64,000 bases of DNA from Euryarchaeota archaeon UBA88 (lineage in GTDB: Archaea > Thermoplasmatota > Poseidoniia > Poseidoniales > Poseidoniaceae). The stretch spans positions 6,911 through 70,910 of the forward strand of contig DAME01000025.1 in assembly GCA_002499545.1 (NCBI GenBank), written 5' to 3'. The notes beneath the pieces are model-generated. The model worked only from the letters and a program-made list of their open reading frames with translations, had not been told where the DNA came from and ran no database searches. Positions 1 through 64,000 of this stretch are shown in pieces; position 1 is the first letter of the stretch, and the number at the start of each line of letters is the position of its first letter. Made by a program: the position numbers and the translations under genes.

Positions 1-1
1 G

Positions 2-292
2 GAGTTGGTCTTGCTCACCCAAGGAGGTCACACTTGGACGGTACAACTCGAGTTCATTGCCACTTCTCAGGAACCGTCATTCTTTGAACAGTGGCGCAGC
101 CCAGGAAATGTGTTGTTCATTGCCGGCTTACTGAGCGCACTGTGGGTACTGCTCGGCATGGTAGACTCGAAGCGTGAATCGACGAATAAGCGAACTATGG
201 AAACCGTCCACGTTCATCCTACGATGGAAGATAAAACAGAGGACAAGGTCACGGATGCATGGGGCCGAATCATCGATAAAAACGATGCTTAA
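2..292 (+). CDS. 3' fragment of a gene that begins upstream of the window; hypothetical membrane protein (hydrophobic segment FIAGLLSALWVLLGMV)
   Basis: Open frame from position 2 with no upstream stop inside the window. The track ORF 5..292 starts at an alternative TTG. Its last 4 nt overlap the endA start. Confidence 0.3.
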   Translation, partial: ELVLLTQGGHTWTVQLEFIATSQEPSFFEQWRSPGNVLFIAGLLSALWVLLGMVDSKRESTNKRTMETVHVHPTMEDKTEDKVTDAWGRIIDKNDA

Positions 293-1395
293 CGACCGGG
301 CTGCCAGCGCTTCATTTGAAGGCAGAACCATGAATCATCAGATTGAATTGCGCACAACCACTGTTTGTGGACTCCCTCAGCGAGACGGACTGCCAAGCAG
401 GCAGCATCCCATGTTTGGGGCGCAGCATGATGTGGTTGAATGAGCCATGGAGCGTGAGCTTCGCCAACCGAACCATCGTAAGCGCGCCAGCGGCAACCGT
501 ACTTGAAACCAGGTCGTAGAAGTAGACCGAGTCCCATGAGATAATCGTAAAGTCGCAGACTTGACGGAATCGCCTTTGACTCGAGGAGAGATTCCAAGAA
601 CACGCCTTCTTCATAACGAAGGTGGCGTCCAGAAAGATGCTCGACACCAATTGATTCCCAGGGCCATATCTGACACGGAATATACCACCCAGTGCCACGA
701 GAAATTTTCAGGCCCCAAAGACGAGCTAATTCAGCACGATGCTCAGAAGTGAATGAATCCCACAAGTCTTGGCGACCGGTTGGGACTTCTTGGTTGAGGA
801 GATACATGGTGACGTCCATTTCCTCATCAATGACAAAAAGTTCGGCTGCACGTCCAAGTGATTGAACTGTTCGAGTCCACTGAAGGAGTTCCTCCCAATT
901 AATTTCGTCCGTAGTCCAGGCCCAGCGCACGTGTGCAACGGGTTCTTCTTTGGTGAAAACTTGCCCACGATCCCATCGCAGAGCCCACGTATTTCTTACT
1001 TGGTTTAATTGGCGGTCCTGGGGAACATGAGACAATGGAATAACCAATTCTCCACCACTGCGAGCAACGTCAAAGATGATTGAACGTGCAATCAAATCTG
1101 AATCTGAACGCACAGCGGATTCAAACCAATCAGTCGATGGAAGGGGGACATGTCGCTGCCAATGGCAAAAAAGAATCTCTTCACCGTTGACGCGGATTGA
1201 ATCATCGTCCATCCGAAGACCTAGTCCACTTTTTTGATGTAAGCGAACAGAAAGAGGCGCCTCAATGTACCAGTGACCGTCAATTGCAACGGGAGGTGAA
1301 TGGGGAACGGAAGGTGCTTGATTATCAGAAAGCGATTGGCCAATGGGTCGGGTTGAACGCTGACGAGGGATGAACTTCCGGTTCTGTCTCGCCAT
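289..1395 (-). CDS. endA: tRNA-splicing endonuclease, duplicated (alpha2-type) EndA
   Basis: 368 aa. The C-terminal catalytic repeat contains GFKYGCRWRAYDGSVGEAHAPWLI, matching the EndA G-x-K-(F/Y)-G-x-D-F-x-x-Y...H-(S/A) catalytic-domain signature with Tyr, His and downstream Lys present. The length fits archaeal homodimeric enzymes with an N-terminal pseudo-repeat. ATG start verified. Confidence 0.72.
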   Translation of the reverse strand: MARQNRKFIPRQRSTRPIGQSLSDNQAPSVPHSPPVAIDGHWYIEAPLSVRLHQKSGLGLRMDDDSIRVNGEEILFCHWQRHVPLPSTDWFESAVRSDSDLIARSIIFDVARSGGELVIPLSHVPQDRQLNQVRNTWALRWDRGQVFTKEEPVAHVRWAWTTDEINWEELLQWTRTVQSLGRAAELFVIDEEMDVTMYLLNQEVPTGRQDLWDSFTSEHRAELARLWGLKISRGTGWYIPCQIWPWESIGVEHLSGRHLRYEEGVFLESLLESKAIPSSLRLYDYLMGLGLLLRPGFKYGCRWRAYDGSVGEAHAPWLIQPHHAAPQTWDAACLAVRLAEGVHKQWLCAIQSDDSWFCLQMKRWQPGR

Positions 1396-1446
1396 AGCAT
1401 TGCGTAAGCACTGATACTTTTGAGTTCACGGGTAACCGATGCCCAT

Positions 1447-2442
1447 ATGAGCCGGCACCCCGTGGTAGTGTTGGGGAGCATCTTGGTGGACGGCTATCTC
1501 GGCTCATTGACAACCGAAGAGCGAATGCTGCTCCACTTGTGCGATAATATACTGCCCGAGGGAGAGTGGGAGGCGCCTGCCGCCCTAACACAAGCGGGAA
1601 TCTCAGCCGCAGTTCACGTCCAAAGAAAGCACGTACCACGTACGTTGAAGCGACTCGAAAAGCAGGGCGATATCGTCACGAGTAAACGGCATGTACCGGG
1701 CGCGAAGCAGCGTAGACACGTGTACGGATTAACTGCAAGTGGTCGTGAAAAGGCTGAGCTTCTCCGGGTTAATACTCTGAAGCAAACAGTCACATGCAGC
1801 GATGGCCAGACCGTTCTCAGCGATCTTCGCGGTGCCGCACAAGCGACATTGGATTTACTCTCCCACATCGATGAAGCAATGCACTACCATGAAAATCCGG
1901 TGGTCTCTCCTGTCTCGAATCCTGAAGGTGTCGCTTCGTTGGACGCACAAGCAGGTGAGCACCTTATTCGACGATTATTTGCTCGTGCATGGGAAGATGG
2001 AAGAATCACGAAAGATGAGCAATATCTTCTCAGTGAAGTTGTTGAATTTCTCGGAATGCATCCAGAACGAGTTCGACGACTCTCTGACGAGGCACGTCGG
2101 GAACAAAAAGCACCTCCTCCAGAGGAGATCTATCGAGATATGTTACGACAAGCCCTCATTGATGATGAACTGGTTGACGATGAAATCGCCTTGCTGGAAA
2201 CAGTTCGAATCGCTTATGGCTTTGACCGATTGACCCATGACAAATTACTCAACGAAGCGAAACAAACGCCACTTATTCCCGAAAATGTTCGTACTTACAA
2301 GTCTGCATTAAACACTGCAATGGATGACGGCGTCATCACTGAAGATGAGGGAGCAATGTTGAAGACCCTTCAAACAACACTCAACATCACCGATTCACAA
2401 CACGCAAGTTTACTTGCTGAGTTACGAGATACTATTGAATGA
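1447..2442 (+). CDS. Winged-helix DNA-binding protein with C-terminal TerB-like acidic repeats; putative transcription regulator
   Basis: N-terminal wHTH (HVPRTLKRLEKQGDIVTSKRH...RRHVYGLTASGREKAELL). Three repeats of the form D(D/E)G.IT.DE...L. (DGRITKDEQYLLSEVVEFLG, DDELVDDEIALLETVRIAYG, DDGVITEDEGAMLKTLQTTL). The track start 1420 is TTG; the first ATG is at 1447. Confidence 0.6.
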   Translation: MSRHPVVVLGSILVDGYLGSLTTEERMLLHLCDNILPEGEWEAPAALTQAGISAAVHVQRKHVPRTLKRLEKQGDIVTSKRHVPGAKQRRHVYGLTASGREKAELLRVNTLKQTVTCSDGQTVLSDLRGAAQATLDLLSHIDEAMHYHENPVVSPVSNPEGVASLDAQAGEHLIRRLFARAWEDGRITKDEQYLLSEVVEFLGMHPERVRRLSDEARREQKAPPPEEIYRDMLRQALIDDELVDDEIALLETVRIAYGFDRLTHDKLLNEAKQTPLIPENVRTYKSALNTAMDDGVITEDEGAMLKTLQTTLNITDSQHASLLAELRDTIE

Positions 2443-2457
2443 AAGGGAGCCGGTACT

Positions 2458-3519
2458 ATGGGAATGTCAGATGAAGAATTAGCGGTCTATGAAGAACTCT
2501 CGAAACTTAAAACTGAGTTGAAATCCAACGGTGATTCGAAAGTGGTTCTCATCGGCGACATCATGATGGATTGCTACATCCACGGATATGCGAACAATCT
2601 CAATTCAAGGGCACCAGTACCAGTTCTTCGCGAAACCATGCGTGAGGAAGATGTGGGCGCTGCTGCACATGTTGGTCGTGGACTCAAATCGATGGGAATG
2701 GAAAGTAGTTTATACGGAGTTGTGGGCGATGACAGGGCTGGTATGAATATTTTAGAATCCTTAAGTAAGGAAGGCGTTGGAACTGATGGAATTGCTATTG
2801 TCGATGGACGAATTACTACCGTTAAGACAAGGATGTTAGCGACACGTGAGAGCCTCGTGAGTGGTGAACAACTGTTGCTCCGATGGGATGTTGAAGACGA
2901 CCATCCAGTCCCTGCTGAAGCCTCCAAATCATTGTACGACCAAGCGATAACTGAGCTTGATGGAGCAGACGTACTGATCTTATCTGATTATGGACAAGGT
3001 GTCGTGAACGATGGTGGAGCAGAGCGAATTATTCGTGCTGCAAGGGAAAAAGCAGTTCCTATCGTTGCCGATCCGAAATTAACTGGATTGCACCGCACGC
3101 ATGGTGTAAATTGGATTCTCTTCCAAGCACAAGGCTTAGAATTAATGCGTAGAAGACTTGGAGTTTCAACGGGAAGTGAAGCTGCGCAACAACTTATTGA
3201 AGTTCATAATTGGGACCATTTAGTCGTTCTTTCGGGAGAAGGCGGGGTTACTATTTACTCCAAGAATCAGGAAATCGTTCACGCCCCGTGCACTCTCGAT
3301 GACTTGCGGCAGATGATTGGACTCATCGATGCGGCTGCTGTAGCAATCGCCGTTGCGATTTCGAAAAACATGAGTGTTCGAAATACTGCATTACTTGCAA
3401 ACGCTGCATGTGAATGTATTCTAGGTGCTGAACTCACCGAAGCGTTCGTTCTCAGCCGTGAAGATTTGGTCGATCGAATCGGTGAAATGTCTTGGAACCT
3501 CCAAGTTTCAAAACGCTGA
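2458..3519 (+). CDS. PfkB/ribokinase-family sugar kinase, similar to RfaE/HldE domain I (heptose-7-phosphate kinase)
   Basis: N-terminus KVVLIGDIMMDCYIHGYANNLNSRAPVPVL matches the RfaE kinase-domain signature (VLVxGDxMLDxY...SPEAPVPV). 353 aa. A strong Shine-Dalgarno sequence GAAAGGGAG lies 8 nt upstream of the ATG. Confidence 0.72.
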   Translation: MGMSDEELAVYEELSKLKTELKSNGDSKVVLIGDIMMDCYIHGYANNLNSRAPVPVLRETMREEDVGAAAHVGRGLKSMGMESSLYGVVGDDRAGMNILESLSKEGVGTDGIAIVDGRITTVKTRMLATRESLVSGEQLLLRWDVEDDHPVPAEASKSLYDQAITELDGADVLILSDYGQGVVNDGGAERIIRAAREKAVPIVADPKLTGLHRTHGVNWILFQAQGLELMRRRLGVSTGSEAAQQLIEVHNWDHLVVLSGEGGVTIYSKNQEIVHAPCTLDDLRQMIGLIDAAAVAIAVAISKNMSVRNTALLANAACECILGAELTEAFVLSREDLVDRIGEMSWNLQVSKR

Positions 3520-3528
3520 GGTGTTTCG

Positions 3529-4029
3529 ATGAGTTACTGGCCCAGGCCAACAACGGCAGATATTGGTCTACGTGCATTCGCATCAAGCGCTCACCGGCTT
3601 TTCACAGAGGCAACCATAGGAATGCAGAGTATCTTACTTTCTTCAAAGGGCGCTCTTGAATTGGATACACACGTTCGACATTCCTCACAGTGGCAGATTA
3701 TGTGCCACAAAAGCGGCTCCCAGATCGATTATGGATTGGTACTAATTCAGTGGTTAGAAGAAGTGCTCTACCGGAGCGAAGTCAAAGAGCAGTGGCTTGT
3801 TGACGCGCATTTCACCATTGAAGATCATTTAGAGGGAATTCGATTGAATGCGAATGTTTCATGGGTGAATGCAGATTGTGTTGAACGAGAAATAGAAATT
3901 AAAGCGGTCACGAGTCATGAGTTACAATTCAAAGAAATTCATGCGAATGAAGCGTTGACTTCGCCCTGGGAGGGCGTACCGGATTTTCAAGGACCGGGCT
4001 GGTTTTGCGATGTGGTATTCGATATTTGA
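3529..4029 (+). CDS. Archease (RtcB ligase cofactor / tRNA-processing chaperone)
   Basis: 166 aa. The N-terminal TTADIGLRAFASSAHRLFTEATIGMQSIL matches the archease HTADIG...LEEAF motif (the first His is Thr here). Internal IEIKAVTSHELQFKE and the C-terminal FDI end also match Pyrococcus archease. Confidence 0.78.
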   Translation: MSYWPRPTTADIGLRAFASSAHRLFTEATIGMQSILLSSKGALELDTHVRHSSQWQIMCHKSGSQIDYGLVLIQWLEEVLYRSEVKEQWLVDAHFTIEDHLEGIRLNANVSWVNADCVEREIEIKAVTSHELQFKEIHANEALTSPWEGVPDFQGPGWFCDVVFDI

Positions 4030-4265
4030 CCTACCAATCCATCCGTAGTCAGCCTGCTACCAATGTAAAAACCTACAGTATTCACAATGACGTCAGCGAA
4101 TTTGTTGGACCATTCTTCCACTGCAAATTCGTAGGGTAGAATCAGTTCAAGTGCTTCCCATCCCAGACTGAGAAGAAGAAAAATGCTCCAATGCTGAAGA
4201 ATATAGCGGCCAGTAAAAAACCAAATCAGAAAGTGTGAGACTGAATAGAGGTTGAGCATCGCCAT
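3987..4265 (-). CDS. Small hypothetical membrane protein (2 predicted TM helices)
   Basis: The track ORF 3987..4292 starts at TTG; the first ATG is at 4265. It overlaps the archease 3' end by 43 nt and lies next to the SRP RNA locus. It is hydrophobic (FLIWFFTGRYILQHWSIFLLLSLGW) but has no recognisable family, so it may be spurious. Confidence 0.28.
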   Translation of the reverse strand: MAMLNLYSVSHFLIWFFTGRYILQHWSIFLLLSLGWEALELILPYEFAVEEWSNKFADVIVNTVGFYIGSRLTTDGLVGQISNTTSQNQPGP

Positions 4266-4277
4266 AGGAGCACCAGA

Positions 4278-4580
4278 GAGTGGGAGGGCCAATGGTGGAC
4301 GACCGTACTCTTTGGCCTAGCCCACATACTTCCTCCATCCCGATACCCCACAGCACCCATGGCTCCGAGTAGGGCTGCTCCGTTCCCGGCCTGACCTATT
4401 CCCCCGGTTATCCAGTTCCTGTTTCCCTCCGGAAACAGTTCATGACACCCGAGTCATGTGGGGGCGAGACATCAACGTCCGCGTGTAGAAACCAAAAAGC
4501 CGCTTTCGCCGCCCAAAGGCGTTCAGCCCACCGTAAAGACGATTTGTGGTACAGGGTACGCCTAGCTCCCCACCTATCCC
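4278..4580 (-). ncRNA. Signal recognition particle RNA (7S / SRP RNA); boundaries approximate (about 20 nt either way)
   Basis: The minus strand contains AGGUCAGGCCGGGAACGGAGCAGCC. This matches the universally conserved helix-8 (domain IV) motif of SRP RNA (E. coli 4.5S: AGGUCAGGUCCGGAAGGAAGCAGCC), including a GGAA tetraloop closed by CCG/CGG. An adjacent 8-bp hairpin CUGUUUCC-GGAG-GGAAACAG fits helix 6 with a GNAR loop. The interval is 345 nt with no credible protein and sits between the archease and CcmE-like genes. A TATA-like TTCAAATAT lies about 25 nt upstream of the proposed 5' GGGAUAGG. Confidence 0.5.
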
Positions 4581-4599
4581 ATTCAGGCCTGCACAAGGT

Positions 4600-4608
4600 C
4601 ATATTTGA
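4600..4608 (-). promoter_or_regulatory. Candidate TATA box for the SRP RNA gene
   Basis: TTCAAATAT on the minus strand, about 25 nt upstream of the proposed GGG start. Confidence 0.25.
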
Positions 4609-4637
4609 ACGCAACCCAAGACTGGTGTGACGGAAAT

Positions 4638-5024
4638 TCACTCAGTCGCTTCTTCATACTTTGAAGGACAGGATGTTTTGATAACGTCAGAATGTAGCAC
4701 ATACTCCCCATCGACAAACTTCAATACTCCCTGTGCGTAAACCGTACGATTGTCACCCAGACCATTGGAAACAGATGCGTCGGCATAATCGATACGTAGC
4801 GTATGGGTGGTGCCGTGTAAAATAAATTCAAAGTTCGATTCGTCAATGCTACCGTCCAACACTTCACCCCGAATCGCAATTTCTTGGTCAACGTACTGTG
4901 ATGGGTCGTCCATTACTTCATCGATTTGACGTGTTGGTTCAGGGGCTTCCATCAACAACACACCAAGTAAGCCTATCGTGATGATTCCACCCAAAATGAA
5001 AATTCGAACACGCCGTGAATACAT
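4638..5024 (-). CDS. CcmE-like cytochrome c maturation heme chaperone (CxxxY variant), membrane-anchored
   Basis: N-terminal TM helix, OB-fold-like core and a C-terminal ...VLHSDVIKTSCPSKYEE. This resembles the archaeal/Desulfovibrio CcmE variant in which the heme-binding HxxxY is CxxxY. About 128 aa. The track start 5036 is GTG; the first ATG is at 5024. Confidence 0.5.
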   Translation of the reverse strand: MYSRRVRIFILGGIITIGLLGVLLMEAPEPTRQIDEVMDDPSQYVDQEIAIRGEVLDGSIDESNFEFILHGTTHTLRIDYADASVSNGLGDNRTVYAQGVLKFVDGEYVLHSDVIKTSCPSKYEEATE

Positions 5025-5036
5025 GATAATCCCCAC

Positions 5037-6185
5037 TTATTCATTCCCTTGAATTGCTCTGGACTCCGTGTGTGAAAAACCAATGGCTTCCTCGAACGTA
5101 GAATAGGGACTCTCACGTAATTTCTTGTGAAGGCCATGGACTACAGATTTGGTGAGACCCGCCCCCTCAAACACGAAACCAGAATATGCTTGCAATAAAC
5201 AAGCACCTGCGCCAATTTTCTCCCAAGCATCCTGTGCACTCATGATACCGCCTACACCAACTATCGGCCAATCGCCATCCGTAATCTGGTAGATTTTATG
5301 AATCATTTCAGTTGATCGATTAAGCAGTGGTGCACCGCTAAGACCACCGGTTTCAGCGAACACTTTTGCATCGGAGGACGAAGATGGAGTGCTACGCTCG
5401 ACTGTAGTGTTCGTAGCAACAATACCGTCGCAACCTGCCAGTCGTGCAGTTTTAACTACCGCATGAAGTTGATCATCAGTTAGATCTGGAGCAATTTTAA
5501 CCAGCAGTGGTTTCTGCGCTGTACCGTGTTTTTCGGACATCGTTTGGTTCACTCCTCGACAAGAATTGATGATAGATTCAAGTGCAGAATCATGCTGAAG
5601 TTCTCGAAGATTTGGCGTATTCGGTGATGAAACATTGATGACAAACACATCAACATACTTCCACAACCTCGTCATTGTCGTAGCATAATCGGCAGCAGAT
5701 TCTTCCAAGGGGGTTATTTTTGACTTGCCTAAATTGGCCCAAAGAGGCACACTTGGCTTCCCGATGTTGGTGATATGAGTCTTGAGAAAAGTAGCCGTTT
5801 TTTCGCTACCTGCATTGTTAAAGCCCATACGATTAACCAGTGCCATAGAATTGCTCGCTCGGAACATTCTAGGCTTAGGATTACCATCTTGTTCGTGCTG
5901 TGTAATACCACCAATTTCAATGAATGCAAGACCTAACGATTCCCAACCTCGCAGTGCTTCTGCTTTCTTATCGAGTCCTGCGGCAATACCAAACGGGTGC
6001 TGGTATGTTTGGCCAAAACGGGTGATTGGGAGATGCTTACGGGGTTTGTAGAGAAGTGAAAGAGTTGCGCGGAAGAGTGGATTGGATGATGCGATACGAA
6101 GAGCACGCAGTGCACGAGAGTGTGATTTTTCAGAGTCAAAGACGCGAAGGGCGGGACGCACCAATACGCGATAGCCAATGCCCAT
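5037..6185 (-). CDS. pyrD: Dihydroorotate dehydrogenase (quinone), class 2
   Basis: Motifs GFNNAG, VNVSSPNTPNLR, GGLSGAPL and IVGVGGI are typical of class-2 DHODH. The internal Met at MGIGYRVLVRPALRVFDSEKSHSRALRAL aligns with the class-2 N-terminus. The track ORF extends 47 codons further, to 6326. Confidence 0.85.
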   Translation of the reverse strand: MGIGYRVLVRPALRVFDSEKSHSRALRALRIASSNPLFRATLSLLYKPRKHLPITRFGQTYQHPFGIAAGLDKKAEALRGWESLGLAFIEIGGITQHEQDGNPKPRMFRASNSMALVNRMGFNNAGSEKTATFLKTHITNIGKPSVPLWANLGKSKITPLEESAADYATTMTRLWKYVDVFVINVSSPNTPNLRELQHDSALESIINSCRGVNQTMSEKHGTAQKPLLVKIAPDLTDDQLHAVVKTARLAGCDGIVATNTTVERSTPSSSSDAKVFAETGGLSGAPLLNRSTEMIHKIYQITDGDWPIVGVGGIMSAQDAWEKIGAGACLLQAYSGFVFEGAGLTKSVVHGLHKKLRESPYSTFEEAIGFSHTESRAIQGNE

Positions 6186-6765
6186 GTTACAGGGGTTGAA
6201 GCGGTATCCTTCAAGACTTCCGCCCCCTCCGACCGTTTGTGCGTATGGATAACCCCCTTTGGCCAGTTGTCCGCGAATCGGCACGTCGGCTGCTGCGACT
6301 GGATGGAATTCATTTAGAAATTCCATTTGAATTTAAGCAAGATTTCGACAGAGTCGTATTGGCAATGGCCGATTCACAGCCATCGCGTACGGTGTTTCCG
6401 AGCGTGACATATGGAGGGAATGCTACAGTACAGTTGATACTTTTGTCTCCGGAGGAAAGCCTCTCTGGGACGGTCGTCTTTATTGGCATGAAAGAACCTA
6501 AAAAAAATACTTGTTGGATAAAAAAGGACGTTGTTGAAGGCTGGAAGTTGCTTATGGAAACCACGCATGAACTCCTCAAGGCAGGTTACCCTGGATGTCT
6601 TGGATGTGGCGGTCCACATTCAGAGTTACCGTGGGATGAAGAAAAATCTCGACAGCGAATTCAAAACAATGAATGAATCTTCACATCAGTTCAGATACAA
6701 ATGTATCTGTACAAAACAAGTTCAAAGAGAGAGTTCAAGTATCCTCGACGACCCGATAGCAAAAC

Positions 6766-9513
6766 ATGAGTATCGTCATCGTGGCCGAGAAACCGAGTGT
6801 TGCGAATGATATTGCTCAGGTTCTCGGTGCTTCTCAAAAGCACGACACACATTGGGAAGGTAACGGCCTTTTGGTCACGTGGGCCATCGGACATTTGCTT
6901 CAACTAAAGTACATGGACGATTACGATGAGGCATTCAAGGACTGGAGAAAAACGGTCGACAGGTTACCCTACATTCCTGAATCCTTTGAGTACAAGCCAA
7001 TCGGTGGTCGAGGTAAAAAACAACTCCAAGCAATCACAAAACTCATCAAAACCAAAGAAGTGACAGAAATCGTCAATGCGTGTGACGCAGCACGAGAAGG
7101 TGAACTGATTTTCAGAACCATTGTTCAACATTCGAAATCCTCTACTCCAACATCGCGAATGTGGCTTCAGTCAATGACAACTGATTCCATCATGAATGCT
7201 TGGGATTCTCGCCAAAAAGGCGAAGAATACAACGATTTGCGCGATGCTGCATATTCCCGTTCAGAAGCCGATTGGATTATTGGAATGAACGGCTCACGTA
7301 TAGCAAATTCATTTCTCCCGCGCAAGAAAAACGAACGTTCCGCAATCTCCCTTGGGCGTGTTCAAACCGCAACACTGGCGATGATTGTGAACCACGAAAT
7401 CAGCGTCTTGAGTCACATTCCACTGCCGTTCTGGCAGTTAGAAGCTGTGTTCGAGTCCGGTGAGGCGTCGTGGAATGCTCGATGGGAGCGCTCCAACCAT
7501 GTAGACGACCCGGACCAACCAGATTACAAAGCCCACAGAATTGTCGAACAGGCAGAACATGACCGCTTGATGGAGATACTCAAATCTGGTAAAAAAGCAG
7601 ATGTGAAACAGTCTCAAAGGGACTCGGTAGAAAAACCACCGCTCAATTTTGATTTGACCAGCCTACAACGGGAAGCCAATAACTTGTTCAGTTGGTCTGC
7701 TAAGAGAACTTTAGGTATTGCTCAAGACCTTTACGACCGGCATAAATTAACCACCTACCCACGTACCGACTCACGGCATTTGCCTGAAGACATGCATGAG
7801 CAAATCGCCAAAACGATACGTCAACTCGGTGCACAAGACGACTACAACAGCCACTCAAAGCGAATCATCGACGATGGAATGAAAAACGCTGGACGAAACT
7901 TCAACAATGACAAAGTCAGTGATCACTTCGCCATCATTCCTACGGGGAAACTTCCAGAGGGTGGTTTGAGTCCAGACCACGTCCGCTTGTACGACCTTAT
8001 CGTTCGTACATTCCTTGCCTCATGGCATCCTGAAGCAACTTGGGATGTACAAAAGCGAACAGCAGTTCTTGATGGTGAGCAGTTCATAAAAGAAGCCAGA
8101 ACACTGAAGATCCCAGGATGGAGAGCAGTCCGACCGAAGAAACAGGATCTTCCTGATGGTTGGAATGTCCTGCCATCCAATCCTTGTGAAGCCGGTGTCC
8201 CATCATACGAATTCCGCGAAGAGCGGTCCAAACCTAAGGGCCGGTTAAAGGAAGCAGGACTTTTGCGCTTGATGGAGCATGCTGGAAAGCAAGTCGACGA
8301 TGAAGCGTTGGCTTCGGCCATGAAAGAGAAGGGATTAGGTACACCTGCAACTCGGGCAGACACTATTGAGAAGCTTGTCGATCGTGGATACATTCTCCGT
8401 TCAAAGGGTGGAAGTATTAGTGCGACTCCACACGGCATACGCATCATCGATGTGTTGAAGCGAATTCCAGTCGAATGGATTACTTCGCCGGAGATGACCG
8501 GTGAGATGGAAGCATCACTTCTAAGGGTTCAGCGAGGAGAGGAGCCTCGTGAGACATACATGAACGCCGTCATCGAGCAAACGCAAACGATGGTTGAGCG
8601 TATCAAAAATCACGACCGTTCAACGCTCTACTTGGATGTCGAGCCTATTGGAGCGTGCCCTGAATGCCAGTCATCAATTCTAGAAACTACGCTGTCCTAT
8701 CAGTGTGAAAAGAATGAAGGAAGGGACAAAGGTTGTTCCTTTGTCTTTTGGAAAGACACTTGTGGTCGCTGGTTTGACCATTCTACTGCTTCACGCTTGC
8801 TGGAAAAGAAGCAGATTGAAGACCTTCATGGATTTTTTAACAGAGCAGGCGAACCCTATGTTGCATCTGTAAAGATTGGTGCGGCTGGTAAGGTCGAGTT
8901 CATTGGTGGAGGGGAATCATCTACCGATGCGTCCGATGAACCAGTCTGTGCGTGTCCTGCTTGTGACCATGGAACCATTCGAATTGGTCAAACCATGTAT
9001 GCGTGTGACCACGAGGAGTGTAAATTCCGTGGACTCTCGAAAGAAATGTGCAAACGCCCAATTACTGTCGGTGAGGCAAAGAGTATCATGGAAAATGGAA
9101 AATCAGAACTCCTAGAAGACTTCACATCGAAAAGAGGTAAACCGTTCAAGGCATTTTTGGTGTTCGACAAAACACGTGTTAAGTTCGAATTTCCACCCCG
9201 TGAAGCTGCTGCAGATGCTACGAGATTCCCCGTTGTCGAAGGTGTTGTCGCTGTGTGCCCTAAAACAAAGGTGAACATCGTCGAAACCGAAACGCATTAC
9301 CAACCTGAAGAGGGATCTACTGGTTGCTCAATACAAATTTTGAGAGAAATATCGAAGCGAACAATTACTCGGGAGGAGGCAAAAATTCTCATTGAAAAAA
9401 GAGAAGTCGGCCCCTTTGATGATTTCATATCGAAAAAGACCAACAGGGAGTTTGCCGCGACCCTCTATCTCAAGAAGAACGAATCGATTGGATACCGATT
9501 TGCTAAGCGCTAA
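6766..9513 (+). CDS. topA: DNA topoisomerase IA (archaeal Topo I/III type) with C-terminal zinc-ribbon repeats
   Basis: Toprim N-terminus MSIVIVAEKPSVANDIA and the type-IA active-site region DLTSLQREAN...YPRTDS. The C-terminus has several C-x2-C...C-x2-C zinc ribbons. 915 aa. Confidence 0.85.
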   Translation: MSIVIVAEKPSVANDIAQVLGASQKHDTHWEGNGLLVTWAIGHLLQLKYMDDYDEAFKDWRKTVDRLPYIPESFEYKPIGGRGKKQLQAITKLIKTKEVTEIVNACDAAREGELIFRTIVQHSKSSTPTSRMWLQSMTTDSIMNAWDSRQKGEEYNDLRDAAYSRSEADWIIGMNGSRIANSFLPRKKNERSAISLGRVQTATLAMIVNHEISVLSHIPLPFWQLEAVFESGEASWNARWERSNHVDDPDQPDYKAHRIVEQAEHDRLMEILKSGKKADVKQSQRDSVEKPPLNFDLTSLQREANNLFSWSAKRTLGIAQDLYDRHKLTTYPRTDSRHLPEDMHEQIAKTIRQLGAQDDYNSHSKRIIDDGMKNAGRNFNNDKVSDHFAIIPTGKLPEGGLSPDHVRLYDLIVRTFLASWHPEATWDVQKRTAVLDGEQFIKEARTLKIPGWRAVRPKKQDLPDGWNVLPSNPCEAGVPSYEFREERSKPKGRLKEAGLLRLMEHAGKQVDDEALASAMKEKGLGTPATRADTIEKLVDRGYILRSKGGSISATPHGIRIIDVLKRIPVEWITSPEMTGEMEASLLRVQRGEEPRETYMNAVIEQTQTMVERIKNHDRSTLYLDVEPIGACPECQSSILETTLSYQCEKNEGRDKGCSFVFWKDTCGRWFDHSTASRLLEKKQIEDLHGFFNRAGEPYVASVKIGAAGKVEFIGGGESSTDASDEPVCACPACDHGTIRIGQTMYACDHEECKFRGLSKEMCKRPITVGEAKSIMENGKSELLEDFTSKRGKPFKAFLVFDKTRVKFEFPPREAAADATRFPVVEGVVAVCPKTKVNIVETETHYQPEEGSTGCSIQILREISKRTITREEAKILIEKREVGPFDDFISKKTNREFAATLYLKKNESIGYRFAKR

Positions 9514-9547
9514 TCCCGTATTTCAATCACATTGAGAGCGAAGGTTG

Positions 9548-10789
9548 ATGTCCCCGTATTCCCCGCTTCAATCCATGAAGCAGTCCGTTTGGGATGTCAT
9601 CATCGTCGGGGCAGGCCCGACTGGAGGGCGTGCTGCGACACATTTGGCTTCACTCGGTCACTCCGTTCTGATGCTTGAAGAGCATTCGGAAATTGGTCGT
9701 CCTTTCCAATGCGCTGGACTTGTAACGCCAAAGGCCCTGCATGAGGTAGGTCTGTATGATTCAATACTGGAGGAAGTTGATGGCGCTCGAATCCACGGTC
9801 CAAGTGGAACCTTGGTTCCCGTTGGGACTGATGGGAAACTACGAACGTATGTGGTGTGTCGAAAGAAATTCGACCAGGGAGTGGTTCAACAAGCAATGGA
9901 AGCAGGAGCAACACTGTGGCTTGATTCTCGACCAGTATCTGCGGACATCACTGATGAAAAGGTGACCATGATGGTAGAATCCGAAGGCATAGAAATTTCT
10001 TTGGAAGCAAAATTACTGATTGGTTGTGATGGAGCGCACAGCTGGACTCGTAGAACATTCAAGATGGGACGTCCAAAGGAACTGATGATCGGTTTTCAAG
10101 CTGAGGTCCTCGGATTCAACGGCAAAGACCGATGGTTGGAAATGTACAGTGGATCTCAAATCGCACCAGGATTCTTCGCTTGGGTCATTCCGTCAGGTTT
10201 CGGCAGTCATCGTATAGGAATTTGGTCGACAGCCGATCGTCTCAATGGTCGAAGCGTCGAACAATGCTATGATGACTTACTCAAACATCCTCTTTGGAAG
10301 CATCGATTTGAGGGCGTTCAAGAGGTTGCCCGATACTGTGGTCCCGTACCAAGCGGCATGATTCGTAAGCCAGTAGGAAATCGAGTGATGCTCTTGGGTG
10401 ATGCTGCAGGTATGGCCAAGCCAACAACGGGTGGAGGTATTGGCCCGGGCTTCAAACAAATCAAGGGAATTCTCCACCCGCTCTCTAAAGCAATCGATGA
10501 AGACAAACTTTCAGAAAAGAATCTGAAAAGTATCACTTCAAAGCACTTCAATGCGATGAAAAAAGACCAGGATAAGGCGAGAGCTCTTCGAAACCTTTTG
10601 GTCAGTGATGCAACAGATTCAGAACTGGATAAGCACTTTGAAAATTTTGCGAAACCGGAAGTTTTGAAACTCATCAACGAAATAGGTGACATCGAAAAAC
10701 CCGTACCTCTCGGCATGGCACTGCTGAGAAAAGTTCCTGCATTCCGCAAACTGGCGCTGCGTGCTGGTACCAGACTTTTGTTTCGATAG
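9548..10789 (+). CDS. Geranylgeranyl reductase family FAD-dependent oxidoreductase (digeranylgeranylglycerophospholipid reductase-like)
   Basis: Motifs DVIIVGAGPTGGRAATHLA (FAD-binding GxGxxG), GCDGAHSWTRR and LLGDAAGMAKPTTGGGI. About 410 aa. The track start is TTG at 9545; the ATG is at 9548. Confidence 0.78.
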   Translation: MSPYSPLQSMKQSVWDVIIVGAGPTGGRAATHLASLGHSVLMLEEHSEIGRPFQCAGLVTPKALHEVGLYDSILEEVDGARIHGPSGTLVPVGTDGKLRTYVVCRKKFDQGVVQQAMEAGATLWLDSRPVSADITDEKVTMMVESEGIEISLEAKLLIGCDGAHSWTRRTFKMGRPKELMIGFQAEVLGFNGKDRWLEMYSGSQIAPGFFAWVIPSGFGSHRIGIWSTADRLNGRSVEQCYDDLLKHPLWKHRFEGVQEVARYCGPVPSGMIRKPVGNRVMLLGDAAGMAKPTTGGGIGPGFKQIKGILHPLSKAIDEDKLSEKNLKSITSKHFNAMKKDQDKARALRNLLVSDATDSELDKHFENFAKPEVLKLINEIGDIEKPVPLGMALLRKVPAFRKLALRAGTRLLFR

Positions 10790-10800
10790 GCCGTGATGCA

Positions 10801-11946
10801 ATGCCAAAATTACAACTTGAGCAGCGCGTACGTTACCCACCATTTGAGTCACACAGATTCAAGCCAACACAACTACCTATAGCCAGTGAAATTATCGTCA
10901 TCAAAAAAGGCACTATGAAGGAGATTGAGCAAACACTCAAACAACAAATGCCGGGTTTCACCCTCGGAAACGAGCAATCGTGGTTGGTCGAGCAGCGGTA
11001 CTTGGTTAACGATAAAATCTACGATGATTCAACCATCGTACGTAAGCAAAACATACGTGAATCCAGCAAAAAGCCACTCGCTGTAAAACAACAACGGCAA
11101 GGCTGGTACCTCACCCCGAATCCGATTCATGCTGGTGTTCGGAAGTTCATTTCAGGGGCTGTAGTCGTCCTCTTAGTGACGCTTGGTTATTTGTTCATCG
11201 AACCAGTACTTGCATCGATTGGGATTCCTGGAATTGGTACGAGCACTGTACGAATCGGCCTGCTTGATTATCCGATGCTTGCCGTACTTCTTATTCCGCT
11301 GTTGTTTTTTCCACTCATGTTGCGAGTGGCTGCTAACTTGAGTGACCTCCTACAGCAGCGTTTTTTCCTCAAATCATCGCCAAAAGATCCAATCGTGAAA
11401 CTTCTCGCAGAACCAGTGGCAGGAAAGCCGTTGGAATTTTCTATTGAGATGGAAGAGATTCGTGACGACTGGAGGAATATTTCAATTACTTGGAGGGTTG
11501 GTGCACTACCACCATCCCGCAGCAGCTTATTCAACGCCTTAGGTAGAACCATTTCAAAGCAACCGCCACCTGGCTTGACCACTGAATTACCGCATCATTG
11601 GGATGTCGGGTTGGATGACGGAACTGGTGGAGGAGAAGATGCTCCAATGGAAGACAGGGAAGTCAAGGGTGGATTGTTTCTCCGACCAATGCGTGCAATG
11701 GAATTTGGTGAAAAGAAAACCATTGCATCCGGAGCAATGAGTCTCAAGGAGCCCAGTCTCGATTGGCCGGGCACGATTTCCAGTGATCTCATACGGATTC
11801 ACTGGGAGATGATCGTATCGATTGAGCGCGAAACTAAAGGGAATTTACTTTGGGTTATGCCTATAGCTGTCAGCCATCAAACCCGAACGGCGAGTATCCC
11901 GGTGATCCCAACAAATGACGGTCGAACGGAATCTGACTCTGTTTGA
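10801..11946 (+). CDS. Hypothetical membrane protein
   Basis: 381-aa ORF with 2-3 predicted TM helices (VVVLLVTLGYLFIEPVLASIGIPGIG; LAVLLIPLLFFPLMLRV). No recognised family. Confidence 0.45.
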   Translation: MPKLQLEQRVRYPPFESHRFKPTQLPIASEIIVIKKGTMKEIEQTLKQQMPGFTLGNEQSWLVEQRYLVNDKIYDDSTIVRKQNIRESSKKPLAVKQQRQGWYLTPNPIHAGVRKFISGAVVVLLVTLGYLFIEPVLASIGIPGIGTSTVRIGLLDYPMLAVLLIPLLFFPLMLRVAANLSDLLQQRFFLKSSPKDPIVKLLAEPVAGKPLEFSIEMEEIRDDWRNISITWRVGALPPSRSSLFNALGRTISKQPPPGLTTELPHHWDVGLDDGTGGGEDAPMEDREVKGGLFLRPMRAMEFGEKKTIASGAMSLKEPSLDWPGTISSDLIRIHWEMIVSIERETKGNLLWVMPIAVSHQTRTASIPVIPTNDGRTESDSV

Positions 11947-11988
11947 GCGAACAACATATTCAAGTCTTTCATTGGTCTACCCGGATGC

Positions 11989-14900
11989 ATGAGCAAGCGT
12001 ACCGTGACCGCTTTGATTCTCGTAGGTCTTATGTTCACATCAGGTTGCATGGGAGCAATTGAATCTGATTCGGATCTAACTGATGAACCAGAAATAGAAC
12101 TTGAATCCATTTCACTCACTGCAAGTTGGGAATTAGCACCTTCTCAAGGTCTGGTGAATGATGCACCGATTCAATTCAATGTTAAGATTCAAGCCACGGG
12201 TCAAGACTGGACCGCTTCGCCAATGATTATCTCGCCGAGCATTGAACTTGTAGCAGAATTTGAATGGGAAAAAACACCGCTCGGTTACACGCTTCAGTTG
12301 ACGCCAACTGAAATTGGTTCGTATCTTGTTCAGGTGGATTTTGCAACAACTAACGGAGCGGTATTCGCTCTCCCAATTCCTGAACCATTGACCCATACTC
12401 TGAATGTTACACCGGTTCAAGAACTCGCCCCAGTCCTGAGTGCACCTGTCGCGATTGAACTAAGTGAACCCACGATTATCTGGTTTGAAGGTAGTGTCAC
12501 CCATTCATCCATCACAACATGCACACTCGACTATTCGGTTAGGAATGGCGAAAGTGGAACTGTATTTGTACGGGATGACGGTACTTGGAAACGAATGATT
12601 GATTTTTCAGAATTAAGTGATTCTACTGCTATAACCACAACGGTAACCTGTGGAGAATTCACTGCACTCAGCGATACCGTGACAACCCAAATTTATCTTG
12701 ACAGTCCAGGCAACGACACAGATGGTGACGGTATCCTCGACCTGGTTGACCGTTGTATGGACGGTTATGGTGCCGAAGAAGGATGGGTATCGACTGATGA
12801 AAGTGATATCGACGGGGACGGTTGCAATGATTTCCATGAAGATCTGGACGACGATAATGACGGTGTTGGTGACGATTTTGATGAGTGCCCTGACTCTGTA
12901 GGTTGGGTGAGTACACCCTATGCTGACTATGATTCTGATGGGTGCCATGATGCTGATGAAGACCTTGACGATGATGGTGATGGGGTTCTTGATGAATTCG
13001 ATGATTGCCCGAGCGGACAACTTGGATGGGGTTCGAATTTTTACAGCGATCGAGATGGAGATGGATGTGCTGATTTAGACGAGGATTCTGATGACGACAA
13101 TGATGGATTAGAGGATGAACTGGATGCATGTCCAAGAGGTCAGAGCAACTGGTTCCGAAACACAAGCAGTGATTTTGATGATGATGGATGCGCTGACCAA
13201 TCGGAAGACGAGGACGATGACAACGACGGTGTCAACGATGTCAACATCACTGGCGACATGCTTGATCGATGCCCACGAACAGCACTTAACTCAACCGACG
13301 TAGATCAAAACGGCTGCTCAGCACTCCAGCGTGATACTGATCTTGATGGCGTTAATGATGCTCACGATCAGTGTGAGGGGACGCCTTCTGGATTGACGGT
13401 CAACGATGTAGGTTGTGCAGACTTGGACAACGATGGTGTGTATGCAAATGTTGACCAATGTCCTAATTCGCCTGAAAGATGGACCATTGAAATCGATGGG
13501 TGTGCTGTTATCCAGCAGCCTGTTGCTTGGAAAAGCAGTTCCCCATTGACTGGTCCGATGCAAATCGTTCCACAATTTTCTACACCAACGCTCAATGGAA
13601 CCTACTACTTCCAACAACGCTGGACTGGCTATGACGTCTACTTTTTCATGTTCAAATACACGGATGCAGATGGGAACGGAAATTCTGCAACATGGGGGCA
13701 AAACCCTGGCCCGTTCATTCGTTCGTTACCAGATAATGTTCACCTGTTCTATGGTTCGTTCGATACCACATACCACGCCGATATTCTAAATCGAAAGGCT
13801 GCGGTTGAAAATGCGCTGAACCCAAGTGAGGAAGATGCATGGGAAGGGCGAATACACTACATTGACCAACGTGCAAATGGCATCAATGGCGGGTTGGGGC
13901 AGATGATCTCCTCCTTCAACAGTCCGTTGTACATGGGCATCGACCGATTTCAAATGGCTCGGGAGACGGGTTCACTCTATGCTTGGACATCATCAAATAA
14001 CGACCCAATGCATCTCGTCCATGAGCCAAAGCAGTGGAATGCCGAATTCCCGGTAGAATCACGCAGACACGATAGCGGTATTCATGAAGTAAAACTCTGG
14101 GATTTTGACGCACACAGTGGGGGTTGGGGTGGAGGTTTTACCTCGGCCCAGACATCGATTTTACCTTCAAACATGTCTCAATTTGATACGATGGAAGTCT
14201 ACCATGAGCACGCATGCGAAGACAGAATGAACCGTCATACGAAAGCCGACGGTTCCACGGGTGGGTGCCATGAGTGGGATTATGAAGCCAATCTACGAAT
14301 TTGCGATCGAGCAAATGCATCATCGTGCGGAACAGAATTCATGAGGTGGATTACAACGTACGGTCGAGAAGGGAAATGGCTTACCGACATTTCACCCTAC
14401 CTTTTCATGCTGGAAGATGATGATAATCGAACCTTCAAGTATCGAGGAGCGAACAAGGGAGATCTGACAATCACCCTCTTACTCAGTAACTGGGGAAGTG
14501 GCTTGAGAGCTTCATCTGCAGATTTTGCCTTTACCGGCGGTCAGTTTGATGGAACGTACAACAACGAGTCAATGTATGACAGAAGCCTCAATTTTACCGT
14601 CCCCTCATGGGCGGAAAGAGTGGAGATTGTTGCCACGATAACAGGCCATGGATTCAATAAGGACAATGCCAATTGTGCAGAGTTTTGTGACCATCAACAC
14701 CATTACTACCTCAATGGATTCACGACTTATGAATGGCATCCATTGGTCTACTCCAATGAAGGATGTGAAAATGAAGTGAGTAACGGTGTGGTTGCCAATC
14801 AGTTCGGCTCATGGCCGTTTGGTCGCGCAGGCTGGTGTGCTGGTCAAGACGTCAAGCAATGGACATATGACATCACAAGTTGGAGCGACATGAGCGGTTC

Positions 14901-15030
14901 AGTCAACGAGCTTACCTACAGAGGATTGTTCAACGGTCAAGAATATCAACCATCTGATGGGATAGGAAACGGACAGCGTAACATACATGCGGAAATTTGG
15001 GTTGTGTATTACGCTGCCACTCTACAGTGA
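11989..15030 (+). CDS. Secreted/lipid-anchored acidic surface protein with TSP3 calcium-binding repeats and a C-terminal PNGase F-like peptide:N-glycanase domain
   Basis: Signal peptide plus lipobox-like LMFTSGC. At least 8 TSP3 repeats (DTDGDGILDLVDRC, DIDGDGCNDFHEDLDDDNDGVGDDFDECP...). The C-terminal roughly 300 aa align to Flavobacterium PNGase F: CHEWDYEANL vs CDEWDRYANV (Asp60), ITGHGFNKDNANCAEFC vs ISGWGHAKPYDAGSRGCAEWC (Glu206), GCENEV...FGRAGWCAG vs GCSANP...DRAGWCPG (Arg248/Trp251). The disulfide spacing is preserved. Confidence 0.8.
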   Translation: MSKRTVTALILVGLMFTSGCMGAIESDSDLTDEPEIELESISLTASWELAPSQGLVNDAPIQFNVKIQATGQDWTASPMIISPSIELVAEFEWEKTPLGYTLQLTPTEIGSYLVQVDFATTNGAVFALPIPEPLTHTLNVTPVQELAPVLSAPVAIELSEPTIIWFEGSVTHSSITTCTLDYSVRNGESGTVFVRDDGTWKRMIDFSELSDSTAITTTVTCGEFTALSDTVTTQIYLDSPGNDTDGDGILDLVDRCMDGYGAEEGWVSTDESDIDGDGCNDFHEDLDDDNDGVGDDFDECPDSVGWVSTPYADYDSDGCHDADEDLDDDGDGVLDEFDDCPSGQLGWGSNFYSDRDGDGCADLDEDSDDDNDGLEDELDACPRGQSNWFRNTSSDFDDDGCADQSEDEDDDNDGVNDVNITGDMLDRCPRTALNSTDVDQNGCSALQRDTDLDGVNDAHDQCEGTPSGLTVNDVGCADLDNDGVYANVDQCPNSPERWTIEIDGCAVIQQPVAWKSSSPLTGPMQIVPQFSTPTLNGTYYFQQRWTGYDVYFFMFKYTDADGNGNSATWGQNPGPFIRSLPDNVHLFYGSFDTTYHADILNRKAAVENALNPSEEDAWEGRIHYIDQRANGINGGLGQMISSFNSPLYMGIDRFQMARETGSLYAWTSSNNDPMHLVHEPKQWNAEFPVESRRHDSGIHEVKLWDFDAHSGGWGGGFTSAQTSILPSNMSQFDTMEVYHEHACEDRMNRHTKADGSTGGCHEWDYEANLRICDRANASSCGTEFMRWITTYGREGKWLTDISPYLFMLEDDDNRTFKYRGANKGDLTITLLLSNWGSGLRASSADFAFTGGQFDGTYNNESMYDRSLNFTVPSWAERVEIVATITGHGFNKDNANCAEFCDHQHHYYLNGFTTYEWHPLVYSNEGCENEVSNGVVANQFGSWPFGRAGWCAGQDVKQWTYDITSWSDMSGSVNELTYRGLFNGQEYQPSDGIGNGQRNIHAEIWVVYYAATLQ

Positions 15031-15040
15031 CGCACGATGC

Positions 15041-16225
15041 TTAAAATTGAGCTGGTGGGGAAGATTTCAAATCCTCAAGATTTGATGCGAGCCGAGGTGT
15101 ATCGAGTAAAACATAGTCGCTATCACGCCGTTGCGGCATAAAGCCTGCTCGAACGATGACGTTTTGAAGTTCCATTTCGGTGGCTTGGAATTTGGTGGTC
15201 CCAGAAGCGGAAACGACGTTTTCCTCCATCATGGTAGAACCGACATCGTTCGCACCACCAAACAATGCCATTTGAGCGGTCTTAATGCCCATTGTAGGCC
15301 ATGATGATTGAATATTATCGATGTTGTCAAGGAACATTCGTGACACGGCAACGTGTCGAAGATATTCTGTAGAACCTGCTCCGAGGGTGATTTTGTTTTG
15401 TCCCTTGTTCCTTTTTCCAAACGTGTTAACCTCTAGTTGAACTGGCCACGCAATGAAGGATGTGAAGCCCTTATCACCACGATTCAAGGAACGTTCTTGT
15501 AAATCACGGATGTGGCGCATGTGCTCGATTCGTTGCTCCAAAGTTTCTCCAAATCCGATTACGTTGGTCGCACTTGTTGTTAATTGCAAATCTTGGGCTT
15601 CACGCATCACTCGAAGCCAGTTTTTCGGAGAACCCTTCTTTGGAGATACATTATTGCGAACATCTTCAACCAGCATTTCAGCACCACCACCAGGTAATCC
15701 ATGCATTCCAGCAGCCTTCAGACGAGTCAAAACCTCTGATGTATCAATGCCCGTAACCTCTGCTATCCCTTCAATTTCAATGGGACTAAAACAATCAATG
15801 TCAATCGAAGGGTGACGGGAACGGAGTTCACGAAGAAGGTCCTCATACCATGAAAATGGAAGTTCCGGGTTAACCCCTCCCTGCATGAGGATACGTACCC
15901 CACCGATTGCTTCGAGTTCAGAAATCCGTTGGGATATTTGATCAATGGATTGGGTGTATGTTTCATCATGTCCGGGGGGTCGATAAAATGAACAAAACTG
16001 ACAGTTTATGGTACACACATTGGTGTAATTGATGTTACGATCAATCAGGTACGTGACCTGTTTCGGTCCGTGAAAAGCATTACGACGAAGGTGCGCAGCC
16101 GACATGAGTTCGTGAAGTGGCGCATGTGCATACAGTTCAAGTGCATCCTCTTCACTCAATCGGAAATCCGCAGAATTTTCCCGAGTCCACCGGCTCTGGA
16201 ATTCAAGAATGCGTGTCCAATTCAT
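15041..16225 (-). CDS. Radical SAM enzyme of the MqnC/MqnE/CofH family (futalosine-pathway menaquinone biosynthesis or FO-synthase-like)
   Basis: NYTNVCTINCQFCSF matches the CxxxCxFC(A/S)F cluster motif of the MqnC/MqnE/CofG/CofH radical-SAM clade. 394 aa. The sub-family cannot be resolved from sequence alone. Confidence 0.62.
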   Translation of the reverse strand: MNWTRILEFQSRWTRENSADFRLSEEDALELYAHAPLHELMSAAHLRRNAFHGPKQVTYLIDRNINYTNVCTINCQFCSFYRPPGHDETYTQSIDQISQRISELEAIGGVRILMQGGVNPELPFSWYEDLLRELRSRHPSIDIDCFSPIEIEGIAEVTGIDTSEVLTRLKAAGMHGLPGGGAEMLVEDVRNNVSPKKGSPKNWLRVMREAQDLQLTTSATNVIGFGETLEQRIEHMRHIRDLQERSLNRGDKGFTSFIAWPVQLEVNTFGKRNKGQNKITLGAGSTEYLRHVAVSRMFLDNIDNIQSSWPTMGIKTAQMALFGGANDVGSTMMEENVVSASGTTKFQATEMELQNVIVRAGFMPQRRDSDYVLLDTPRLASNLEDLKSSPPAQF

Positions 16226-16234
16226 AGGAAAACC

Positions 16235-17605
16235 TCACCATTGCTTTCCAGTCACGGATTCGATTTCTTCAATTGTTTTTGGGCACGAAGCAGTTAGCAC
16301 GTCCGGTTCATCAGAGGTGACCAGAACATCGTCTTCAATTCGGATACCAAGGTTGGCATACCGTGGTGGGCAATCCACATCTGGCCTCCAGGCTCCAAAA
16401 TACAATCCAGGTTCTACTGTTAGGCACATGCCTTCTTCAAGTAAGCGGGGCTCTCCATTCGGTTTGTAAATGCCTACATCATGAACGTCTAAACCAATCC
16501 AGTGACTGGTATTGTGCATGTACCAAAGTCGAAGATCACCGGTTTTCATGTCAAGTGATTCTTCCAAAGTCTGTGATATTACACCCAAACGAATCAAGCC
16601 TTCAGCCATCACTGTGCGAGCAGCATCGTGGGGCGCTGTATATGGGCGACCAACTCTGCACTGATCGATTGCAGCAAGTTGAGCGTCGAGAACGAGCTGA
16701 TAGATTTCTTTTTGAGCTTCAGTAAAGACACCGTTAATTGGCCATGAACGAGTGATATCGGCAGCATATCCGCGATACTCAGCACCAGCATCGACCAGAA
16801 TTACTTCTCCGTCAAGACAAGCATCATTGTTTTCCTTGTAGTGGAGGATAGTTGCATTTTCTCCACACCCAACAATCGAAGGATACGACCATCCAGATGT
16901 TCCGGCGTACGAAAAGAAGCCTTCGATGGTTGATTGTATTTGATATTCCATTCGACCGGGGCGAGTATGGCGCATTGCAGCTTCGTGCGCAACGCTCGAT
17001 ACATCAGCAGCAAATCGCATTTGAGCAATCTCAGAATCAGATTTTCTCAATCGGAGCTCAGCAATTCGAGCGCTGGGGTCTTCGATTGAAACTGGACCAG
17101 TACCAAAATGCTGGCGTGCACGGTCGCGACGTTCAACCGATTGAAGAACCAAATCATCCATTGCAGGTTGGATACCGGTTCGCAGTAATACTCGTTGTGA
17201 ATCATCAATCATCACACCTATCCGCTCTTCAAGTTCATCGATACCGTACGCTTCATCAACCGCCCATTCCTTGAGAGCACCTTCAACCCCGGGTCTACGG
17301 CCTTCCCAAATTTCCTTGAGTGTGTCTTTAGGTTGAACGAATAGAACAGAAGACCAGCTTCCGTCTTTACAGTACATGCAGAACACTGATTCAGGGTCAT
17401 GCCAGCCAACAAAATACAGCATGTTACTCATGGTGCGAAACGGATAATGAACATCATTCGAATGGGTTGCTTCGTGCCCAGAGCACAAAATCACGAGGTC
17501 ATCCGAACGAAGTTGCGAAGTGAGGCGGTTTTGGCGAGCTCTGTATTCATCAGTGGAAATCTTAGGAGGTTGCGGTCCAACCTTACCCATGGCTGCCTCG
17601 TGCAT
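16235..17605 (-). CDS. Xaa-Pro aminopeptidase (M24B, aminopeptidase P-like)
   Basis: Creatinase-N-like N-domain plus the M24 catalytic motifs HYKENNDACLDGEVILVDAGAEYRGYAADITR, HNTSHWIGLDVHDV, LTVEPGLYF and IRIEDDVLVT. The track ORF starts at TTG 17692 and overlaps the upstream gene; the first non-overlapping ATG is at 17605, with alternatives at 17677 and 17590. Confidence 0.78.
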   Translation of the reverse strand: MHEAAMGKVGPQPPKISTDEYRARQNRLTSQLRSDDLVILCSGHEATHSNDVHYPFRTMSNMLYFVGWHDPESVFCMYCKDGSWSSVLFVQPKDTLKEIWEGRRPGVEGALKEWAVDEAYGIDELEERIGVMIDDSQRVLLRTGIQPAMDDLVLQSVERRDRARQHFGTGPVSIEDPSARIAELRLRKSDSEIAQMRFAADVSSVAHEAAMRHTRPGRMEYQIQSTIEGFFSYAGTSGWSYPSIVGCGENATILHYKENNDACLDGEVILVDAGAEYRGYAADITRSWPINGVFTEAQKEIYQLVLDAQLAAIDQCRVGRPYTAPHDAARTVMAEGLIRLGVISQTLEESLDMKTGDLRLWYMHNTSHWIGLDVHDVGIYKPNGEPRLLEEGMCLTVEPGLYFGAWRPDVDCPPRYANLGIRIEDDVLVTSDEPDVLTASCPKTIEEIESVTGKQW

Positions 17606-17651
17606 GCGATGTCCAGTCGTCGACCAGTCTTCAATAATTGCATCATAAGAG

Positions 17652-19274
17652 TTACAATTTTGCATCGTGGGAATCATCCTTGGACGGCTCAATGCGGTTC
17701 CACTTAGGAATACTGTTTGCAGCAGATTGGCTCATCGTCCTTCGAACAAAGAAAATCAAACCTACCAGTGCCCCCAATGCAACCAGACTGAACACCATGT
17801 TGGAGGTCGTTATGCGAGAACTTGCTCCAGCAGCCTCTTCGATACGCAGTGTGAACGCAAGAGAAGATGTTTCGTCATCATCGTCAGAGACGACCAAGCG
17901 GACATCATAGGCCCCCGGACTGGAAAAGTCTGAATGATTGAGAGAGGATTTTCCCGTGACATAGATTTGATCATTGATGTACCATGAACACATGATGTCG
18001 GAAGCATCATTCTGGGTATCTGTGCTCCCATCACAGTTGAGGTCCCATTCACTACCGGATACGGTTGAAATCAATGTCCCGTCACTCACTGTCAGCCCGT
18101 CAAGTTGAATTGCGGGTGACGGTGCTTGGTTGACTACTAAGAATTCATAACTCGTTCGAATCAGGCGACCAACTGAATCGCGAATCAAAAGTTCGACCGA
18201 CCAGGTACCGCTCAATGACGGTTGCAACATGATTTCGGAGTCTGAAAGTTGTTGAGATTCCAAAACAGAATGACGACTACCATCGGGCTGTACGACCGTC
18301 CATGTAAGTTCCATCGAACCACCATCATACCCTTCTATCACGGTACTCGAAAAGGACACGTTTGTAGATTCGAATACGGATTCTATGGTCGAATTCTGTG
18401 ATTCAAGGTCGACTACTCCGTTGGTTTCAGATTGAAAAACGATTTCCACATCTGGCAGAGAGCGGTCAATGTGGAAGGTTAATGTTTGAGATTCAGAAGT
18501 GCGCAGAAGCGAATCAAGAACGTAGATTTTAAGCAACCAAAATCCGTCTGGAAGTGATATTGATTCCGGAGTGAATTCTACATCCCAACCTTGTTCACTT
18601 GGGGTTTGCGAAAAATCAGTGAATTGAGAGAAGGCTTCACGGCAGATACCGAACGGGGCGGGGCATATTTCCATTCGTACTTGGGATTCGATATCGGTAT
18701 GTGGTGCAAAGACCACTGGAACGAACACTTGGGATACGTCGTTCATCACGACGATTCGGTTATTTTTGAAAGGCAAAAGAACAGGCCGGTGATGGTTGAA
18801 CGAATCATCGGAATCTATTGAATCATGGACTTGGATTTCTCCGAGATAGACGATGAGGGAAAACAAGGGTAAGTCAGTACTGTTGACTGCATCCAATGCA
18901 AAGAGACATGTACACTTGATGGCAGTAACATTCAATTCCACATCCCAGTGCCACGAATCCTCTGAAGTAGCTTCGACGTTTGTAAGGTATCCTGTTTCAA
19001 GCGCAACAGGTTGTTCATCGATGGTTGATAGATTGTAAAGAGTCCACATCGTATTTGACAGAGGGATTTCTGAGCTTCCGTTGAGGAACATTTCGGAGGA
19101 AAATGAAGAACCTGTGGTTTGATGAACGGTAACGAGGGATTCCTCAGAAATGGGTTTGTGATGCTTAGCATCTACCAGTCCTGACAAGGTCGGCATCAAA
19201 AAACAGGCCAACATGAGGATAACACAGAACTTGTTGGTCATTCCCATGACCGAGTGTGCGTTCCATTCAAACAT
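17652..19274 (-). CDS. Secreted surface protein with Ig/PKD-like beta domains and a C-terminal TM anchor plus basic tail
   Basis: N-terminal signal peptide (MTNKFCVILMLACFLMPTLSG). A C-terminal hydrophobic helix VFSLVALGALVGLIFFV is followed by RRTMSQ... Ser/Thr/Asp-rich. 540 aa. Confidence 0.68.
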   Translation of the reverse strand: MFEWNAHSVMGMTNKFCVILMLACFLMPTLSGLVDAKHHKPISEESLVTVHQTTGSSFSSEMFLNGSSEIPLSNTMWTLYNLSTIDEQPVALETGYLTNVEATSEDSWHWDVELNVTAIKCTCLFALDAVNSTDLPLFSLIVYLGEIQVHDSIDSDDSFNHHRPVLLPFKNNRIVVMNDVSQVFVPVVFAPHTDIESQVRMEICPAPFGICREAFSQFTDFSQTPSEQGWDVEFTPESISLPDGFWLLKIYVLDSLLRTSESQTLTFHIDRSLPDVEIVFQSETNGVVDLESQNSTIESVFESTNVSFSSTVIEGYDGGSMELTWTVVQPDGSRHSVLESQQLSDSEIMLQPSLSGTWSVELLIRDSVGRLIRTSYEFLVVNQAPSPAIQLDGLTVSDGTLISTVSGSEWDLNCDGSTDTQNDASDIMCSWYINDQIYVTGKSSLNHSDFSSPGAYDVRLVVSDDDDETSSLAFTLRIEEAAGASSRITTSNMVFSLVALGALVGLIFFVRRTMSQSAANSIPKWNRIEPSKDDSHDAKL

Positions 19275-19298
19275 GAATGTTCGCTCTTCATGGGCCGC

Positions 19299-22200
19299 TT
19301 ATTGGGCAAACGGATCGCAGAGTTCCCCTTGTCCTGGGAAACTTGTAGGATTGCGGGGATTGGTATCCCACTTGAATTCACAATAATTCACGTGGCCGTC
19401 TCCATCTGTGTCAATCATCCGATCAGCAGGGTCAAACGGATCGAATTGGAAGTGATATTCCCATCCAGTTGCCATACCATCGTCATCATGGTCTTGATAG
19501 TAGACTTCCGGACCATCATTCCAACCGTCACCATCGGTGTCGTTGGTGATTGGGCTGGTGCCGTTTTGCTTCTCTTCCAAGTTGGTATAATTTTCTAAGT
19601 TATCGTAAAACCGTTTTCCATCAGGTGTATCGGGGTCAATATTGCAGTCGGAATTCGTTGTATCATTGTAACCGGAGCAATATTTGCGAATCAGTCCAGT
19701 ACGGTTAAGCCCGTCAGTGTCGGGGTCTTCGTCACCGTCCATGATACCGTCAAGGTCGCTGTCGGGCATGGAAGGGTCCATCACGCCACGAGCGCCGTAA
19801 GCGTCGATTGAGGAATTGTCCACCAGTCCGCTATCCAAAGCAAGTCCGGAGTAGTACACTTCCCATCCATCAGGTAATTGGTCACCATCGGTATCGTCAT
19901 CGACTGGGTTCGTGTTCCACTTGTCAGGTGCTTCAGCCCCATTCGCCAATGAATCGTTATCGATATCAAACGTGTCATCTTTCATCGAACCAAGTGATGG
20001 GTCAAGAGCCCAACGTCCATTGCAGGCACAGAAGTTATTGACGGGAATTGAAAAACCAGTGAGATTCATTTCCGAAACAGCATATTTTTTCTCTACGATG
20101 AAACCGCCCAAGTTATTTTGCCAAACGTAACCACCGGCTTCCATCGAGCAATCGTTGTTTTGTGAGGGGACGCATCCAGGACGTTCCCAGGATGATGTTG
20201 CGACCCAAAGACTGTGGGAATTCGTGTTGTCTTCCGACGATTTTACCTGCATCTCCCAACCGTCAAGCATCCCATCGGAATCGGTATCGTTCTGCAGTGG
20301 ATTGGTTGGATTTTGGAACGGTCGTGGTACGAACAAGACTTCATTTCCGTCAAGAAGACTATCGTTATCTGTATCAGAGTTGTTTGCGTGGGTAAGGAAG
20401 TTATCTTTCCCAGCAATGACTTCTTCTCCATCTTCAAGACCGTCGTTGTCGGTATCAAACATACAAGGACTGGTGAAGTATGATTCACCCTCCCATGTAT
20501 AGCCTGTGAGGGCTTCTATTTGGTCAAGTTCACCATCGCCATCAGTATCCGGATTTGAAGCATTGGAACCTCCAGCACACACTGAAGCGAATTCCATGTA
20601 ATCCGATAAGCCATCTTCATCGGTGTCAAAGAGTCCTGGGTCTGATGTAACCCAGGTCTTGATAACACCGTTATTCACGACGAGAATTTCCCAACCCATC
20701 ACTTCAATTCCATCAAGAAGTCCATCACCGTCAGTGTCTGGATTCAGTGGATTGGTTGAACGACCATCTATCACTCCGTCATTGTCGCGGTCTCGTGCGT
20801 TGTATTCCATGAGGTTCGTGAATTGTTCTTCAGGTTCTACAATTTGCATCCAGCTAAAGAGACGGGACTCGACGGCCTGTCCGAGAGTAACATCAATCGA
20901 ATAAACATAGCCGGCAACTGGCGCAATCATGGCGACAGTTTGCTTCTGACCACCTGCCAGGGTGATTTGGCCACGAGCGACAGTGGAGTTTGCTTCAACC
21001 CACTGGTCTTCAATCACATCAATTCCGATAACGATGGTTGTTGACTCAAGTGTAGAATAGAAGACTCCACCATCTCCATCAACGTCCCAACCGTCTCGAT
21101 CAGGATCGAGGTTGCCGTTAGCACCATCACGGGGGTGAAGCCCGTTAGTTGATTCCCATCCATCTGGCATACCATCTTGGTCAGTATCGAGCCTCCACGG
21201 GGATGTGAAGTTCGTAGGGCCAAATGTGTTCGCAACGAGGTATTCTTCGAAGTTGTTCAGTCCATCTTCATCCCAGTCACCGTATCCGTCGGATGCGTTT
21301 GAGGGATTCAAAACCTTGAGTGCATCGTTCTGCGGTTGGTCATTCACGTTGGAGTAACAAAATTCGAATCCATCCGGCATACCGTCACCGTCGGTGTCCC
21401 AGTCGGATGGTCCGTTGAGTAAACCATCACCGTCCATGTCCATGAGGAACCAAGAGTTTTCAACACCAGAAAACGGAGCTAAGCGTGAAATTGGATCGAG
21501 AAGAGGTGTGTTGCAGTCTTCTCCAACCCCCGTGCTAAGAACGACGGAATCCAAGCCTACTTCGACAATGTCGTCGAGCAAATCCATGTCCGAATCACGA
21601 GCGTTAGGGTTGGTGCCAAAGAGTTCTTCCTGGAAGTTTGGAAGACCGTCTTCATCCGTGTCCAGAATCATATCACAGGAGTGCGAGCCTTGCGAATTGG
21701 CGAGTTCAGACCATGAAGGCAGCACGCCTTCAGCGTCATCATAAAAACTGGAGAGAGTATCTTCCATTGCTTGGTCAAGAAGAAGGCAATCCCAATTTCC
21801 GTTGAGTGGATCGAAGAGGGTAACTTCGCCTCCAGGAGTTTGTACAACCATTGTATACATCGATTCCCAGCGGTCGTTGAGATTGTCATTGTCAGTATCC
21901 GCACGTTGAGGATCGGTGCCGAGTTCTTGCTCGACTTGGTTGGTTAACCCGTCATTATCAGGATCGCCGTTTGGTCCTTGTTCAGGGTCTGGCCAAGAAT
22001 CAGTTTCGTTTTCGATGTTAGCATCGTCGGTTTGATCTGCTTGAGAAGGATCTTGAATGATATCTTCTGATTCACCGTTATCAAGTGGATTGAGGCCGTG
22101 TTCAACTTCCCATCCATCACTCATACCGTCGTTATCCGTATCGGGTTTATCGGGGTCAGTGCCGTACTGAGTCGATTCAAGAGTATCTGAAAGACCGTCC

Positions 22201-22430
22201 CCATCTGAATCTAAACCCGCACCGATTGCCGTACCAGAACCTATCAAATCCTCTTCAGCAGCACTTTCGTATCCACCAATCGATTCACTCGTTTGGAAAT
22301 ATCCTGAAAAACCCACAAAGAGAGAGCCGAAAATCAAGGTAGAAATGATTGCAGCATAGGCCATTTGGTTGTGACTTAAGGACATTTGACTCACCGTGCA
22401 CATCAGTGCAGTCTCTCCGACTTCGTACAT
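19299..22430 (-). CDS. Giant acidic surface protein built from bacterial-type thrombospondin type-3 (TSP3) calcium-binding repeats
   Basis: 1043 aa. N-terminal signal anchor, then more than 15 repeats of D-x-D-x-D-G-[LM]-x-D-G-[WE]-E, for example DSDGDGLSDTLES, DTDNDGMSDGWEVEHGLNPLD and DTDQDGMPDGWESTNGLHP. Very low pI. Alternative start Mets at 22385 and 22361. Confidence 0.75.
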   Translation of the reverse strand: MYEVGETALMCTVSQMSLSHNQMAYAAIISTLIFGSLFVGFSGYFQTSESIGGYESAAEEDLIGSGTAIGAGLDSDGDGLSDTLESTQYGTDPDKPDTDNDGMSDGWEVEHGLNPLDNGESEDIIQDPSQADQTDDANIENETDSWPDPEQGPNGDPDNDGLTNQVEQELGTDPQRADTDNDNLNDRWESMYTMVVQTPGGEVTLFDPLNGNWDCLLLDQAMEDTLSSFYDDAEGVLPSWSELANSQGSHSCDMILDTDEDGLPNFQEELFGTNPNARDSDMDLLDDIVEVGLDSVVLSTGVGEDCNTPLLDPISRLAPFSGVENSWFLMDMDGDGLLNGPSDWDTDGDGMPDGFEFCYSNVNDQPQNDALKVLNPSNASDGYGDWDEDGLNNFEEYLVANTFGPTNFTSPWRLDTDQDGMPDGWESTNGLHPRDGANGNLDPDRDGWDVDGDGGVFYSTLESTTIVIGIDVIEDQWVEANSTVARGQITLAGGQKQTVAMIAPVAGYVYSIDVTLGQAVESRLFSWMQIVEPEEQFTNLMEYNARDRDNDGVIDGRSTNPLNPDTDGDGLLDGIEVMGWEILVVNNGVIKTWVTSDPGLFDTDEDGLSDYMEFASVCAGGSNASNPDTDGDGELDQIEALTGYTWEGESYFTSPCMFDTDNDGLEDGEEVIAGKDNFLTHANNSDTDNDSLLDGNEVLFVPRPFQNPTNPLQNDTDSDGMLDGWEMQVKSSEDNTNSHSLWVATSSWERPGCVPSQNNDCSMEAGGYVWQNNLGGFIVEKKYAVSEMNLTGFSIPVNNFCACNGRWALDPSLGSMKDDTFDIDNDSLANGAEAPDKWNTNPVDDDTDGDQLPDGWEVYYSGLALDSGLVDNSSIDAYGARGVMDPSMPDSDLDGIMDGDEDPDTDGLNRTGLIRKYCSGYNDTTNSDCNIDPDTPDGKRFYDNLENYTNLEEKQNGTSPITNDTDGDGWNDGPEVYYQDHDDDGMATGWEYHFQFDPFDPADRMIDTDGDGHVNYCEFKWDTNPRNPTSFPGQGELCDPFAQ

Positions 22431-22499
22431 CGGTTATAGACCTTAACTCTCAATGCTTGAATCTCGCTGTCGAACAGATGGAGTGATATGATATTCCTT

Positions 22500-23576
22500 T
22501 CAGGCATAATTGAGAAGAGAAGAGACTTCAAGCGACCATCCACTTCCTTGTTGAACGAGCGATGATTTGGCTTTTTTACCGTGCCCGCGCTGCCAGAGAG
22601 CTATCAACCACGCGACGGTCAATGGGAGATGAGAACTCGACTTCAATTGAAAAAGAACACCTCCATGTTCATCAGTCGCAGAAATACGTTCATAGGTACC
22701 AAGTCCGAACGGAATCATGTATGCATCACATAATGCACGCCAACTCTGTATATCCTGTATGTAGACAGGACGTTCGCTCTTAGCAAGGAGATCTTCGATT
22801 GCCAGGCATGTGGCAGAAACCACGTGTGTTGAACTATCCTGCATCGATTCAGAGAAATGGAATGATTCAATTCGTGATGGGGCAAGTAAAGGCAACTGAG
22901 TCGATATCGCTTCGAAAATACGTGAGAAAAAACCAACTGGAAGCAAAACCGAAGCCTCGCCGGCATTTGCCCAACCGAGTTCTCGTACTTCAATGTCAAG
23001 TTCGATTGGTGAAATACGATCATTGATGTGTTGTTGAGAGGGGTTTTGCCACTCAAACACTCTTGGGTCCCGAACCGGTGCAAGCTGACGAGTGTCGGGT
23101 TCCAATTCGAGGAGAGTTTGGGTTGGGGACACTTGCTTCCACTGTAGTTTGATGCGGCTAAGGTGGACCTTTTCGAGGGCAGCCAGGGCTAAACCTGCGG
23201 TTATCGGAGCCATAAGATTACTCGTTATTGTATCATTGGCCAGTGACAGTTTTCCCCAACCGAGGAGATGCCAACGCTGTGACAGTAATGCTTGTTGTTT
23301 CCGCTTTTTGAACAAACCGTTTACGCGAAAAAGAGAGTACTTGTTGAACATCCATTCTTCTTCATCTGCTGCAGCATTCATCAATTTACGGCCCATTGGA
23401 ACGCCCAAATGCGTTTCCAATGCAAGCCACCAATGTTGGAAGTCTGCTGCTGTCCAAACAAGCCATGAACCACCGTTTTCATCACGGATTGAGCCATCTG
23501 CATGAACGGTGAAATTTGATTGAAGGGTGTGCAAGAGGCTTGAGGACCGAACAGATGAATCTACATTGCCGCCCAT
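22500..23576 (-). CDS. Hypothetical protein (no family recognised)
   Basis: 358-aa ORF with a verified ATG start, co-oriented with the surface-protein genes and glyA. Confidence 0.45.
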   Translation of the reverse strand: MGGNVDSSVRSSSLLHTLQSNFTVHADGSIRDENGGSWLVWTAADFQHWWLALETHLGVPMGRKLMNAAADEEEWMFNKYSLFRVNGLFKKRKQQALLSQRWHLLGWGKLSLANDTITSNLMAPITAGLALAALEKVHLSRIKLQWKQVSPTQTLLELEPDTRQLAPVRDPRVFEWQNPSQQHINDRISPIELDIEVRELGWANAGEASVLLPVGFFSRIFEAISTQLPLLAPSRIESFHFSESMQDSSTHVVSATCLAIEDLLAKSERPVYIQDIQSWRALCDAYMIPFGLGTYERISATDEHGGVLFQLKSSSHLPLTVAWLIALWQRGHGKKAKSSLVQQGSGWSLEVSSLLNYA

Positions 23577-23585
23577 GGGATTGCC

Positions 23586-24899
23586 TCAAAAAGGGTAACC
23601 AGTTGTTTGCTCATCGTTGAAACAATAACGAATGACGTGATGATGCGATTTGAGTTCTGCAACATCCTTCTTGACCCTTTGTGGGTCTTCGTGCTTGATC
23701 AAGACCCGAGCGTAGAGTTCAGCAACTGCTTCCATCTCCGAAGGGCCCATACCGACCCGAGTCAATTCTTGGACGCCAAGGCGTAGACCTGATGGTGTGA
23801 GGGCTTTGGTATCGCCAGGAAGCATGTTCATGTTGGTGATAATTCCTGCTTCTTCCAACAATTGAGCAGCCTTCGCTCCAGCACCTGAATCTGTGTCGCC
23901 ATGACGTGTTAAGACTTGGTGAGATGCGGTATAACCACGAGATTCTGCCAAGACGTCAAAACCTTGAGCAGCAAGTGAACTCGCAAACGCTTGAGCGTTA
24001 CGGACTGTGTCATGCGCGTATGCAGAACCGTACTCCTCAAACTCGGCCAATGCTACTACTTTACCGGCTACGTGGTGGAGATGGTACGATGAAACAACAC
24101 CCGGGAAAATGGCAGTGTTGAGGCGGCGGTGAAATGAGGTTTCTTCGCTGGAAGACAACAAAAAACCACCTTGAGGGCCTGGAAATGTTTTGTGTGACGA
24201 ACCGGTCATGATGTCAGCACCCTCACGAAGAGGATCTTGGAAACAGCCTCCAGCGATGAGACCCAAAACGTGAGCTCCATCGTACATGACTTTCGCACCC
24301 ACTTCATGTGCAGCATCTGCAATCTCTCGAAGTGGAGTTGGGAACAGGAAGACGGATTGCCCTACTAAGGCAACTTTAGGCTCTACATCTCGGATTAGGG
24401 CACATGCGCCTTCGATATCAGGTTCCATCCTGTCTTCATCCCATGGGTAGGTTGACAAATCCAAATCACGAAGACCTACAGCACCCATTCGAGCATGCGA
24501 TATGTGGCCCCCATCTGCGGTAGATACTGCAGTAATTTTGTCGCCGGGTTGAGCGAGTGCTTTGAGAGCACCAATATTCGAAACGGTTCCAGATGTCGAC
24601 TGAATGTTCGCAAACGGTGCGTTGAACACTTTCTTCGCCATCTCAATTCCAAGACTCTCTATTGTGTCGAAATCGCCACATCCTTGATAGTATCGCTTTC
24701 CAGGAAGACCTTCTGCATATCGGCCATGTAAATCACTTCCAACAATTTTCCGGACCATTGGGGATATGATGTTCTCAGAAGCAATCATTCCAAATCCATT
24801 ACGATAAAGTTCGCTACTTGATGCAGTTGCATCAATGACGGTTTGTGCCTTCTCCAACGTCGATTTCGAAGGAGACCAAGTACCACGTTCACCCTGCAT
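23586..24899 (-). CDS. glyA: Serine hydroxymethyltransferase
   Basis: PLP-lysine motif GSSHKTFPGPQGG, N-terminal GFGMIASENIISP, and YYQGCGDFDTIE. 437 aa. Confidence 0.9.
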   Translation of the reverse strand: MQGERGTWSPSKSTLEKAQTVIDATASSSELYRNGFGMIASENIISPMVRKIVGSDLHGRYAEGLPGKRYYQGCGDFDTIESLGIEMAKKVFNAPFANIQSTSGTVSNIGALKALAQPGDKITAVSTADGGHISHARMGAVGLRDLDLSTYPWDEDRMEPDIEGACALIRDVEPKVALVGQSVFLFPTPLREIADAAHEVGAKVMYDGAHVLGLIAGGCFQDPLREGADIMTGSSHKTFPGPQGGFLLSSSEETSFHRRLNTAIFPGVVSSYHLHHVAGKVVALAEFEEYGSAYAHDTVRNAQAFASSLAAQGFDVLAESRGYTASHQVLTRHGDTDSGAGAKAAQLLEEAGIITNMNMLPGDTKALTPSGLRLGVQELTRVGMGPSEMEAVAELYARVLIKHEDPQRVKKDVAELKSHHHVIRYCFNDEQTTGYPF

Positions 24900-24945
24900 G
24901 ATTCGTGCTTAGCAAGAAGGTCTTTGAACCCATTGATAGAGATGC

Positions 24946-27900
24946 TTAGTCGAAAGAAAGGTACTCATCATCAGATTCACGAGTTGAAGATTTGCTTTGT
25001 GGACGAACGTTGGGTCCGGGACGTTTCGAACCAACGGTTATGTTGGAATTCGGCGAACTCTTTTTTCTGTTTGGTCGCTCCGATACACGAGTGTTGGTCG
25101 GAATTCCACGCTGACTGAGGTTAATCTCAGCCACTGAACGCGACTTACTGGATACCGGTCGTCCTTTGGCGCTCGCTTTACCTGACTTCTTGGCGATGTA
25201 TTGTGGACGACCGCGATAAGCAACCGCTCCAATGAGACGCTCGAGGGCCGGAATTTCAGCTCCTTCCTCCTTTGGACGCTTCAGCCACCAACCTTCTCCC
25301 AAAGGTTGAAGTCGAGGTGGTCGAGATTTAGCCATTGACTTCGCTTGGCGTTTGAGTCGCATCTTCACCGATTTCTCAGAGTCACGCGGCAATCGCTCTG
25401 TCATCCAACCAGGCAAACCGATGTCGAGTACTACTCCGTTGACAGTGACCAACATTCCTGAGAGCAAGAGGTGAGTGCCCACTGGGATATTGGCACGTTC
25501 TGGTTGGACTTTGAAACGCTTCATTCTCTTCGCATACGATACCATTGCCTTTTGATCTCTGTGCCGAATGACGCGTTTCTGCTGTTTCGAAAATCGTCTT
25601 CCAGCGATCTGGATCATGAGCAGCGTGACGACCACTACAACACCCTGCGCTTCCCCGACTTCTTGGGACACATATATTCCCAACACAAACCAGATTGGAA
25701 TGAGTACTAAAAGATGGAAAATTCGATTCAAGATGCTCGGCCGATATATTGGTGGCATTCCTCTTCGAGACGCCTCATGTGAAGCGATCAATACGTTGGC
25801 ATTGAGCGCTTCATCAAGTCCACCACGAACCATCAATCCCGCAATCGCATTCACAGGTGCAGAATTAATCCATTTGCGCATTTTTTTGCCGGTTCCAACG
25901 GCTAATGCAACTTCCATTTCTTCCTCATCGACGACTTGTCCAAGGATACTGCTCAACGCCATTACTCGAGGGTCTTGACCATCACTTTCCTTGAGTTCAG
26001 CGAGAATAGAACGAGCACTGTGCCAATCACCCTTATCGATTAAACAAAGCGCAGCAGCAATACGTGGACGAACCCCAGTCGGCTCATCTCGAACGAGTTT
26101 TAATGACAATTCAAGGGCATCATCATGTTGGCGTTGGGCTCGAAGAAGTGAAATCATGGAGAGACGAGATACCCGTGTCAGCCTGTCCTTGTGAATGGAT
26201 TCCTCTGAGGGAGAAGGTTGCCACCCACGCAACATTCGCATCAGGTCTTGTAAATGATCAATACAGGAATTGTTTTCCCAGTCCCAGAAATCATCTTCAG
26301 TAACCATTCCTTGCCAAGGATCGAGCCATTCGCAAACGAAAGCAAGTAATTCGGGTTCGTCGTATCCCTCGGCTTGCTGTAAACCGTGCAGCGCTTCACG
26401 CGCAGCGTCGAGGCGGCGAGAAGCCATGTAACCCACAGCAATCAACATTCGAGCTATGTCATCATCACCGCCAGCTTGTGCGAGAACTTTTCGAGCTTCT
26501 TCTATGGCTTTAGGCCAAAGTCCACGAACAGCAAGTTCCCACATGTGGGCGCGAGCTTTTTCGTGACGAACTAAAGATGGATCTCCCTCAATCGAGCGGC
26601 GCTGGAATTGTATTAGACCATCGAGATCTTCAGAGATTGCTGCTTCGTCAACCAAGGCACGCATCCAATCACCGCCAGCAAATTTGACTGCACCTTCACG
26701 ACGTTCATCCGGATTTAAATCGAAACGAAGGTTGAGAAGCGGTGAATATCGAATGATTGAAAGTAGCCAGGTGAACAAAAAGATGGCTTGGCCAAAAGCA
26801 ATGAACATCCACGTGGTTAAAAGACGATTACCTTCATTGAAACCAACGTCTTCAAGCCATGGTGTAAAGGGCATTAAATCTCCAAATTCCTTGTAGCATA
26901 CGAGAACCAACAACAGTACCGTATAGCCTGAAAAACCAGCGAAAGCGAATTTCAATTGTCTCGCCTGCGCATCGACTTCTGTTCGAATCTCACGAGGCGA
27001 ATCCAGGGTGACACCGAACATCCCACCAAAACTTTGACCACCGAGAACCAAGTTTCGAGTTAACTCAAAAATGAACGCAAGCCCTACAATTGCAATGTTC
27101 ATGGAAAGATAGAGCGATAAAAATTGTGGGAGGGATTTGATGAACTGCCAGTGGAAGAGAAGTTCAGAAATGATGTCAATTCTCTGGTAGATTGAATGAC
27201 CAATGATGCCGCCAAAATTCAGCACTTCTTCGGCATTTTCTGGCCTGTTAAATAAGACGTAAAACACCGTGACAATACCGTTGAGGGCGGTGATTGGCAT
27301 CGTCAGCAAAAAGAGTACTAAAATCAGTGAAAACAATCGGTTCAAGAAACCTGGCTTGTTCGGATCAATCGGATTTGGTCTACCATTGGAAGTTCTCCAT
27401 TTATTGATTAGCAGCATATTCCAAGAAGCTCCCATGATTCTTCCGTACGCCATGATGGTTGGTGCCATGAATGTCAACATACCTGCTGCAAGCCAAATCG
27501 GAGTTAGTGTCCCGTCCCCTGTTGTTTGAAGTCCGTACAGAAGAGTAGCAAACGTAGCACCAACAAGAAGCGCCATTGTGATGATTCGACGTAGGAAATT
27601 AGTTATTCTTTGACTCTTGACTTTCGATTTACTCATGCCCAAGAGCTGGGCATTGAGAGTTTCCCATGGCGAAATGAGAACAGGAATTGCAATCAAAATT
27701 CCAATGATGTAAAGGTTCGGTTTGAAGTAGATTTCCGGGTCAAATAAAAGTTCTGTAATCAAGAGAAGAACACCCGTCATCCCCATCATGTACAGGCCTA
27801 TTCCAATCGTCACTGAACCTTCTTTTAACAGATTACGAGCGTCAGATGCGCTACCCGTAATACGATGAACTTCGTATAAGTCATCATCGATCTCGAAGGC

Positions 27901-28104
27901 GACTTGAAGGTTCGCTAGCTGGCTTGGAATGAACCAGCGCCAAACTGGAATTGCAATGCAGATAGCAACCAACAGAGGGAAAAAGTATTCTGGCTCGAGT
28001 GCACTAACATCTGCAACTTCATTAGCCGAAACGGTGTGAAGGAAGAAAAGAGAAAAAAATGTTGTTAGGAGGACGACTCGAAATCTGCGAACTCCGTTGC
28101 CCAT
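24946..28104 (-). CDS. Large polytopic membrane protein with a cytoplasmic TPR-like helical-repeat region and a long basic Ser/Lys/Arg-rich C-terminal tail
   Basis: 1052 aa with more than 12 predicted TM helices. A central helical-repeat region (AIEEARKVLAQAGGDDDIARMLIAVGYMASRRLDAAREAL...) is followed by a C-terminal 200 aa rich in K/R/S/P. No family recognised. Confidence 0.6.
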   Translation of the reverse strand: MGNGVRRFRVVLLTTFFSLFFLHTVSANEVADVSALEPEYFFPLLVAICIAIPVWRWFIPSQLANLQVAFEIDDDLYEVHRITGSASDARNLLKEGSVTIGIGLYMMGMTGVLLLITELLFDPEIYFKPNLYIIGILIAIPVLISPWETLNAQLLGMSKSKVKSQRITNFLRRIITMALLVGATFATLLYGLQTTGDGTLTPIWLAAGMLTFMAPTIMAYGRIMGASWNMLLINKWRTSNGRPNPIDPNKPGFLNRLFSLILVLFLLTMPITALNGIVTVFYVLFNRPENAEEVLNFGGIIGHSIYQRIDIISELLFHWQFIKSLPQFLSLYLSMNIAIVGLAFIFELTRNLVLGGQSFGGMFGVTLDSPREIRTEVDAQARQLKFAFAGFSGYTVLLLVLVCYKEFGDLMPFTPWLEDVGFNEGNRLLTTWMFIAFGQAIFLFTWLLSIIRYSPLLNLRFDLNPDERREGAVKFAGGDWMRALVDEAAISEDLDGLIQFQRRSIEGDPSLVRHEKARAHMWELAVRGLWPKAIEEARKVLAQAGGDDDIARMLIAVGYMASRRLDAAREALHGLQQAEGYDEPELLAFVCEWLDPWQGMVTEDDFWDWENNSCIDHLQDLMRMLRGWQPSPSEESIHKDRLTRVSRLSMISLLRAQRQHDDALELSLKLVRDEPTGVRPRIAAALCLIDKGDWHSARSILAELKESDGQDPRVMALSSILGQVVDEEEMEVALAVGTGKKMRKWINSAPVNAIAGLMVRGGLDEALNANVLIASHEASRRGMPPIYRPSILNRIFHLLVLIPIWFVLGIYVSQEVGEAQGVVVVVTLLMIQIAGRRFSKQQKRVIRHRDQKAMVSYAKRMKRFKVQPERANIPVGTHLLLSGMLVTVNGVVLDIGLPGWMTERLPRDSEKSVKMRLKRQAKSMAKSRPPRLQPLGEGWWLKRPKEEGAEIPALERLIGAVAYRGRPQYIAKKSGKASAKGRPVSSKSRSVAEINLSQRGIPTNTRVSERPNRKKSSPNSNITVGSKRPGPNVRPQSKSSTRESDDEYLSFD

Positions 28105-28156
28105 GTTGCTCGATTCGCGCCAAGAACATCAAGTCATCGATGAAATGGTTCTATAA

Positions 28157-29371
28157 TTAAGCTGAGCGATGACGTAGCAGGAAACGCTCAACACGGTCAA
28201 AGGCATCGTTTAAAACGTTGATTTCTGGTAGGTATACGAGGCGGAAATGGCCCTTACCCAAGGTAGGTGAAAATCCACTTCCGTGGACGAATAATACGTG
28301 CTCTTCATGCAAGAGTTCGAGAACGAATTTCTTATCGTTATCAGCCCACTTAGGATCTGTTAGTCGAACGAACATGTAGAATGCACCACCCGAAGATTCC
28401 ACCTCAATACCTTCAATAGAAGAAATTCGCTCAATGCAGAGGTTTCGTTGCGCTACCACTTTGCTCGAATATGCGGCCATCCACGACCGGTCGGACTCAA
28501 GTCCAGCAAGATAGCCGTATTGGGCTGGAGTCGAAGCACACAACCGTGAACGCAGTAAACGTTCAATTCCATCCCGGACCTCGATTAAACGATTCGTAGG
28601 GTCGTGAATGGCAAGATATCCAATACGCCAACCTGGGGCGTAGAACACCTTGGAGACGCCGTTCAGAACGAACACCGGCACGCTTGATGAAAGGCTTGCA
28701 ATGCTGACATGTTCACCTGTGAAATCAAGTCCATCGTATATTTCATCAGCCACAACGATGCAGTTAGGCCATCGTTCCGCTATCGCCAGTACTCTGTTGA
28801 CCTCTTCTGCACCAGCAACACTACCGCAGGGATTGTTTGGATTGATGAGAACCAATAACCGAACTGAATCATTCATTTTTGATTCAATGTCGTCGATATC
28901 CAATTTCCATCCGTCATCGGGTTTGAGTTTGTACTCGACGGTCGTGGCACCATACATTTGTGGATAAGCCATGTAGGGTGGGTAGTGCGGACCTGGTGCG
29001 AGTACTGTATCGCCTTGGTTGAGAATTGAGGCAAAGACAATCTGGAGTGCTTCAGTGACTCCATGACACACATAAACATCTGAATCCTTCGCATCCCACC
29101 CCTTCTGAACTTCATCACGTGCAATCGCTTTACGAAGTTCAGGCAAACCATACGATGGAGAATAACCATTCATTCCTTTCTGCAGTGCATGGACATACGC
29201 ATCGACCATGTGTTGAGGAGTGGGAAGACCCGGATAAGCGCTAGGATCACCAATATTGAGTTTCAATATTTGGTGTCCTTGTTCCTCCAGTATCGCAGCC
29301 GGAACCACAACATCCCTTATTGCGTATTCGATGTTTGATGCGCGGGACGCAACGGGGATTTGCTTTTCCAT
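28157..29371 (-). CDS. Class I/II PLP-dependent aminotransferase (aspartate/alanine aminotransferase-like)
   Basis: Motifs NPNNPCGSV, SKVFYAPGWRIGYL (PLP Lys in SK) and GDPSAYP. 404 aa. Confidence 0.78.
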   Translation of the reverse strand: MEKQIPVASRASNIEYAIRDVVVPAAILEEQGHQILKLNIGDPSAYPGLPTPQHMVDAYVHALQKGMNGYSPSYGLPELRKAIARDEVQKGWDAKDSDVYVCHGVTEALQIVFASILNQGDTVLAPGPHYPPYMAYPQMYGATTVEYKLKPDDGWKLDIDDIESKMNDSVRLLVLINPNNPCGSVAGAEEVNRVLAIAERWPNCIVVADEIYDGLDFTGEHVSIASLSSSVPVFVLNGVSKVFYAPGWRIGYLAIHDPTNRLIEVRDGIERLLRSRLCASTPAQYGYLAGLESDRSWMAAYSSKVVAQRNLCIERISSIEGIEVESSGGAFYMFVRLTDPKWADNDKKFVLELLHEEHVLFVHGSGFSPTLGKGHFRLVYLPEINVLNDAFDRVERFLLRHRSA

Positions 29372-29417
29372 GGGCTCACCAATTTTCTGTTATCGTTGTT
29401 TCACTTGAACATTGACC

Positions 29418-29897
29418 TTACGGCAAATCACTGCGAGAAAGTCCGCCCATTGCCAAAACGGTATCGAAATCAGATTCCTCAACGGGCTGTACGGAGAGTC
29501 TCTGACCCTTTCGAATCAACAACATGTTTTCACAAGCCGGATTGTTGCGAACTTCTTCTAGCGAAACAATGGTTGGGAGTTCCGCAACTGCCTCGATATC
29601 GACCATCATCCATCGAGGGTTTTCAGGTGTTGCTTTCGGGTCGAAGTAATTCGATGAAGGGTCTTGCGCAGTGTGATCGGCATAGCCTTCGCGACTCACT
29701 CGTGCGATTCCTGCGATGTGCGGTGGCTTGAAGTTTGAGTGATAGAACAAGACCAAATCTCCTTTCTTCATGTCGTCGCGCATCATGTTGCGTGCCTGAT
29801 AATTTCTCACTCCATCCCAGTGGGTAGAGCCGTCAGCCACGAGTTGCTCAAAAGGGTACACGTGGGGTTCCGATTTCATCAACCAGTACTTGTCCAT
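29418..29897 (-). CDS. EVE (PUA-like) domain protein
   Basis: MDKYWLMKSEPHVYPFEQL...GDLVLFYHS...IAGIARVSREGY matches the EVE/Thy28 family. The track start 29939 is TTG; the ATG at 29897 gives the canonical M-x-YWL-K-EP N-terminus. Confidence 0.68.
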   Translation of the reverse strand: MDKYWLMKSEPHVYPFEQLVADGSTHWDGVRNYQARNMMRDDMKKGDLVLFYHSNFKPPHIAGIARVSREGYADHTAQDPSSNYFDPKATPENPRWMMVDIEAVAELPTIVSLEEVRNNPACENMLLIRKGQRLSVQPVEESDFDTVLAMGGLSRSDLP

Positions 29898-29932
29898 GCA
29901 GTAGGCAAAAAGAAACAGCCAATGAAACTTAC

Positions 29933-32900
29933 TTACCAAGCATCAACAACTTCATCCATCAAGGCAGCATCTAAAACATCGATATCAATCGATTTTGGTT
30001 TGCCGAGACCGAGCCGCTTTGCCATAGCATTGCGACCGCTGACAGCCCCCAGACCCGCTTTTTCAAGCGTCACGAAAATTGCTGGGAGCAAAATTAACGC
30101 ACTAGCAGCAGCAACCCACAAGAGAATCAATATGACTGTGATGAACGGTTTGATTTCCGGAATAGGAATATTGTACGCTGTTAGCATACCCAGCGTCGTT
30201 ACCACTGCAGCCTCAAACAACGACATTCCCGTGCCAATGGCTGCGCTACGAATGGCTTCGATTCCTCCACCTAGTTCGCGTATGCGGTTCGCTATGTGAA
30301 TCGAGAAATCGACACCCACACCAACCAAAATCGACCCAATCATAACCGTTACCAGTGAAAGCGGTACATCGAGTTGCCACATAACGAGCCACTGCATTGC
30401 AACGGTCGCTATAACGGGGGAAGTGGTCCATATGGAGTATTTGATGTCCTTGAAAACAATTGCCAGAGTAATCAGTGTTAAGATGAGTGCGAAACCAAGT
30501 GAAGTCCACTGTGAACTAACGATCAGCGTGTTCACTTCAATTGAAGTTGAAGCTACACCAGTGAGTTTGGTTGCTTCATTACCCGGGTCACTGTTTCCTA
30601 CAAATGTTGCAGTGTACTTGTTGATTTCATCGACGCTTTGCGACGTGTCTGCAACCGGTAGATATGGCATATCAACGTAAATCAAACTTCGATCGTAATC
30701 CTCGCTGATGAAAATTTCTCGAGTTTCATCAGTAATCGATGAGTAAAACACGTTTAAGAGGAAAATCTCAGACTGCCGCGAAGCAGGAAGGCCATACGAA
30801 CCCGGGGAGGTTAGCAAGTCCCAGAATGATGCATCCTGTGTGAGGGAGTTGTCGAGTAGTACTGCCGCAGTATCCTTGATATCCTCGGGCAAACCGGGTA
30901 TGGCCTGGACAAATTCGTTGAGCCCAGCACCCGATACCGTTGGAGCGATACCGGCTGATTTCATCAAAAATACAATCGATACAGCAGTCGTATTATCTAC
31001 ACCGTTGAGCAATCCCTCAAGAGAATCAATCGCCTGCAAATTCTGTGCTGGGTCCTGCTGACTTGCTTCAAGCGAGGTCACCCCCGTAAGGTTGGCTTTA
31101 ATTAGAACCATTCCTAACTGTCCGGATTCAAATTCGTCGCTGTACTGCTTCATCTTGATGACCGAGGGTTCTCCTTCAGGTGCCATTCCAAGCATGTCGA
31201 TGTTCTCCTCTACATTGGCCTGACCAATTGTTGCAGAGAAGAGGATCAGAACGGCAAACACACCGATGACGGCTTTGTTGTACTTTACAGGAGCTTGAAC
31301 GAGGGTTTCGAAAACTTTGAGTGGAGGATGTTTCGGTTTCCGAAGGTCCAACAACAGCGTGAGATTTGGAACCATGAACATTGTCAATATGTAGACGACA
31401 ACAATACCGCCTGAAAGTGCGATTCCAACTGTCTGAATGGGAGCCATTGGAGTGAATACCAGCGAAATAAAACCAATGACCGTAGTCACAGCAGATAAGA
31501 AAACTGCTCGACCGGTTGAGGAAAGAGCACCACGCATTTTTTCTGATTTGGTTCCACCTTCTTCCGCATATCGATTGGTAATATGGAGACCGTACGAAAC
31601 GCCAAGCGCTAACAGAATCGGCCCGACAATGATAACCGTCATGGTCACCTCATAATTCGTCCAACCAATGATGCCAAGTGTCCAAAAGACAGCACATAAA
31701 GTCGGCAATCCTGCGATGATAACAACTTTCAATCCCTGGAGTGGTCGAATACCCGTCAAACCTGCTTGGAAAAAGTCACAGTGGAATACGAAGAGTCCAA
31801 TGGCCACCAATACGACGGCAAGAGGGAAAATCTCCCAGAACAAGCGGAATGAAAACTCTGTAACTGCATTCGTGATTGGTACAGGACCTGTGAGGGTCAT
31901 ACTTAGACCCAAATCCGACCACGTACAGCGCTCTGGGCCGGCTGGATTTCCATTTGTATCGAACTCACATGCACGTTCCTCTTTGGAAATCTGATCGAGA
32001 AGTTCCTGCGTTGTGAGGATAATCTCCTTCGCATCTTTGTCCTCTCGGACAGCGACTGCCATTATCGCACGGTCGAGAAGTCCATCAGGCGAATCATCTT
32101 CAGAACCGTTGATGTCGCGTGCCAATTTATCGAGACCCGGTGTCGGTGAACCATCGTCGTCGTACATCTCGCCAATCACCAAATCAATGGTGGTCTGTGA
32201 TGGAATGTCATAGCCGCCTTCGAGTGCAGCGGTTGTATTATCCAGCAGTTCATTCAGCGCATCGCCCATTTGTTCAGTTAAGCAATCCTCTGATGCTCCA
32301 CATCCAAGTTGTGCAATTTGGTCAACAAACGCAGTACGCACACGAGGAGCACTGGAGTTCACTTCCTTTAGAACGGTCGATATAGAAAGGATGTAAATGA
32401 CGTCATCCTCAACCCCCGGGCTCACTTCGCCAACATACGAGAGTTTCGGATTGAGAATAGTCTCAACATAACTGATTTCTTGTAAAATACGTTGGTCGGT
32501 GATATTGCGCCCACCAAATGATTCAATGTAAACCACCATGACGTTCGTCGACCAGTCTTGCTCAACCTCCCCAAGCAACGCTCCAACTTCACTTCCCTCA
32601 GGAAGATACACTTCTAAGTCCCCGTTAACGTTCAGTGCGGGATTGTTGACATCGTCATCAAATTGAGTGAGATAGCGGTCAAAGAATCCAGACTGCCCAA
32701 CGAAAAAGGCAGTGAGCATCAAAAAAAGTATGACGGTTGGTAGAGGGTAACGGGTAATTGCACCGGTTGCTCCATGTTTCTGCCACTCTCGCTTGAATCG
32801 AACTGGAGCGTCCAAAACTGCGTCAATTGCATCTTTGGGCTTGAATTCCTTGACTCGAGCTGAAAGGTCTACAGCACTGGTACGAATTTGTTTTTTACCA

Positions 32901-33028
32901 TATTGGGCTAAATTCGATACCCGAGACGACATGTTCTCTGGACCCGTTTTTGGATTGGAATCCGAAGGGGAATTCGATGCTTCATCTGTCGACATACATC
33001 GCCCTCTCTTTGTTGGAAATGAATTCAC
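29933..33028 (-). CDS. RND-superfamily exporter (MMPL/SSD-type; two 6-TM bundles with large extracytoplasmic loops)
   Basis: 1031 aa. Two TM clusters each preceded by a large soluble domain; GxSxxND-like transporter segments (VGVDFSIHIANR, LGVSYGLHITNR). Alternative starts at 32995 and 32932. Confidence 0.72.
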   Translation of the reverse strand: MNSFPTKRGRCMSTDEASNSPSDSNPKTGPENMSSRVSNLAQYGKKQIRTSAVDLSARVKEFKPKDAIDAVLDAPVRFKREWQKHGATGAITRYPLPTVILFLMLTAFFVGQSGFFDRYLTQFDDDVNNPALNVNGDLEVYLPEGSEVGALLGEVEQDWSTNVMVVYIESFGGRNITDQRILQEISYVETILNPKLSYVGEVSPGVEDDVIYILSISTVLKEVNSSAPRVRTAFVDQIAQLGCGASEDCLTEQMGDALNELLDNTTAALEGGYDIPSQTTIDLVIGEMYDDDGSPTPGLDKLARDINGSEDDSPDGLLDRAIMAVAVREDKDAKEIILTTQELLDQISKEERACEFDTNGNPAGPERCTWSDLGLSMTLTGPVPITNAVTEFSFRLFWEIFPLAVVLVAIGLFVFHCDFFQAGLTGIRPLQGLKVVIIAGLPTLCAVFWTLGIIGWTNYEVTMTVIIVGPILLALGVSYGLHITNRYAEEGGTKSEKMRGALSSTGRAVFLSAVTTVIGFISLVFTPMAPIQTVGIALSGGIVVVYILTMFMVPNLTLLLDLRKPKHPPLKVFETLVQAPVKYNKAVIGVFAVLILFSATIGQANVEENIDMLGMAPEGEPSVIKMKQYSDEFESGQLGMVLIKANLTGVTSLEASQQDPAQNLQAIDSLEGLLNGVDNTTAVSIVFLMKSAGIAPTVSGAGLNEFVQAIPGLPEDIKDTAAVLLDNSLTQDASFWDLLTSPGSYGLPASRQSEIFLLNVFYSSITDETREIFISEDYDRSLIYVDMPYLPVADTSQSVDEINKYTATFVGNSDPGNEATKLTGVASTSIEVNTLIVSSQWTSLGFALILTLITLAIVFKDIKYSIWTTSPVIATVAMQWLVMWQLDVPLSLVTVMIGSILVGVGVDFSIHIANRIRELGGGIEAIRSAAIGTGMSLFEAAVVTTLGMLTAYNIPIPEIKPFITVILILLWVAAASALILLPAIFVTLEKAGLGAVSGRNAMAKRLGLGKPKSIDIDVLDAALMDEVVDAW

Positions 33029-33169
33029 TTCAAAGCCCTATCTATCCGGTGTCCGCTTGCGGAACGATTCGCATTCATGAATCAAAAGTCATCCGTTGGG
33101 TTCAAAGGTGGTCGTTCTTAGCGCCCGTTAGACCCGTGCTGTTCACAAGTACGGGGCGAGTTGAGGCAC

Positions 33170-35662
33170 ATGCCAGACCCAATATTAAACGACAAGCGCT
33201 GGTCAATTGACCTTGAAAAGAAAATTCAAGAAGCGCACGGTGAAAACCCGCAAGTATACGCCCAGCGATACGCTTTCAATCCTGACAGTGGAAAGGAAAT
33301 TTTTGTGATTGACACACCGCCACCATATCCGTCGGGAACCTGGCATATTGGAGCGGTAGCACAATACTCGATGATTGACGTTATCGCTCGTTCCCAACGC
33401 CTACTCGGGAAGGAAGTCTACTTCCCATGGGGTGTTGATCGAAACGGCATCAACATTGAATTCACTGTGGAAAAAAATACCAAACGTAAAATGAAAACCT
33501 ATGACCGTGCAGAGTTCTTGAAACTGTGCGAAGAAACAATTGAAACATTCACCCAAGCAATGAGAAAAACCGCCCGTAGAGTGGGCCTTTCTTGCGATTA
33601 TGACCGTGAATACCTCACCGATTCTCCCGAATACCGAACAGTTACGCAGTCCATCTTTATTGAATTGTTCAAAAAAGGCGCAATTGTTGAAGACCTGCGG
33701 CCGAATATCTACGACCCGGTAGAAGGTACGACAATTGCAGATGCGGAAGTTGAACGCCAGTCTCGAAAAACCAAATTAATCGATGTAATGTGGACATGTG
33801 ATGACGGAACTGAACTTGTTATTTCTACAACCCGACCGGAATTAATTTGCGCTTGCGGGGTTGTCGTGGTTCATCCTGACGATGAACGGTATACGCACCT
33901 CATTGGAAAAACTGTGAAGTTGCCTCTTCCCGTGGTGGGGCGAAGTACTTCAGTGAAAATCCAAACCCATCCATCGGTTAAATCCGAATTCGGTTCGGGA
34001 ATTTTAATGGTGTGTTCATTCGGGGATCAAAACGATGTTGCGGTCTTCCGTGAACTTGGTCTTACCCCCTTCCAAGCAATCAACCTCGAAGGTAAAATGA
34101 CCGACCTTGCTGGTCCCTTTGCGGAAATGAAAGTGTACGAAGCACGTAAAGCTGCCACAGCGTACTTGGAAAATGCAGGAGCTCTCGTACAAGTCGTGGA
34201 ACGCGAGCAAGAAATCCCAGTTTCAGAGCGGGGAAAGAATCCCGTTGAAATCATCTTGCTCAAGGAATGGTATGTGCAACAAACTGATGCGCAAGACCGC
34301 ATGAAAGAGCACATTGAAGAAATTGAATTCCACCCACCTCGCAACAGACAATTTTTGCTTGATTGGATGGATAATATTAGCATTGACTGGCCAATATCTC
34401 GGCGCCGGTGGTACCATACTGAAATCCCTATCTGGTACAGCGAAGATGCTTCAAAAATCATCGTCCCCCCCGCCGGAACCTATGTTCAACCGTGGTGCCA
34501 AGCACCACCTGCCGGAAGCCATGTTCTCGATCGAGAAACACGTCAAGAACTTGGCAGCTATGACGAGCTTCAAGATTCTCTTGGAACACTCGTCGGCGAA
34601 GAAAAGGTCTTCGACACCTGGATGGATTCATCCAATTCAAATCTGTTCGTTAGCGGTTACTTGAATCAACCAGAAGTGTTTGAAAAAGCATTCCCAACTG
34701 CACTGCGTCCACAAGGAAAGGAGATTGTTCGCACTTGGTTGTACTACACTCTACTCAAATCAAATCTTCTGCTTGATAAGCCCGGCTTCAAGCATGTATG
34801 GATCGATGGCTTAGGCATGGACCCATGGGGCCGGAAAATGAGCAAGTCGCTGGGCAATGGAATTGATGCTGACTCCGTGCTTGAATGCGGTGCAGGTGGA
34901 CGAACTGGTTCGTGGAAAGTGAGAGGGCCAGAAAAGTCTGTCAGCCTTCGAGCCAATAAAATTGGAAGCGAGTGCTTCAGATTATGGAAGGCGTGTGATG
35001 CCCAGGTGGGCGATGATTTCCATATCAACCCTGAAGAAATCGAGAAGAAGTACTTCGGTGTTCTAACGAAGTTGTTCAACGTTGCTCGGTTCGCATCACA
35101 GTTTGAAGTCCCGGTAGACCTCGATCAATCACCTGAACACTTGGCCATTGAAGACGAATGGATTTTAGCTGAGTTCCAATCCACAATGGAGACGGTTTCT
35201 TCAGCCTGGCAAGCGCTTGACATTTACTCCGCAACTCAAGCATTGAAGACATTCGGGACTGGAGTTTTGCCGAGTCACTATCTTGAAATGGTCAAATCTC
35301 GCTTGTACGATGGTGACCAGTCTGCTGCTTGGACATTGCACCGTATCGTTCGTGATTTCATGTCTGCGTTTTCCCCTGTCTGTCCGTTCTTCACGCACCA
35401 CATCTCCAGTACCGTGTACGGTATGTCTGCTGTTGATGTCGATACATTTCCCGCTGCTGCTCATCCTCTCACGGATGTTGAATCACCTCGAGGTGATGCA
35501 CTTCGTGAACTCTCCGGCGCCATTCAGAGTTTCAATGGTGATACGTGGAACACCAAGAAGGAGCAAGGGATTTCGTTGAACCAACCAATCAGTGGAATCT
35601 CCATCCCTGCTGAACTTGTTGACTTCACGGCAATTCTCACACGCATGCATCACTTGGAATGA
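33170..35662 (+). CDS. valS: Valyl-tRNA synthetase (class I), with a degenerate HIGH motif (WHIGA)
   Basis: N-terminal FVIDTPPPYPSGTWHIGAV...FPWGVDRNGINIE aligns with archaeal ValRS (IIDTPPPYPTGRLHLGHA...FPMGFDCHGLP). KMSKSLGNGIDA is present. 831 aa. The track start 33161 is TTG. Confidence 0.78.
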   Translation: MPDPILNDKRWSIDLEKKIQEAHGENPQVYAQRYAFNPDSGKEIFVIDTPPPYPSGTWHIGAVAQYSMIDVIARSQRLLGKEVYFPWGVDRNGINIEFTVEKNTKRKMKTYDRAEFLKLCEETIETFTQAMRKTARRVGLSCDYDREYLTDSPEYRTVTQSIFIELFKKGAIVEDLRPNIYDPVEGTTIADAEVERQSRKTKLIDVMWTCDDGTELVISTTRPELICACGVVVVHPDDERYTHLIGKTVKLPLPVVGRSTSVKIQTHPSVKSEFGSGILMVCSFGDQNDVAVFRELGLTPFQAINLEGKMTDLAGPFAEMKVYEARKAATAYLENAGALVQVVEREQEIPVSERGKNPVEIILLKEWYVQQTDAQDRMKEHIEEIEFHPPRNRQFLLDWMDNISIDWPISRRRWYHTEIPIWYSEDASKIIVPPAGTYVQPWCQAPPAGSHVLDRETRQELGSYDELQDSLGTLVGEEKVFDTWMDSSNSNLFVSGYLNQPEVFEKAFPTALRPQGKEIVRTWLYYTLLKSNLLLDKPGFKHVWIDGLGMDPWGRKMSKSLGNGIDADSVLECGAGGRTGSWKVRGPEKSVSLRANKIGSECFRLWKACDAQVGDDFHINPEEIEKKYFGVLTKLFNVARFASQFEVPVDLDQSPEHLAIEDEWILAEFQSTMETVSSAWQALDIYSATQALKTFGTGVLPSHYLEMVKSRLYDGDQSAAWTLHRIVRDFMSAFSPVCPFFTHHISSTVYGMSAVDVDTFPAAAHPLTDVESPRGDALRELSGAIQSFNGDTWNTKKEQGISLNQPISGISIPAELVDFTAILTRMHHLE

Positions 35663-36811
35663 TCACTCTTCTTCAAGCAGTAAAACTGCTTGACGAGTTG
35701 GTGGCATGTCCAGTTGGCCCAATCGAAAACCGATTAGCCGTAAACTTCGATTGTGTTGCACATTCGTTGCAAAAAGGTGCTCAGCAAGTCGCAAGAATAC
35801 ATCGGGTTCATCCATCGCAACGGGTATCGAGCGACCGTGGGTGTGCGTCTCAAATCCAGTGTAGCGTATTTTCACCTCTGCCAAACGCCCTGAAACTCCC
35901 ATGTCTTTCGAACGTTTGAGAACCCGTTGAGTCAGTGAGCGAAGGACGTCAAGAACCGCTTCATGGTCGGTCTGGTCTTGGGAAAAAGTCCGTTCTTTAC
36001 CGATCGATTTACGGCTTCGAAGTGGACTGACTTCGGTACTTGTCGCTCCATCGACAACGCGGATAAGCCAAGAAGCAAAGCGTTCACCAGCCATGCGACC
36101 AAGCGCCAATTCACCCAGTTCATAGGCTTCATCGACCGTCGTCAGACCCCATTCTGCTAACTGCGTAGCACGCTTTGGCCCAATGCCCGGAACATCTCGA
36201 AGAGAGCGGTGATGAAAGAAATCGACGATTTCATCGGGTAATATCCTGAAAATTCCTTTCGGCTTGTTCACCTCACTCGACATTTTCGCAAGAATTCGCG
36301 TTGGTGCAATACCAAACGATGCGGTAAGACCGACCTCTTCTTCGATGGTTGTTTGAAGTGAACGGCACAGTGCATAGGCAGCATCCCAATCACCAGCAAC
36401 ATGGTCAGTTACATCGAGATACGCCTCATCAATGCTGGCTTTTTCAAAGAATTCTGCTGGTTCAAGCAGTATTTCCATGACTTTTCGAGATGCACGGCTG
36501 TACAAACCACGACTGCCACGGATGTAATGACCGGGTCCAAACGGATGACCTGGGCATCGTCGCCACGCCTCACTGATTGGCATTGCAGAATGTATTCCGA
36601 ATTTTCGAGCGGCGTAATTGCATGTCGAGACGATGCCGCGCCCTCTCCCTGCTTGAGGATCTGAACCAATGATGAGAGGTTTTTCCGGGTCAAGGTCGTG
36701 GTGCAGAACTTCGACTGCCGCGAAAAAAGCATCAAGGTCACAGTGGATAATAATCCGTTCACCCGTGGAGTGAGGCGGAGTACGGATGGCATCAACACTT
36801 TCATCCGTCAT
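35663..36811 (-). CDS. dinB: DNA polymerase IV (Y-family, DinB/Dpo4)
   Basis: IIIHCDLDAFFAAVEVL (catalytic DxD...F), GIGPKRATQL (HhH) and the little-finger region. The track ORF extends 59 codons further; M60 at 36811 places the catalytic motif about 19 aa from the start, as in Dpo4. Confidence 0.85.
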   Translation of the reverse strand: MTDESVDAIRTPPHSTGERIIIHCDLDAFFAAVEVLHHDLDPEKPLIIGSDPQAGRGRGIVSTCNYAARKFGIHSAMPISEAWRRCPGHPFGPGHYIRGSRGLYSRASRKVMEILLEPAEFFEKASIDEAYLDVTDHVAGDWDAAYALCRSLQTTIEEEVGLTASFGIAPTRILAKMSSEVNKPKGIFRILPDEIVDFFHHRSLRDVPGIGPKRATQLAEWGLTTVDEAYELGELALGRMAGERFASWLIRVVDGATSTEVSPLRSRKSIGKERTFSQDQTDHEAVLDVLRSLTQRVLKRSKDMGVSGRLAEVKIRYTGFETHTHGRSIPVAMDEPDVFLRLAEHLFATNVQHNRSLRLIGFRLGQLDMPPTRQAVLLLEEE

Positions 36812-37055
36812 GGTATGAGAATAGTGCCTGAGGTGCTTGAAGTTGATGTATTCTTCAGACACTGAGACTTCGACTGAAGGTGTGAGGTACACGAGCCGTT
36901 CTGCGGCAGGAAACTCCATTGGAAGCTCTTCAAGTGCGAAAAGGCGTGATGGAATTCGGCCATTCAACGTCGATGATTGTAGATGCATATCGCAGATTTC
37001 ACGCGTAAGGCCGACAAGTGTTCAGTAGACCCTCAAATCTGCGCGAAGGGCGTGA

Positions 37056-38039
37056 TTAAAGTAAATGTGAATTAACGGTAGTGTCGGCTTTACCGCCTTT
37101 GAGAACCGTCATAACAGCACTCGCAATATCTCGTCCAACGCGTGCTTGTGCTTCAAGAGTGGCCGCTCCGATGTGCGGTGTACCGTGGAAGTGGGGGTGC
37201 TGCACCAACTCATTTCCTTTTGGGACAGGTTCAGTTTCAAATACATCCAACGCTGCAGATGTGATTTGACCAGAACGAAGCGCTTCCAACAGCGCATCTT
37301 CGTCGACAATACCGCCTCGAGCACAGTTCACAATGTGGTTACCACACTTGATTCCATCGATGGACTTACCCGGCATCAAAGACATACGTTCAGCGTTCAC
37401 CAGATGGTGGGTTTCTTGATTATAATTGCAGTGAACCGAAATGTGTGTGCACGCTTGGAACAAGCTATCGACTTTCTTGTGAAGCGTCGTATTCTGGGCT
37501 TTGGCAACCTTCGGTGGAAGGTACGGGTCGTAGGTGTGCACTTCCATTCCAAGCAACTGGGCAACAGAGCCAACGCCTTGGGCGATACGTCCAAATCCGA
37601 TTAGACCTAGGTTTTTCCCCTGCAATTCAGTTCCCTTCATGGCTTTCTTTTCCCACTTTCCTTCACGCATACCCCTGTCCGAACGTGGAATGTGGCGAAT
37701 ACATGCAAGCAAATGACCAATCGTCAATTCGATAACGGATTGCGTTGATGCTCTTGGTGCGTTGACGACGGGTATATTCGCATCTGCAGCTGCCTGTAAA
37801 TCGATGTTATCAACGCCGACCCCTGCTCTGCCAATCACCTTGAGACGACGACCCGACTGCTGGATAATATCGGCTGGAAGTTTGGTAGCACTTCGAACGA
37901 TAATTGCATCAAAATCCGCAAGAGCACCTGCACGAAGATCCGCTGGTTCAATGAATTGTGAAACCACTTCATGCCCCGCTTTTTCCAACAATGCAATCGC
38001 ATCGTTTGCCATCCCGTCCGTGACCGCAATCCTCGCCAT
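37056..38039 (-). CDS. D-isomer-specific 2-hydroxyacid dehydrogenase (short SerA-like 3-phosphoglycerate dehydrogenase / glyoxylate reductase family)
   Basis: NAD-binding GLIGFGRIAQGVGS, catalytic R/E/H positions (NCARGGIVDE...HIGAAT). 327 aa from MARIAVTDG. Confidence 0.75.
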   Translation of the reverse strand: MARIAVTDGMANDAIALLEKAGHEVVSQFIEPADLRAGALADFDAIIVRSATKLPADIIQQSGRRLKVIGRAGVGVDNIDLQAAADANIPVVNAPRASTQSVIELTIGHLLACIRHIPRSDRGMREGKWEKKAMKGTELQGKNLGLIGFGRIAQGVGSVAQLLGMEVHTYDPYLPPKVAKAQNTTLHKKVDSLFQACTHISVHCNYNQETHHLVNAERMSLMPGKSIDGIKCGNHIVNCARGGIVDEDALLEALRSGQITSAALDVFETEPVPKGNELVQHPHFHGTPHIGAATLEAQARVGRDIASAVMTVLKGGKADTTVNSHLL

Positions 38040-38128
38040 GTATCCTAATGTGGCTCCGAAGGACATCAACCTTAGCCTACGGAGTTGAAACTACCCGATG
38101 TTTGAAACACCCCAACGGTTTGGCATAG

Positions 38129-39283
38129 TTGAGGTCAATGTCCGCTATCGATACCAATGCACTGATTTGGGCGGCGGGGTTGTTGTCCATCCCGTTGTTG
38201 CTAGCGGTCCCGATGAAAATCGCATGGCGATTTTTCATTGGGGTGGGGCACGAAGCATCACAGTATCGCAGCACTGTATTGCAAATAATCGATGCAGGGC
38301 GCCAGGTTGCACCGTTCAGGGCAACCCTTGATGATATCTCCCGAAGCCTTCACATTCGTCCAAGTCATCAACGTTTAATCGAAGCGGACTTGTTCCATCC
38401 ACTGACTGTATCGCACTTTCTCTTGTTGCCAGCGATTATCATATTTCCACTCGCCGTCATCATGGCGCTCCCCGTAATCCTGATTGGATTCCCAATATTA
38501 CTGGTCATCGAAATCATACTGATTCGTCGAGGAGTGTTGGTATTTGCTCTCAAATCCATCGAGAAGATGATGCACTGGCAAATCATTCACATCCCAAAAC
38601 CGTACAGAGGATTGACCGAACAAAAGGCCAAGATGAATGAGTTTTCACAGCATGTCACTCATTTTAATCACGTACCGCAAGGAGCGTTTCTTGGACTCTT
38701 TGCATGGCTCATCGTTCACTGGACGTTGAACCTTGAGTCATGGGGGCTTGAGATCATCTTTTCATCGGGTCTGTACATCATACTGCTCGGATTACTGGGT
38801 GTATTGAACGCAGCATTTGAGGCCGACTTGGTATTTGTTGACCCATCCAAGGGTCGATTAGTACCTGTCGACCAGTGGTTGGAAAGTATCCTCAAGCCCT
38901 TGGTAGGAATTGGATTACTGTTCCTCACAGCTCGAAACCTCTTGGATGAGGCAAGAGATGGGAACGCCGTCTTATTTGCCGCGACTGTACTCTGTATCTT
39001 GTATGGAGCAGCCGTGGTAGGAATTTCATTCCGCTGGGGTTATTCTATTTGGCGTGGTTCAACTGTACGTGTTCAGTTCAGTGAGCAAGTCATTGAGCAA
39101 CTCAATCCCCTCTCCTATGACCTGACTCGGACCAAGGGACGAATTGAATTTCACGTAAGAATGGCAATGGGTGAACGAATGAACAGGATGCTGGAGGCGC
39201 CAGTCGAACAGTTAAGTTTCGCAGATTTACAGGAGTTGCCTTCAAGCGAGCATCGAGGGAAAATACCCGACAATCCTCTATGA
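38129..39283 (+). CDS. Hypothetical polytopic membrane protein
   Basis: 384 aa with about 7 predicted TM helices. No family recognised. Confidence 0.45.
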   Translation: MRSMSAIDTNALIWAAGLLSIPLLLAVPMKIAWRFFIGVGHEASQYRSTVLQIIDAGRQVAPFRATLDDISRSLHIRPSHQRLIEADLFHPLTVSHFLLLPAIIIFPLAVIMALPVILIGFPILLVIEIILIRRGVLVFALKSIEKMMHWQIIHIPKPYRGLTEQKAKMNEFSQHVTHFNHVPQGAFLGLFAWLIVHWTLNLESWGLEIIFSSGLYIILLGLLGVLNAAFEADLVFVDPSKGRLVPVDQWLESILKPLVGIGLLFLTARNLLDEARDGNAVLFAATVLCILYGAAVVGISFRWGYSIWRGSTVRVQFSEQVIEQLNPLSYDLTRTKGRIEFHVRMAMGERMNRMLEAPVEQLSFADLQELPSSEHRGKIPDNPL

Positions 39284-39994
39284 ACTCATTTCCCACGGGA
39301 TGACTTCTGGTATTTCACCGAAAAGGTTTGCAGGTAACGCTGTTTTTATTTTAGAAACCGAACCTAACCCGGCAGTCACTTCGTTTTGCCAAGCCTCAAA
39401 CTCTGGGAAGGAAGCCATAGAAAGTACTGGATTGTGTTCACGGTTCCAGTCCAGGGTTTGCATTTCAGTGCCCGGGGGGTCGTGGCCAGTGCAGACGAGT
39501 AGGTGGCCGTCAAGTTCTTTCAATTTCTTGAGAGAATCCCAATGGTCCTGAAGGCGACCGCTCGGGAGGTCATCTCGTCCTACGCCCCCTTTACCAGTGA
39601 ACAGGAAGTCACCAGTGAAGAGGTGCATTGGAGTTTCGATGAGCATGTGATCGTTGGTGTGACCGGGAACGTGGTGAGCCTTCAGGGAAAACGTTCCAAG
39701 CGCCACTGCTTCACCTTCGCTGAGGTACTTCGAGACGCCAAGACATGCAGTAGAATGCCACATGACATAGTCACACCCAGTTGTTTCGCGAAGTGAATAA
39801 CAGGCCGTAATGTGGTCTGCGTGAGTGTGGGTCGCCAGAGCATACTTCAACGTAGCACCTTTGGATTCTATAACTTCAAGGTACGTACCCATGAAATCAT
39901 ACACTGGGTCGATGAGAAGAGCCGAAGAAGATTCTTCATCGATAAGCAGGTAGGTCTTGGCCCACCCAGTCGCATTGAGTTGTTCAAAGTACAT
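39278..39994 (-). CDS. MBL-fold metallo-hydrolase (glyoxalase II-like)
   Basis: HTHADHITAC (HxHxDH), downstream HVPGHT and GD/H ligands. The ATG at 39994 gives a 239-aa protein; the track ORF is 27 codons longer. Confidence 0.75.
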   Translation of the reverse strand: MYFEQLNATGWAKTYLLIDEESSSALLIDPVYDFMGTYLEVIESKGATLKYALATHTHADHITACYSLRETTGCDYVMWHSTACLGVSKYLSEGEAVALGTFSLKAHHVPGHTNDHMLIETPMHLFTGDFLFTGKGGVGRDDLPSGRLQDHWDSLKKLKELDGHLLVCTGHDPPGTEMQTLDWNREHNPVLSMASFPEFEAWQNEVTAGLGSVSKIKTALPANLFGEIPEVIPWEMSS

Positions 39995-40050
39995 GAAATT
40001 ACGATACCGCACATGTACTTGAACAATACGATTGAATCCTTTCCTGTACT

Positions 40051-40809
40051 GTGCGTGCGAGCATTGATGAGACACGCCTAAGACGCATTGTCATGCAGCC
40101 TACTGAAGTGGTCCACTTGGAACACGATGGAAAGGTCTTACTTGTTGATCAAAACGGTCACGGACCCCTGATTCCTATCGCTGGTAGAACTTCGGCTGAC
40201 CAAGTATTGCGTTTCCCTACCCCAGCAGAAGTTGACGCGCTGGGGATAGAGTGGAAGAAAATCCGTGAAACTCGAATTGTTTTCGGAACGATGGTACATT
40301 GTGTGCTCAAGGGATACCCAAAAATCGAATGGCCAAAGCATTGGGCTTGGAAAGATGCCCTCATTGCTGATAATTCGGTTGACCCAGTAGCACGAGAAGC
40401 AATTTACCGTTCGCTGCACCGACTTGTTTCAAAGGTCATGATCTGCAACGATGCAGGAGAAGTGCTCATGGGAAAGGTAGAACGTGGACATTTCCATGGA
40501 TTTTGGACGCTACCTGGCGGCTACATGGATCATGATGAGCATCCAAGCACCGGCTGTGTTCGCGAGACGTTCGAAGAACTTGGATTAAGTCTCATCCTTG
40601 AGAACAGCGAGCCTGTGGTCACCCAAAAAATATTCACCGATGAAGGAATCTCATTCGTATCGTTTACATACCGTTCGAAATGGAACGGCAACTTCGACGA
40701 ACTTCGTTTGCAAACAGAAGAAATTTCGGAAGTGAAATGGTTCTCCCCAAAAGATGCTATTGAGGCAGCAGTATCACATTTTGACAGCGAGGCACTGCGG
40801 ACTTTGTGA
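40051..40809 (+). CDS. Nudix hydrolase with an N-terminal accessory domain
   Basis: Nudix box GGYMDHDEHPSTGCVRETFEELGL (Gx5Ex7REUxEExGU). Alternative start at 40093. Confidence 0.7.
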   Translation: MRASIDETRLRRIVMQPTEVVHLEHDGKVLLVDQNGHGPLIPIAGRTSADQVLRFPTPAEVDALGIEWKKIRETRIVFGTMVHCVLKGYPKIEWPKHWAWKDALIADNSVDPVAREAIYRSLHRLVSKVMICNDAGEVLMGKVERGHFHGFWTLPGGYMDHDEHPSTGCVRETFEELGLSLILENSEPVVTQKIFTDEGISFVSFTYRSKWNGNFDELRLQTEEISEVKWFSPKDAIEAAVSHFDSEALRTL

Positions 40810-43659
40810 TCAAAGACCGAGACTCGTTCGCGCAGCGGTCAATGCATCGTTTAATCCGTCGGGATTAGACCCTCCGCCTTGAGCCAGAGTGGGACGACCC
40901 CCACCTCCACCGTTGATATGATGCGCTATCGCACGAAGTAAATCTACGGCATTGTAACGCTCAGATGCGGCGGTGTTTTCAGTGACTGCAATCATTAACT
41001 TCCCGCCACCTTCTCGAGAACCGAGTACGGCAAGGGTTGGCGTAGATGCATCAAGCGTCAATTCCTTGAGCATCTTGGTCATCTTTTTCAGGTCGCCCGT
41101 GACTTCCATGACTACGATTCGAACGCCGTCAATATCGTGAGAGTCATCACCGCCGCCCTGCGTTCGCAAACGAACAATTTCAGCTTCCAATTGCTGGATT
41201 TGCTTACGTTGGTCTTTCCATTCATTGTAGAAACGCTCGGTTGTTTTGGGTAGTTCTGAAACTGGTATCCCGTAAACATCACTGGCCTTTCGAAGCAATT
41301 CATCTTGCTCACGAGCATAGTCCAGCGCTGCCTGACCCGCAACGATGTGGAGGCGTTCAACTCCATCTTGAACGGCTGAAGAGCGAATGACTCGGATGGA
41401 ACCAATCTGGCCAAGTTCGTCGTGGTGCGTTCCACCACATGCTTGGATATCGTGGTCTGCGATTCGTAAAATACGGATTGAATTTCCTTTCGGAGCACCT
41501 CCTTGGTACAAGTCAAATCCGTACTTCTTATCGGCATCTTTACGGTTCAATTCCGTCTTTTCTGTACGTTGAATCTTACCGAGAACATCGTTAGCAATCC
41601 CTTCAATCGCATCGAGATCATCTCGCCCAAGACGACGGAAATGCGTAATGTCAAGACGACCAGATTCAATCGACTTGTTTGAACCAGCTTGGTAAATGTG
41701 CGGGCCGAGAATTCGACGAGCAGCGCCTCCTACAATGTGGACAGATGTATGATGATCCATCAATTGCTTTCGACGATTCCAATCCAATCGACCATGAACT
41801 AAATCACCAATCTCGAATGGACCAGAAGTGAGGTGAATGATGTGTTGGCCCTGTTTACGTGTGTTGAGAATTTGGTGATGAACTGAATCGGTGGAAAGCG
41901 AACCGTAATCGCCTTCTTGGCCGCCACCTTCGGGGTAAAAACACGTCTTGTCCAACACCACACCGTGTGTAGCCCCAGCAGGATGGTCATCACCGATGAG
42001 CGGATGGCAGGAAAGGACGCTTGCATCGAATTCTTTCTGTTGCACATCGTCGTAATAAAGCGGCACAGTTGTTGGAATGTTATCCATCACTTCAACGATG
42101 GTTTTAGCTTCAACACTTTGAGCGGCTTTTTTGGCTATTCGTGCGTGCCGTTCAGCCATCTCAGCGGCAAATCCAGTTCGAACTTGTACGTTATTCCAAC
42201 CGGCAGAACGAGCCAAATTGACAACCGTATCAGGAGCCAAACCATGTGAATCATTGAGTTGGAACAACACTTCATCGGGTATCGTTTCAACGTCTTTTGC
42301 AAAGTGCTGTAACTGGGTTACAATCACGTTACCACCTTTACGAATCATTTCGCCGTAGCGTTCTTCTTCCAGTTGAAGAATTCCAAGAATTCCATCTGGG
42401 GACTGCTTCATTGTCTGACCAGCGAGATTGACTTCCAAGTGATGCCGACCGAGTTCTGCCAGTGAGACTTTCAGACCGAGGTCGTCTCGAAGCCGAAGAG
42501 TTCTGCGGGCGAGCATTCGAGCAAGGTACCCCGCTTTCGCATTCGAGGGAACAAGTCCGTCACCGAGCATGTTCGAAAGAGCATGGAGATGATCGGGAAT
42601 AGCATAAATCTTCGATAACGGTTCTGTAACTGCAGAAAATTGTTCCACTGTAACCGTAACTCCACGTTCCGAAAGTCTACGAATGAACGTAGAACGTAGT
42701 TCTTCAGCATCTACGCCCGGCTCGATGTTCATGATACCGTTGAGACGACTCATTTCACCCAGTAGCTTGTTGAGGTTAAGCGACGGCCACTTCGAAGTAA
42801 TCGATTCAAAACCAGCCAATTCTTTGAGCCAAGCTACCGTCTCTGGATAAATTGCCTCGTAAATCGTAGGTGTCCCGGCTGCAGCCCAGCAAAAGCGTTC
42901 CAATCCATACCCCGTGTCAATGATTTGAAGCGGCATTTCCCTGTAGAAGTCACCTTTGAGTTCGATGTCCCCCTCAGGATGTTCTTCTAAGTTCATGAAC
43001 ACGAGGGTTGCGAGTTCAAGTCCACCAACAATGACTTCAACCGCTGCGCCAGCATTGCCCCCACCTGACCATGGGTTCTCAACATAGGTGATTTCTGAAG
43101 TGTCGATTCCAAAGGTTCCAGTCATCAAGTCATGGCAGTATTGAACACATTCTTCCATCCAATAATACAACTTACCTTCCTGTGGGCGGTTGAATGCGTG
43201 ATGTGCCATCATTTCAAACGTAGTCAGGTGACGGCCTGAGCGGCCGACAGCGTCTACATCCGTCAGACGGATACACGGCTGTGATATCGTCAACGGATTC
43301 GCCGGAGGTTCTACCTCTCCCGATGTGACATGCGGTTGGAAATCTGCAATTGATGCGATGGTCAAGTGGATATCGTCTCGCCAACGTGCTAAGACGGGAT
43401 AGGGGTGAATACGTGTATGGTTGACACGCTCGAAGAACTGAAGAAATGATTCTCGCATAGCGTCCTTCAATGCTTTTCCTCGCATTGGATAGCCTTCGAT
43501 GAGCGGTGCTCCGATGAACGTGTATTCATCCTCAGTCGTATCACCACAGGTTTCCCGAACTGGATCTGTCGTCCAAAACCACAAGTCCGTAATACGGCAT
43601 TTCTTACGGCTGTACCCCTCGTTTCGAAAAACGGCTAAATCAATTGGTGGCAATCCCAT
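40810..43659 (-). CDS. alaS: Alanyl-tRNA synthetase (archaeal type)
   Basis: N-terminal RNEGYSRKKCRITDLWFWTTDPVRETCGDTTEDEYTFIG matches the archaeal AlaRS N-terminus. Editing-domain HxxxH (HHTSVHIVGG) and a C-terminal DHH-like domain are present. The track ORF begins 29 codons upstream; M30 at 43659 is the likelier start. Confidence 0.88.
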   Translation of the reverse strand: MGLPPIDLAVFRNEGYSRKKCRITDLWFWTTDPVRETCGDTTEDEYTFIGAPLIEGYPMRGKALKDAMRESFLQFFERVNHTRIHPYPVLARWRDDIHLTIASIADFQPHVTSGEVEPPANPLTISQPCIRLTDVDAVGRSGRHLTTFEMMAHHAFNRPQEGKLYYWMEECVQYCHDLMTGTFGIDTSEITYVENPWSGGGNAGAAVEVIVGGLELATLVFMNLEEHPEGDIELKGDFYREMPLQIIDTGYGLERFCWAAAGTPTIYEAIYPETVAWLKELAGFESITSKWPSLNLNKLLGEMSRLNGIMNIEPGVDAEELRSTFIRRLSERGVTVTVEQFSAVTEPLSKIYAIPDHLHALSNMLGDGLVPSNAKAGYLARMLARRTLRLRDDLGLKVSLAELGRHHLEVNLAGQTMKQSPDGILGILQLEEERYGEMIRKGGNVIVTQLQHFAKDVETIPDEVLFQLNDSHGLAPDTVVNLARSAGWNNVQVRTGFAAEMAERHARIAKKAAQSVEAKTIVEVMDNIPTTVPLYYDDVQQKEFDASVLSCHPLIGDDHPAGATHGVVLDKTCFYPEGGGQEGDYGSLSTDSVHHQILNTRKQGQHIIHLTSGPFEIGDLVHGRLDWNRRKQLMDHHTSVHIVGGAARRILGPHIYQAGSNKSIESGRLDITHFRRLGRDDLDAIEGIANDVLGKIQRTEKTELNRKDADKKYGFDLYQGGAPKGNSIRILRIADHDIQACGGTHHDELGQIGSIRVIRSSAVQDGVERLHIVAGQAALDYAREQDELLRKASDVYGIPVSELPKTTERFYNEWKDQRKQIQQLEAEIVRLRTQGGGDDSHDIDGVRIVVMEVTGDLKKMTKMLKELTLDASTPTLAVLGSREGGGKLMIAVTENTAASERYNAVDLLRAIAHHINGGGGGRPTLAQGGGSNPDGLNDALTAARTSLGL

Positions 43660-43777
43660 GTGACATACCTCCCGAAGGGAACATACATTCCACTGCCCAC
43701 CAGCCTTCAAACCTTGTGGGTCATCTCTACATGAAAACGAGAACAATGCTCAAAGGTAAACCCCACAAGCAGCAGGC

Positions 43778-45253
43778 ATGACCGAAGACTGGCGCAAGTA
43801 TCTATCGTCACTCGATGATGGCACCATGCGCATCAAGGCGCACGGGTCGATGAAAGTCGATGCACGGTTGATTACAGACCGTCAGCATCTGGACAATCAT
43901 GCAGATGACAGAGGTCCTGAGCAACTCATCAATGCTGCAAGCCTACCTGGGATTGTCGGTGAAGCATGGGGTATGGCTGACTGGCATTTTGGCTATGGGT
44001 TACCAATCGGTGGCGTGATTGCTACCGATATCAATGACGGAGAACTCGGTGGTGCAGTCTCGCCAGGTGGTGTTGGTTTTGACATCAATTGCGGTGTTCG
44101 AATGCTTGCGTTGGATGCGACCGAAAGCGACATTCCAAATCTAAAAAAATTGGCCGGAAGACTCGCTGGAAGAGTTCCTGCGGGTGCATCAGGAAAGGGT
44201 GGATTATCCATCACTTCGTCGCAATTAGATGAACTCATAGTCGGCGGCGCTCAAGCCGCCTCGGAACTTGGGTTTGGTTACGATGAGGATTTGAAGCATA
44301 TCGAATCCAACGGCGTGCTTGATTCAGAGGGGTCAGATATCAGTCATCGAGCCAAAGAGCGTGGCTTACGAGCTCTTGGAACTCTCGGCAGTGGTAACCA
44401 CTTTTTAGAATTACAAACGGTTGGAAAGACCGTCGACAAGGAGACTGCTGAAGCATGGGGGTTGTATGATGGGCAACTTGTCGCCATGATTCATTCCGGT
44501 TCAAGAGGGCTCGGGCACCAAGTGTGCAGTGACCATGTACGGGCATTAGAACGACGTTACAAGCAACGCGGATCTGTCTGGGTAGAGGAAGAATGGGGTT
44601 TTGAGATTCAAGACCGACAACTCGCATCGGCCCCATTTCATTCTGACGAAGGCCAGGCCTATTTCCGAGACATGAATGCTGCAGCTAATTTTGCATTTGC
44701 AAACCGAAGTGCATTAGCGCACAGGCTTCGAGAAGTTCTCCGTTTGGAACTTGGAGTTGATGGCGAAGCTCGGACCTTGTACGATGTATCTCACAACATT
44801 GCCAAAGTGGAAACACATACAATCCATGGGTCGTCTTGTGTTTGTTGCGTTCATCGAAAGGGTGCAACCCGTGCCTTCAGTGGAGACAGTCCAGAGTTAG
44901 CGTCGATGGAGCATTCTCTTGGACAGCCGGTGTTGATTCCTGGAGATATGGGGACTGGTTCGTGGTTGATGGCAGGCCCAAAGCAGGGTCAAAACATAGC
45001 CTTTGGTTCGTCGTGCCACGGTGCTGGAAGAGCACTCTCACGTACCAAAGCGAAGCAAACCATAGATGGAAAAGCACTCAAACTCGAACTTGAACAGAAA
45101 GGAATTCGGATACATGCATCGACTCCGAACGTTCTCTCTGAGGAAGCCCCAAGCGCCTACAAGGATGTCGATGAGGTCATTGACTTGACCCACAAAGCGG
45201 GACTTGCTCGACCAGTCGTTCGACTAAGCCCGCTTGCAGTCATCAAAGGATGA
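43778..45253 (+). CDS. rtcB: RtcB RNA-splicing ligase (3'-phosphate/5'-hydroxyl tRNA ligase)
   Basis: SLPGIVGEAWGMADWHFGYGLPIGGV, GGVGFDINCGVR, GSGNHFLELQ and SCHGAGR are all RtcB active-site signatures. 491 aa. Confidence 0.9.
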   Translation: MTEDWRKYLSSLDDGTMRIKAHGSMKVDARLITDRQHLDNHADDRGPEQLINAASLPGIVGEAWGMADWHFGYGLPIGGVIATDINDGELGGAVSPGGVGFDINCGVRMLALDATESDIPNLKKLAGRLAGRVPAGASGKGGLSITSSQLDELIVGGAQAASELGFGYDEDLKHIESNGVLDSEGSDISHRAKERGLRALGTLGSGNHFLELQTVGKTVDKETAEAWGLYDGQLVAMIHSGSRGLGHQVCSDHVRALERRYKQRGSVWVEEEWGFEIQDRQLASAPFHSDEGQAYFRDMNAAANFAFANRSALAHRLREVLRLELGVDGEARTLYDVSHNIAKVETHTIHGSSCVCCVHRKGATRAFSGDSPELASMEHSLGQPVLIPGDMGTGSWLMAGPKQGQNIAFGSSCHGAGRALSRTKAKQTIDGKALKLELEQKGIRIHASTPNVLSEEAPSAYKDVDEVIDLTHKAGLARPVVRLSPLAVIKG

Positions 45254-45439
45254 TTACATGCAGTAATTGTTCGGCGGCTGACCTGGAATGGTCGGAGCTG
45301 AACCGCTGTGCACCCCATCTGGTTCTTCGCAAATAACGCTCAATAACGTATTCACGAGGTCTTTCAATTCATCAACTTGGCTCTGGAGATCTCGCACTTG
45401 CTTGCGCATCTCCCCTTTCGTGTTTAGCTCTCGCTCCAT
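45254..45439 (-). CDS. Small coiled-coil hypothetical protein (61 aa)
   Basis: Track ORF with a heptad-like sequence (KQVRDLQSQVDELKDLVNTLL). Its stop abuts the rtcB stop. Weak support. Confidence 0.22.
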   Translation of the reverse strand: MERELNTKGEMRKQVRDLQSQVDELKDLVNTLLSVICEEPDGVHSGSAPTIPGQPPNNYCM

Positions 45440-45561
45440 ATTATCCCATCCGGAGAAGTTGCCTTCTCCATTTTTTGATTTGTAAAAAACGACTTATAGC
45501 CTTTGAGGCAAACTCTGGTTCCAAGCAGCGAATTTGGTGTCGAAAAGAACACGCGAAGCGG

Positions 45562-45567
45562 TTATAT
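45562..45567 (+). promoter_or_regulatory. TATA box for tRNA-Thr
   Basis: TTATAT centred about 29 nt upstream of the tRNA 5' end, with a purine-rich BRE-like CGAAGCGG just upstream. Confidence 0.4.
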
Positions 45568-45593
45568 CACACCGGTTTGTCGCCAGCATTACT

Positions 45594-45665
45594 GCCACCG
45601 TGGCTTAGCGGTATAGCACCTCATTGGTAATGAGGAGGTCGCGAGTTCAATTCTCGCCGGTGGCT
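45594..45665 (+). tRNA. tRNA-Thr(GGU): tRNA-Thr (anticodon GGU)
   Basis: Hand-folded cloverleaf: acceptor GCCACCG/CGGUGGC, D-loop AGCGGUA, anticodon stem CCUCA/UGAGG with loop UUGGUAA, T-arm GCGAG-UUCAAUU-CUCGC, discriminator U. No intron and no encoded CCA. Confidence 0.85.
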
Positions 45666-45709
45666 CTTCCTCTGCGACGCAGCATGCACACTGCTCAAAG
45701 ATGTTGAGG

Positions 45710-45792
45710 CGCCGAGAGAGAGATTTGAACTCCCGAGGGACAGGCCCACGCGATTTCCAGTCGCGCGCACTACCAGGCTATGCGATCTCGGC
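45710..45792 (-). tRNA. tRNA-Ser(GGA): tRNA-Ser (anticodon GGA) with long variable arm
   Basis: Acceptor GCCGAGA/UCUCGGC, 3-bp D-stem with long D-loop, anticodon stem CGCGA/UCGCG with loop CUGGAAA, 14-nt variable arm UGGGCCUGUCCCUC, T-arm GGGAG-UUCAAAU-CUCUC, discriminator G. A TATA-like TTTAAC lies about 29 nt upstream. Confidence 0.85.
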
Positions 45793-45901
45793 TTATCTTC
45801 ATCGACCGGACTCCACCGTTTAACGCTCACCCTTGAACAGTCTCATGGAGGCAAGACAAATCGTGCGAAAGAACTCAAAGGTGGAGCGTTTACGGTAGAG
45901 T

Positions 45902-47035
45902 ATGTCGGAGCAGGCAGTTACTGCCGAACTGGTTGACGAAAGTCACGATGTATTACCGCTTCGGCTAAGAGATGTAAAACCATTTTACAATTTTGCCCAA
46001 TTTCATCCCGTCGCTGAATCAATTGACCGAATTCAATCAGAACTCAGATTCAAAGGGAAACTCGCTGCCAAAGAATGGGATCAACAGTACTGGCTGACCC
46101 TGATAATGGGTGTAGTAGCCTTCTTGCTCGGTTCGGTTTCGCCTGAAATTTTCTCAGGTGGATCGCCAGACGATACTGGGATTCAAGGATTGGAAGTCAT
46201 CGGTGGGTTTGCATTCTTCCAAATGCTCGTTTCCATAGTGATTTGGGGTTGGTTCATATTACAAATTGCTCGTATGTTTCCCATCATGCGCGTCCATTCA
46301 ATTTCGCTGCTGGTCTTCTGGAATGCCATCGTAATAGCCCAGTTAATGTTTCATCAGAATCAAATGAATTTCCCAGTTGGTGCATCTGTTTCCGACATGC
46401 TTGGTGGTACACTGGTTACCTTGACAGTTGTATTTTTCATCTACTTTTTTTGTAAAGCAGTCGTCGAAACTCGGGACCTCCACGTTGAAGAATACCACGT
46501 TCATGAGGACGTTCGTGTCATGGAAACTGAAATGGCTGAACATTCACTGATGGGCTGGGGTGTGATTTGTGTGGCGTGGTTCTTCCTCATCAGCGTCTCA
46601 GCGTGGTCTGGAGCAAATTTTGTATCCGAACGGGGTGGTGAACGGATTGGCAGCTATTCTGTTCACATCATCACTGGGCTCCTCTCACTTCCAATATTCC
46701 TCATGATGGTGTGGTACCCTCATCGCATGCTTGGAACGGATGTTCGCGTTACAACCAAAGCAGCATTGCGTGCTGAGAGTCAGATGCAAGACAGTACCGT
46801 AGCAACTACCTCGACTGCGTCTATATGCCCTGAGTGTGAGGCTGCTGTTCCGATTGTACGAGACAAGCTCGGCCAGATTCAGTTGCCATGCCCGACAGAG
46901 GGATGCACTGGATTTGATACAGCTGGTAAAAAATGTCCGCAGTGCACGACCACAATCCCGACGCGGTACGATTGCCCAAAATGCGGAATCAATGCACCGG
47001 TACTTGACTTCATTTCAGATTCGGAGGCATGGTGA
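45902..47035 (+). CDS. Polytopic membrane protein with three C-terminal zinc-ribbon motifs
   Basis: 377 aa with about 6 TM helices. C-terminal CPECEAAVP...CPTEGC...CPQCTTTIP...CPKCG. No family recognised. Confidence 0.5.
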   Translation: MSEQAVTAELVDESHDVLPLRLRDVKPFYNFAQFHPVAESIDRIQSELRFKGKLAAKEWDQQYWLTLIMGVVAFLLGSVSPEIFSGGSPDDTGIQGLEVIGGFAFFQMLVSIVIWGWFILQIARMFPIMRVHSISLLVFWNAIVIAQLMFHQNQMNFPVGASVSDMLGGTLVTLTVVFFIYFFCKAVVETRDLHVEEYHVHEDVRVMETEMAEHSLMGWGVICVAWFFLISVSAWSGANFVSERGGERIGSYSVHIITGLLSLPIFLMMVWYPHRMLGTDVRVTTKAALRAESQMQDSTVATTSTASICPECEAAVPIVRDKLGQIQLPCPTEGCTGFDTAGKKCPQCTTTIPTRYDCPKCGINAPVLDFISDSEAW

Positions 47036-48252
47036 TGAACCCTAAGACATATCGAAACGATTTCCCAACACTGCGTGAGGACGGAGCTCCGACGTATTTG
47101 GACAATGCATGCGTCACGCTCAAACCGGATTCTGTCGTAACTGCCATCAACGATTATTACACCAAAACGCCCGGGTGTGGAGGGCGTTCTGTCCATCGAT
47201 ACAGCACCCGTGTCTCTCGTTCAACCATGGAGTCGCGCATCAAACTCCAACGCTTCTTGAATGCGGAATCCTCGAGTGAAATCGTGTTCACACGCAATGC
47301 AACTCATTCCCTCAACCAGGTTGCCCACGGTCTTTCATGGGAGAAGGGTGACATCGTCCTAACATCCGACAGAGAGCACAACTCAAACCTCGTTCCATGG
47401 TTACAACTTGAACAGGAACAGGGTGTCGACCATCGAGTGGTTCGCTCACACGAAAACAACACGTTCGATATAGAAGAATTTGAACGTGCATGCAGTGAAG
47501 CCGGTCGACGATTAAAACTGGTATCCATGAGTCAAATTGGTAATCTCGATGGAGTTGAAATTCCGATCAAGGAAGTGGCTGCAATTGCGCATGACCATGG
47601 TGCATTGGTGTGCGTAGACGGGGCGCAATCCACTCCCCACATGAACGTTGATGTTCAAGAACTCGACATCGATTTCTTAGCACTTTCAATCCACAAAATG
47701 TGTGGTCCTTCTGGCATGGGAGCGTTGTGGGGAAGGTACGAACTTTTGGACAATCTTCGAACAATTCAATCCGGTGGCCAAACGGTAGCGAATGCAACAT
47801 ATGATTCAATTGAATGGGCGAAACCTCCGAAGAGATTTGAAGGAGGTCTCGCAAACTTTTCCGGTATGATTGCCGCAGGAGAAGCCATCGATTATCTGTC
47901 TCAATTTAATCTCGATGAAGTGCATGAGCATGAGATTCGATTGAATCACATTATGACAGATGGAATCAAAGACTTGCCTGGTGTTGAAATCATTGGTCCC
48001 AAAGATGCTCGACTGCGCGGCGGTATCTGTTCAGTCCTCATGCATGAACTCGAACCTCACGATATCGCTTTACTCTTAGACGAAGCTGCGGGTGTGATGG
48101 TTCGAAGCGGGCAGCATTGCGTTCATTCATGGTTCAATTCTAAAGGCCATTTGAATGGTTCATTGCGCGCATCTGCTTACCTCTACAACACCGAAGAGGA
48201 TGCACGTCTCTTTGCTGAAACCTTTGCAGAAGCAGTGCACGCATTCAGTTGA
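47029..48252 (+). CDS. Cysteine desulfurase / class V aminotransferase (SufS/CsdA-like)
   Basis: N-terminal FPTLREDGAPTYLDNACVTLKP; PLP Lys in SIHKMCGPSGMGALWG; a conserved Cys-containing region near the C-terminus. 407 aa. Possible ATG at 47035. Confidence 0.8.
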   Translation: MVMNPKTYRNDFPTLREDGAPTYLDNACVTLKPDSVVTAINDYYTKTPGCGGRSVHRYSTRVSRSTMESRIKLQRFLNAESSSEIVFTRNATHSLNQVAHGLSWEKGDIVLTSDREHNSNLVPWLQLEQEQGVDHRVVRSHENNTFDIEEFERACSEAGRRLKLVSMSQIGNLDGVEIPIKEVAAIAHDHGALVCVDGAQSTPHMNVDVQELDIDFLALSIHKMCGPSGMGALWGRYELLDNLRTIQSGGQTVANATYDSIEWAKPPKRFEGGLANFSGMIAAGEAIDYLSQFNLDEVHEHEIRLNHIMTDGIKDLPGVEIIGPKDARLRGGICSVLMHELEPHDIALLLDEAAGVMVRSGQHCVHSWFNSKGHLNGSLRASAYLYNTEEDARLFAETFAEAVHAFS

Positions 48253-48257
48253 TTGCT

Positions 48258-49439
48258 ATGGCCGAAGTTAACGAAGCAGTCGATGAAATTACCCAAACGG
48301 GTTCAGTTTGGGATGGTGTTGAAACACCTCCTCCTTACATCGTTCCAGACTATGACAGAACACTCGAACATGATATCGTCATCGTTCGACGTATTGTAGT
48401 GATATCGCTCACGTTGATTCTACTTTCAGCTGTCGTGTATGTGGGAGGGATTTTTCTCGGCGAAAACGGGTTGGTCGGCTACAGACCTGCTGACTCGGCT
48501 TTGGATTCTCAAGAAATTTATGCAGATCTTGTTCAATTTGATGACGATGAACTGACTGGCAAAGGCGTTCGTGTTTGCATCGTTGATTCAGGATTAGAAC
48601 CAAACCATCCGGATTTGGATAACCTCGGCATCACGCTTTGGAAAGATTTTGTTCTAGACCGGCCCGACGCTTACGACGATGAGGGGCACGGAACCAGTAT
48701 GACTGGGATTTTAGTCGCTGATGGTTGGATGAAAGGTATTGCACCAAACGTCGAACTTCTTGTTGCCAAAGCACTCTCACAAGATGGTTCGGGCAGTGAT
48801 GAAGTTGTGGCAGAGGCCATAGATTGGTGTGCGGCAAATAGTGCAGACATCATTTCGCTTTCACTCGGAGGTGCGCCTGGAATTTTACCGTTTTCATTTG
48901 GTGGTGGAAGGTCATCTGAAGACGCTTCCAACGACGCCATAAATCAGGGAATATTTGTCGTCGCCGCTGCGGGTAATGATGGAGGCGATGACGATGACGG
49001 GGATGTTGCGAGTCCTTGCAGTGTACGAAATGTCATTTGTGTCGGCGGAGTGACGCAATCCGGGACCCACTGGTCGGGTTCTTCCACTGGAGATAACAAC
49101 GGTCGATTACTACCGTTTTTGCTTCCACGTTCCGACCCTAATAAGAAACCTGAAGTCGTCGCTCCGGCTCAATCAGTAGCCGTCATCAATAACCAAGGTT
49201 CGTGGTCGCTGGTGTACGGAACCAGTGCAGCAACGGTGTACGTGACTGGTGCACTGGCATTGTTGCTTGAAAACAACCCTGAATTATCGAATTCGACTTC
49301 CGAAGCCAACATTCAACAAGTGAAGCAATGGATTCAACAATCAAGTCTTCCCGCTGAAGGACAGACCGACCACGATGATGACTATGGGTATGGGCTGCTT
49401 CAAATCAAAGAACTCATTAACGCTGCAAACCAGCAGTAA
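48258..49439 (+). CDS. Membrane-anchored subtilisin-like serine protease (S8)
   Basis: Catalytic triad contexts VCIVDSGLEPNHPDL (Asp), HGTSMTGIL (His) and GTSAATVYVTGALALL (Ser). N-terminal TM helix IVVISLTLILLSAVVYVGGIF. The track start 48249 is TTG, overlapping the upstream stop; the ATG is at 48258. Confidence 0.8.
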   Translation: MAEVNEAVDEITQTGSVWDGVETPPPYIVPDYDRTLEHDIVIVRRIVVISLTLILLSAVVYVGGIFLGENGLVGYRPADSALDSQEIYADLVQFDDDELTGKGVRVCIVDSGLEPNHPDLDNLGITLWKDFVLDRPDAYDDEGHGTSMTGILVADGWMKGIAPNVELLVAKALSQDGSGSDEVVAEAIDWCAANSADIISLSLGGAPGILPFSFGGGRSSEDASNDAINQGIFVVAAAGNDGGDDDDGDVASPCSVRNVICVGGVTQSGTHWSGSSTGDNNGRLLPFLLPRSDPNKKPEVVAPAQSVAVINNQGSWSLVYGTSAATVYVTGALALLLENNPELSNSTSEANIQQVKQWIQQSSLPAEGQTDHDDDYGYGLLQIKELINAANQQ

Positions 49440-50183
49440 TCACTTACGCGTCATCGCTACAAGCGTACCGCCAAACAGTGGCATGAACGCAATATGATGT
49501 GTCGTGTTCGATTTTTCAATCAAACCGATCCAGTGATTGAATCCATCAACCAAAAGAAGGCCATCAGCATCATCCTCGCCAACATCACCCAAGGGCATAT
49601 CTGGTTCAACGGTAAACAAGACACCGTTCGGGGCCATGTAGGGAAGAACCTGTTCTACATATCGGCTACGGATTTCGGACGGCCCGTCCACAATAATTGC
49701 ATCAGCACCGGAGCGAAGTGGTGGATTACCAACTTCAATTCCAGTCGACGACGCAGCCTGCCATGCATTGGTTTCGGCCACCAATGCGTCAACGTTTCCG
49801 ACAACGATGGTGGTGTATGCTTCAGCATCGTGGCGAAGCATCAATCGACGAAGTATCACGGCAAATTTAGCTCCATCTTCAACGAGTTGGTACGTTTCAG
49901 GCTGAAATCCATCGGTTTGGAAAAGGTCGTAAATCCAGGCACTACGGTGCCCAATACCTGCACCAACCTCAATGATGTTTGATGGACGAAGACGACCCAG
50001 AGCGTCTCGTAGACGACGCAGGACAGAACTTGACCAAGTATTCAATCCCATGTGCTGAAGTTGAATGCCTATGTTAGTCGCTATTTCTGGTTCATCACGG
50101 CTTCGAGAGCCATCTGCAGAGAGTAAATGGGCGAGGACGTTTTCTTTTCCGACCTCTCCATCGCCTCCTTGTTCTTGCGACAT
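49440..50183 (-). CDS. Class I SAM-dependent O-methyltransferase (family 3, catechol/caffeoyl-CoA OMT-like)
   Basis: NIIEVGAGIGHRSAWI (SAM-binding GxGxG) and VLAHLL...EPEI...LQHMGLNTW aligning with the OMT N-terminal helix. The start is set at M76 of the track ORF (50183); the longer track ORF overlaps the divergent gene. Confidence 0.68.
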   Translation of the reverse strand: MSQEQGGDGEVGKENVLAHLLSADGSRSRDEPEIATNIGIQLQHMGLNTWSSSVLRRLRDALGRLRPSNIIEVGAGIGHRSAWIYDLFQTDGFQPETYQLVEDGAKFAVILRRLMLRHDAEAYTTIVVGNVDALVAETNAWQAASSTGIEVGNPPLRSGADAIIVDGPSEIRSRYVEQVLPYMAPNGVLFTVEPDMPLGDVGEDDADGLLLVDGFNHWIGLIEKSNTTHHIAFMPLFGGTLVAMTRK

Positions 50184-51060
50184 GGTAACGCCTTTCAGTC
50201 GACCTCCTTCAATTCTCTCCCCCGATGATGAGCCGGTGGCTTCAAACGGGAGAGATACAGCGCCTTCAACGGGGATAGCCGTGGATGAGGATGTCGGAGA
50301 CGAAGATTTCATCGAAGAGGATGAAATTATTCTCGATAATGCGGTTGAGTGTCCGGCATGCTTACAAGTGACTGGGCACCAAATTTTACGAGAAAAAGTG
50401 AAAGGCAAAGGTATTGACTATTTGGTGAAATGCGATGAATGTGGGAACGTTCAGACGGTTCACATCCGACCACCTCCCGTCATGAAAATTCCATTTGTCT
50501 TGACCGAAGGACCACATTCGTACATGGAGTCAATTGAAATTGACGCTGATGAGATGCTTGAATTGGAAGATGTGTTCCGTCATGATGAAAAATTGTGGAG
50601 CATTAACCAAATCGAAATGACCACGGGTAAAATGGCGAAGAGCGCAGAAGCTGGTTTAATCGCACGGGCTTCGGCACTTCGTGCAGACATGGTTCGAGTG
50701 AAAATCACGAAAACTCGCGGTGAAGATTCCACCTCTGATGTGTTAGTGGTTCCAGCGGAAACCAAGTACACAGCAGGGTTTCTTATGGATTTGGATAGTG
50801 AAACTTGGCGTATTCGTGCTATTCATACGGGAAATGTACGCACGCTGCGCGGGACAGTCGAAGCGCCAGAAATTAAGCGCATGTATCTCCATGAACCTCC
50901 TAATCCTGACTACTTTGAACCTCGAACACCACGTGAACGAAGACAAGCGTGGAAAGAAGGCAGACTCGGATACAACCCCGACCCAATTTTACCGAAAGAA
51001 ATCACAAAGAAAGGTGTTACGCCTACGAATAAGCGTAAGAAGAAGCGACCGAGAAACTGA
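50182..51060 (+). CDS. Conserved hypothetical protein with an acidic N-terminus, a CPxC...CDEC zinc ribbon and a basic C-terminal tail
   Basis: ECPACLQVTGHQ...KCDECGN zinc ribbon; C-terminal KRKKKRPRN. The ATG at 50182 overlaps the divergent methyltransferase ATG (CATG). An in-frame GTG at 50281 is an alternative start. Confidence 0.5.
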   Translation: MVTPFSRPPSILSPDDEPVASNGRDTAPSTGIAVDEDVGDEDFIEEDEIILDNAVECPACLQVTGHQILREKVKGKGIDYLVKCDECGNVQTVHIRPPPVMKIPFVLTEGPHSYMESIEIDADEMLELEDVFRHDEKLWSINQIEMTTGKMAKSAEAGLIARASALRADMVRVKITKTRGEDSTSDVLVVPAETKYTAGFLMDLDSETWRIRAIHTGNVRTLRGTVEAPEIKRMYLHEPPNPDYFEPRTPRERRQAWKEGRLGYNPDPILPKEITKKGVTPTNKRKKKRPRN

Positions 51061-52038
51061 TCAGGGACGGTTTGTCCAAGGCATCAAGAAGGCTTTTGCA
51101 ACTTGAGTTCCAATAGTTGGATTTTCTTGGAGGCGTCGAATACTGTATTCATACCACTTCTCACCATACGGAATGTAAACTCGAGTTCTGTGGCCCTCTT
51201 TCGCTAGCTTTCTGCGCATTGGACCCCGAACACCGAGAAGCATTTGAAACTCATATCCGGGCCCCTTCGCATCTCTCTTCTCACCAGCATTACTGCGCGG
51301 GTCGGCTTTGTCAGGCCCCATCCCGCGCGCTGTAAGGGCTGATTTTGCATACTCGATCACAGGGATATCGTGACTTGCAATAGCGCAATATGCACCGGAT
51401 GCCAGCATTTGGTCAATGCATGCATTGGTAGAATCAACAATGTCTTGGTAGGCTGAAAATGAAATCTCTTCTGGTTCGAGGTAAATTCCCTTGCATATTC
51501 GATAATCTGCAGCAGGACCGAGACTTTGTTCAAGTTGCATGATGTCTTCGAGAGTACGGAACAGTCTACCTTGCAGTACGGTTCCCACATTGGTCAAACC
51601 CATGGCGTGGAGGTCAACTACTGCTTGAATGGTAGGGGTTGTCACTCGATGGTCTTCCATGTCGAGTCGAACAAACATGTCGTGCTCATTCGCCATTCGC
51701 ACCAAAGTTTCGATGTTCTCCATTCCCTTCTTTTCGTCGATCAGCAAACCAAAAGCGGTAGGTTTGATCGATAGGTTTGCGTCAAGACCGTTTTCGGTAA
51801 TCGCCGACAAGACAGCGACGTACTCGTCAAGAAAATACTGAGCTTCATCCAGCGTAGTTATTTCTTCTCCGAGTACATCGACAGTGAAGCAGGCACCCTC
51901 TTTGGAAAGTCGGTGCATGATTTTGACAGCATCCTGAATCGTACTACCTGCAACATAGCGCCTCGAGACCCAACCCACAAACCATCGAGGCATACGGATG
52001 GTCATGGCTACGATAGACTTCGAAAACCAGCTTACCAT
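51061..52038 (-). CDS. Proline dehydrogenase (PRODH, PutA catalytic-domain family)
   Basis: YEFQMLLGVR and RVYIPYGEKWYEYSIRRLQENP match the PRODH C-terminal signature. The start is taken at M29 of the track ORF (RRYVAGSTIQDA aligns to the PRODH N-terminus). Confidence 0.75.
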   Translation of the reverse strand: MVSWFSKSIVAMTIRMPRWFVGWVSRRYVAGSTIQDAVKIMHRLSKEGACFTVDVLGEEITTLDEAQYFLDEYVAVLSAITENGLDANLSIKPTAFGLLIDEKKGMENIETLVRMANEHDMFVRLDMEDHRVTTPTIQAVVDLHAMGLTNVGTVLQGRLFRTLEDIMQLEQSLGPAADYRICKGIYLEPEEISFSAYQDIVDSTNACIDQMLASGAYCAIASHDIPVIEYAKSALTARGMGPDKADPRSNAGEKRDAKGPGYEFQMLLGVRGPMRRKLAKEGHRTRVYIPYGEKWYEYSIRRLQENPTIGTQVAKAFLMPWTNRP

Positions 52039-52087
52039 AGAGGCACCGATTGCCTGCCACCGGTGGAGCCTCTTGAGGCTTGTCACT

Positions 52088-53068
52088 TCAAGGGCTGGCT
52101 TTGATTGATTCCAGTAACGCAATGATTGACTTCGAAGTGAGCAGCGGGGCGTTCAATGATGAAAGATGGTTTCGAATAGCCTGTCTCTGCCATCCTTTGA
52201 AGGCTTTTTTATCCATAGAAAAGACAATTTTACCTCCAGGATAGGCGGCTTTGGTCGAAGAAAAAGCGGCATTAATCGATTGTTTCCAATTACCACCAGG
52301 TTCTGAGTTTTCTTCAACTGGTTGTTCAAACGGTAAGGCATATGTTGCTAACATGTGACCAATTCGCAATCCGTGGTGTACTCCCAAGAGGTTTGCACGT
52401 GGTGCATAATGGCCACCTCCCAATGTGATGAGAACTGGAGTTCCTGCGTCGCGGTGCTCGTCCCATGAACCAATACCTGACCCGCCATCCAAACCGATTC
52501 CACGATGAATAATATTCGCAAGCAATTTCGCAGCACCGAAATGACCCCAAGTGTCGGATGTTGAGCCAACTTCGATGAACAATGATGGAACGGTGACCCA
52601 AGGTCCATGGTGAGTGACTTCAAGAGAAATATCGAACGGTTCTCCCAAATCTGTGTCGCTATGAACTCGAATCAATTCTTGCCACCATGAAGCCAAACGA
52701 GGTGATGGTGGAGGTGCATCACCAGATTTCCCCCCATAGGGTGATGTCGATTCCCTGTCGAGATGGGGCACTCCAATTGGATGAAGCGTGAGAGAGGGGC
52801 GACCACTGACTGCTGAATGGCGTGATGGAAAGATGATTTCGCTCACCGATTCTCCGGTGGCCTTCTTCCAGCGTTGTGCAAGGAAATCCTGTGACAATAT
52901 ATTCCCAGGTAGAATCCACATACGTGCATCAAGGTTTGAAAAAGCAGGATACCCCTCAACCATACCTTGCGATGTCCATCCACCGATTTCTTGAAGCGCA
53001 TCGGCTTGGTTTGTCGATGCTATATCGCTTCCGTTTACAGCAATGAGTACCACAGTCTGCCCGACCAT
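52088..53068 (-). CDS. dtdA: D-aminoacyl-tRNA deacylase, archaeal type (DtdA)
   Basis: PSRHSAVSGRPSLTLHPIG, EVTHHGPWVTVPSLFIEVGSTSDTW, LGGGHYAPR and GHMLATYA align closely with Pyrococcus abyssi DtdA (ASRHSS...[50 protein letters not shown]). Confidence 0.85.
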   Translation of the reverse strand: MVGQTVVLIAVNGSDIASTNQADALQEIGGWTSQGMVEGYPAFSNLDARMWILPGNILSQDFLAQRWKKATGESVSEIIFPSRHSAVSGRPSLTLHPIGVPHLDRESTSPYGGKSGDAPPPSPRLASWWQELIRVHSDTDLGEPFDISLEVTHHGPWVTVPSLFIEVGSTSDTWGHFGAAKLLANIIHRGIGLDGGSGIGSWDEHRDAGTPVLITLGGGHYAPRANLLGVHHGLRIGHMLATYALPFEQPVEENSEPGGNWKQSINAAFSSTKAAYPGGKIVFSMDKKAFKGWQRQAIRNHLSSLNAPLLTSKSIIALLESIKASP

Positions 53069-53119
53069 GCTTCATTGAGAGGCGCTCAACTTTTGATACC
53101 TCCTCATGCAAGAATTGAC

Positions 53120-54073
53120 ATGCAACGGGCACGAGGAGTACGCATGACCGGAGAGGTGCCCGATGCGCTTTCATTCCACCCCTCGGTGATTCATCACTGG
53201 GATGGAGGATACATCGGTATTGGAATCGACGGTGAATTGGTGAAATTATCCTCCGATCTCGTCGTTGAAGGTCCCGTTGTAAAGCCATTTCCTACACCTA
53301 TACATTCCTCTACTGTTCTCGGTGAACAACTCATCTTAACCTGGGTTGACCATGAATTGTTGCTCGCACGAATGTCCTCGATTGATTTGAATTCAAAGTT
53401 GCAAAACGGACCTGACCGTGGAGAACTTCGAACTCGTCGAGAAGTGAATGTGGCACTGCATCCAGCAGGAACCGTGTGGTCGCATGTCTTGGACTCTGAG
53501 CCGTTGAGTTTGACGTCGAACAATGAATTCTTCACATTTGTACTGTGGAGAAAGGGAATCTATTGCATGGGGATGGATGCTGGCGAGCACTGGAGGAAAG
53601 AAGAACCAAATTGGCCAGAATTGGGACGGCTTCCATCTGCACAAACCGTTGTGGCTTCTGCCCTTCAAAATGATGAGTTGACGGTTTGGTCGCGTGGAGG
53701 TGGTTTTGCTTCGTACGATGTCAAGACCGGTGAACTGCGCTCCGCGGGTGTTATCGGGTTTCAAGGAATCTTGCAACAGGTTTACTGCACTGCAAAACAC
53801 CAGTTGTTGTGCTATGAAAGTGGAGATGTGCTCTGGGTAGAGGATGGAATTCATCGAGTCCAACAGCGATTCAAGGGCCCAGTTCAGCACGCTCTTTGGA
53901 ATGAGGGGAAGGATGGGTGGAATATCGCTGGATGGAGAGAAGAAGCCATGCTCACAAAAGATAATTGCCTCCAGCGAACATTGGATGAAATTCCTGTCCA
54001 AGTTCTCGAACACAAAGGAAAGCGGCTATTGGTCCTCAACAATGGTACTTTCATCGAATCAAATTTGTCATGA
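53120..54073 (+). CDS. Hypothetical protein with beta-propeller-like repeats
   Basis: Track ORF 52967..54073; the start is moved to the first Met beyond the dtdA start. Repeated W/G-rich beta-strand motifs. No family recognised. Confidence 0.42.
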   Translation: MQRARGVRMTGEVPDALSFHPSVIHHWDGGYIGIGIDGELVKLSSDLVVEGPVVKPFPTPIHSSTVLGEQLILTWVDHELLLARMSSIDLNSKLQNGPDRGELRTRREVNVALHPAGTVWSHVLDSEPLSLTSNNEFFTFVLWRKGIYCMGMDAGEHWRKEEPNWPELGRLPSAQTVVASALQNDELTVWSRGGGFASYDVKTGELRSAGVIGFQGILQQVYCTAKHQLLCYESGDVLWVEDGIHRVQQRFKGPVQHALWNEGKDGWNIAGWREEAMLTKDNCLQRTLDEIPVQVLEHKGKRLLVLNNGTFIESNLS

Positions 54074-54147
54074 AATGAATTCAACACAGATATTTAAAAA
54101 AGCAGCACAGGTGAAGAACTAAATGCTTCAAGTGATGAAATTTACTT

Positions 54148-57045
54148 ATGGAAATGAAGGTTGTGCTCTTGAGCGGTGTCCTCGCATTGTTGATGGTGAG
54201 CTCAGGATTTCTGATCATAGCCAATGAAACAGCAAGCGAAGACGATGGAGAAATCGTAGCTCAAGATGAAAACCAGAACGAACCAGTGAACAATGTACCT
54301 AGCCTCCTCATCGCTTCACAGTTCACCCACCAATGGGACGGAATGAATTCCACAATAAGTGGATTTGTTACCGATGAGCAGAGTAGTTCTTGCTACGTCA
54401 TCGTCATGCTTCTAGATTCAACAAGCCTCGCCCAGGTTGGCGAAACTTTCAATGTGACACCAGACCAAAGCGGTGCATGGTCCATGGCCACACCGTTCTC
54501 GAATCCAGGTACTTGGATTGTGCAAGCTCAAGCCTACGACCAAGAAGGCCAAAGCAGTGATTCTACGATGTCGCAGATAGCCATTGTTGCTCCAGATGAA
54601 AGCGATGTTCTGGTATCTTTTCTCTGGGCTCAACCATTAGAAAATTCCTCGATTGGAACGCTCCAAGGGCTGATGCTTCACATGTTCCCATCGACATGTT
54701 CCGTGGAATACCATCCGCTTGGTCAAAGTCCTGCCAGATTAATTGTCGGTGATACAAATCAAACCAGTGGCCAATTCACTCTACAGGTGAACACCAGTTA
54801 CCACAACACAGTTGGAGACCTCATAGCAGATTGCGGAATGTTTAGTTCCTCATCATCAAGCATACGATTGAACCTTCCCGTACCTCCAGAACCTGAAGGT
54901 GATGAAGACAGTGATGGCGTACTCGATGAATCAGACGAATGTGATAATACGCCACTGGGCGAACCAGTGTATGCGAGCGGCTGCTCAGACTCAGAAACAG
55001 ACACGGACATGGATGGTGTCATGAATGATAAAGACCAATGTCCCAACACGCCGACGTCACAAAGCGTGGATGCGAACGGTTGCGCAGACAGTCAGAAAGA
55101 TACCGACAATGACGGCATCAATAACGTTGCAGACATTTGTCCGAACACTCCCGCAGGGGAATCCGTTGATCTCACAGGATGTTCGGAATCGCAAAAAGAC
55201 GATGACGGTGATGGCGTCACAAATAACCTTGATGAATGCCCAAATACACCTGCCGGTGAGACAGTGAATGCTGTAGGATGTTCAACTGCAGCGCCAAGTC
55301 CAACACCGATGAAAATTCTCGCACTCCATGGTGGTGGAGATTCTGCCTCTGGTTTGGCTTCGCAACAAGGAATGCAAGATTTGATGGATGCACTGCCTGA
55401 ATTTGAGTTCGTTTTCGCCAGCACGCCCGAGAGTGGAAATGTATGGTACCAAGACCCCCCCGGTGGAAAAGGCGAACCAACCACTGACCCAGACTGGGCA
55501 GACCTCGCAATTGCGTATCTCGACCAAAAGGTGATCGATGATGGTCCATTTTATGGTCTGATTGGCTATTCACAAGGTTCTGCAATGATTCCAGTCTACC
55601 TCGCCAACACGGAAAACACGTTCAATAGAGTCATGCTGTACAATGGCTACTTACCAACAACGCATCATGGCCTGATGGACTCCATCGATGATGCCGCTCC
55701 TTTCTCGACGCCAGCTATGATCTTCTCCGGTGAAAACGATGGTGCTTTCAAAGACCTCGCCCCTGCCCTCGCCCAGAAGTTCACTGGTTCGCTCGACCTC
55801 CACAGTCAAACTGCAGGACATCACCTACCGTACGAAAATGACGAGCACTTTGACCAAATACTTACCTTCATTCAAGCGGGAATTGAAACCTACGACCCTG
55901 TCGATTCATGGTATTGCCAAGATGGAACAGGCCCATGGGTCCGTGATGACAATGGAGTCAATGACAACTACAATTCGAACACCAACGGGGTTAGCTCACC
56001 AAATGGTGGAGGGTCCGGACCATGGTTCAAATGCATAATCTCTGTGACCTCCACATCAACGAGTATGACCGCTACGGCCAATGGAATTCCAAACCACAAC
56101 TGGATTTCGGCATTCGGTCCCGGTGATGAACAATCTCACACGTGGCAAATTCCATTGAATCCTGTCAATGATACTACGGGTGGACACAACTCAGCGAATT
56201 GTCCAGCATCAAATGGACGCTGGGAATGCGCTGCTGACCGTGGCCAAATCGCAGTTGCGAGCAATGGTGTGCCGATTTTTGGTCCTGAAGAAGGGCCTGG
56301 TGGTGATGCTGTTGCCCTTGATTTCTTTTACTTTACAGAAGACCGACAACCGATTGATTTAGGCTACTGTGGCGCTCATGCCGGACCGACTGGAGTTCAC
56401 TACCACTGGGACGCAATGTGTCAATATTGGGTTCCTGAAAATGGACAGACAATGGTTGATTATGATTGGTCACTCATAGACTCAAATCAACACTCACCGA
56501 TCATTGGATGGTCCTTTGACGGATATCCAATTTATGGGATGTACACGTGGAATGAAAACGGTGTTGTCCAGGGAATGAAATCGTCGTATGAGATTGATAG
56601 AACCAGCGATGGAGGTGACCAGGGTTACAACGGCATTGATGATTGGACTTACGTTGATGGAATGGGAGACCTTGATGAATGCAATGGAAGGTTTGGAGCG
56701 ACACCCGAATACCCAGACGGAACGTATTACTATGTATCGACACCATTGAGTGGTTCAACCAAGACTGTCGTCGACACGAATGGAGATACGCAACCAATGA
56801 TTGGGTTCCCATACTTCCTTCTTTGCTACCACGGAATTGCAGACGACTCCAATGCTGGCGGGGGCCAGGGCGGCGGCGGTGGCGGCGGTGGATTTATCGC
56901 ACAAACAATCTATCAACACATGCCTGAAGTATTAGAGGATAATTCCGATGAGCGGTCTGTACTCGCACTACTATCGAACAGCACGTGGGTTTGGGTCATG
57001 ATGATTGGAACGCTGTACCTCTACAAGCGTACTGAAAAGCAATGA
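54148..57045 (+). CDS. Secreted multidomain protein: TSP3 calcium-binding repeats, FSH1-type alpha/beta serine hydrolase, YHYH-like Cys/His-rich domain, Gly tract and C-terminal TM anchor
   Basis: Signal peptide; TSP3 repeats (DTDNDGINNVADICPNTPAGESVDLTGCS x4). Hydrolase core ILALHGGGD...GLIGYSQGSAMIP (GxSQG nucleophile)...GENDGAF...GHHLPY (Asp/His). C-terminal GAHAGPTGVHYHWDAMC...DECNGRFGATPEYPDGTYYYV. The protein ends GGGQGGGGGGGGF-IAQ...VWVMMIGTLYLY-KRTEKQ. Confidence 0.8.
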   Translation: MEMKVVLLSGVLALLMVSSGFLIIANETASEDDGEIVAQDENQNEPVNNVPSLLIASQFTHQWDGMNSTISGFVTDEQSSSCYVIVMLLDSTSLAQVGETFNVTPDQSGAWSMATPFSNPGTWIVQAQAYDQEGQSSDSTMSQIAIVAPDESDVLVSFLWAQPLENSSIGTLQGLMLHMFPSTCSVEYHPLGQSPARLIVGDTNQTSGQFTLQVNTSYHNTVGDLIADCGMFSSSSSSIRLNLPVPPEPEGDEDSDGVLDESDECDNTPLGEPVYASGCSDSETDTDMDGVMNDKDQCPNTPTSQSVDANGCADSQKDTDNDGINNVADICPNTPAGESVDLTGCSESQKDDDGDGVTNNLDECPNTPAGETVNAVGCSTAAPSPTPMKILALHGGGDSASGLASQQGMQDLMDALPEFEFVFASTPESGNVWYQDPPGGKGEPTTDPDWADLAIAYLDQKVIDDGPFYGLIGYSQGSAMIPVYLANTENTFNRVMLYNGYLPTTHHGLMDSIDDAAPFSTPAMIFSGENDGAFKDLAPALAQKFTGSLDLHSQTAGHHLPYENDEHFDQILTFIQAGIETYDPVDSWYCQDGTGPWVRDDNGVNDNYNSNTNGVSSPNGGGSGPWFKCIISVTSTSTSMTATANGIPNHNWISAFGPGDEQSHTWQIPLNPVNDTTGGHNSANCPASNGRWECAADRGQIAVASNGVPIFGPEEGPGGDAVALDFFYFTEDRQPIDLGYCGAHAGPTGVHYHWDAMCQYWVPENGQTMVDYDWSLIDSNQHSPIIGWSFDGYPIYGMYTWNENGVVQGMKSSYEIDRTSDGGDQGYNGIDDWTYVDGMGDLDECNGRFGATPEYPDGTYYYVSTPLSGSTKTVVDTNGDTQPMIGFPYFLLCYHGIADDSNAGGGQGGGGGGGGFIAQTIYQHMPEVLEDNSDERSVLALLSNSTWVWVMMIGTLYLYKRTEKQ

Positions 57046-57054
57046 GGACTCGTT

Positions 57055-57696
57055 GTGTCAATTCGACTCGCACCGTTTGCTGTAGTAGTAATGCTCCTCG
57101 TAACAGGATGTGTCACGCCATCAGACCCTGACCTCTACCACGGTGTGGATATATTTCCTGCCAAAAAAACACTTCAATTCAACCTCATCGATGATACGAA
57201 TTCGGAGTTTAATTCCTCATCAATCGAAGGGAGTGTTTGGGTTGTAGGATTCGTATTCACCAATTGTCCCGACTTTTGTTCTACGGTGACAACGGAGATG
57301 AAGGAAATCCAGGATTCGCTCACTGATTGGGAACGCAGAAACACCAGTTTCATCTCTATCACGGTTGACCCTTGGCGGGACGGTCCAATGCTGCTCACGC
57401 AGTACAAAGAAATCATGAACGTGACGTGGCCACACTTAACCACCAATATCGATTCAGAGAACAACCTTTCACGAATCGAAGATGTTTGGACGAATTTTGA
57501 AATTGGCTTGGTTCTTACTGAATCACAAAACAGTACGAGCACATCCGGACGTGGGCATACAGTATACTACAGCATTGAACATACCAATGGTGTCGTACTG
57601 GTTGACGCAAATGGTTTCCAGCAGGTTCAGTGGACTGAAGATAACTGGAACACAACGCTCATTGTTGAAGACGTTCGGATGTTACTGAACGATTGA
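57055..57696 (+). CDS. SCO1/SenC-family copper chaperone (thioredoxin fold), lipoprotein-like
   Basis: FTNCPDFC (CxxxC copper-binding motif) and the conserved His region GHTVYY. N-terminal signal with lipobox-like LLVTGC. 213 aa. Confidence 0.75.
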   Translation: MSIRLAPFAVVVMLLVTGCVTPSDPDLYHGVDIFPAKKTLQFNLIDDTNSEFNSSSIEGSVWVVGFVFTNCPDFCSTVTTEMKEIQDSLTDWERRNTSFISITVDPWRDGPMLLTQYKEIMNVTWPHLTTNIDSENNLSRIEDVWTNFEIGLVLTESQNSTSTSGRGHTVYYSIEHTNGVVLVDANGFQQVQWTEDNWNTTLIVEDVRMLLND

Positions 57697-57697
57697 A

Positions 57698-57874
57698 TCA
57701 TTCGATAGGAATTGTGTAGCCACAGCGACCACATGACTTGCGATCTGAGTGCATAGCAAGGAATACGCCTGGCCCACACGTTGGACAGAATTCGGCCTTT
57801 CGAACGAGTTTACCATCTTCATCAATGGAGTACTTCGACCACTTTGCACTAGCTTTAGGACCGTCGGACATCAT
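57698..57874 (-). CDS. rps27ae: Ribosomal protein S27ae (zinc-ribbon)
   Basis: Not in the ORF track (58 aa). Hand translation gives [58 protein letters not shown], with C-x2-C...C-x2-C and the GVFMA-H-DR motif of S27ae. Its ATG overlaps the rps24e stop (ATGA). Confidence 0.8.
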
Positions 57875-58215
57875 TCGTCACCTCCATCGGTTGATTTTTC
57901 TCCGGCATCGGCAGGTTTCGCAGATGCTGAACGGAATGACTCGTGTCGCTTGTGAATGTATTCGGGCTCAACACGCATTGATTCTGCGTCACCATAGATC
58001 AGTGCCATACCGGTGGTCAATGGTTGACCGAATCGAGTGTTGCACTCTTTAACGACGATGAAATCCGGATTCGAACCAGGTTCCAAGGTTCGGACCAAGT
58101 CCATTACAGCCTTGCGAGAAGGTGTTGCTTGTCCCGAGTGCTGCCAACTGAAGTTAATTTCTACACGGTTGAGTAATTTGTTTTCTTTTCGTGATACGAT
58201 ATCCATACTGTTCAT
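57871..58215 (-). CDS. rps24e: Ribosomal protein S24e
   Basis: [31 protein letters not shown]...[28 protein letters not shown] matches the S24e family. 114 aa with an acidic C-terminus. Confidence 0.85.
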
Positions 58216-58219
58216 CTCC

Positions 58220-58423
58220 TTATCGGTTACTGACTTTGAGGGCGTACTTGCCCGGTCGATCTATTTTCAATCGCTTTGCTATTTCAGAGCGATTTGGACT
58301 CATAATGATGACGTATCCTTGATGGTCGGTGGATACGTGAGCTGTTGGGCAACGGGAACACATGTCTACGCCGTCTTCGAGGACGAGGTGACAGTCGGAG
58401 CATGCAAAAGGAATCTTTACCAT
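58220..58423 (-). CDS. spt4: Transcription elongation factor Spt4 (RNA polymerase subunit E'')
   Basis: 67 aa with a Cys4 zinc ribbon (ACSDCHLV...CSRCP) and W/G..IIM.P..S.IAK.L.I...G.YALKV characteristic of archaeal Spt4. Confidence 0.8.
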   Translation of the reverse strand: MVKIPFACSDCHLVLEDGVDMCSRCPTAHVSTDHQGYVIIMSPNRSEIAKRLKIDRPGKYALKVSNR

Positions 58424-58433
58424 TCATACCACC

Positions 58434-58985
58434 TCACTCGTTGTCTTCTCCAAGCCAGTCATGGCAACCGAGACCCGGCTGCTTGCTGGTCAAACCAATT
58501 TTTGAGCGTCGGGGGTCTGAAGTATCAGGTGAAAGTGAAACAATTCGTGCACGCACTGAGTCTCCAACTCCTATGGAACGATTTGATTGTCGGCCTTGAA
58601 TAACTCCAGCACCGACATTTGCTTCAACCTGGTCTTCCATAATTTGAGACTTGTGAAGCAGGGCTTCCATTGGCCCGATTCGGACGAATGCTCCGAATTC
58701 ATTGACTTCGGAAACCGCACCTTCAACGACTTCGTAATCATCCATGCAGAATAAAACAGCGTCGAATCTGACACGCTGATAGATAGCACCATCACCGTGA
58801 ATAATTCGGCCTCGGCCAAGAGGTTCGTGGTTTGTCGTTACGAGAATGAAGCGATTATCATCGTCAAATCGGCCCTCAAAGGCAGTCATCGAGAGACGGT
58901 CGATGTGGTCGTTCAGCGATGCGCCTTTGCGCATGTACTCTGCTGGAATGCGAATCGTGTCTTCTTTTGTGACAATTTTGTACAT
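58434..58985 (-). CDS. rpo7: DNA-directed RNA polymerase subunit E' (Rpo7, Rpb7 homologue) with S1 domain
   Basis: MYKIVTKEDTIRIPAEY... matches the archaeal RpoE' N-terminus; a C-terminal S1-like OB region follows. The track ORF has a 24-codon upstream extension; start set at M25 (58985). Confidence 0.85.
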   Translation of the reverse strand: MYKIVTKEDTIRIPAEYMRKGASLNDHIDRLSMTAFEGRFDDDNRFILVTTNHEPLGRGRIIHGDGAIYQRVRFDAVLFCMDDYEVVEGAVSEVNEFGAFVRIGPMEALLHKSQIMEDQVEANVGAGVIQGRQSNRSIGVGDSVRARIVSLSPDTSDPRRSKIGLTSKQPGLGCHDWLGEDNE

Positions 58986-59258
58986 TGTGTTCACCTCATG
59001 ACGTCTCAGAGGTGCAAAGAAGGGGAGTGGGAAACCCATTCCGTCCTTCACCGGCATGCGCCTCGGGAGAGAAGTCGACCGTAGTCATTCTCGCCACCGA
59101 TGACCCCTATTTAATCCACTCGCATGAAAAAAGAGAACTGCGAAGACAAAATGATGGTGAATATCTTCGTTCGTAGTCCTACTTAGCGTGCATGAATCAT
59201 ACTTTTTTGAGCCATTACGCCATAAGCCATAACAACCCCCCGAGTACCCTTTACTGCA

Positions 59259-62200
59259 ATGACAGCGCAAGCGTTGCACAGAAGGGGAAAATTTGTTCCC
59301 GCAATGGTGCCTCTGCTGCTGCTCATTTTGACCTCGATATCACCAGCTGTTTTATTCGAAATCAACGAACCAACACTGCTGTCTGAAAACCAACAGATTT
59401 CGAATGTAGATGGTGACTCTGTTTGGGACCCACTCACGCAGCCTTGGGGCCAATATGGACGCACACCTACGCGAAATGGAACAATGCCAATGCATGGGGC
59501 TGACGGTGGTCCCGGCATCGGATCGGTTGAAGATGTAACGGTGTACGGGACCATAGACCACCCAGTCGTGAATTGGGTAGGACTCGATGATAGCGATGGT
59601 TCTGACGCTTACGGCTCAATCATCGGGGACTTCAGCAACAGCATTTCACGGCCTGATGCCGCTATCGAACGATGTGGAAAAGGACAATTATTCCCCGTGA
59701 CTGTCCACAATGACGGGGTCGAAAGTTACCTCAGTATTTTGACCGGTGACGATGCAAAAGTGGCATGGCAAGTGAATCTCGGTCAATCCAATGAAATTCG
59801 CTCAACCCCAATACTTCACGACATCGATGGAGACGAAAAGCCAGAAATTCTTGTTGTCTACGACACTGCAAGTTCGCTACAAGTGGATGCATGGTCTCCA
59901 GAATTAACTTGCACTGAATCAGGATGGCAAAAAAACGGCCACAGCAATGAACGACTGTGGAGTTACAGTGATACAAACTATCGAATTGGAATCACCAGTC
60001 CTCACGCACCCACTAGCCAAAGCAATCATGATTCAATCACGCAGCCACTGTTGGCAGACCTACAGTTAGATGGTTCGCCTGAATTGGTGTTGGCAGTGGT
60101 CGATGAAAATTCCAACGACCCGACCGTCATCTCATTCACACTTACCACAAGCGTGCCCAGTGAACCTGACTGGCAAATCTCGTTGGATAGGGGCACGCAC
60201 CCTTCTGACCCATCGTGGGCGGCCTTGGACTCTTCGACAACGGCCGTTGTTTTGACGACCATTGATTCGAATTCTGGAAACATGTGGATTTGGAGGATAG
60301 ACGGTGCATCGGGCTCGCTTGATTGGGAGCGTGTGGCCGTCCAGGGTACAGACTCAGATTCCGACTCTCCCAGATTGCGCCTACCCGGACCCGTTATTGT
60401 TCAACTCGACCAGGACGATGCACCGGAAATGATCATCACCGTACCCACCGACTCCAATGGACGTACGAGCGGCAACGGTGCACGGTTCATTGGAATGGAA
60501 CTAACCTCGACTACTGAAGTATTCAATTTCCGAGCTCCGAATGGATATTCCGACACCCAGCCCTTACCGATTGATACCACCGGTGATGGTGAGCATGACC
60601 GGTTGTGTTGGGCGACATGGTATTCAGAGTCAACCCTCACTTTCAATCGGAAAGGAATGGTAGGGTGCCACGATATCAGCCTTGAGACCCCGCTGAAAGA
60701 TTGGTCTCGAGATCTTCAACGCGGCAACGGTAATGACAACGATGAAATCGCAGTTTCATCACCGTTCTGGATGGATATTGACGGCAACGATGAGCCCGAG
60801 GTACTGATTGCATTCGGACAGCGATTGTGGGCATTCGATGGAGAAACTGGGGCATCAGCAGATATCAACAATGCGTGGTCATCCCCACTCTCGATGCCTC
60901 ATCGAGTTTGGGCAAGTGCTGCTGTAGCAGACGTCGATGGAGACGGTACGCTTGACATTCTCATCGGAGATACGCTGGTATCACAACAGGTAGCGGATAT
61001 GGCCCCCTTAGCTGACCAGCGCGGAATTAGTTTCAATCCGACCGAACCAGACCCAGGGCAACAAGTTACGATTACTGGGCAGTTTTCCAACATTGGTACA
61101 ATGGACAACGATGAAAATGTTGACGCTGTACTACTGCTCAACGGTAACGAAATTGCACGTGAGCGTTTTGCGGATGTGGAACCTATTGCTCCATCGGGAG
61201 AAGGCGGACCTCTCACGTTTAGTACAGTCATCACTGCGGAACTTGGGATCCATAACATCACCATGATTCTAGATGTCAATTCGAACCTCACTGAAGCACG
61301 AGAAGACAACAACATCGCTTCAACAGAATTGGTCGTTGTGGAACCGTTCGTGGCACAGGTCGAACTACCAGTTGAGACGCCAAGAATTTCGCCAGGAACG
61401 AGTCAACAAATCTCAATCCAACTCCTTTCAACCGGGTCTCGGACCGCAGATTGGACACTCACTTGGGACGACTCTGCTATGCCCGATGATTGGAGTTTTT
61501 CTGCCCCACAGGGTACTGACCTCAATCCAACTCTATCACCAAATGCCCCTGTGACCATTGTCTTTGATGCATCAGTACCCGGCGATGCGCTGGGTGATGA
61601 AAACACCTATGTTGACCTCATACTAACCCTGGACCAAGATACGTCTGTTAATTCAACGGTTCGAATGCCGCTAGAAGTTCTTCGTACCCGTGGACTGTCG
61701 GTGACTGGCCCAAGTGGTCTAATGGTGAGCGATGGATTTGGCAGAGTTGGTCACACAGCATCAGCCTGGATGGTGATAGAGAACCTTGGCAATGCTCAAG
61801 AAACTACCACCTCGATTGAATGGACTGCTCCTGCCTGGGGTGGAACACCGTCACTGCACCGGGATGACGGTTCAGAAGTGTTCTCACTCACCCTGAGCCC
61901 AAATGAGAACGTAGAATTGTTCGCTCACCTCACCGTACCTCTTTCAACCAGCATAGGCTCCTCAACATCGACGATTCTCACCATGTGTATTGGCAGTGGA
62001 GAATCAACGCTGTGTGAGGAATTAGAAATCTCGTTCACTGCCGTATCAGTTACCGTATCGCCAATTCACACCCGAAGCTTGCCGAACGCATCGCTTACAT
62101 GGACGGTTGAGGCTGACTTACCTACAAGTGGTGAATTGAAATGGAACATGGCAGCGGCAAACATGATTCACAACGGTTGGTCTTGGACCACTGCAGGTTC

Positions 62201-64000
62201 ACTTTCACTCAACGGAACCGGCATTGAACTAACTGGAGACGGAGATTCGTTTGCAACGGGAAGTATCACACTTGCTCTCCCAGTCGATGCCGTGCCTCAC
62301 CGTCACGTGTTTTCATCCAACGACGACATTGTTTCCAACGCAGATCTGAATTTTTCGTTGCAAGTTCTGCAAATTTATCGTGCCAAGGCAACACTGCTTG
62401 AGCCATTACCCCCCGCCAACGATCAAGCTTTTTCTATGAACGTTTCAGAAACCGAATCTGTGCTCCTTCGGTTGGAGAATCCTGGCAACGGACAAGACGA
62501 CTTCCTGCTCACCACTGATGTGAAGGAAGTGAGCCAGGGAATCCCTGCACCAAATGTAACGTTTGAAATCCTTTACAGCGACCAACGCAGCCTCGGGCCG
62601 TTAGCCTCAACAATCGCAACGGTCGAAGTGACGCTTGCTGAAGACGTGCCCGCTCAAGAACCGTTTATTCTCTCTTTCATATGGACCTCGCTGGGCGATG
62701 CATCCGTCTTCGATGTCGTGGATGTGTTGGTTGAAGCAGAGCCCGACCACCGTTGGGGTCTCAACATCAGTTCCGAACTCGATACGCTCGTGGTACCGGA
62801 TGAAAGGGTAACCATCAATATGACAGCAACCAACATTGGCAATGCCGATGACACGCTCACGATTGTCCCCGTTTTTACTGTCGAACACTACGGTGACGAT
62901 TCGTCGGAGTGGACTGCGGCATCACTCAGCAGCGAGCAAGAACTGAATGTCAACCAGAGTGAATCACTGTCATTGAATTTCACAGTCCCCCGCCTAGCTT
63001 GGCATCAATCAAGTGCTGAGTTGGAACTTCGAATGTATTCTGAAGAAATTTATGTCAGCAGTACGAACATTACATTCACCGTAGACCACGTTTCTGGGTG
63101 GAGATTCAATTTGGCCAATACATCCCTCACCATCGACCCAAGCGGTCAAAATCTAACCCTCACAGTGCAGCAACTCGGTAACGCACCCTCTGCTCCGTAC
63201 TACGCTAAAGCAGGTGCAGGGTGGAACCTTACACTCTCGGATGGAGGAGAAACAGTACAGCCCCAGCAAACCACGACGATGAATGTCTTTGTCATGCCGC
63301 CAGAAGATGCAATCGCTGGAGAAATAGGGCTGCTTCAACTCCGTATCAGCGACACAGACGGGGCTGGTTCTGTGGTTCAACAAATACCCGTGCGAATTGG
63401 AGAAGCACCCAACATTAGCATCGCACACAAAGGTGTGTGGAAAATCAATTCTGCGGGAGGGTTACCCACAGCATGGATTGAAAACAACGGAAACGATGTC
63501 GCTGTTCTCGAACTGGAACTCACCGGTCTACCGGAAGGCTGGACCGTTGAAGGACATGACCAACTGGTGATCGCTCCGAATCAAATCAAAGGCATTCCAC
63601 TCAATCCTGTGCCGACCAGCGAATGGTCCGGTCAACGGTTCCTGGCCACACTCGAAGTCGTTCACCCAACTCTTGGAATGATGAGTTATGACATTGAAAT
63701 CGAACGAGGCATCTATGCTTTCCTGACCACACCGGTTCACCAAGCCACAGTTGGGAGTGAGGTTATCACGATTATGAATTCTGAAGTAAATGATGGTGAC
63801 TTGACGAGTTCTGAAACGATAACGATGAGCGATAACATGCTGACACTCCAGGTTAGCAATGGAGCGAATGAAGTTATCCTCACATCGTCTGAAGAACCTC
63901 AAGACTCACTTTCAATCTACGTGTACGGGTACGAATTACCTGAGGTTTCAGTTAACTGTGATCTGCAAACATCGAGTTTCAGCGACCTAGGGCGAATCAA
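59259..64000 (+). CDS. Giant cell-surface glycoprotein (5' partial, at least 1580 aa inside the window) with FG-GAP-like repeats and CARDB/Ig-like domains; candidate S-layer protein or adhesin
   Basis: Hand translation of frame 0 from the ATG at 59259 (MTAQALHRRGKFVPAMVPLLLLILTSISPAVLF, a signal peptide) shows no stop codon through 63998. The ORF track omits it because it has no stop in the window. It has FG-GAP-like D-x-D-G-D repeats (DIDGDEKPEILVV, DIDGNDEPEVLIA, DVDGDGTLDILIG) and a CARDB-like segment (QQVTITGQFSNIGTMDNDENVDAVLLLNGNE). There are tens of N-x-S/T sequons (NIT, NST, NLT, NAS, NGT, NVS). Confidence 0.8.
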   Translation, partial: MTAQALHRRGKFVPAMVPLLLLILTSISPAVLFEINEPTLLSENQQISNVDGDSVWDPLTQPWGQYGRTPTRNGTMPMHGADGGPGIGSVEDVTVYGTIDHPVVNWVGLDDSDGSDAYGSIIGDFSNSISRPDAAIERCGKGQLFPVTVHNDGVESYLSILTGDDAKVAWQVNLGQSNEIRSTPILHDIDGDEKPEILVVYDTASSLQVDAWSPELTCTESGWQKNGHSNERLWSYSDTNYRIGITSPHAPTSQSNHDSITQPLLADLQLDGSPELVLAVVDENSNDPTVISFTLTTSVPSEPDWQISLDRGTHPSDPSWAALDSSTTAVVLTTIDSNSGNMWIWRIDGASGSLDWERVAVQGTDSDSDSPRLRLPGPVIVQLDQDDAPEMIITVPTDSNGRTSGNGARFIGMELTSTTEVFNFRAPNGYSDTQPLPIDTTGDGEHDRLCWATWYSESTLTFNRKGMVGCHDISLETPLKDWSRDLQRGNGNDNDEIAVSSPFWMDIDGNDEPEVLIAFGQRLWAFDGETGASADINNAWSSPLSMPHRVWASAAVADVDGDGTLDILIGDTLVSQQVADMAPLADQRGISFNPTEPDPGQQVTITGQFSNIGTMDNDENVDAVLLLNGNEIARERFADVEPIAPSGEGGPLTFSTVITAELGIHNITMILDVNSNLTEAREDNNIASTELVVVEPFVAQVELPVETPRISPGTSQQISIQLLSTGSRTADWTLTWDDSAMPDDWSFSAPQGTDLNPTLSPNAPVTIVFDASVPGDALGDENTYVDLILTLDQDTSVNSTVRMPLEVLRTRGLSVTGPSGLMVSDGFGRVGHTASAWMVIENLGNAQETTTSIEWTAPAWGGTPSLHRDDGSEVFSLTLSPNENVELFAHLTVPLSTSIGSSTSTILTMCIGSGESTLCEELEISFTAVSVTVSPIHTRSLPNASLTWTVEADLPTSGELKWNMAAANMIHNGWSWTTAGSLSLNGTGIELTGDGDSFATGSITLALPVDAVPHRHVFSSNDDIVSNADLNFSLQVLQIYRAKATLLEPLPPANDQAFSMNVSETESVLLRLENPGNGQDDFLLTTDVKEVSQGIPAPNVTFEILYSDQRSLGPLASTIATVEVTLAEDVPAQEPFILSFIWTSLGDASVFDVVDVLVEAEPDHRWGLNISSELDTLVVPDERVTINMTATNIGNADDTLTIVPVFTVEHYGDDSSEWTAASLSSEQELNVNQSESLSLNFTVPRLAWHQSSAELELRMYSEEIYVSSTNITFTVDHVSGWRFNLANTSLTIDPSGQNLTLTVQQLGNAPSAPYYAKAGAGWNLTLSDGGETVQPQQTTTMNVFVMPPEDAIAGEIGLLQLRISDTDGAGSVVQQIPVRIGEAPNISIAHKGVWKINSAGGLPTAWIENNGNDVAVLELELTGLPEGWTVEGHDQLVIAPNQIKGIPLNPVPTSEWSGQRFLATLEVVHPTLGMMSYDIEIERGIYAFLTTPVHQATVGSEVITIMNSEVNDGDLTSSETITMSDNMLTLQVSNGANEVILTSSEEPQDSLSIYVYGYELPEVSVNCDLQTSSFSDLGRI

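What the first reader, a model, noticed from the sequence alone, without database searches (positions are those of the whole stretch)
13570..15030. PNGase F-like peptide:N-glycanase domain fused to a TSP3-repeat surface lipoprotein in an archaeon
The C-terminal roughly 300 aa of the 1013-aa protein align motif-for-motif with Flavobacterium PNGase F. CHEWD matches CDEWD (catalytic Asp60), NCAEFC matches GCAEWC (Glu206 inside the C204-C208 disulfide), and GC-x23-GRAGWCAG matches GC-x20-DRAGWCPG (Arg248, Trp251, and the C231-C252 disulfide). All three catalytic residues are therefore conserved. PNGase F homologues are rare outside a few bacterial phyla. An archaeal, surface-tethered version on a calcium-binding TSP3 stalk would be an extracellular protein-deglycosylating enzyme, which fits a heterotroph feeding on glycoproteins. 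The 200 aa between the TSP3 repeats and the PNGase-like domain (WTGYDVYFFMFKYTDADGNGN...) match nothing I recognise; they could be a carbohydrate-binding or bowl-like N-domain.
Basis: partly seen in the sequence, partly recalled or inferred. Interest (0 to 1): 0.72.

Follow-up and report, generated by a model that had tools for sequence, protein, structure and literature searches.

The report
Surface-anchored PNGase of marine archaea
A 1013-residue predicted cell-surface lipoprotein of a Marine Group II (Poseidoniales) archaeon ends in a confidently identified PNGase F-type enzyme module that should strip N-linked sugar chains off proteins; the gene is conserved across this abundant ocean archaeal order, but no one has tested its activity.

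Summary
ORF 11989..15030 (+) encodes a 1013-aa protein whose C-terminal ~315 aa are a PNGase F-type domain:
- Pfam N-glycanase_C, E 5.8e-20.
- Family profile against PNGase F 1PNF, E 2e-21 over residues 5-289.

The equivalents of Asp60, Glu206, Tyr85, Arg248, Trp59 and Trp251, and all eight cysteines of the domain, are invariant in 70 archaeal orthologues.

Upstream lie a conserved lipobox signal, a fast-evolving all-β region and about 12 thrombospondin-type-3-like calcium-binding motifs.

The host is archaeal: the window holds an archaeal SRP RNA. The gene sits in the same housekeeping gene order in all 80 retrieved Poseidoniales genome loci, as far as each contig extends.

Databases already label it "peptide-N-glycosidase F-related", but no paper in the searched library discusses it. 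Sugar-contact residues Glu118 and Trp120 are not kept, so glycan specificity is open.

Verdict: a real, solid, new member of a known kind, of moderate interest.

The parts
11989..15030 (+). Whole gene: 1013-aa predicted surface lipoprotein carrying an Ngly2-type PNGase module
   Evidence: ORF. The exact protein is found on 15 public contigs, including a Tara Oceans scaffold and NCBI genome assemblies. Full-length orthologues of about 1000 aa occur in Poseidoniales genomes.
11989..12048 (+). Signal peptide with lipobox-like end (MSKRTVTALILVGLMFTSG|C; Cys20)
   Evidence: Read directly from the sequence. Cys20 is kept in 69 of 70 orthologues. Of 69 orthologues, 51 fit the strict lipobox [LVI][ASTVI][GAS]C and 11 a relaxed form. 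This copy has Thr at position -3. Lipidation itself is inferred.
12049..12708 (+). Variable N-region (aa 21-240), probably two beta-sandwich domains
   Evidence: Only 27% mean identity among orthologues. No homologues by word-indexed search. The AF2 model is all-beta but of low confidence, pLDDT 60.7. Foldseek gives only generic Ig/FnIII/cadherin matches.
12709..13503 (+). TSP type-3-like calcium-binding repeat stalk (aa 241-505; 12 DxDxDG motifs, 14 Cys, 32% Asp+Glu)
   Evidence: Motifs and composition. Matches thrombospondin-2 type-3 repeats at E 1.4e-3. NCBIfam MtsC thrombospondin-3 model at E 1.2e-7, below its cut-off. Pfam TSP_3 below its cut-off. 92 invariant positions among 70 orthologues.
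13561..13995 (+). Cysteine-free thioredoxin-like domain (aa ~525-669)
14005..14064 (+). [quoted passage not shown]
   Evidence: Helix H169-188 in the model. Ngly2 has a helical linker in the same place (PMC12753239).
14083..14544 (+). PNGase F-type N-terminal beta-sandwich (aa 699-852), with W763-D764 (= Trp59-Asp60), Y791 (= Tyr85), and Cys pairs C743/C760 and C772/C780
14545..15027 (+). PNGase F-type C-terminal beta-sandwich (aa 853-1013), with H887, C896-E898-C900 (= Cys204-Glu206-Cys208) and C926...R946-W949-C950 (= Cys231...Arg248-Trp251-Cys252)
   Evidence: Pfam PF09113 at E 5.8e-20 over aa 862-977. Direct phmmer match to 1PNF at E 3.6e-4. All listed residues are invariant.

Best explanation
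The gene encodes an extracellular, membrane-tethered peptide:N-glycanase of the PNGase F superfamily, of the Ngly2-like subtype, in a Marine Group II (Poseidoniales) archaeon.

Shown here:
- The C-terminal 490 aa fold as a cysteine-free thioredoxin-like domain, a linker helix and two jelly-roll beta-sandwiches that superpose on zebrafish Ngly2 and on PNGase F.
- The catalytic Asp/Glu pair (D764, E898), the surrounding Tyr791, Arg946, Trp763 and Trp949, and eight cysteines are invariant.

Inferred steps:
1. A Sec signal peptide ending in a lipobox is cleaved, and Cys20 is lipid-modified. This anchors the protein on the outer face of the membrane.
2. Two variable beta-sandwich domains and about 265 aa of calcium-binding TSP3-like repeats form a disulfide-braced stalk that holds the enzyme away from the cell.
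3. The PNGase domain hydrolyses the amide bond between Asn and the core GlcNAc of N-glycoproteins or glycopeptides. This releases the intact glycan and ammonia and leaves Asp in the peptide.
4. Stripping glycans makes phytoplankton-derived glycoproteins accessible to the peptidases on which these proteolytic archaea depend.

The PA domain that narrows the Ngly2 cleft is absent, so the active site is probably open as in PNGase F. By analogy with Ngly2, the Tx-like domain may mediate dimerisation.
For: Family membership:
- Pfam PF09113, 71.9 bits.
- phmmer to 9LWG, E 9e-38, and to 1PNF, E 3.6e-4.
- Profile A1 to 9LWG, E 1e-101 spanning the Tx-like and PNGase parts; to 1PNF, E 2e-21 over residues 5-289.

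Structure:
- AF2 model with pLDDT 91.9 and pTM 0.91.
- Foldseek TM 0.80 to 9LWG and 0.73 to PNGase F.

Conservation and inheritance:
- Catalytic and disulfide residues are invariant in 66 diverse homologues and in 70 archaeal orthologues.
- Asp421 and Glu555 of Ngly2, the residues aligned here, abolish activity when mutated (PMC12753239).
- The lipobox Cys is conserved in 69 of 70 orthologues, and the protein has no C-terminal anchor.
- The gene is present in 80 Poseidoniales genome loci at 56-83% identity and always in the same gene order, so it is long-retained and under purifying selection.

Context:
- Archaeal SRP RNA in the window.
- Rinke et al. infer a proteolytic lifestyle for all Poseidoniales genera (PMC6461757).
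- Lipobox proteins are common in Euryarchaeota and have dedicated lipidation enzymes (PMC12462473).
Against: - No activity has been measured for any member of the PA-less Tx+PNGase subfamily.
- Pfam N-glycanase_N (PF09112) does not hit.
- Sugar-contact residues of PNGase F are not kept. Glu118 aligns to R819, which is variable. Trp120 (and Ngly2 Trp480, whose Ala mutant is nearly inactive) lies in a loop insertion that this family lacks. Arg61 is Tyr765 and Trp191 is His887.
- The neighbourhood is housekeeping, with no glycoside hydrolases or sugar transporters, so context gives no support for a glycan-use pathway.
- Lipidation has not been shown in Poseidoniales, and this copy's lipobox has Thr at position -3.
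- Active-site geometry could not be measured, because model coordinates are not exposed.
Confidence: 0.75

Rival explanations
1. It is an active amidase of the PNGase F fold, but with a glycan specificity different from PNGase F and Ngly2. Candidates are prokaryotic (archaeal or bacterial) N-glycans without a canonical chitobiose-beta-mannose core, or heavily modified algal cores. The reason is that the second-GlcNAc/beta-Man subsite has been rebuilt.
For: Glu118 aligns to the variable R819. The Trp120/Trp480 loop is deleted across the whole Tx+PNGase family profile. Arg61 is Tyr and Trp191 is His. A family-specific invariant Trp713 in a 'GGW' loop has no counterpart in PNGase F or Ngly2. Ngly2 W480A is nearly inactive (PMC12753239), so losing that Trp should matter.
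Against: The residues around the scissile amide and the first GlcNAc (W763, D764, Y791, E898, R946, W949) are all kept. PNGases of this fold tolerate wide glycan variation. Loop alignments at about 20% identity are uncertain, and another aromatic residue may fill the same space.
Confidence: 0.2
2. It has the same chemistry but acts on the cell's own surface. It would trim or recycle N-glycans of the archaeon's own S-layer and surface glycoproteins, for envelope remodelling or turnover, rather than attacking exogenous food proteins.
For: The enzyme is tethered to its own membrane. The gene sits among housekeeping genes in a fixed order across all 80 retrieved loci, as a core cell-biology gene would. 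Archaeal surface proteins are commonly N-glycosylated (general knowledge), and the protein itself has 11 sequons.
Against: A long stalk of about 480 aa that projects the enzyme outward suits capture of external substrates. The closest non-archaeal relatives in the rough tree include Myxococcota-labelled proteins with lipobox-like N-termini, and myxobacteria degrade macromolecules (general knowledge). The second TSP3-stalk protein in the window carries a serine hydrolase domain, which suggests a displayed hydrolase set.
Confidence: 0.12
3. It is a non-catalytic adhesin. The PNGase-like module would act only as a glycan-binding, lectin-like head on a thrombospondin-type adhesion stalk. This is in line with the published reading of MGII 'thrombospondin genes' as adhesion factors.
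For: Rinke et al. interpret the TSP genes of Poseidoniales as adhesion proteins (PMC6461757). The TSP3 repeats and Ig-like domains are typical of adhesins.
Against: Both residues that are essential in PNGase F and Ngly2 (Asp and Glu), and the whole active-site shell, are 100% invariant over 70 archaeal orthologues and 66 wider family members. This is not expected for a binding-only module. The PNGase domains are the most conserved part of the protein, at 70-73% mean identity against 27% for the N-region.
Confidence: 0.05

Closest known systems
Zebrafish Ngly2, acid PNGase (PDB 9LWG; Honda et al., J Biol Chem 2025, PMC12753239)
   Different: No PA domain is inserted in the Tx-like domain. Ngly2 His422 is Tyr765 here, and the Trp480 loop is deleted. 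Ngly2 is a soluble lysosomal enzyme of animals with an acidic pH optimum. This protein is a predicted lipid-anchored surface protein of a seawater archaeon, with an added ~480-aa N-region and TSP3 stalk. Ngly2 falls outside the archaeal and bacterial clades in a rough NJ tree.
PNGase F of Elizabethkingia meningoseptica (PDB 1PNF/1PNG/1PGS)
   Different: Only about 21% identity. PNGase F is a free 314-aa secreted enzyme with no Tx-like domain. Glu118, Trp120, Arg61 and Trp191 are not conserved here. The C51-C56 loop is 16 residues here instead of 4. Pfam's N-domain model does not detect this protein.
Non-archaeal 'peptide-N-glycosidase F-related' proteins (hits labelled Myxococcota, Vulgatibacter, Sandaracinus and Bradymonadia)
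   Same: The same Tx-like + PNGase module without a PA domain, at 30-38% identity over 95-99% of the 509-aa query. Many start with a lipobox-like signal. A 33-member clade that includes the Myxococcota- and Vulgatibacter-labelled hits is the sister group of the archaeal clade in a rough NJ tree.
   Different: These proteins are about 550-750 aa, and the module follows the signal almost directly. They have no Ig-like N-region and no TSP3 repeats. None has been characterised experimentally as far as the searched literature shows, and most carry no taxonomic label.
Thrombospondin type-3 repeat proteins (thrombospondin-2, PDB 1YO8/2RHP; bacterial MtsC)
   Same: Tandem DxDxDGxxDxxDxC(P) calcium-binding motifs with regularly spaced cysteines. 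They align to thrombospondin-2 repeats in register and to the MtsC model.
   Different: Scores are below the curated thresholds. Here the repeats seem to serve as a spacer that displays an enzyme, not as part of a thrombospondin signature domain.

Membership tests
PNGase F superfamily (Pfam PF09112 + PF09113) | C-terminal domain matches Pfam N-glycanase_C above the gathering score | tested here: met
   71.9 bits against a cut-off of 25, E 5.8e-20, aa 862-977.
PNGase F superfamily (Pfam PF09112 + PF09113) | N-terminal domain matches Pfam N-glycanase_N (PF09112) | tested here: not met
PNGase F superfamily (Pfam PF09112 + PF09113) | Two consecutive eight-stranded antiparallel jelly-roll beta-sandwiches | tested here: met
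PNGase F superfamily (Pfam PF09112 + PF09113) | Catalytic Asp60 and Glu206 equivalents | tested here: met
   D764 and E898 align to Asp60 and Glu206. They are invariant in 66 + 70 sequences.
PNGase F superfamily (Pfam PF09112 + PF09113) | Active-site shell (Trp59, Tyr85, Arg248, Trp251) and the three disulfides | tested here: met
   W763, Y791, R946 and W949, and the pairs C743/C760, C896/C900 and C926/C950, are all aligned and invariant. Disulfide formation is inferred.
PNGase F superfamily (Pfam PF09112 + PF09113) | Chitobiose-contact residues Arg61, Glu118, Trp120 and Trp191 | tested here: not met
   Y765, the variable R819, a deleted loop and H887, respectively.
PNGase F superfamily (Pfam PF09112 + PF09113) | Peptide:N-glycanase activity (EC 3.5.1.52) | not testable with these tools
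   Needs a recombinant enzyme assay.
Ngly2-type PNGase (Tx-like + PA + PNGase) | Thioredoxin-like domain lacking CxxC, N-terminal to the PNGase domain and joined by a helix | tested here: met
Ngly2-type PNGase (Tx-like + PA + PNGase) | Protease-associated (PA) domain inserted in the Tx-like domain | tested here: not met
   The Ngly2 segment of about 140 residues appears as an insertion relative to this family. No PF02225 hit. Other hits in the search do carry PF02225.
Ngly2-type PNGase (Tx-like + PA + PNGase) | His422, His546 and Trp480 near the active site | tested here: inconclusive
   The H546 equivalent H887 is invariant. H422 is Tyr765. The Trp480 loop is absent.
Ngly2-type PNGase (Tx-like + PA + PNGase) | Homodimer through the Tx-like domain; acidic pH optimum | not testable with these tools
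   No multimer prediction or biochemistry is available.
Thrombospondin type-3 repeats | Pfam TSP_3 or TSP3_bac above threshold | tested here: not met
   TSP_3 scores 10.8 bits against 25, E 0.41; there is no TSP3_bac hit.
Thrombospondin type-3 repeats | Tandem DxDxDGxxDxxDxC calcium-binding motifs | tested here: met
   12 DxDxDG motifs, five with the full motif. In-register alignment to thrombospondin-2 at E 1.4e-3. 92 invariant positions across orthologues. Calcium binding is inferred.
Lipobox lipoprotein | Signal peptide ending in [LVI][ASTVI][GAS]C | tested here: inconclusive
   This copy reads F-T-S-G-C, with Thr at position -3. Of 69 orthologues, 51 fit strictly and 11 in relaxed form. 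The Cys is kept in 69 of 70.
Lipobox lipoprotein | Lipid modification of the Cys by an archaeal AliA/AliB-type pathway | not tested
   AliA and AliB are described in Haloferax (PMC12462473). Their presence in Poseidoniales was not examined.

The most novel reading that the evidence does not exclude
This may be the first PNGase F-type N-glycanase of the domain Archaea. It would form a conserved surface deglycosylation step by which the ocean's most abundant planktonic archaea unlock N-glycoproteins. Its sugar subsite is rebuilt: there is no Glu118 or Trp120/Trp480 equivalent, and a family-specific 'GGW' loop is present. That would give it a glycan specificity unlike any characterised PNGase, for example for algal or prokaryotic N-glycan cores.
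Probability: 0.25. Interest if true: 0.7.

Novelty: new member of a known kind. Interest (0 to 1): 0.45.

Why it matters
Marine Group II archaea are uncultured but among the most abundant microbes of the surface ocean, and they are thought to live on proteins and peptides. A glycan-stripping enzyme displayed on a stalk and conserved in every retrieved genome locus would be a concrete, testable step in how they attack glycosylated phytoplankton proteins. That step also releases ammonia and free glycans.

It would also be the first PNGase F-type enzyme assigned to Archaea in the searched literature. It shows that the Tx-like + PNGase architecture recently solved in fish Ngly2 is widespread in prokaryotes. 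It also suggests that some of the "thrombospondin adhesion genes" reported for this order are enzyme-display proteins.

The module is small, disulfide-rich and simple to express, so it could be a new glycoanalytical reagent if its specificity differs from that of PNGase F.

Tried and rejected
- **Carbohydrate-binding or bowl-like N-domain for aa ~506-720.** Rejected: the fold is thioredoxin-like and is homologous to the Ngly2 Tx-like domain.
- **Redox function of that domain.** Rejected: it has no cysteine.
- **PA domain as in Ngly2.** Absent.
- **Recent horizontal acquisition or a genomic island.** Rejected: base composition is flat and gene order is identical in all 80 retrieved loci, as far as each contig extends.
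- **NCBIfam.** It gave no specific family, only weak sub-threshold TSP3 and other hits.
- **Homologue search with the N-region (aa 21-241).** Nothing found. Its AF2 model is poor (pLDDT 60.7), and the fold matches are only generic Ig-like.
- **Bacterial-type promoter and terminator scan.** No excess over shuffles, and not applicable to an archaeon.
- **AFDB fold search.** Unavailable.
- **Model coordinates.** Not exposed, so the Asp/Glu/Arg geometry could not be measured.
- **Literature searches linking PNGase F-type enzymes to MGII, Poseidoniales, Euryarchaeota or archaea.** Nothing relevant. The phrase "archaeal PNGase" in the literature refers to the unrelated transglutaminase-fold (NGLY1/Rad4) family.
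- **Functional partners in the neighbourhood.** None was found. It holds DHODH, topoisomerase I, a geranylgeranyl-reductase-like FAD enzyme, an Mqn radical-SAM enzyme, an Xaa-Pro aminopeptidase and SHMT.
Full report
**1. Observation**

The window carries an ORF at 11989..15030 on the + strand that encodes 1013 aa.

The finding's coordinates, 13570-15030, correspond to residues 528-1013.

Pfam detects N-glycanase_C (PF09113) at E 5.8e-20, 71.9 bits against a cut-off of 25, over residues 862-977. Pfam does not detect N-glycanase_N, and it scores TSP_3 below threshold.

A direct phmmer search of solved structures gives PNGase F (1PNF/1PGS/3PMS) at E about 4e-4. A much better hit is 9LWG_A at E 9e-38, covering residues 721-994.

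**2. What the C-terminal half is**

9LWG is zebrafish Ngly2, the long-sought animal acid PNGase. [quoted passage not shown] Its Asp421 and Glu555 are essential for activity (PMC12753239).

I aligned residues 505-1013 with 65 homologues found in a 5.8-billion-protein search. The resulting profile matches as follows:
- 9LWG at E 1e-101, from the Tx-like domain to the C-terminus, with the Ngly2 PA domain appearing as an insertion that this family lacks.
- PNGase F 1PNF at E 2.3e-21 over residues 5-289, so both beta-sandwiches are covered.
- A thioredoxin-fold protein (Blr1131), weakly, with its N-terminal part.

AlphaFold2 on this alignment gives a confident model, with mean pLDDT 91.9 and pTM 0.91.
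- Foldseek gives TM 0.80 to 9LWG (normalised to the query) and 0.73 to PNGase F (normalised to the target). It also matches Bcp1 and peroxiredoxins for the upstream domain.

There is no cysteine between residues 506 and 742, so this domain is not redox-active, just as in Ngly2.

**3. Residue-level check**

The HMMER alignments give these correspondences to PNGase F:

| This protein | PNGase F |
|---|---|
| W763-D764-Y765 | Trp59-Asp60-Arg61 |
| Y791 | Tyr85 |
| G886-H887-G888 | Gly190-Trp191-Gly192 |
| C896-A-E898-F-C900 | Cys204-Ala-Glu206-Trp-Cys208 |
| C926 ... R946-A-G-W949-C950 | Cys231 ... Arg248-Ala-Gly-Trp251-Cys252 |
| C743/C760 | Cys51/Cys56, with a longer loop |

- An extra pair, C772/C780, is shared with Ngly2 only.
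- W763, D764, Y791, H887, E898, R946, W949 and all eight cysteines are invariant in the 66-sequence family alignment. They are also invariant in 70 full-length archaeal orthologues.

Some sugar-contact residues are not conserved:
- Glu118 aligns to R819, which varies freely (R/Q/K/A/G).
- Trp120 of PNGase F and Trp480 of Ngly2 both sit in a 3-4-residue loop insertion that the family lacks. The Ngly2 W480A mutant retains only feeble activity.
- Arg61 is Tyr here (94% of archaeal orthologues).
- Trp191 is His, as in Ngly2 His546.
- A family-specific invariant Trp713, in a 'GGW' loop, has no counterpart in either solved enzyme.

**4. The rest of the protein**

*Signal and lipobox.* The N-terminus, MSKRTVTALILVGLMFTSGC, is a signal peptide ending in a lipobox-like motif.
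- The Cys is kept in 69 of 70 orthologues.
- 51 of 69 orthologues fit the strict bacterial-type lipobox, mostly LSGC or LAGC.
- This copy has Thr at position -3.
- Lipobox proteins are common in Euryarchaeota, and their lipidation enzymes AliA and AliB were recently identified in Haloferax (PMC12462473).
- There is no C-terminal anchor; the chain ends with the last beta-strand of the PNGase domain.

*N-region.* Residues 21-240 evolve fast, with 27% mean identity among orthologues. They have no detectable relatives in the word-indexed search. They model poorly, as two beta-sandwiches (pLDDT 60.7), with only generic Ig/FnIII/cadherin matches.

*Repeat region.* Residues 241-505 hold 12 DxDxDG motifs, 14 cysteines and 32% acidic residues. 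They align in register to the type-3 repeats of thrombospondin-2 at E 1.4e-3 and to the MtsC thrombospondin-3 model at E 1.2e-7, below its cut-off. There are 92 invariant positions among orthologues.

**5. Host, distribution and history**

- The window contains an archaeal SRP RNA and two tRNAs. Otherwise it holds housekeeping genes: topoisomerase I, DHODH, tRNA synthetases, RtcB and SHMT.
- A scan of one genome per GTDB species found at least 485 relatives. The best 80 are all Poseidoniales (Marine Group II) genomes, at 56-83% identity over the 509-aa module.
- In every locus long enough to see, the gene order is the same: DHODH(-), TopoI(+), GGR-like(+), a 381-aa membrane protein(+), PNGase(+), Mqn radical-SAM(-), Xaa-Pro aminopeptidase(-), PKD protein(-), 1043-aa TSP3 protein(-).
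- The gene is therefore an old, vertically inherited part of the Poseidoniales genomes sampled here, and not an island.
- The exact protein occurs on 15 public contigs, including a Tara Oceans scaffold and NCBI genome assemblies, and is pre-annotated with PF09113.
- NCBI already names relatives [quoted passage not shown].
- An exhaustive HMMER search of 1.84 billion cluster representatives finds 2,466 relatives at E <= 0.001 and 556 at E <= 1e-30. The family is not rare.
- The non-archaeal relatives are about 550-750 aa, carry no TSP3 repeats and often begin with a lipobox-like signal. Those with a taxonomic label are Myxococcota, Vulgatibacter, Sandaracinus or Bradymonadia.
- In a rough neighbour-joining tree without support values, all TSP3-bearing sequences form one clade. 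It is sister to a 33-member clade that includes the Myxococcota- and Vulgatibacter-labelled hits, and Ngly2 lies outside both.

**6. Mechanism proposed**

Shown: the fold, the domain order, the conservation of the catalytic constellation, the conserved lipobox Cys, and the conserved repeat stalk.

Inferred:
- export and lipid anchoring at Cys20;
- a calcium-stiffened, disulfide-braced stalk that projects the enzyme from the cell;
- hydrolysis of the Asn-GlcNAc amide of N-glycoproteins or glycopeptides, which releases the glycan and ammonia and converts Asn to Asp;
- an open active site, because the PA lid of Ngly2 is missing;
- possibly dimerisation through the Tx-like domain, as in Ngly2.

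The likely role is to strip glycans from exogenous, phytoplankton-derived glycoproteins so that peptidases can digest them. This is consistent with the proteolytic lifestyle inferred for all Poseidoniales genera (PMC6461757).

Rivals:
- a PNGase with a different glycan specificity, because of the rebuilt sugar subsite;
- a self-directed role in remodelling the cell's own envelope glycoproteins;
- a purely adhesive, non-catalytic head, which is unlikely given the complete invariance of the catalytic residues.

**7. Comparison with what is known, and novelty**

The protein works like, and is a member of, the PNGase F superfamily. Within it, it belongs with the Ngly2-like Tx+PNGase group but lacks the PA domain. 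It fails the membership features 'PF09112 HMM hit', 'Glu118/Trp120/Arg61/Trp191' and 'PA domain', and it meets all the others that were testable.

The Ngly2 paper mentions bacterial orthologues but not archaea. No paper in the searchable library connects PNGase F-type enzymes with MGII, Poseidoniales or archaea. Rinke et al. treated the 'thrombospondin genes' of the order as adhesion factors.

The finding is real and well supported, and it is already labelled in sequence databases. In the searched literature it has been neither studied nor discussed. I rate it a new member of a known kind, with moderate interest of 0.45. It is not surprising in mechanism, but it is directly testable and ecologically relevant.

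Noticed in passing
window 54148..57045 (+): A 965-aa protein with an N-terminal signal or TM segment, four TSP3 repeats (Pfam TSP_3, 2e-14), an FSH1-type serine hydrolase domain (4e-13), a YHYH domain (3e-30) and a C-terminal TM anchor. It is a second 'enzyme on a TSP3 stalk' in the same window. This suggests that MGII 'thrombospondin' genes are partly enzyme-display proteins rather than adhesins only.
   Followed up: partly
window 19299..22430 (-): A 1043-aa protein with 22 DxDxDG motifs (Pfam TSP3_bac, 6e-17) and no other recognised domain. It is 57-88% identical across 60 Poseidoniales loci, which makes it more conserved than the PNGase gene and always syntenic with it. Function unknown.
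   Followed up: partly
window 10801..11946 (+): A 381-aa predicted membrane protein with no Pfam hit. It ends 42 bp upstream of the PNGase gene, is co-oriented with it, and is syntenic in 69 of 80 loci at 32-63% identity. It is a possible operon partner of unknown role.
   Followed up: partly
window 13855-13857, 13942-13947, 13960-13962, 14044-14046 (codons of H623, D652-R653, R658, E686): The cysteine-free thioredoxin-like domain carries polar residues that are invariant across the whole family: H623, D652, R658, G661 and E686. Only H623 and D652 are shared with zebrafish Ngly2. Their role (domain interface or part of the peptide cleft) is unexplained.
   Followed up: no
window 17652..19274 (-): A 540-aa protein with a weak PKD-domain match and a C-terminal TM anchor. 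It is syntenic but poorly conserved, at 21-37% identity, and is another variable surface protein in the cluster.
   Followed up: no
window 4278..4584 (-) and 45594..45792: An archaeal SRP RNA (134.6 bits) and two adjacent, divergently oriented tRNA genes. They were useful for assigning the window to an archaeon.
   Followed up: yes
window 24946..28104 (-) and 29933..33028 (-): Two further proteins of about 1050 aa. One has an N-terminal signal-like segment and a TPR_19 repeat. The other is an MMPL/RND-type transporter with a sterol-sensing-like domain.
   Followed up: no
hits P0102-P0119: A subset of homologues carries a PA domain (PF02225) together with PF09113, like animal Ngly2. Most carry no taxonomic label. 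They could mark the prokaryotic source of the animal Ngly2 architecture.
   Followed up: no

Follow-up and report, generated by a model that had tools for sequence, protein, structure and literature searches.

The gene under study lies on the forward strand of a 64,000-nucleotide stretch of DNA (the window) from a Poseidoniaceae (Marine Group II) archaeon. It encodes a polypeptide of 965 residues, at the coordinates proposed by a sequence-only reading of the same DNA, which had described a secreted enzyme combining thrombospondin type-3 (TSP3) repeats, an FSH1 serine hydrolase and a YHYH-like domain. All three Pfam matches scored above their gathering thresholds. The motifs that had been quoted, GYSQGS (residues 473-478), GENDG (528-532), GHHLPY (557-562) and VHYHW (750-754), were located together with the four TSP3 cores. 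A TATA-like box upstream of the gene is a candidate archaeal promoter.

Table 1. Features of the locus. Nucleotide positions are those of the window; the TATA-like box, signal segment, linker and membrane helix were read from the sequence.
Feature	Position (nt)	Strand	Residues	Details
TATA-like box	54090..54101	+		ATATTTAAAAAA; ~50 nt 5' of the start codon
Target gene	54148..57045	+	1-965	ATG start
Signal peptide or signal anchor, hydrophobic	54148..54228	+	1-27	MEMKVVLLSGVLALLMVSSGFLIIANE
N-terminal domain, fast-evolving	54283..54882	+	46-245	weak Big_13 match, E=0.03
Four TSP3 repeats	54892..55302	+	249-385	Pfam TSP_3 PF02412, E=2e-14
FSH1/APT-like serine hydrolase cassette, optional	55303..55902	+	386-585	Pfam FSH1, E=4.2e-13
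Predicted catalytic Ser	55570-55572	+	475	in FSH1 cassette
Predicted catalytic Asp	55738-55740	+	531	in FSH1 cassette
Predicted catalytic His	55819-55821	+	558	in FSH1 cassette
YHYH domain region	55903..56838	+	586-897	Pfam YHYH, E=2.9e-30
Conserved His	56377-56379	+	744	in YHYH region
Conserved His	56398-56400	+	751	in YHYH region
Conserved His	56404-56406	+	753	in YHYH region
Linker/juxtamembrane segment, Gly-rich, flexible	56839..56964	+	898-939	includes GGGQGGGGGGGG at 904-915
C-terminal TM helix, basic tail, stop codon	56965..57045	+	~940-959 (helix)	tail KRTEKQ
SCO1/SenC copper-chaperone gene	57055..57696	+		Pfam SCO1-SenC PF02630, E=1.2e-21, 77.5 bits vs 22.8-bit cut-off

The hydrophobic segment at the amino end is kept in all orthologues of a 17-sequence alignment. 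The domain that follows is probably Ig-like and has the highest non-synonymous divergence of the four protein regions compared (mean pN 0.41). The DxDxDG cores of the TSP3 repeats begin at residues 252, 285, 318 and 351, a period of exactly 33 residues, with two cysteines per repeat. The DxDxDGxxDxxDxC repeats and the profile match place this region in the TSP3 family, and its Asp and Cys columns do not vary among the 17 aligned sequences. The stalk aligns to the OmpA TSP3 structure (PDB 5wtl), and the same extracellular module is found in OmpA-family surface proteins and in Poseidoniales thrombospondin genes; unlike these, the present stalk bears two putative catalytic modules instead of a peptidoglycan-binding or purely adhesive domain. 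The earlier suggestion that the TSP3 module is reused within the window was borne out by two other surface proteins, a PNGase-F-like protein (11989-15030) and a protein at 19299-22430.

The juxtamembrane linker is rich in Gly and Pro across all orthologues of the same alignment. The hydrophobic stretch and basic tail at the carboxyl end, which the sequence-only reading had missed, occur in all YHYH-bearing orthologues and are absent from the 577-aa FSH1-only paralogues. The PGF motif of archaeosortase (PGF-CTERM) substrates was sought just before the TM helix and was not found, the C-terminus reading ...LLSNSTWVWVMMIGTLYLYKRTEKQ, and this end is accordingly regarded as a simple TM anchor. These features suggest a type-I, C-terminally membrane-anchored cell-surface protein, in keeping with the extracytoplasmic location predicted before. 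A possible His/Met Cu(I) site in the linker, YQHMPE, was discarded because the motif is not kept among orthologues.

The FSH1 profile (PF03959) matched residues 388-565 with 49.9 bits against a cut-off of 21 bits and covered profile positions 5-206 of 211. The AlphaFold2 (AF2) model of the cassette had a pLDDT of 96.4, and the best Foldseek matches were SOBER1, APT1/2, the esterase PE8 and yeast FSH1, with TM scores of 0.6-0.7; the match to yeast FSH1 (1ycd) had E=1e-7 and TMq 0.69-0.71, and SOBER1, APT1 and PE8 scored equally well. Ser475, Asp531, His558 and the HGGG of the oxyanion region do not vary among 44 diverse homologues. Profile, alpha/beta-hydrolase fold and Ser-Asp-His triad thus agree on FSH1 family membership, confirming the hydrolase fold proposed for the GxSxG segment. 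FSH1 and OVCA2 have been shown experimentally to be Ser-His-Asp esterases that prefer long-chain alkyl esters (PMC7077851). The cassette is accordingly predicted, from its sequence and model, to be a serine esterase or deacylase of the FSH1/acyl-protein-thioesterase type.

The cassette shares with FSH1/OVCA2, APT, SOBER1 and the carboxylesterases the compact, lid-less fold, the GxSxG elbow and the order of the triad. In contrast to the solved structures, to which it is ~14-19% identical, it belongs to a marine, secreted or surface-displayed clade with a highly conserved loop peculiar to it, W..DPPGGKGEPTTDPDWAD, and is set inside a large membrane-anchored protein. The earlier premise that FSH1 hydrolases are normally cytosolic is wrong for this clade: in marine bacteria the nearest relatives carry a signal peptide or a lipobox, and some are joined to RTX repeats, so that the clade is predicted to be secreted there too. 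The gene context of the standalone secreted relatives was examined and was uninformative. A yeast copper-homeostasis screen that names FSH1 was dismissed as an incidental mention concerning an ethanol-growth phenotype.

The YHYH profile (PF14240) matched residues 666-866 with 106.1 bits against a 25-bit cut-off. The VHYHW motif and an upstream CxxH744 are both present, and with the His triad they place the domain in the family; the first Tyr of the motif is Val in this protein and Tyr in many orthologues. Across 114 sequences of the clade E714, D720, R733, D755, D791, D843 and N846 are invariant and several cysteines are conserved, and with a second set of 79 distant sequences the H...HxH core was found to be kept from archaea to distant bacteria. 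In the beta-rich AF2 model (pLDDT 88.9, pTM 0.90) this core lies on consecutive strands. His744, His751 and His753 therefore form a candidate three-histidine metal site; a His-triad plus Asp metal site had been predicted independently in YHYH by Iyer et al. 2021 (PMC7824862). Neither a Foldseek fold search nor a profile search of PDB sequences found a PDB relative, and a distant-fold search of a viral library matched nothing but further YHYH proteins. The literature searched contained a prediction and no experimental characterisation of the domain.

The family comprises ~3,800 clusters at 50% identity in archaea, bacteria, cyanophages and giant viruses, and includes phage baseplate and virion proteins and T9SS-secreted bacterial proteins. 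Outside this lineage the domain frequently occurs in fusions with Ig, PKD or cadherin-like modules; cupredoxin and cytochrome domains were absent from the fusion partners. The target resembles other members in its CxxH...HYH...FDGYPIYG...DxCNG core, its extracellular location and its predicted metal site. Its clade differs in the Val of VHYHW and in lacking an HWH pair that at least 90% of the other aligned marine YHYH proteins retain, and the protein differs in its TSP3 stalk, its TM anchor and its coupling to SCO1, a link that none of 75 bacterial-type loci showed.

The possibility was considered that the protein serves only in adhesion or as a structural component of the surface, its hydrolase-like and YHYH modules binding without catalysis. 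Such a role would suit the TSP3 and Ig-like modules and the frequent joining of YHYH to Ig, PKD or cadherin-like modules, and Poseidoniales thrombospondin genes have been read as adhesion factors by Rinke et al. 2018 (PMC6461757). However, the triad and HGGG of the hydrolase are invariant, the esterase is under the strongest constraint of all regions, and the His triad of YHYH is conserved family-wide. An exclusively adhesive function is therefore considered very improbable, and the role of YHYH is likewise suggested by its sequence to be catalytic rather than binding.

Since two-domain versions occur as separate genes, a 577-aa TSP3+FSH1 form and a ~770-aa TSP3+YHYH form, the three-domain ORF might have arisen by chimeric metagenome assembly or by a fusion due to sequencing error, an objection that the sequence-only reading had itself raised. 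However, at least three samples (SRR5036682, TARA_SAMEA2623126 and ERR4691822) yielded, by independent assembly, contigs that encode the identical 965-aa protein with unchanged neighbours. Three-domain orthologues with 57-76% identity were found in many MAGs, and 12 of the 33 species-level loci from Poseidoniales show the architecture. The ORF stays in frame, pN/pS indicated purifying selection on all four regions compared, and this selection extends over the domain junctions. Furthermore, synonymous sites are saturated between lineages in all regions, so that there was no DNA identity able to mislead an assembler. The gene is real, and the chance that it is an artefact is practically nil. The combination had been thought undescribed; no paper describing it was found, but it is not unique: public databases contain it for at least 12 species-level Poseidoniales MAGs, where it is annotated only as 'hypothetical protein' or 'predicted esterase'.

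The hydrolase is an optional cassette within an otherwise conserved TSP3-YHYH surface protein: it is missing from a 763-aa orthologue (P0045) located in the identical syntenic slot, the 17-sequence alignment showed it to be excised cleanly there, and in the YHYH tree the three-domain and FSH1-less forms are interleaved. The cassette is also the most constrained module, with the lowest mean pN of the four regions (0.145), and the domain trees are incongruent, which together indicate that the gene is an old mosaic; old recombination at the level of modules is thus supported. Between diverged hosts the cassette is 90-94% identical. Recent horizontal spread was ruled out as the source of this identity, because synonymous sites in FSH1 (pS ~0.8) are as saturated as elsewhere, and it is attributed to purifying selection.

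The most informative context, overlooked earlier, is the co-oriented SCO1/SenC gene downstream, which starts 9 nt (GTG) or 45 nt (ATG) past the stop codon of the target gene. Its product has a lipobox-like LLVTGC, a CPDFC motif (Cys71/Cys75) and His176, the ligands expected of the SCO family, and the CxxxC is invariant in 39 of 39 YHYH-adjacent SCOs. The adjacency holds at 22 of 33 orthologous loci, among them every one of the 11 that carry FSH1 and could be read downstream; at ~11 of the 33 no SCO was seen within the available flanks. The pairing recurs in a second YHYH clade, and no other family adjoins YHYH nearly as often as SCO1 (26/80 loci vs 10/80 for the next family). The two genes share a strand and lie -33 to +24 nt apart, in three arrangements (SCO1 downstream, upstream, or as a tandem pair upstream) and in different neighbourhoods. 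The target gene and SCO1 are therefore probably co-transcribed. A general association of YHYH with SCO was rejected, as none of 75 bacterial-type loci had a SCO neighbour (80 metagenome loci tested), and the linkage is confined to Poseidoniales. No other informative recurrent neighbour of bacterial YHYH genes was found, and the window lacks the LVIVD-propeller partner that some YHYH-SCO operons include.

The explanation tentatively favoured here, with a probability of about 0.45, is a surface-anchored protein of two modules, an esterase and a metal-dependent YHYH domain that is loaded with copper by the neighbouring SCO. From the amino end the order would be signal peptide, Ig-like domain, four TSP3 repeats forming a rigid calcium-binding stalk, esterase, YHYH, glycine linker and TM helix. 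The protein would be the conserved TSP3-YHYH surface protein of the lineage, co-transcribed with a SCO1/SenC lipoprotein, and the esterase an optional, strongly constrained cassette placed between stalk and YHYH. At the cell surface both modules would work on extracellular organic matter: the esterase would take off acyl groups and YHYH would perform a metal-dependent step, with copper inserted by SCO at the membrane surface. The two modules may cooperate, and the gene adjacency suggests copper as the metal. The cassette is dispensable in sister species, which speaks against cooperation. Points against the copper reading are the confinement of the SCO linkage to Poseidoniales, the ~11 orthologous loci where no SCO was seen, the lack of cupredoxin or cytochrome fusion partners, and a three-His site that would suit zinc equally.

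A precedent exists in Streptomyces, where a Sco lipoprotein metallates GlxA, a membrane-anchored extracytoplasmic cuproenzyme, and adjacency of gox and sco is reported in Frankia and Burkholderia (PMC4736821). As in that system, a SCO lipoprotein is linked here to an extracytoplasmic protein that is anchored in the membrane and has a conserved, putative metal site. GlxA differs in being a galactose-oxidase-like Cu-radical oxidase of known fold without homology to YHYH, and no ECuC/PCuAC or DyP partner was seen at the present locus. The neighbour could also be the housekeeping cytochrome oxidase chaperone of the genome, which would speak against a dedicated SCO.

Alternatively, YHYH may be a hydrolase that depends on zinc, a peptidase or glycan hydrolase of the kind that Iyer et al. 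predicted for phage-tail YHYH domains (PMC7824862). The adjacent SCO would then serve another purpose: it could be a thioredoxin-fold thiol-disulfide oxidoreductase that maintains the correct pairing of the ectodomain's many cysteines, or a cytochrome-oxidase chaperone kept by synteny. The conserved His triad and acidic residues fit this reading, a three-His site suiting zinc as well as copper, and so do the presence of YHYH in phage baseplate and virion proteins and the restriction of SCO linkage to Poseidoniales. The several invariant cysteines of the YHYH region are consistent with an oxidoreductase, as is the thioredoxin fold of SCO proteins shown by weak AhpC-TSA/Redoxin matches. However, the coupling spans two deep clades, three gene orders and varied neighbourhoods, which makes passive synteny hard to credit. 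Moreover, the SCOs retain the CxxxC and His copper ligands, and no SCO gene adjoins those for the other Cys-rich TSP3 surface proteins of the window. A zinc enzyme is therefore regarded as somewhat unlikely.

Copper could also be the cargo rather than the cofactor. YHYH and SCO would then form an acquisition relay, not an enzyme, in which YHYH captures copper from seawater and passes it through SCO to the CuA site of cytochrome oxidase, as a functional analogue of bacterial PCuAC; the esterase would be an unrelated passenger on the display scaffold. Free copper is very low in open-ocean waters, and the linkage is limited to open-ocean archaea. The linkage is also tight and operon-like, both proteins are predicted at the outer face of the membrane, and the FSH1 cassette is dispensable. 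However, a domain of ~300 residues with ~25 invariant positions, including the non-ligand R733 and N846 and aromatic clusters, is more enzyme-like than chaperone-like, and a Met-rich Cu(I) motif is absent. YHYH also occurs in T9SS-secreted bacterial proteins and in phage virions, and a copper relay would be implausible there. These points make the relay improbable.

The explanation favoured above, a copper-loaded YHYH module beside an esterase, can be carried further. YHYH domains might be copper enzymes that act outside the cell and have a new class of fold, with a dedicated SCO recruited in copper-poor oceanic archaea and the esterase fusion marking an acylated extracellular polymer as the substrate; in this extended form the proposal is speculative and on balance unlikely.

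Marine Group II are the most abundant archaea of the surface ocean and are still uncultured, so that their processing of dissolved and particulate organic matter is deduced largely from genes such as this one. YHYH is a large family for which no solved structure was found, and it extends to marine cyanophages and giant viruses. The operon link to SCO and the recurrent esterase fusion provide two experimental handles on it, and the SCO1 pairing is a first testable clue to its function. If copper dependence proves false, the protein would be an ordinary modular surface hydrolase. If it proves true, YHYH would constitute a new cuproenzyme family and a new type of SCO client, and the turnover of organic matter by these archaea would be tied to the availability of copper.

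The target open reading frame was found on the forward strand at 54148-57045, as claimed in the sequence-only reading, with an ATG start and 965 residues. All of the motifs quoted for it are in place (GYSQGS 473-478, GENDG 528-532, GHHLPY 557-562 and VHYHW 750-754), as are the four TSP3 repeats, seen as four DxDxDG cores with a period of exactly 33 residues. The proposed Pfam scan returned all three families above their gathering scores, YHYH (PF14240) at residues 666-866 (E=2.9e-30), TSP_3 (PF02412, E=2e-14) and FSH1 (PF03959) at residues 388-565 (E=4.2e-13), and all three domains belong without question to those families. The N-terminal region gave a weak Pfam match to the Ig-like Big_13; NCBIfam and PDB sequence searches recognized the TSP3 repeats alone. 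The module map, running from a signal peptide to a hydrophobic helix and basic tail, suggests a membrane protein of type I whose ectodomain spans about 900 residues. A PGF-CTERM motif was looked for in the protein and is absent.

Modules of the target protein (aa; alignment A1 of 17 sequences; mean pN by Nei-Gojobori) and other features of the window (nt)
Feature	Position	Strand	Remark	Mean pN
Signal peptide	aa 1-27		A1	
Variable N-domain	aa 46-245		A1	0.41
Four TSP3 repeats	aa 249-385		A1; two invariant Cys per repeat	0.25
FSH1 cassette	aa 386-585		A1	0.145
YHYH region	aa 586-897		A1	0.18
Gly-rich linker	aa 898-939		A1	
Hydrophobic helix	about aa 940-959		A1	
Basic tail	aa 960-965		A1; KRTEKQ	
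Archaeal SRP RNA	4278-4584	-	Rfam RF01857, 134.6 bits	
TSP3-PNGase F protein	11989-15030	+	1013 aa	
TSP3 protein	19299-22430	-	1043 aa	
tRNA-Thr(GGU)	45594-45666	+	divergent with tRNA-Ser(GGA)	
tRNA-Ser(GGA)	45708-45792	-	divergent with tRNA-Thr(GGU)	
Upstream ORF	52967-54073	+	317 aa as called in identical contigs	
SCO1/SenC gene	57055-57696			
Giant surface protein	about 59259 to window end	+	extends past window end	

The reading of the target as an assembly artefact or chimera was refuted. The exact protein (P0001) is present in NCBI, ENA and Tara data and was assembled independently in three or more samples, flanked by the same genes each time, and synonymous sites are saturated in every region (pS 0.75-0.9, Nei-Gojobori counts). 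Tri-domain orthologues of 965-990 aa and 57-76% identity are common; the suggested search for the same architecture found all three domains in 12 of 33 orthologous loci of a species-representative genome collection. Sources annotate these orthologues as 'hypothetical protein' or 'predicted esterase' and name the homologues Poseidoniales, Poseidoniaceae or Marine Group II; the window itself is called archaeal because it carries an archaeal SRP RNA. The view that the domain combination had not been described holds for the literature searched, in which no paper on the tri-domain architecture was found, although the protein is not unique and its sequence is already on deposit, annotated as hypothetical. 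Also undescribed there are the optional, mosaic character of the arrangement and the lineage-specific SCO coupling.

The idea that TSP3 is a display module shared within the genome was borne out by two further proteins of the window. One joins TSP3 repeats to the C-terminal domain of PNGase F (PF09113, E=6e-20); its repeats match the target TSP3 region with E=1e-26, and it is a second enzyme on a like stalk. In the other, four TSP3 repeats of the bacterial type (PF18884, E=6e-17) were the sole domains recognized. The ORF directly upstream of the target is co-oriented and gave no Pfam match and no signal peptide; its synteny is conserved in L001, a contig identical to the window region, and in locus L006, and it possibly shares the target's transcription unit. 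The giant surface protein, longer than 1,900 aa in L001, has weak FG-GAP and CARDB matches.

Ser475, Asp531 and His558 of the FSH1 cassette are invariant in 44 diverse homologues (alignment A4), and the AlphaFold model of the cassette is very confident (pLDDT 96.4). The model superposes with TM 0.6-0.7 on small lid-less esterases and thioesterases, the matches being SOBER1, APT1/2, the marine esterase PE8, yeast FSH1 (1ycd) and LYPLAL1. FSH1 and OVCA2 are verified Ser-His-Asp esterases with a preference for long alkyl esters (PMC7077851). An active serine esterase in the target is well supported by conservation and model; in a rival reading the target would be a pure adhesion protein. The cassette profile matched PDB sequences only weakly (2xmz and 1ycd, E about 1e-4), which suggests a divergent clade. 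The closest non-archaeal relatives, with 45-64% identity, are from marine bacteria and comprise proteins of 235-273 aa with a signal peptide or lipobox as well as 350-aa RTX-repeat fusions. The premise that FSH1 enzymes are cytosolic fails for such relatives, whose export signals point to a generally secreted clade. One set of marine bacterial proteins (P0243-P0253, e.g. locus L090 2773-3840), with RTX calcium-binding repeats, lipoboxes and about 60% identity to the cassette, may be a secreted esterase group not described before. The gene contexts of standalone FSH1 relatives were inspected and gave no substrate clue.

The orthologue P0045 (763 aa) fills the same syntenic slot as the target and lacks exactly the FSH1 cassette; the gene order is subtilase, CPxCG zinc finger, proline dehydrogenase, D-aminoacyl-tRNA deacylase, unknown, P0045, SCO1 and rpS27e/S24e/Rpo7. 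A third form of 577 aa, located elsewhere and with SCO1 absent, has the N-domain, TSP3 and FSH1 and ends past the esterase, without the anchor. Tri-domain and FSH1-less proteins are intermingled in the YHYH-domain tree, which would imply at least three gains or losses of the cassette, and its dispensability argues that YHYH functions without the esterase. Mean pN is lowest in FSH1, which makes the esterase the module under the strongest constraint. Cassette identity between diverged hosts is 90-94%; recent transfer as its source was ruled out by the saturated synonymous sites.

When ten tri-domain genes were compared (loci L009, L012, L014-L016, L021, L023, L038 and L004 with the target), the N-domain, FSH1 and YHYH trees disagreed mutually. 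The N-domain, TSP3 and FSH1 of the window are nearest to L023 (59%, 73% and 92%), whereas for its YHYH the nearest is L009 (81%), identity to L023 being just 67%; between L023 and L021, YHYH is 94% identical and the N-domains 38%. This incongruence indicates probable old module-level recombination between Poseidoniaceae lineages, assembly chimerism being excluded as its cause because synonymous sites are saturated.

In an alignment of 114 YHYH sequences (A3), E714, D720, R733, C741, H744, H751, H753, D755, C758, W761, D791, Y796, D843, C845 and N846 are invariant and H650 is near-invariant. The core CxxH...HYH...FDGxPIYG...DLDxCNG alone is retained in 79 distant members, which suggests that H744, H751 and H753 are the universal triad. 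The confident, mainly beta model (pLDDT 88.9, pTM 0.90) places H744 and H751/H753 on consecutive strands, a layout that would fit the geometry typical for mononuclear three-His sites. Foldseek found no PDB relative of the model (best E=1.2, TM <0.1), and the YHYH profile matched no PDB sequence. Just past HYH, at residues 760-762 (nt 56425-56433), the TSP3-YHYH clade reads YWV (or YWE/FWD) in place of the two histidines of an HWH found in at least 90% of other marine YHYH proteins; the difference possibly lies in the predicted metal site or second coordination shell.

The large YHYH family forms 3,800 clusters at 50% identity. Its proteins are nearly always extracellular, and among the fusion partners are T9SS tails, Ig/PKD/cadherin-like modules, SLH, RTX and one sulfatase. 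In the viral library the only matches were YHYH proteins from cyanophages and from giant viruses; in PHROGs, YHYH segments fall in baseplate and virion proteins. The sole functional statement in the literature searched (PMC7824862) predicts that YHYH is a zinc hydrolase with a His triad and an Asp.

The gene 9-45 nt downstream of the target encodes a SCO1/SenC protein (E=1e-21) with a lipobox-like LLVTGC, CPDFC and a distal His. SCO1 was by far the commonest neighbour of YHYH genes (26/80 genome loci; next family 10/80), always on the same strand and at intergenic distances between -33 and +24 nt. It is present in 22 of the 33 loci of the target's orthologous group; it lies downstream in all 11 FSH1-bearing loci with readable downstream sequence and in 7 FSH1-less loci, and upstream in 3. 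The pair is also kept in a quite different neighbourhood of rhodopsin, ABC transporter and PcrB genes. A separate, deep-branching Poseidoniales YHYH clade has an operon that in locus L068 (464-7146) encodes an LVIVD-repeat propeller (670 aa), an unknown protein (277 aa), two SCO1 proteins (255 and 368 aa) and YHYH (661 aa); it also occurs in L073, L075, L085 and L088. LVIVD relatives with an N-terminal TM helix lie upstream of TSP3-YHYH genes in L022, L033, L034, L035 and L040. CxxxC is invariant in 39/39 YHYH-adjacent SCOs, and the His is found in most. As a bacterial check, 80 metagenome loci were collected with a bacterial-type YHYH profile. SCO was found in five, all of the archaeal TSP3-YHYH type; the count beside bacterial YHYH genes is therefore 0/75, and the link does not extend beyond the archaeal type. 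No other recurring neighbour of bacterial-type YHYH genes emerged from these loci.

The best-supported reading is that the target would be surface-anchored with two catalytic modules; the metal dependence of YHYH is moderately supported by alignment and model. The gene neighbourhood hints that the metal of Poseidoniales YHYH may be copper that SCO, presumably co-transcribed, inserts; this is the weakest step. Streptomyces GlxA, an extracytoplasmic, membrane-anchored cuproenzyme loaded by SCO (PMC4736821), is a precedent for SCO serving an anchored extracytoplasmic protein. Alternatively, YHYH would be a zinc hydrolase, and SCO would either help it as a redox protein or be its neighbour by synteny alone; or YHYH and SCO would pass copper on to cytochrome oxidase without any catalysis. 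For an anchored protein with two catalytic modules, it is speculation, modelled on multi-domain carbohydrate-active enzymes, that both might act on one substrate, e.g. by polymer deacylation and then backbone cleavage. The target is classed as a modular, TSP3-displayed surface enzyme, and its chief value is a testable function hypothesis for the uncharacterised YHYH family.

Follow-up and report, generated by a model that had tools for sequence, protein, structure and literature searches.

The 64,000-nt stretch of DNA analysed here (the window), from a Poseidoniaceae (Marine Group II) archaeon, ends within a gene whose product is predicted with high confidence to be a single-pass type I membrane protein. 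The gene is found once per genome, at the same spot and with the same length, in every Poseidoniales genome examined, and its product represents an uncharacterized family assembled from known domains. From the N- to the C-terminus these are predicted to be a signal peptide, an FG-GAP propeller, 11 CARDB/Ig-like β-sandwiches, a transmembrane (TM) helix and an acidic cytoplasmic tail. The evidence concerning its function is comparative and structural-predictive only, and the reading that we place first, tentatively, is that of a stalked, S-layer-type protein of the core cell envelope. The Poseidoniales (Marine Group II) have been described as outnumbering all other planktonic archaea in the surface ocean, and none of them has been cultured (PMC6461757).

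The open frame and the full-length gene

The frame starting at position 59259 on the plus strand comprises 1580 codons with zero stops up to the window edge at 64000, in agreement with a first, sequence-only reading of this DNA which had described a frame open for at least 4.7 kb. On its 5′ side the nearest in-frame stop is a TAA at 59223, after which the first start codon is the one at 59259. The frame is missing from the ORF listing for the sole reason that it runs off the end of the window; the other frames of this span contain, as had been noted, only small ORFs (138 aa or less). The true 3′ end, which the sequence-only reading proposed to look for by extending the contig, lies 331 codons past the window. 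It was found through a near-identical full-length protein of 1911 aa, P0001 (locus L001, TARA_SAMEA2623126 scaffold_534), which differs from the window product at 2 of 1580 residues. The window therefore holds the first 83% of the protein and lacks its last 331 aa. The complete protein has a mass of ~207 kDa and a pI of ~4.

It has to be considered whether the frame could be an artefact, that is, a collapsed-repeat misassembly (a possibility named by the sequence-only reading as one of its potential refuters), a frame open by chance, or a pseudogene. We regard this as having a negligible probability, and it is refuted by several independent lines of evidence. The probability of such a frame staying open by chance is of the order of 1e-33 (~1.8e-33 given the base composition of the region). 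The gene is devoid of repeats that could collapse: TRF detected 0 tandem arrays, long direct DNA repeats are absent, and the sole direct repeat is a 32-nt motif encoding a Ca-loop, with 66–78% identity. The second, independent assembly yields the same protein with the two substitutions mentioned above, hundreds of independent full-length homologues exist, and AlphaFold2 (AF2) predicts a confident fold throughout the protein. The features assigned to the gene are compiled in the table.

Table. Features predicted for the surface-protein gene and its 5′ flank, in window positions and residues of the 1911-aa protein
Feature	Position	Strand	Residues	Basis
Near-invariant element CGCCATAAGCCATAACAACCCCCCGA, −41 to −16 from ATG	59218–59243	+		conservation across loci
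Partial CDS of type I membrane surface protein	59259–64000	+	1–1580 of 1911	open frame; P0001/L001
Signal peptide: basic n-region, hydrophobic helix aa 12–35	59259–59366	+	1–36	hydropathy, AF2
Linker, low confidence, with conserved sequon N73	59367–59483	+	37–75	pLDDT <50 at aa 28–74
FG-GAP/VCBS-type β-propeller head	59484–61013	+	76–585	Pfam FG-GAP_3 + FG-GAP, AF2, repeat/conservation analysis
D1, β-sandwich, CARDB, invariant sequon N676	61020–61340	+	588–694	Pfam, AF2 strands
D2, β-sandwich	61347–61682	+	697–808	AF2 secondary structure, pLDDT
D3, CARDB-like β-sandwich, ENLGNA motif, conserved Cys910–Cys919 pair	61689–62045	+	811–929	AF2, conservation
D4, β-sandwich	62046–62369	+	930–1037	AF2
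D5, CARDB-like β-sandwich, ENPGNG motif	62376–62741	+	1040–1161	AF2, conservation
D6, β-sandwich, NIGNADD motif, conserved sequon N1232	62751–63086	+	1165–1276	AF2, conservation
D7, NPCBM_assoc/NEW3-like β-sandwich	63096–63401	+	1280–1381	AF2 pLDDT >90
D8, β-sandwich, ENNGND motif	63411–63710	+	1385–1484	AF2, conservation
D9, β-sandwich, least conserved of ectodomain	63726–63938	+	1490–1560	AF2, conservation
D10 start, β-sandwich, cut by window edge	63942–64000	+		AF2
Beyond window (P0001/L001): D10 remainder; D11		+	D10 to 1667; D11 1670–1770	AF2
Beyond window (P0001/L001): TM helix		+	1779–1798 or 1779–1804	hydropathy, AF2
Tail (P0001/L001): acidic disordered segment; two conserved helices		+	1802–1875; 1879–1891, 1900–1908	

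Conservation of the locus and its upstream element

Homologues are present in at least 225 species-representative genomes, nearly all labelled Poseidoniales or unclassified (eury)archaeon among the records listed, and none of the 80 genomes listed contains two loci. More than 120 homologues share 52–69% identity with the query over 100% of its length and measure 1810–1945 aa, with one of 1652 aa; full-length relatives at 30–34% identity still have 1846–1975 aa. The family is sharply bounded, since 332 of 1.84 billion representatives were recovered at E ≤ 1e-3 and most of these are fragments. Its members are labelled 'FG-GAP-like repeat-containing', 'VCBS repeat-containing', 'CARDB domain-containing' or 'hypothetical' in the databases.

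These observations bear on the term 'giant adhesin', which the sequence-only reading had offered and which usually stands for an accessory, repeat-expanded protein of variable length. The large size, the signal peptide and the adhesion-associated Pfam names would suit such a protein, but the DNA has no tandem or long direct repeats (0 TRF arrays), the domains are divergent from one another, the length is constant across the order and all related genomes examined carry the gene at one conserved, syntenic locus. The term is thus contradicted, and we consider an accessory adhesin of this kind very improbable. The constant length together with the single locus would fit better with a core component of the cell envelope than with an optional adhesin.

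On the minus strand, diverging from the gene, lie rpoE′ (S1/SHS2_Rpb7) and the genes for Spt4, S24e and S27ae, so that the rpoE′-spt4-rps24e-rps27ae neighbourhood was correctly recognized from the sequence, as was the upstream region of roughly 200 bp (201 bp between the genes as annotated). The order at the locus is rpoE′ operon, surface-protein gene, a gene for a 229-aa cytoplasmic protein, SAICAR synthase and eIF6. Upstream, rpoE′ was found in 82 of 84 loci and downstream the 229-aa partner gene in 81 of 84, the exceptions being truncated contigs. The partner gene (~229 aa) is co-directional and starts 43 nt past the surface-protein gene in P0001/L001; it is preceded by an SD-like AAGGTGG, and no oligo-T stretch is found between the two genes. 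Its product has neither a signal peptide nor a TM segment, and searches of Pfam, NCBIfam and PDB sequences returned no relatives.

A near-invariant sequence, CGCCATAAGCCATAACAACCCCCCGA, containing the tandem CCATAAG/CCATAAC, precedes the surface-protein gene. It is exactly conserved in 20 loci, and its core CCATAAnnnATAACAACCCC is present in 78 of the 84 related loci, invariably 13–16 nt before the ATG. The element occurs once in the 64-kb window, with a chance expectation of 0. When metagenomes were scanned, 62 of 120 contigs bearing the core carried a homologue directly downstream on the same strand, while the other 58 were truncated or came from unrelated organisms. Judged by this conservation, the 20–26-nt element is a candidate gene-specific promoter-proximal or 5′-UTR element. 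RNAalifold predicted no conserved RNA structure for the element together with the first 50 coding nt, and an Rfam search of positions 58700–59400 gave no matches. Short Logan contigs beginning 45–48 nt before the ATG were considered as possible indicators of a transcription start. This assignment was rejected because the contig ends coincide with conserved blocks, one of the contigs ending in the rpoE′ TATA block; most simply, the assemblies would have broken off where strains have sequence in common.

Domain architecture and membrane topology

The two AF2 models (mean pLDDT 80.8 and 80.9) are all-β apart from the TM helix and terminal helices. Two Pfam families score above their gathering thresholds, FG-GAP_3 (PF13517) at aa 506–569 with 34.0 bits (cut-off 26.9) and CARDB (PF07705) at aa 591–688 with 32.5 bits (cut-off 22.7, E = 1e-7). 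The Pfam matches and the models support the earlier proposal that the protein is exported to the surface and combines an FG-GAP propeller with CARDB/Ig-like modules. Pfam and NCBIfam gave no further matches except FG-GAP and two sub-threshold ones: NPCBM_assoc, slightly below its cut-off in D7 (20.1–23.1 bits vs 24.4), and 'choice-of-anchor T', which matches D6 weakly and far under its cut-off.

The propeller is the best-conserved part of the protein (conservation profile 0.7–0.9), and its all-β model mostly reaches a pLDDT of 80–90. It comprises 8 FG-GAP-like repeats, starting at about aa 109, 181, 260, 313, 375, 430, 497 and 549, which bear D-x-D-x-D-G...E/D Ca-loop motifs; in the models the number of blades would be 7 or 8.

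The 1911-aa protein has two hydrophobic segments only, the second being followed by a KRKK cluster. The first, the hydrophobic sequence at aa 12–35, corresponds to the signal peptide seen by the sequence-only reading; homologues have classical Sec-type signal peptides, and cleavage is presumed. Together with the lone C-terminal TM helix this predicts export and anchoring at the surface. The PGF-CTERM model did not match the protein. Every full-length homologue has the same C-terminal TM helix, followed by a tail of 67–121 aa whose net charge has a median of −18. The tail of the 1911-aa protein (~107 aa), acidic and disordered, closes with a conserved amphipathic motif, hydrophobic-x-x-R/K-hydrophobic-x-x-hydrophobic, which is found in 135 of 171 homologues vs 4.8% of shuffled tails; examples, following acidic residues, are MDERMKRLF and DDFERRLRRL. 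Distant relatives have folded-looking cytoplasmic ends, such as a zinc-ribbon-like CxxC...CxxC in P0178.

The motif of the tail helix resembles the MIM1 consensus of ESCRT-III, (D/E)xxLxxRLxxL(K/R). It is conceivable, albeit improbable in our estimation, that the protein is an archaeal integrin-like transmembrane coupling device and not a passive coat, its C-terminal helix docking on a cytoplasmic partner. This partner could be the 229-aa protein or an MIT-type ATPase; the envelope would then be linked to the division, shape or signalling machinery, and the 5′ element would be a control point.

Ten Cys residues are invariant among homologues and make up five conserved disulfide-capable pairs. 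The density of N-glycosylation sequons, previously called unusually high, turned out to be ordinary. The fragment in the window has 18 sequons vs 15.6 expected from composition and the whole ectodomain 20 vs 17.8; averaged over 171 family members, the count is 19.2 vs 17.4 in shuffles, and since this ratio is 1.14, sequons are not enriched. A few of them are well conserved, namely N73 (85% of the 171 homologues), N676 (100%) and N1232 (at least 85%).

Possible roles as envelope protein or receptor, and likeness to known systems

In the reading that we tentatively prefer, the protein would be a constitutive structural part of the Poseidoniales cell envelope, forming an S-layer-type or glycocalyx-type coat. 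The Ig-like array might act as a pillar of fixed length anchored in the membrane, and the conserved propeller, held stable by Ca2+ and the five Cys pairs, as the distal canopy or contact surface. N-glycosylation would occur at a few conserved sites, and the conserved tail, possibly together with a co-transcribed cytoplasmic protein, would tie the coat to the cell interior. We count as support the core-gene behaviour, the topology, the predicted fold, the lack of repeat expansion and the private conserved cis-element, as well as the extracellular hallmarks provided by the ten invariant Cys and the three conserved sequons. Against it we count the propeller head, not a recognized S-layer module in the accounts of PySLP and NmSLP discussed below, and also the long acidic, motif-bearing tail and the cytoplasmic operon partner, the latter two being more receptor-like.

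The proposal of an S-layer glycoprotein, originally made from the sequence, is kept as plausible and as the leading one, without the sequon-density argument and without membership in a known S-layer family: searches of Pfam, NCBIfam and PDB sequences revealed no similarity to curated S-layer families or solved S-layer proteins, and the PDB sequence search gave nothing meaningful at all. The acidic, Lys-poor composition is no S-layer signature because other exported proteins encoded in the window share it. Codon bias (Nc 56.1 for the surface-protein gene vs 50–59 for its neighbours) is uninformative as a proxy for expression since nearly every gene in the window has an Nc of 50–59. A Red Sea metatranscriptome study reports disordered or collagen-like surface proteins as the products of the dominant MG-II mRNAs and leaves the present family unmentioned (PMC5069720); in its mdRNA-Seq supplements there is neither an FG-GAP, CARDB or S-layer entry nor the 5′ motif. 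The literature searched yielded nothing specific on a Poseidoniales S-layer or envelope, or on cryo-EM of either.

A surface-anchored scaffold for substrate capture or for enzymes, with a lectin-like or polymer-binding propeller feeding extracellular peptidases or glycosidases, appears to us a rather remote alternative. VCBS/FG-GAP propellers do include lectins such as tachylectin (PMC8023676). Secreted glycosidases and peptidases often contain NPCBM_assoc-like and CARDB-like sandwiches, and an S8 peptidase is encoded in the same region along with other exported acidic proteins. However, Pfam and NCBIfam detected zero catalytic domains in the 1911 aa, the S8 peptidase gene lies ~10 kb away in the window with no functional link, and a universally constant length and a syntenic place next to information-processing genes would be atypical of substrate-specific capture.

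The principal alternative is a receptor or adhesin of integrin-like type that does not form a lattice, which we judge to be unlikely on balance while giving it serious weight. Its Ca-dependent propeller would bind an external ligand such as a particle or algal polymer, a glycan or a second cell, the leg would serve as a spacer, and the tail motif would transmit the binding or the force to a partner in the cytoplasm, e.g. the 229-aa protein. In Foldseek searches, integrin α ectodomains (αV, αIIb, αM, αX) were the only solved structures matching the entire head-plus-leg layout, over ~1020–1070 columns with E = 1e-17 to 1e-14. Also in favour are the type I topology with a cytoplasmic tail, the frequency of the tail-end motif relative to shuffled tails, the folded-looking cytoplasmic ends of distant relatives (the CxxC...CxxC of P0178) and the partner gene, which always lies downstream, encodes a cytoplasmic protein and has the SD-like sequence and no oligo-T in front of it. 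Adhesion domains and particle attachment have moreover been invoked for MG-II (PMC4511931; PMC6461757). On the other hand, the best structural matches, to integrin α as well as to Ig-array proteins including csg, have an identity of only ~10%, and with TM-scores of 0.2–0.28 the integrin match is architectural only. Adhesion receptors usually vary between lineages; the present gene, by contrast, occurs universally and at constant length, even in clades for which a mostly free-living way of life has been described (PMC6864105). The partner protein belongs to no recognizable family, and its interaction with the tail is putative.

As to why the distinction matters, a universal, fixed-length, membrane-anchored protein of ~207 kDa is a prime candidate for the main surface structure of these cells. 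With its strongly conserved, outward-facing propeller it is also a candidate for a probable virus receptor, and it may offer a handle for cell sorting, antibodies and identification by cryo-ET. As an S-layer protein it would extend the range of known Ig-array S-layers by a propeller-headed architecture; as an integrin-like receptor acting with a cytoplasmic partner, it would represent an unusual instance of conserved outside-in coupling in archaea.

Among known proteins, prokaryotic 'hypothetical' surface proteins with FG-GAP/VCBS and CARDB domains have the same domain content, but these labels imply no fixed length, synteny or conserved tail, and no operon partner or 5′ cis-element either. 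The metazoan LINKIN/ITFG1, too, has been described as membrane-spanning and as carrying atypical FG-GAP repeats (PMC4275582). Integrin α shares the N-terminal FG-GAP propeller with Ca-binding loops, the Ig-like legs, the TM helix and the cytoplasmic tail. It differs in having 7 repeats and a leg of 3 domains (thigh, calf-1 and calf-2), compared with 8 repeat units and 11 leg domains here, and in forming an obligate heterodimer with a β subunit (βI/hybrid/PSI/EGF), for which the conserved neighbourhood contains no similar gene. The integrin tail carries a GFFKR motif, whereas here ...LKPPQQQENTKRKK follows the TM helix, with similar sequences and no GFFKR in the homologues; furthermore, the 1911-aa protein is archaeal and specific to its order. 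The resemblance to integrins is architectural, and homology is shown only for the shared FG-GAP/VCBS repeat.

The comparison with Ig-array S-layer proteins involves the Pyrobaculum protein PySLP (292 kDa, 19 Ig-like domains, 37 nm long, with a C-terminal TM helix; bioRxiv 10.64898/2026.08.21.746120), the N. maritimus protein NmSLP (1734 aa, 10 Ig-like domains, acidic and Lys-poor, with 17 glycans; PMC11153153) and Haloferax csg, which Foldseek matched to the C-terminal half of the protein (7ptp_A, E = 2.7e-10). The 1911-aa protein, known from sequence and models, has no detectable sequence homology to them and no PGF-CTERM signal. Its FG-GAP propeller head sets it apart, the descriptions of PySLP and NmSLP mentioning none, and where PySLP has a conserved basic tail after the TM helix, the tail here is acidic, 67–121 aa long and provided with a conserved end motif. 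What they have in common is a signal peptide, a length of ~1700–2700 aa, long arrays of β-sandwiches, an acidic and Lys-poor composition and N-glycosylation sequons, and, in the case of PySLP, a C-terminal TM helix as membrane anchor. By analogy, PySLP and NmSLP may be taken as precedents for Ig-array S-layer proteins of this large size, and PySLP for one anchored by a TM helix.

The reading frame and the encoded protein

Translation confirmed that the frame beginning at 59259 on the plus strand remains free of stops for 1580 codons up to the window edge, and it is unlisted among the ORFs solely because it is open there. The closest in-frame stop on the 5′ side is a TAA at 59223, ATG 59259 is the earliest start after it, and the longest ORF in the remaining five frames over the gene measures 138 aa. 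With the base composition of the region, a frame open for this long would arise by chance with a probability of about 1.8e-33. The sequence-only reading had placed the rpoE′-spt4-rps24e-rps27ae genes on the minus strand directly upstream, which is correct, and the 3′ end that it had sought beyond the window was found through a database search returning a full-length protein of 1911 aa, P0001 (TARA_SAMEA2623126 scaffold_534, locus L001). P0001 and the window product are identical at all but 2 of 1580 positions (Q4E and M16I), and the window therefore lacks the final 331 codons. The complete protein has a mass of ~207 kDa and its ectodomain a computed pI of ~4.05.

Tandem Repeats Finder detected no tandem repeats in 59000-64000. 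The sole direct repeat in the gene is a 32-nt motif in three copies (66-78% identity), coding for the FG-GAP calcium loop D-[IV]-D-G-[DN]-x-x-P-E. The same protein length has been recovered hundreds of times from independent assemblies, and together with the absence of repeats this rules out a collapsed repeat, a misassembly or a pseudogene; the probability that the open frame is an artefact is negligible.

The predicted architecture is solid: the protein is exported to the surface and anchored in the membrane, with a propeller head, a long stalk of Ig-like domains and a tail in the cytoplasm. Hydropathy reveals two hydrophobic segments only (aa 12-35 and 1782-1804). After the second come KRKK and an acidic stretch, ~107 aa long, that includes 23 E and 10 D. 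Pfam matches above cut-off are FG-GAP_3 (aa 506-569) and CARDB (aa 591-688), with NPCBM_assoc (aa 1298-1355) slightly below it; no further NCBIfam model scored above threshold, and PGF-CTERM gave no match. AlphaFold2 was run on aa 1-1200 and aa 1101-1911, each with a 30-sequence alignment at 30-70% identity (mean pLDDT 80.8 and 80.9). Within the propeller region, eight FG-GAP-like repeats begin at about aa 109, 181, 260, 313, 375, 430, 497 and 549; in each, a hydrophobic strand comes after acidic loop residues that are conserved. Eight is the count of sequence repeats, and the blades may number 7 or 8. Six of the 11 sandwiches carry a CARDB-like N-x-G-N/T motif.

Coordinates of the features at the locus (window positions unless marked) and in the surface protein (aa from its ATG)
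Feature	Position	Strand	Remarks
rps27ae	57698-57874	minus	
rps24e	57871-58215	minus	
spt4	58220-58423	minus	
rpoE′ (S1 + SHS2_Rpb7)	58434-59057	minus	
Upstream element CGCCATAAGCCATAACAACCCCCCGA	59218-59243		-41 to -16 from ATG; invariant in 20-locus intergenic alignment
Small gene	L001:15780-16469	same as large gene	just past the 3′ edge of the window
Signal helix	aa 12-35		AlphaFold2
Disordered linker	to ~aa 75		AlphaFold2
All-beta propeller region	aa 76-585		AlphaFold2
Beta-sandwiches D1-D4	aa 588-694, 697-808, 811-929, 930-1037		AlphaFold2
Beta-sandwiches D5-D8	aa 1040-1161, 1165-1276, 1280-1381, 1385-1484		AlphaFold2
Beta-sandwiches D9-D11	aa 1490-1560, 1562-1667, 1670-1770		AlphaFold2
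TM helix	aa 1779-1798		AlphaFold2
Disordered tail	aa 1802-1875		AlphaFold2
Two short C-terminal helices	aa 1879-1891, 1900-1908		AlphaFold2

Ten cysteines (139, 218, 450, 470, 910, 919, 1567, 1589, 1702 and 1750) are invariant over 171 homologues, and sequons N73, N676 and N1232 are kept in at least 85% of them, a pattern that would fit an oxidising, extracellular and partly glycosylated ectodomain. The N-X-S/T sequons had been described as unusually dense, which did not hold up: the window fragment has 18 against 15.6 expected, and the 171 family members average 19.2 against 17.4 in shuffles (ratio 1.14).

Distribution, synteny and the cytoplasmic end

The protein is universal in Poseidoniales, and its length and position are fixed. 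A first homologue search returned more than 120 proteins of 52-69% identity at ~100% query coverage, all of 1810-1945 aa save one of 1652 aa. When 1.84 billion cluster representatives were scanned exhaustively with HMMER, aa 1-1200 gave only 332 matches at E <= 1e-3, the majority fragments; ~15 full-length clusters, with identity down to 34%, were all 1846-1975 aa, and a few relatives at 24-26% identity (908-2350 aa) included one labelled Thermoplasmata archaeon. Searching from the deepest full-length member (P0134) retrieved proteins at 28-31% identity, Poseidoniaceae entries among them, none shorter than 1847 or longer than 1946 aa. Scanning GTDB with each species represented by one genome yielded 225 loci with a homologue (top match 71% identity), including the original MG-II genome CM001443.1 (56%); the records listed are nearly all labelled Poseidoniales or unclassified (eury)archaeon, and among the 80 assemblies listed none occurs twice. 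Conservation peaks in the propeller (column identity 0.7-0.9 for aa 100-650) and is lowest in the signal peptide, D9 and the disordered tail. Database names of the homologues are generic (hypothetical, CARDB domain-containing, FG-GAP-like or VCBS repeat-containing). A full-length homologue (49% identity) on NZEQ01000024.1 (L056), titled 'Verrucomicrobiales bacterium isolate ARS100', has the rpoE′ and partner synteny and the 5′ element of Poseidoniales loci; the contig almost certainly derives from Poseidoniales and was wrongly binned into a bacterial MAG.

Four loci whose proteins are 52-100% identical have one gene order: S27ae-S24e-Spt4-RpoE′ (minus), the large gene and a small gene (plus), then SAICAR synthase and eIF6 (minus). 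In tblastn searches of 84 loci, 82 have rpoE′ upstream and 81 have the small gene downstream; where either is lacking, the contig always stops short of it. In the window and in L001, two genes (54148-57696) also lie between the 317-aa gene and rps27ae, one for a 965-aa exported acidic protein with thrombospondin type-3 repeats, an FSH1 serine hydrolase and YHYH, the other for SCO1/SenC. The pair is missing at the corresponding position in the three other loci (L002-L004) and looks like a lineage-specific insertion beside the conserved block. On the 1-Mb contig of L002, ~3.4 kb without a called gene lies downstream of eIF6 (L002:16114-19596) and could hold an RNA gene.

The small gene encodes 227-237 aa and follows the large gene after 22-60 bp (22-44 bp in the four loci). 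Because no oligo-T run occurs from the large-gene stop to the small-gene ATG and an SD-like AAGGTGG is present there, co-transcription of the two genes is plausible. The small protein is 37-60% identical across the order, ends in a conserved AERRxVG..LR.H, has no signal peptide or TM segment and no relative in Pfam, NCBIfam or PDB sequences, and is a candidate for the cytoplasmic protein with which the tail of the surface protein would pair. The C-terminal TM helix recurs in all full-length homologues of the large protein, and their tails (67-121 aa, median net charge -18) are mostly divergent with a conserved end. The motif SG[RK]L..[LIM]R is found in 130/171 homologues, and 135/171 carry, somewhere in their final 32 residues, a terminal hydrophobic-x-x-[RK]-hydrophobic-x-x-hydrophobic pattern (e.g. 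MDERMKRLF, IEERMSKFF, DDFERRLRRL, IDSRIDRML), as against 4.8% of shuffled tails. AlphaFold2 places short helices at both sites. The terminal pattern may resemble the ESCRT-III MIM1 consensus, a lead only. Two Thermoplasmata-type relatives, P0178 (2329 aa) and P0191 (2350 aa), which are 24-25% identical over aa 99-850, have the same plan of signal peptide, ectodomain and TM segment with much longer cytoplasmic ends, that of P0178 finishing in a zinc-ribbon-like CxxC...CxxC. These long ends hint that the cytoplasmic part is functional in this superfamily.

Conserved intergenic elements

The proteins of the 20 aligned loci are just 56-71% identical (near-identical L001 excepted), so that synonymous sites are expected to be saturated, and the upstream element is invariant nevertheless. 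A recognisable form of its core CCATAAnnnATAACAACCCC is present in 78/84 loci, every time 13-16 nt before the start codon; the core occurs once in the 64-kb window with zero expected by chance. When metagenomes were scanned for exact copies of the core, 62 of the 120 matches had a same-strand homologue of the large gene directly downstream. In the other 58, either the contig was truncated or the sequence was an unrelated one (low-GC, gut or sludge) that shared no flanks. Judged from these comparisons, the element is specific to the large gene and strongly constrained. A T-rich, TATA-like stretch lies ~20 nt to its 5′ side, an SD-like AGGCGGTGAT follows it in Poseidonia-clade loci, and RNAalifold predicted no conserved RNA fold. 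It is a candidate promoter-proximal or regulator site, or mRNA 5′ end. Short-read Logan contigs (L205:1-60, L206:1-60, L207:1-165) tend to stop exactly at two conserved intergenic blocks. Those ends beside the element are most likely assembly breaks, as would arise where a de Bruijn graph is interrupted at sequence that co-occurring strains have in common, and contig ends of this kind should be read as transcript ends only with caution.

A deeply conserved leader of ~105 nt precedes rpoE′ on the minus strand (58986-59125), from a TATA box TTAAATAG (reverse complement of 59108-59115) to the second Met (MYKIVT, ~58985), probably the true start. An SD-like GAGGTGA precedes this Met, and homologues are called at 183-188 aa versus 207 aa. 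The invariant core, UUCUCUCC-n-GAGG-(loop)-CCGGUGAAGGACGGAA, has the layout of what is presumably a K-turn, i.e. an L7Ae-type site. There are also a GAC-UNCG-GUC hairpin and a variable hairpin with compensatory changes. The leader motif occurs once in the window and has no Rfam match; RNAalifold gave 10 pairs, which covary little since the core is invariant, and the single-sequence MFE z-score is only -1.55.

Role at the cell surface and known systems

The sequence-only reading had proposed an S-layer glycoprotein or a giant adhesin. The first idea stands in part: a core envelope protein of S-layer type is the reading that we tentatively rank first, while sequence membership in any S-layer family fails, matches being confined to generic Pfam domain families. 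This ranking is based on universality, copy number, fixed domain number, neighbourhood and cis-element, together with the S-layer precedents. Universality, single copy among the listed genomes and a domain number invariant down to 30% identity would suggest a structural core component under geometric constraint, and the housekeeping neighbourhood and private constrained cis-element would point the same way. These same features speak against an accessory adhesin, and a classical repeat adhesin is very improbable. Composition carries no weight for the S-layer reading, since the acidic, Lys-poor character is common to other exported window proteins (e.g. 11989-15030, 19299-22430, 54148-57045). 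Three large products, 11989-15030 (plus), 17652-19274 (minus) and 19299-22430 (minus), are very acidic and Lys-poor (pI ~4.05-4.3, Asp up to 14.6%), the first at least with a signal-peptide-like N-terminus; UBA88 encodes many big exported acidic proteins, and composition alone singles out no S-layer candidate.

Against a core envelope role, a Red Sea metatranscriptome found other MG-II mRNAs to dominate, those for disordered or collagen-like surface proteins (PMC5069720), no sequence link to known S-layer proteins exists, and no propeller head is reported for an S-layer protein in the literature examined. The long conserved tail and cytoplasmic partner are also more receptor-like. The main rival is an integrin-like receptor or adhesin coupling external binding to a cytoplasmic partner, which we consider rather unlikely. 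Both readings could hold at once. The protein is improbable as a substrate-capture device.

In Foldseek searches of the PDB with aa 1-1200 and aa 1101-1911, the former matched integrin alpha ectodomains (4o02_A, 4mmx_A, 8gce_A, 7usm_A, 5es4, 3k71 and others) over ~1020-1070 aligned columns (E = 1e-17 to 1e-14, ~10% identity), with TM-scores of 0.2-0.28 so low that the likeness lies in the types of domain and their order and does not extend to rigid shape. Further matches were to Ig/ASH-array proteins of the ciliary central apparatus and to the MG-domain arrays of alpha-2-macroglobulin and complement; aa 1101-1911 retrieved similar arrays and the Haloferax S-layer protein csg (7ptp_A, E = 2.7e-10). 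A PDB sequence search gave no meaningful match. In the MG-II literature searched, the family, its synteny, tail motif and 5′ element are not described, and 'adhesion domains' are mentioned there in generic terms only (PMC6461757, PMC4511931). The protein is an uncharacterised large archaeal type I surface protein of FG-GAP and Ig-like modules. For the envelope of this archaeal order, which is uncultured and dominant worldwide, it is the obvious candidate.

Recent precedents for one colossal protein that serves as anchor, stalk and canopy may be seen in the S-layer proteins of Pyrobaculum (292 kDa, 19 Ig-like domains, 37 nm extension, C-terminal TM helix; bioRxiv 10.64898/2026.08.21.746120) and N. 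maritimus (1734 aa, 10 Ig-like domains, acidic, Lys-poor, 17 glycans; PMC11153153). For the head-plus-leg plan, integrin alpha is the sole solved protein type matched by Foldseek in the PDB, but the surface protein has 11 legs instead of 3, and neither GFFKR nor a known beta partner. It resembles a stalked S-layer protein or an integrin alpha and belongs to neither.
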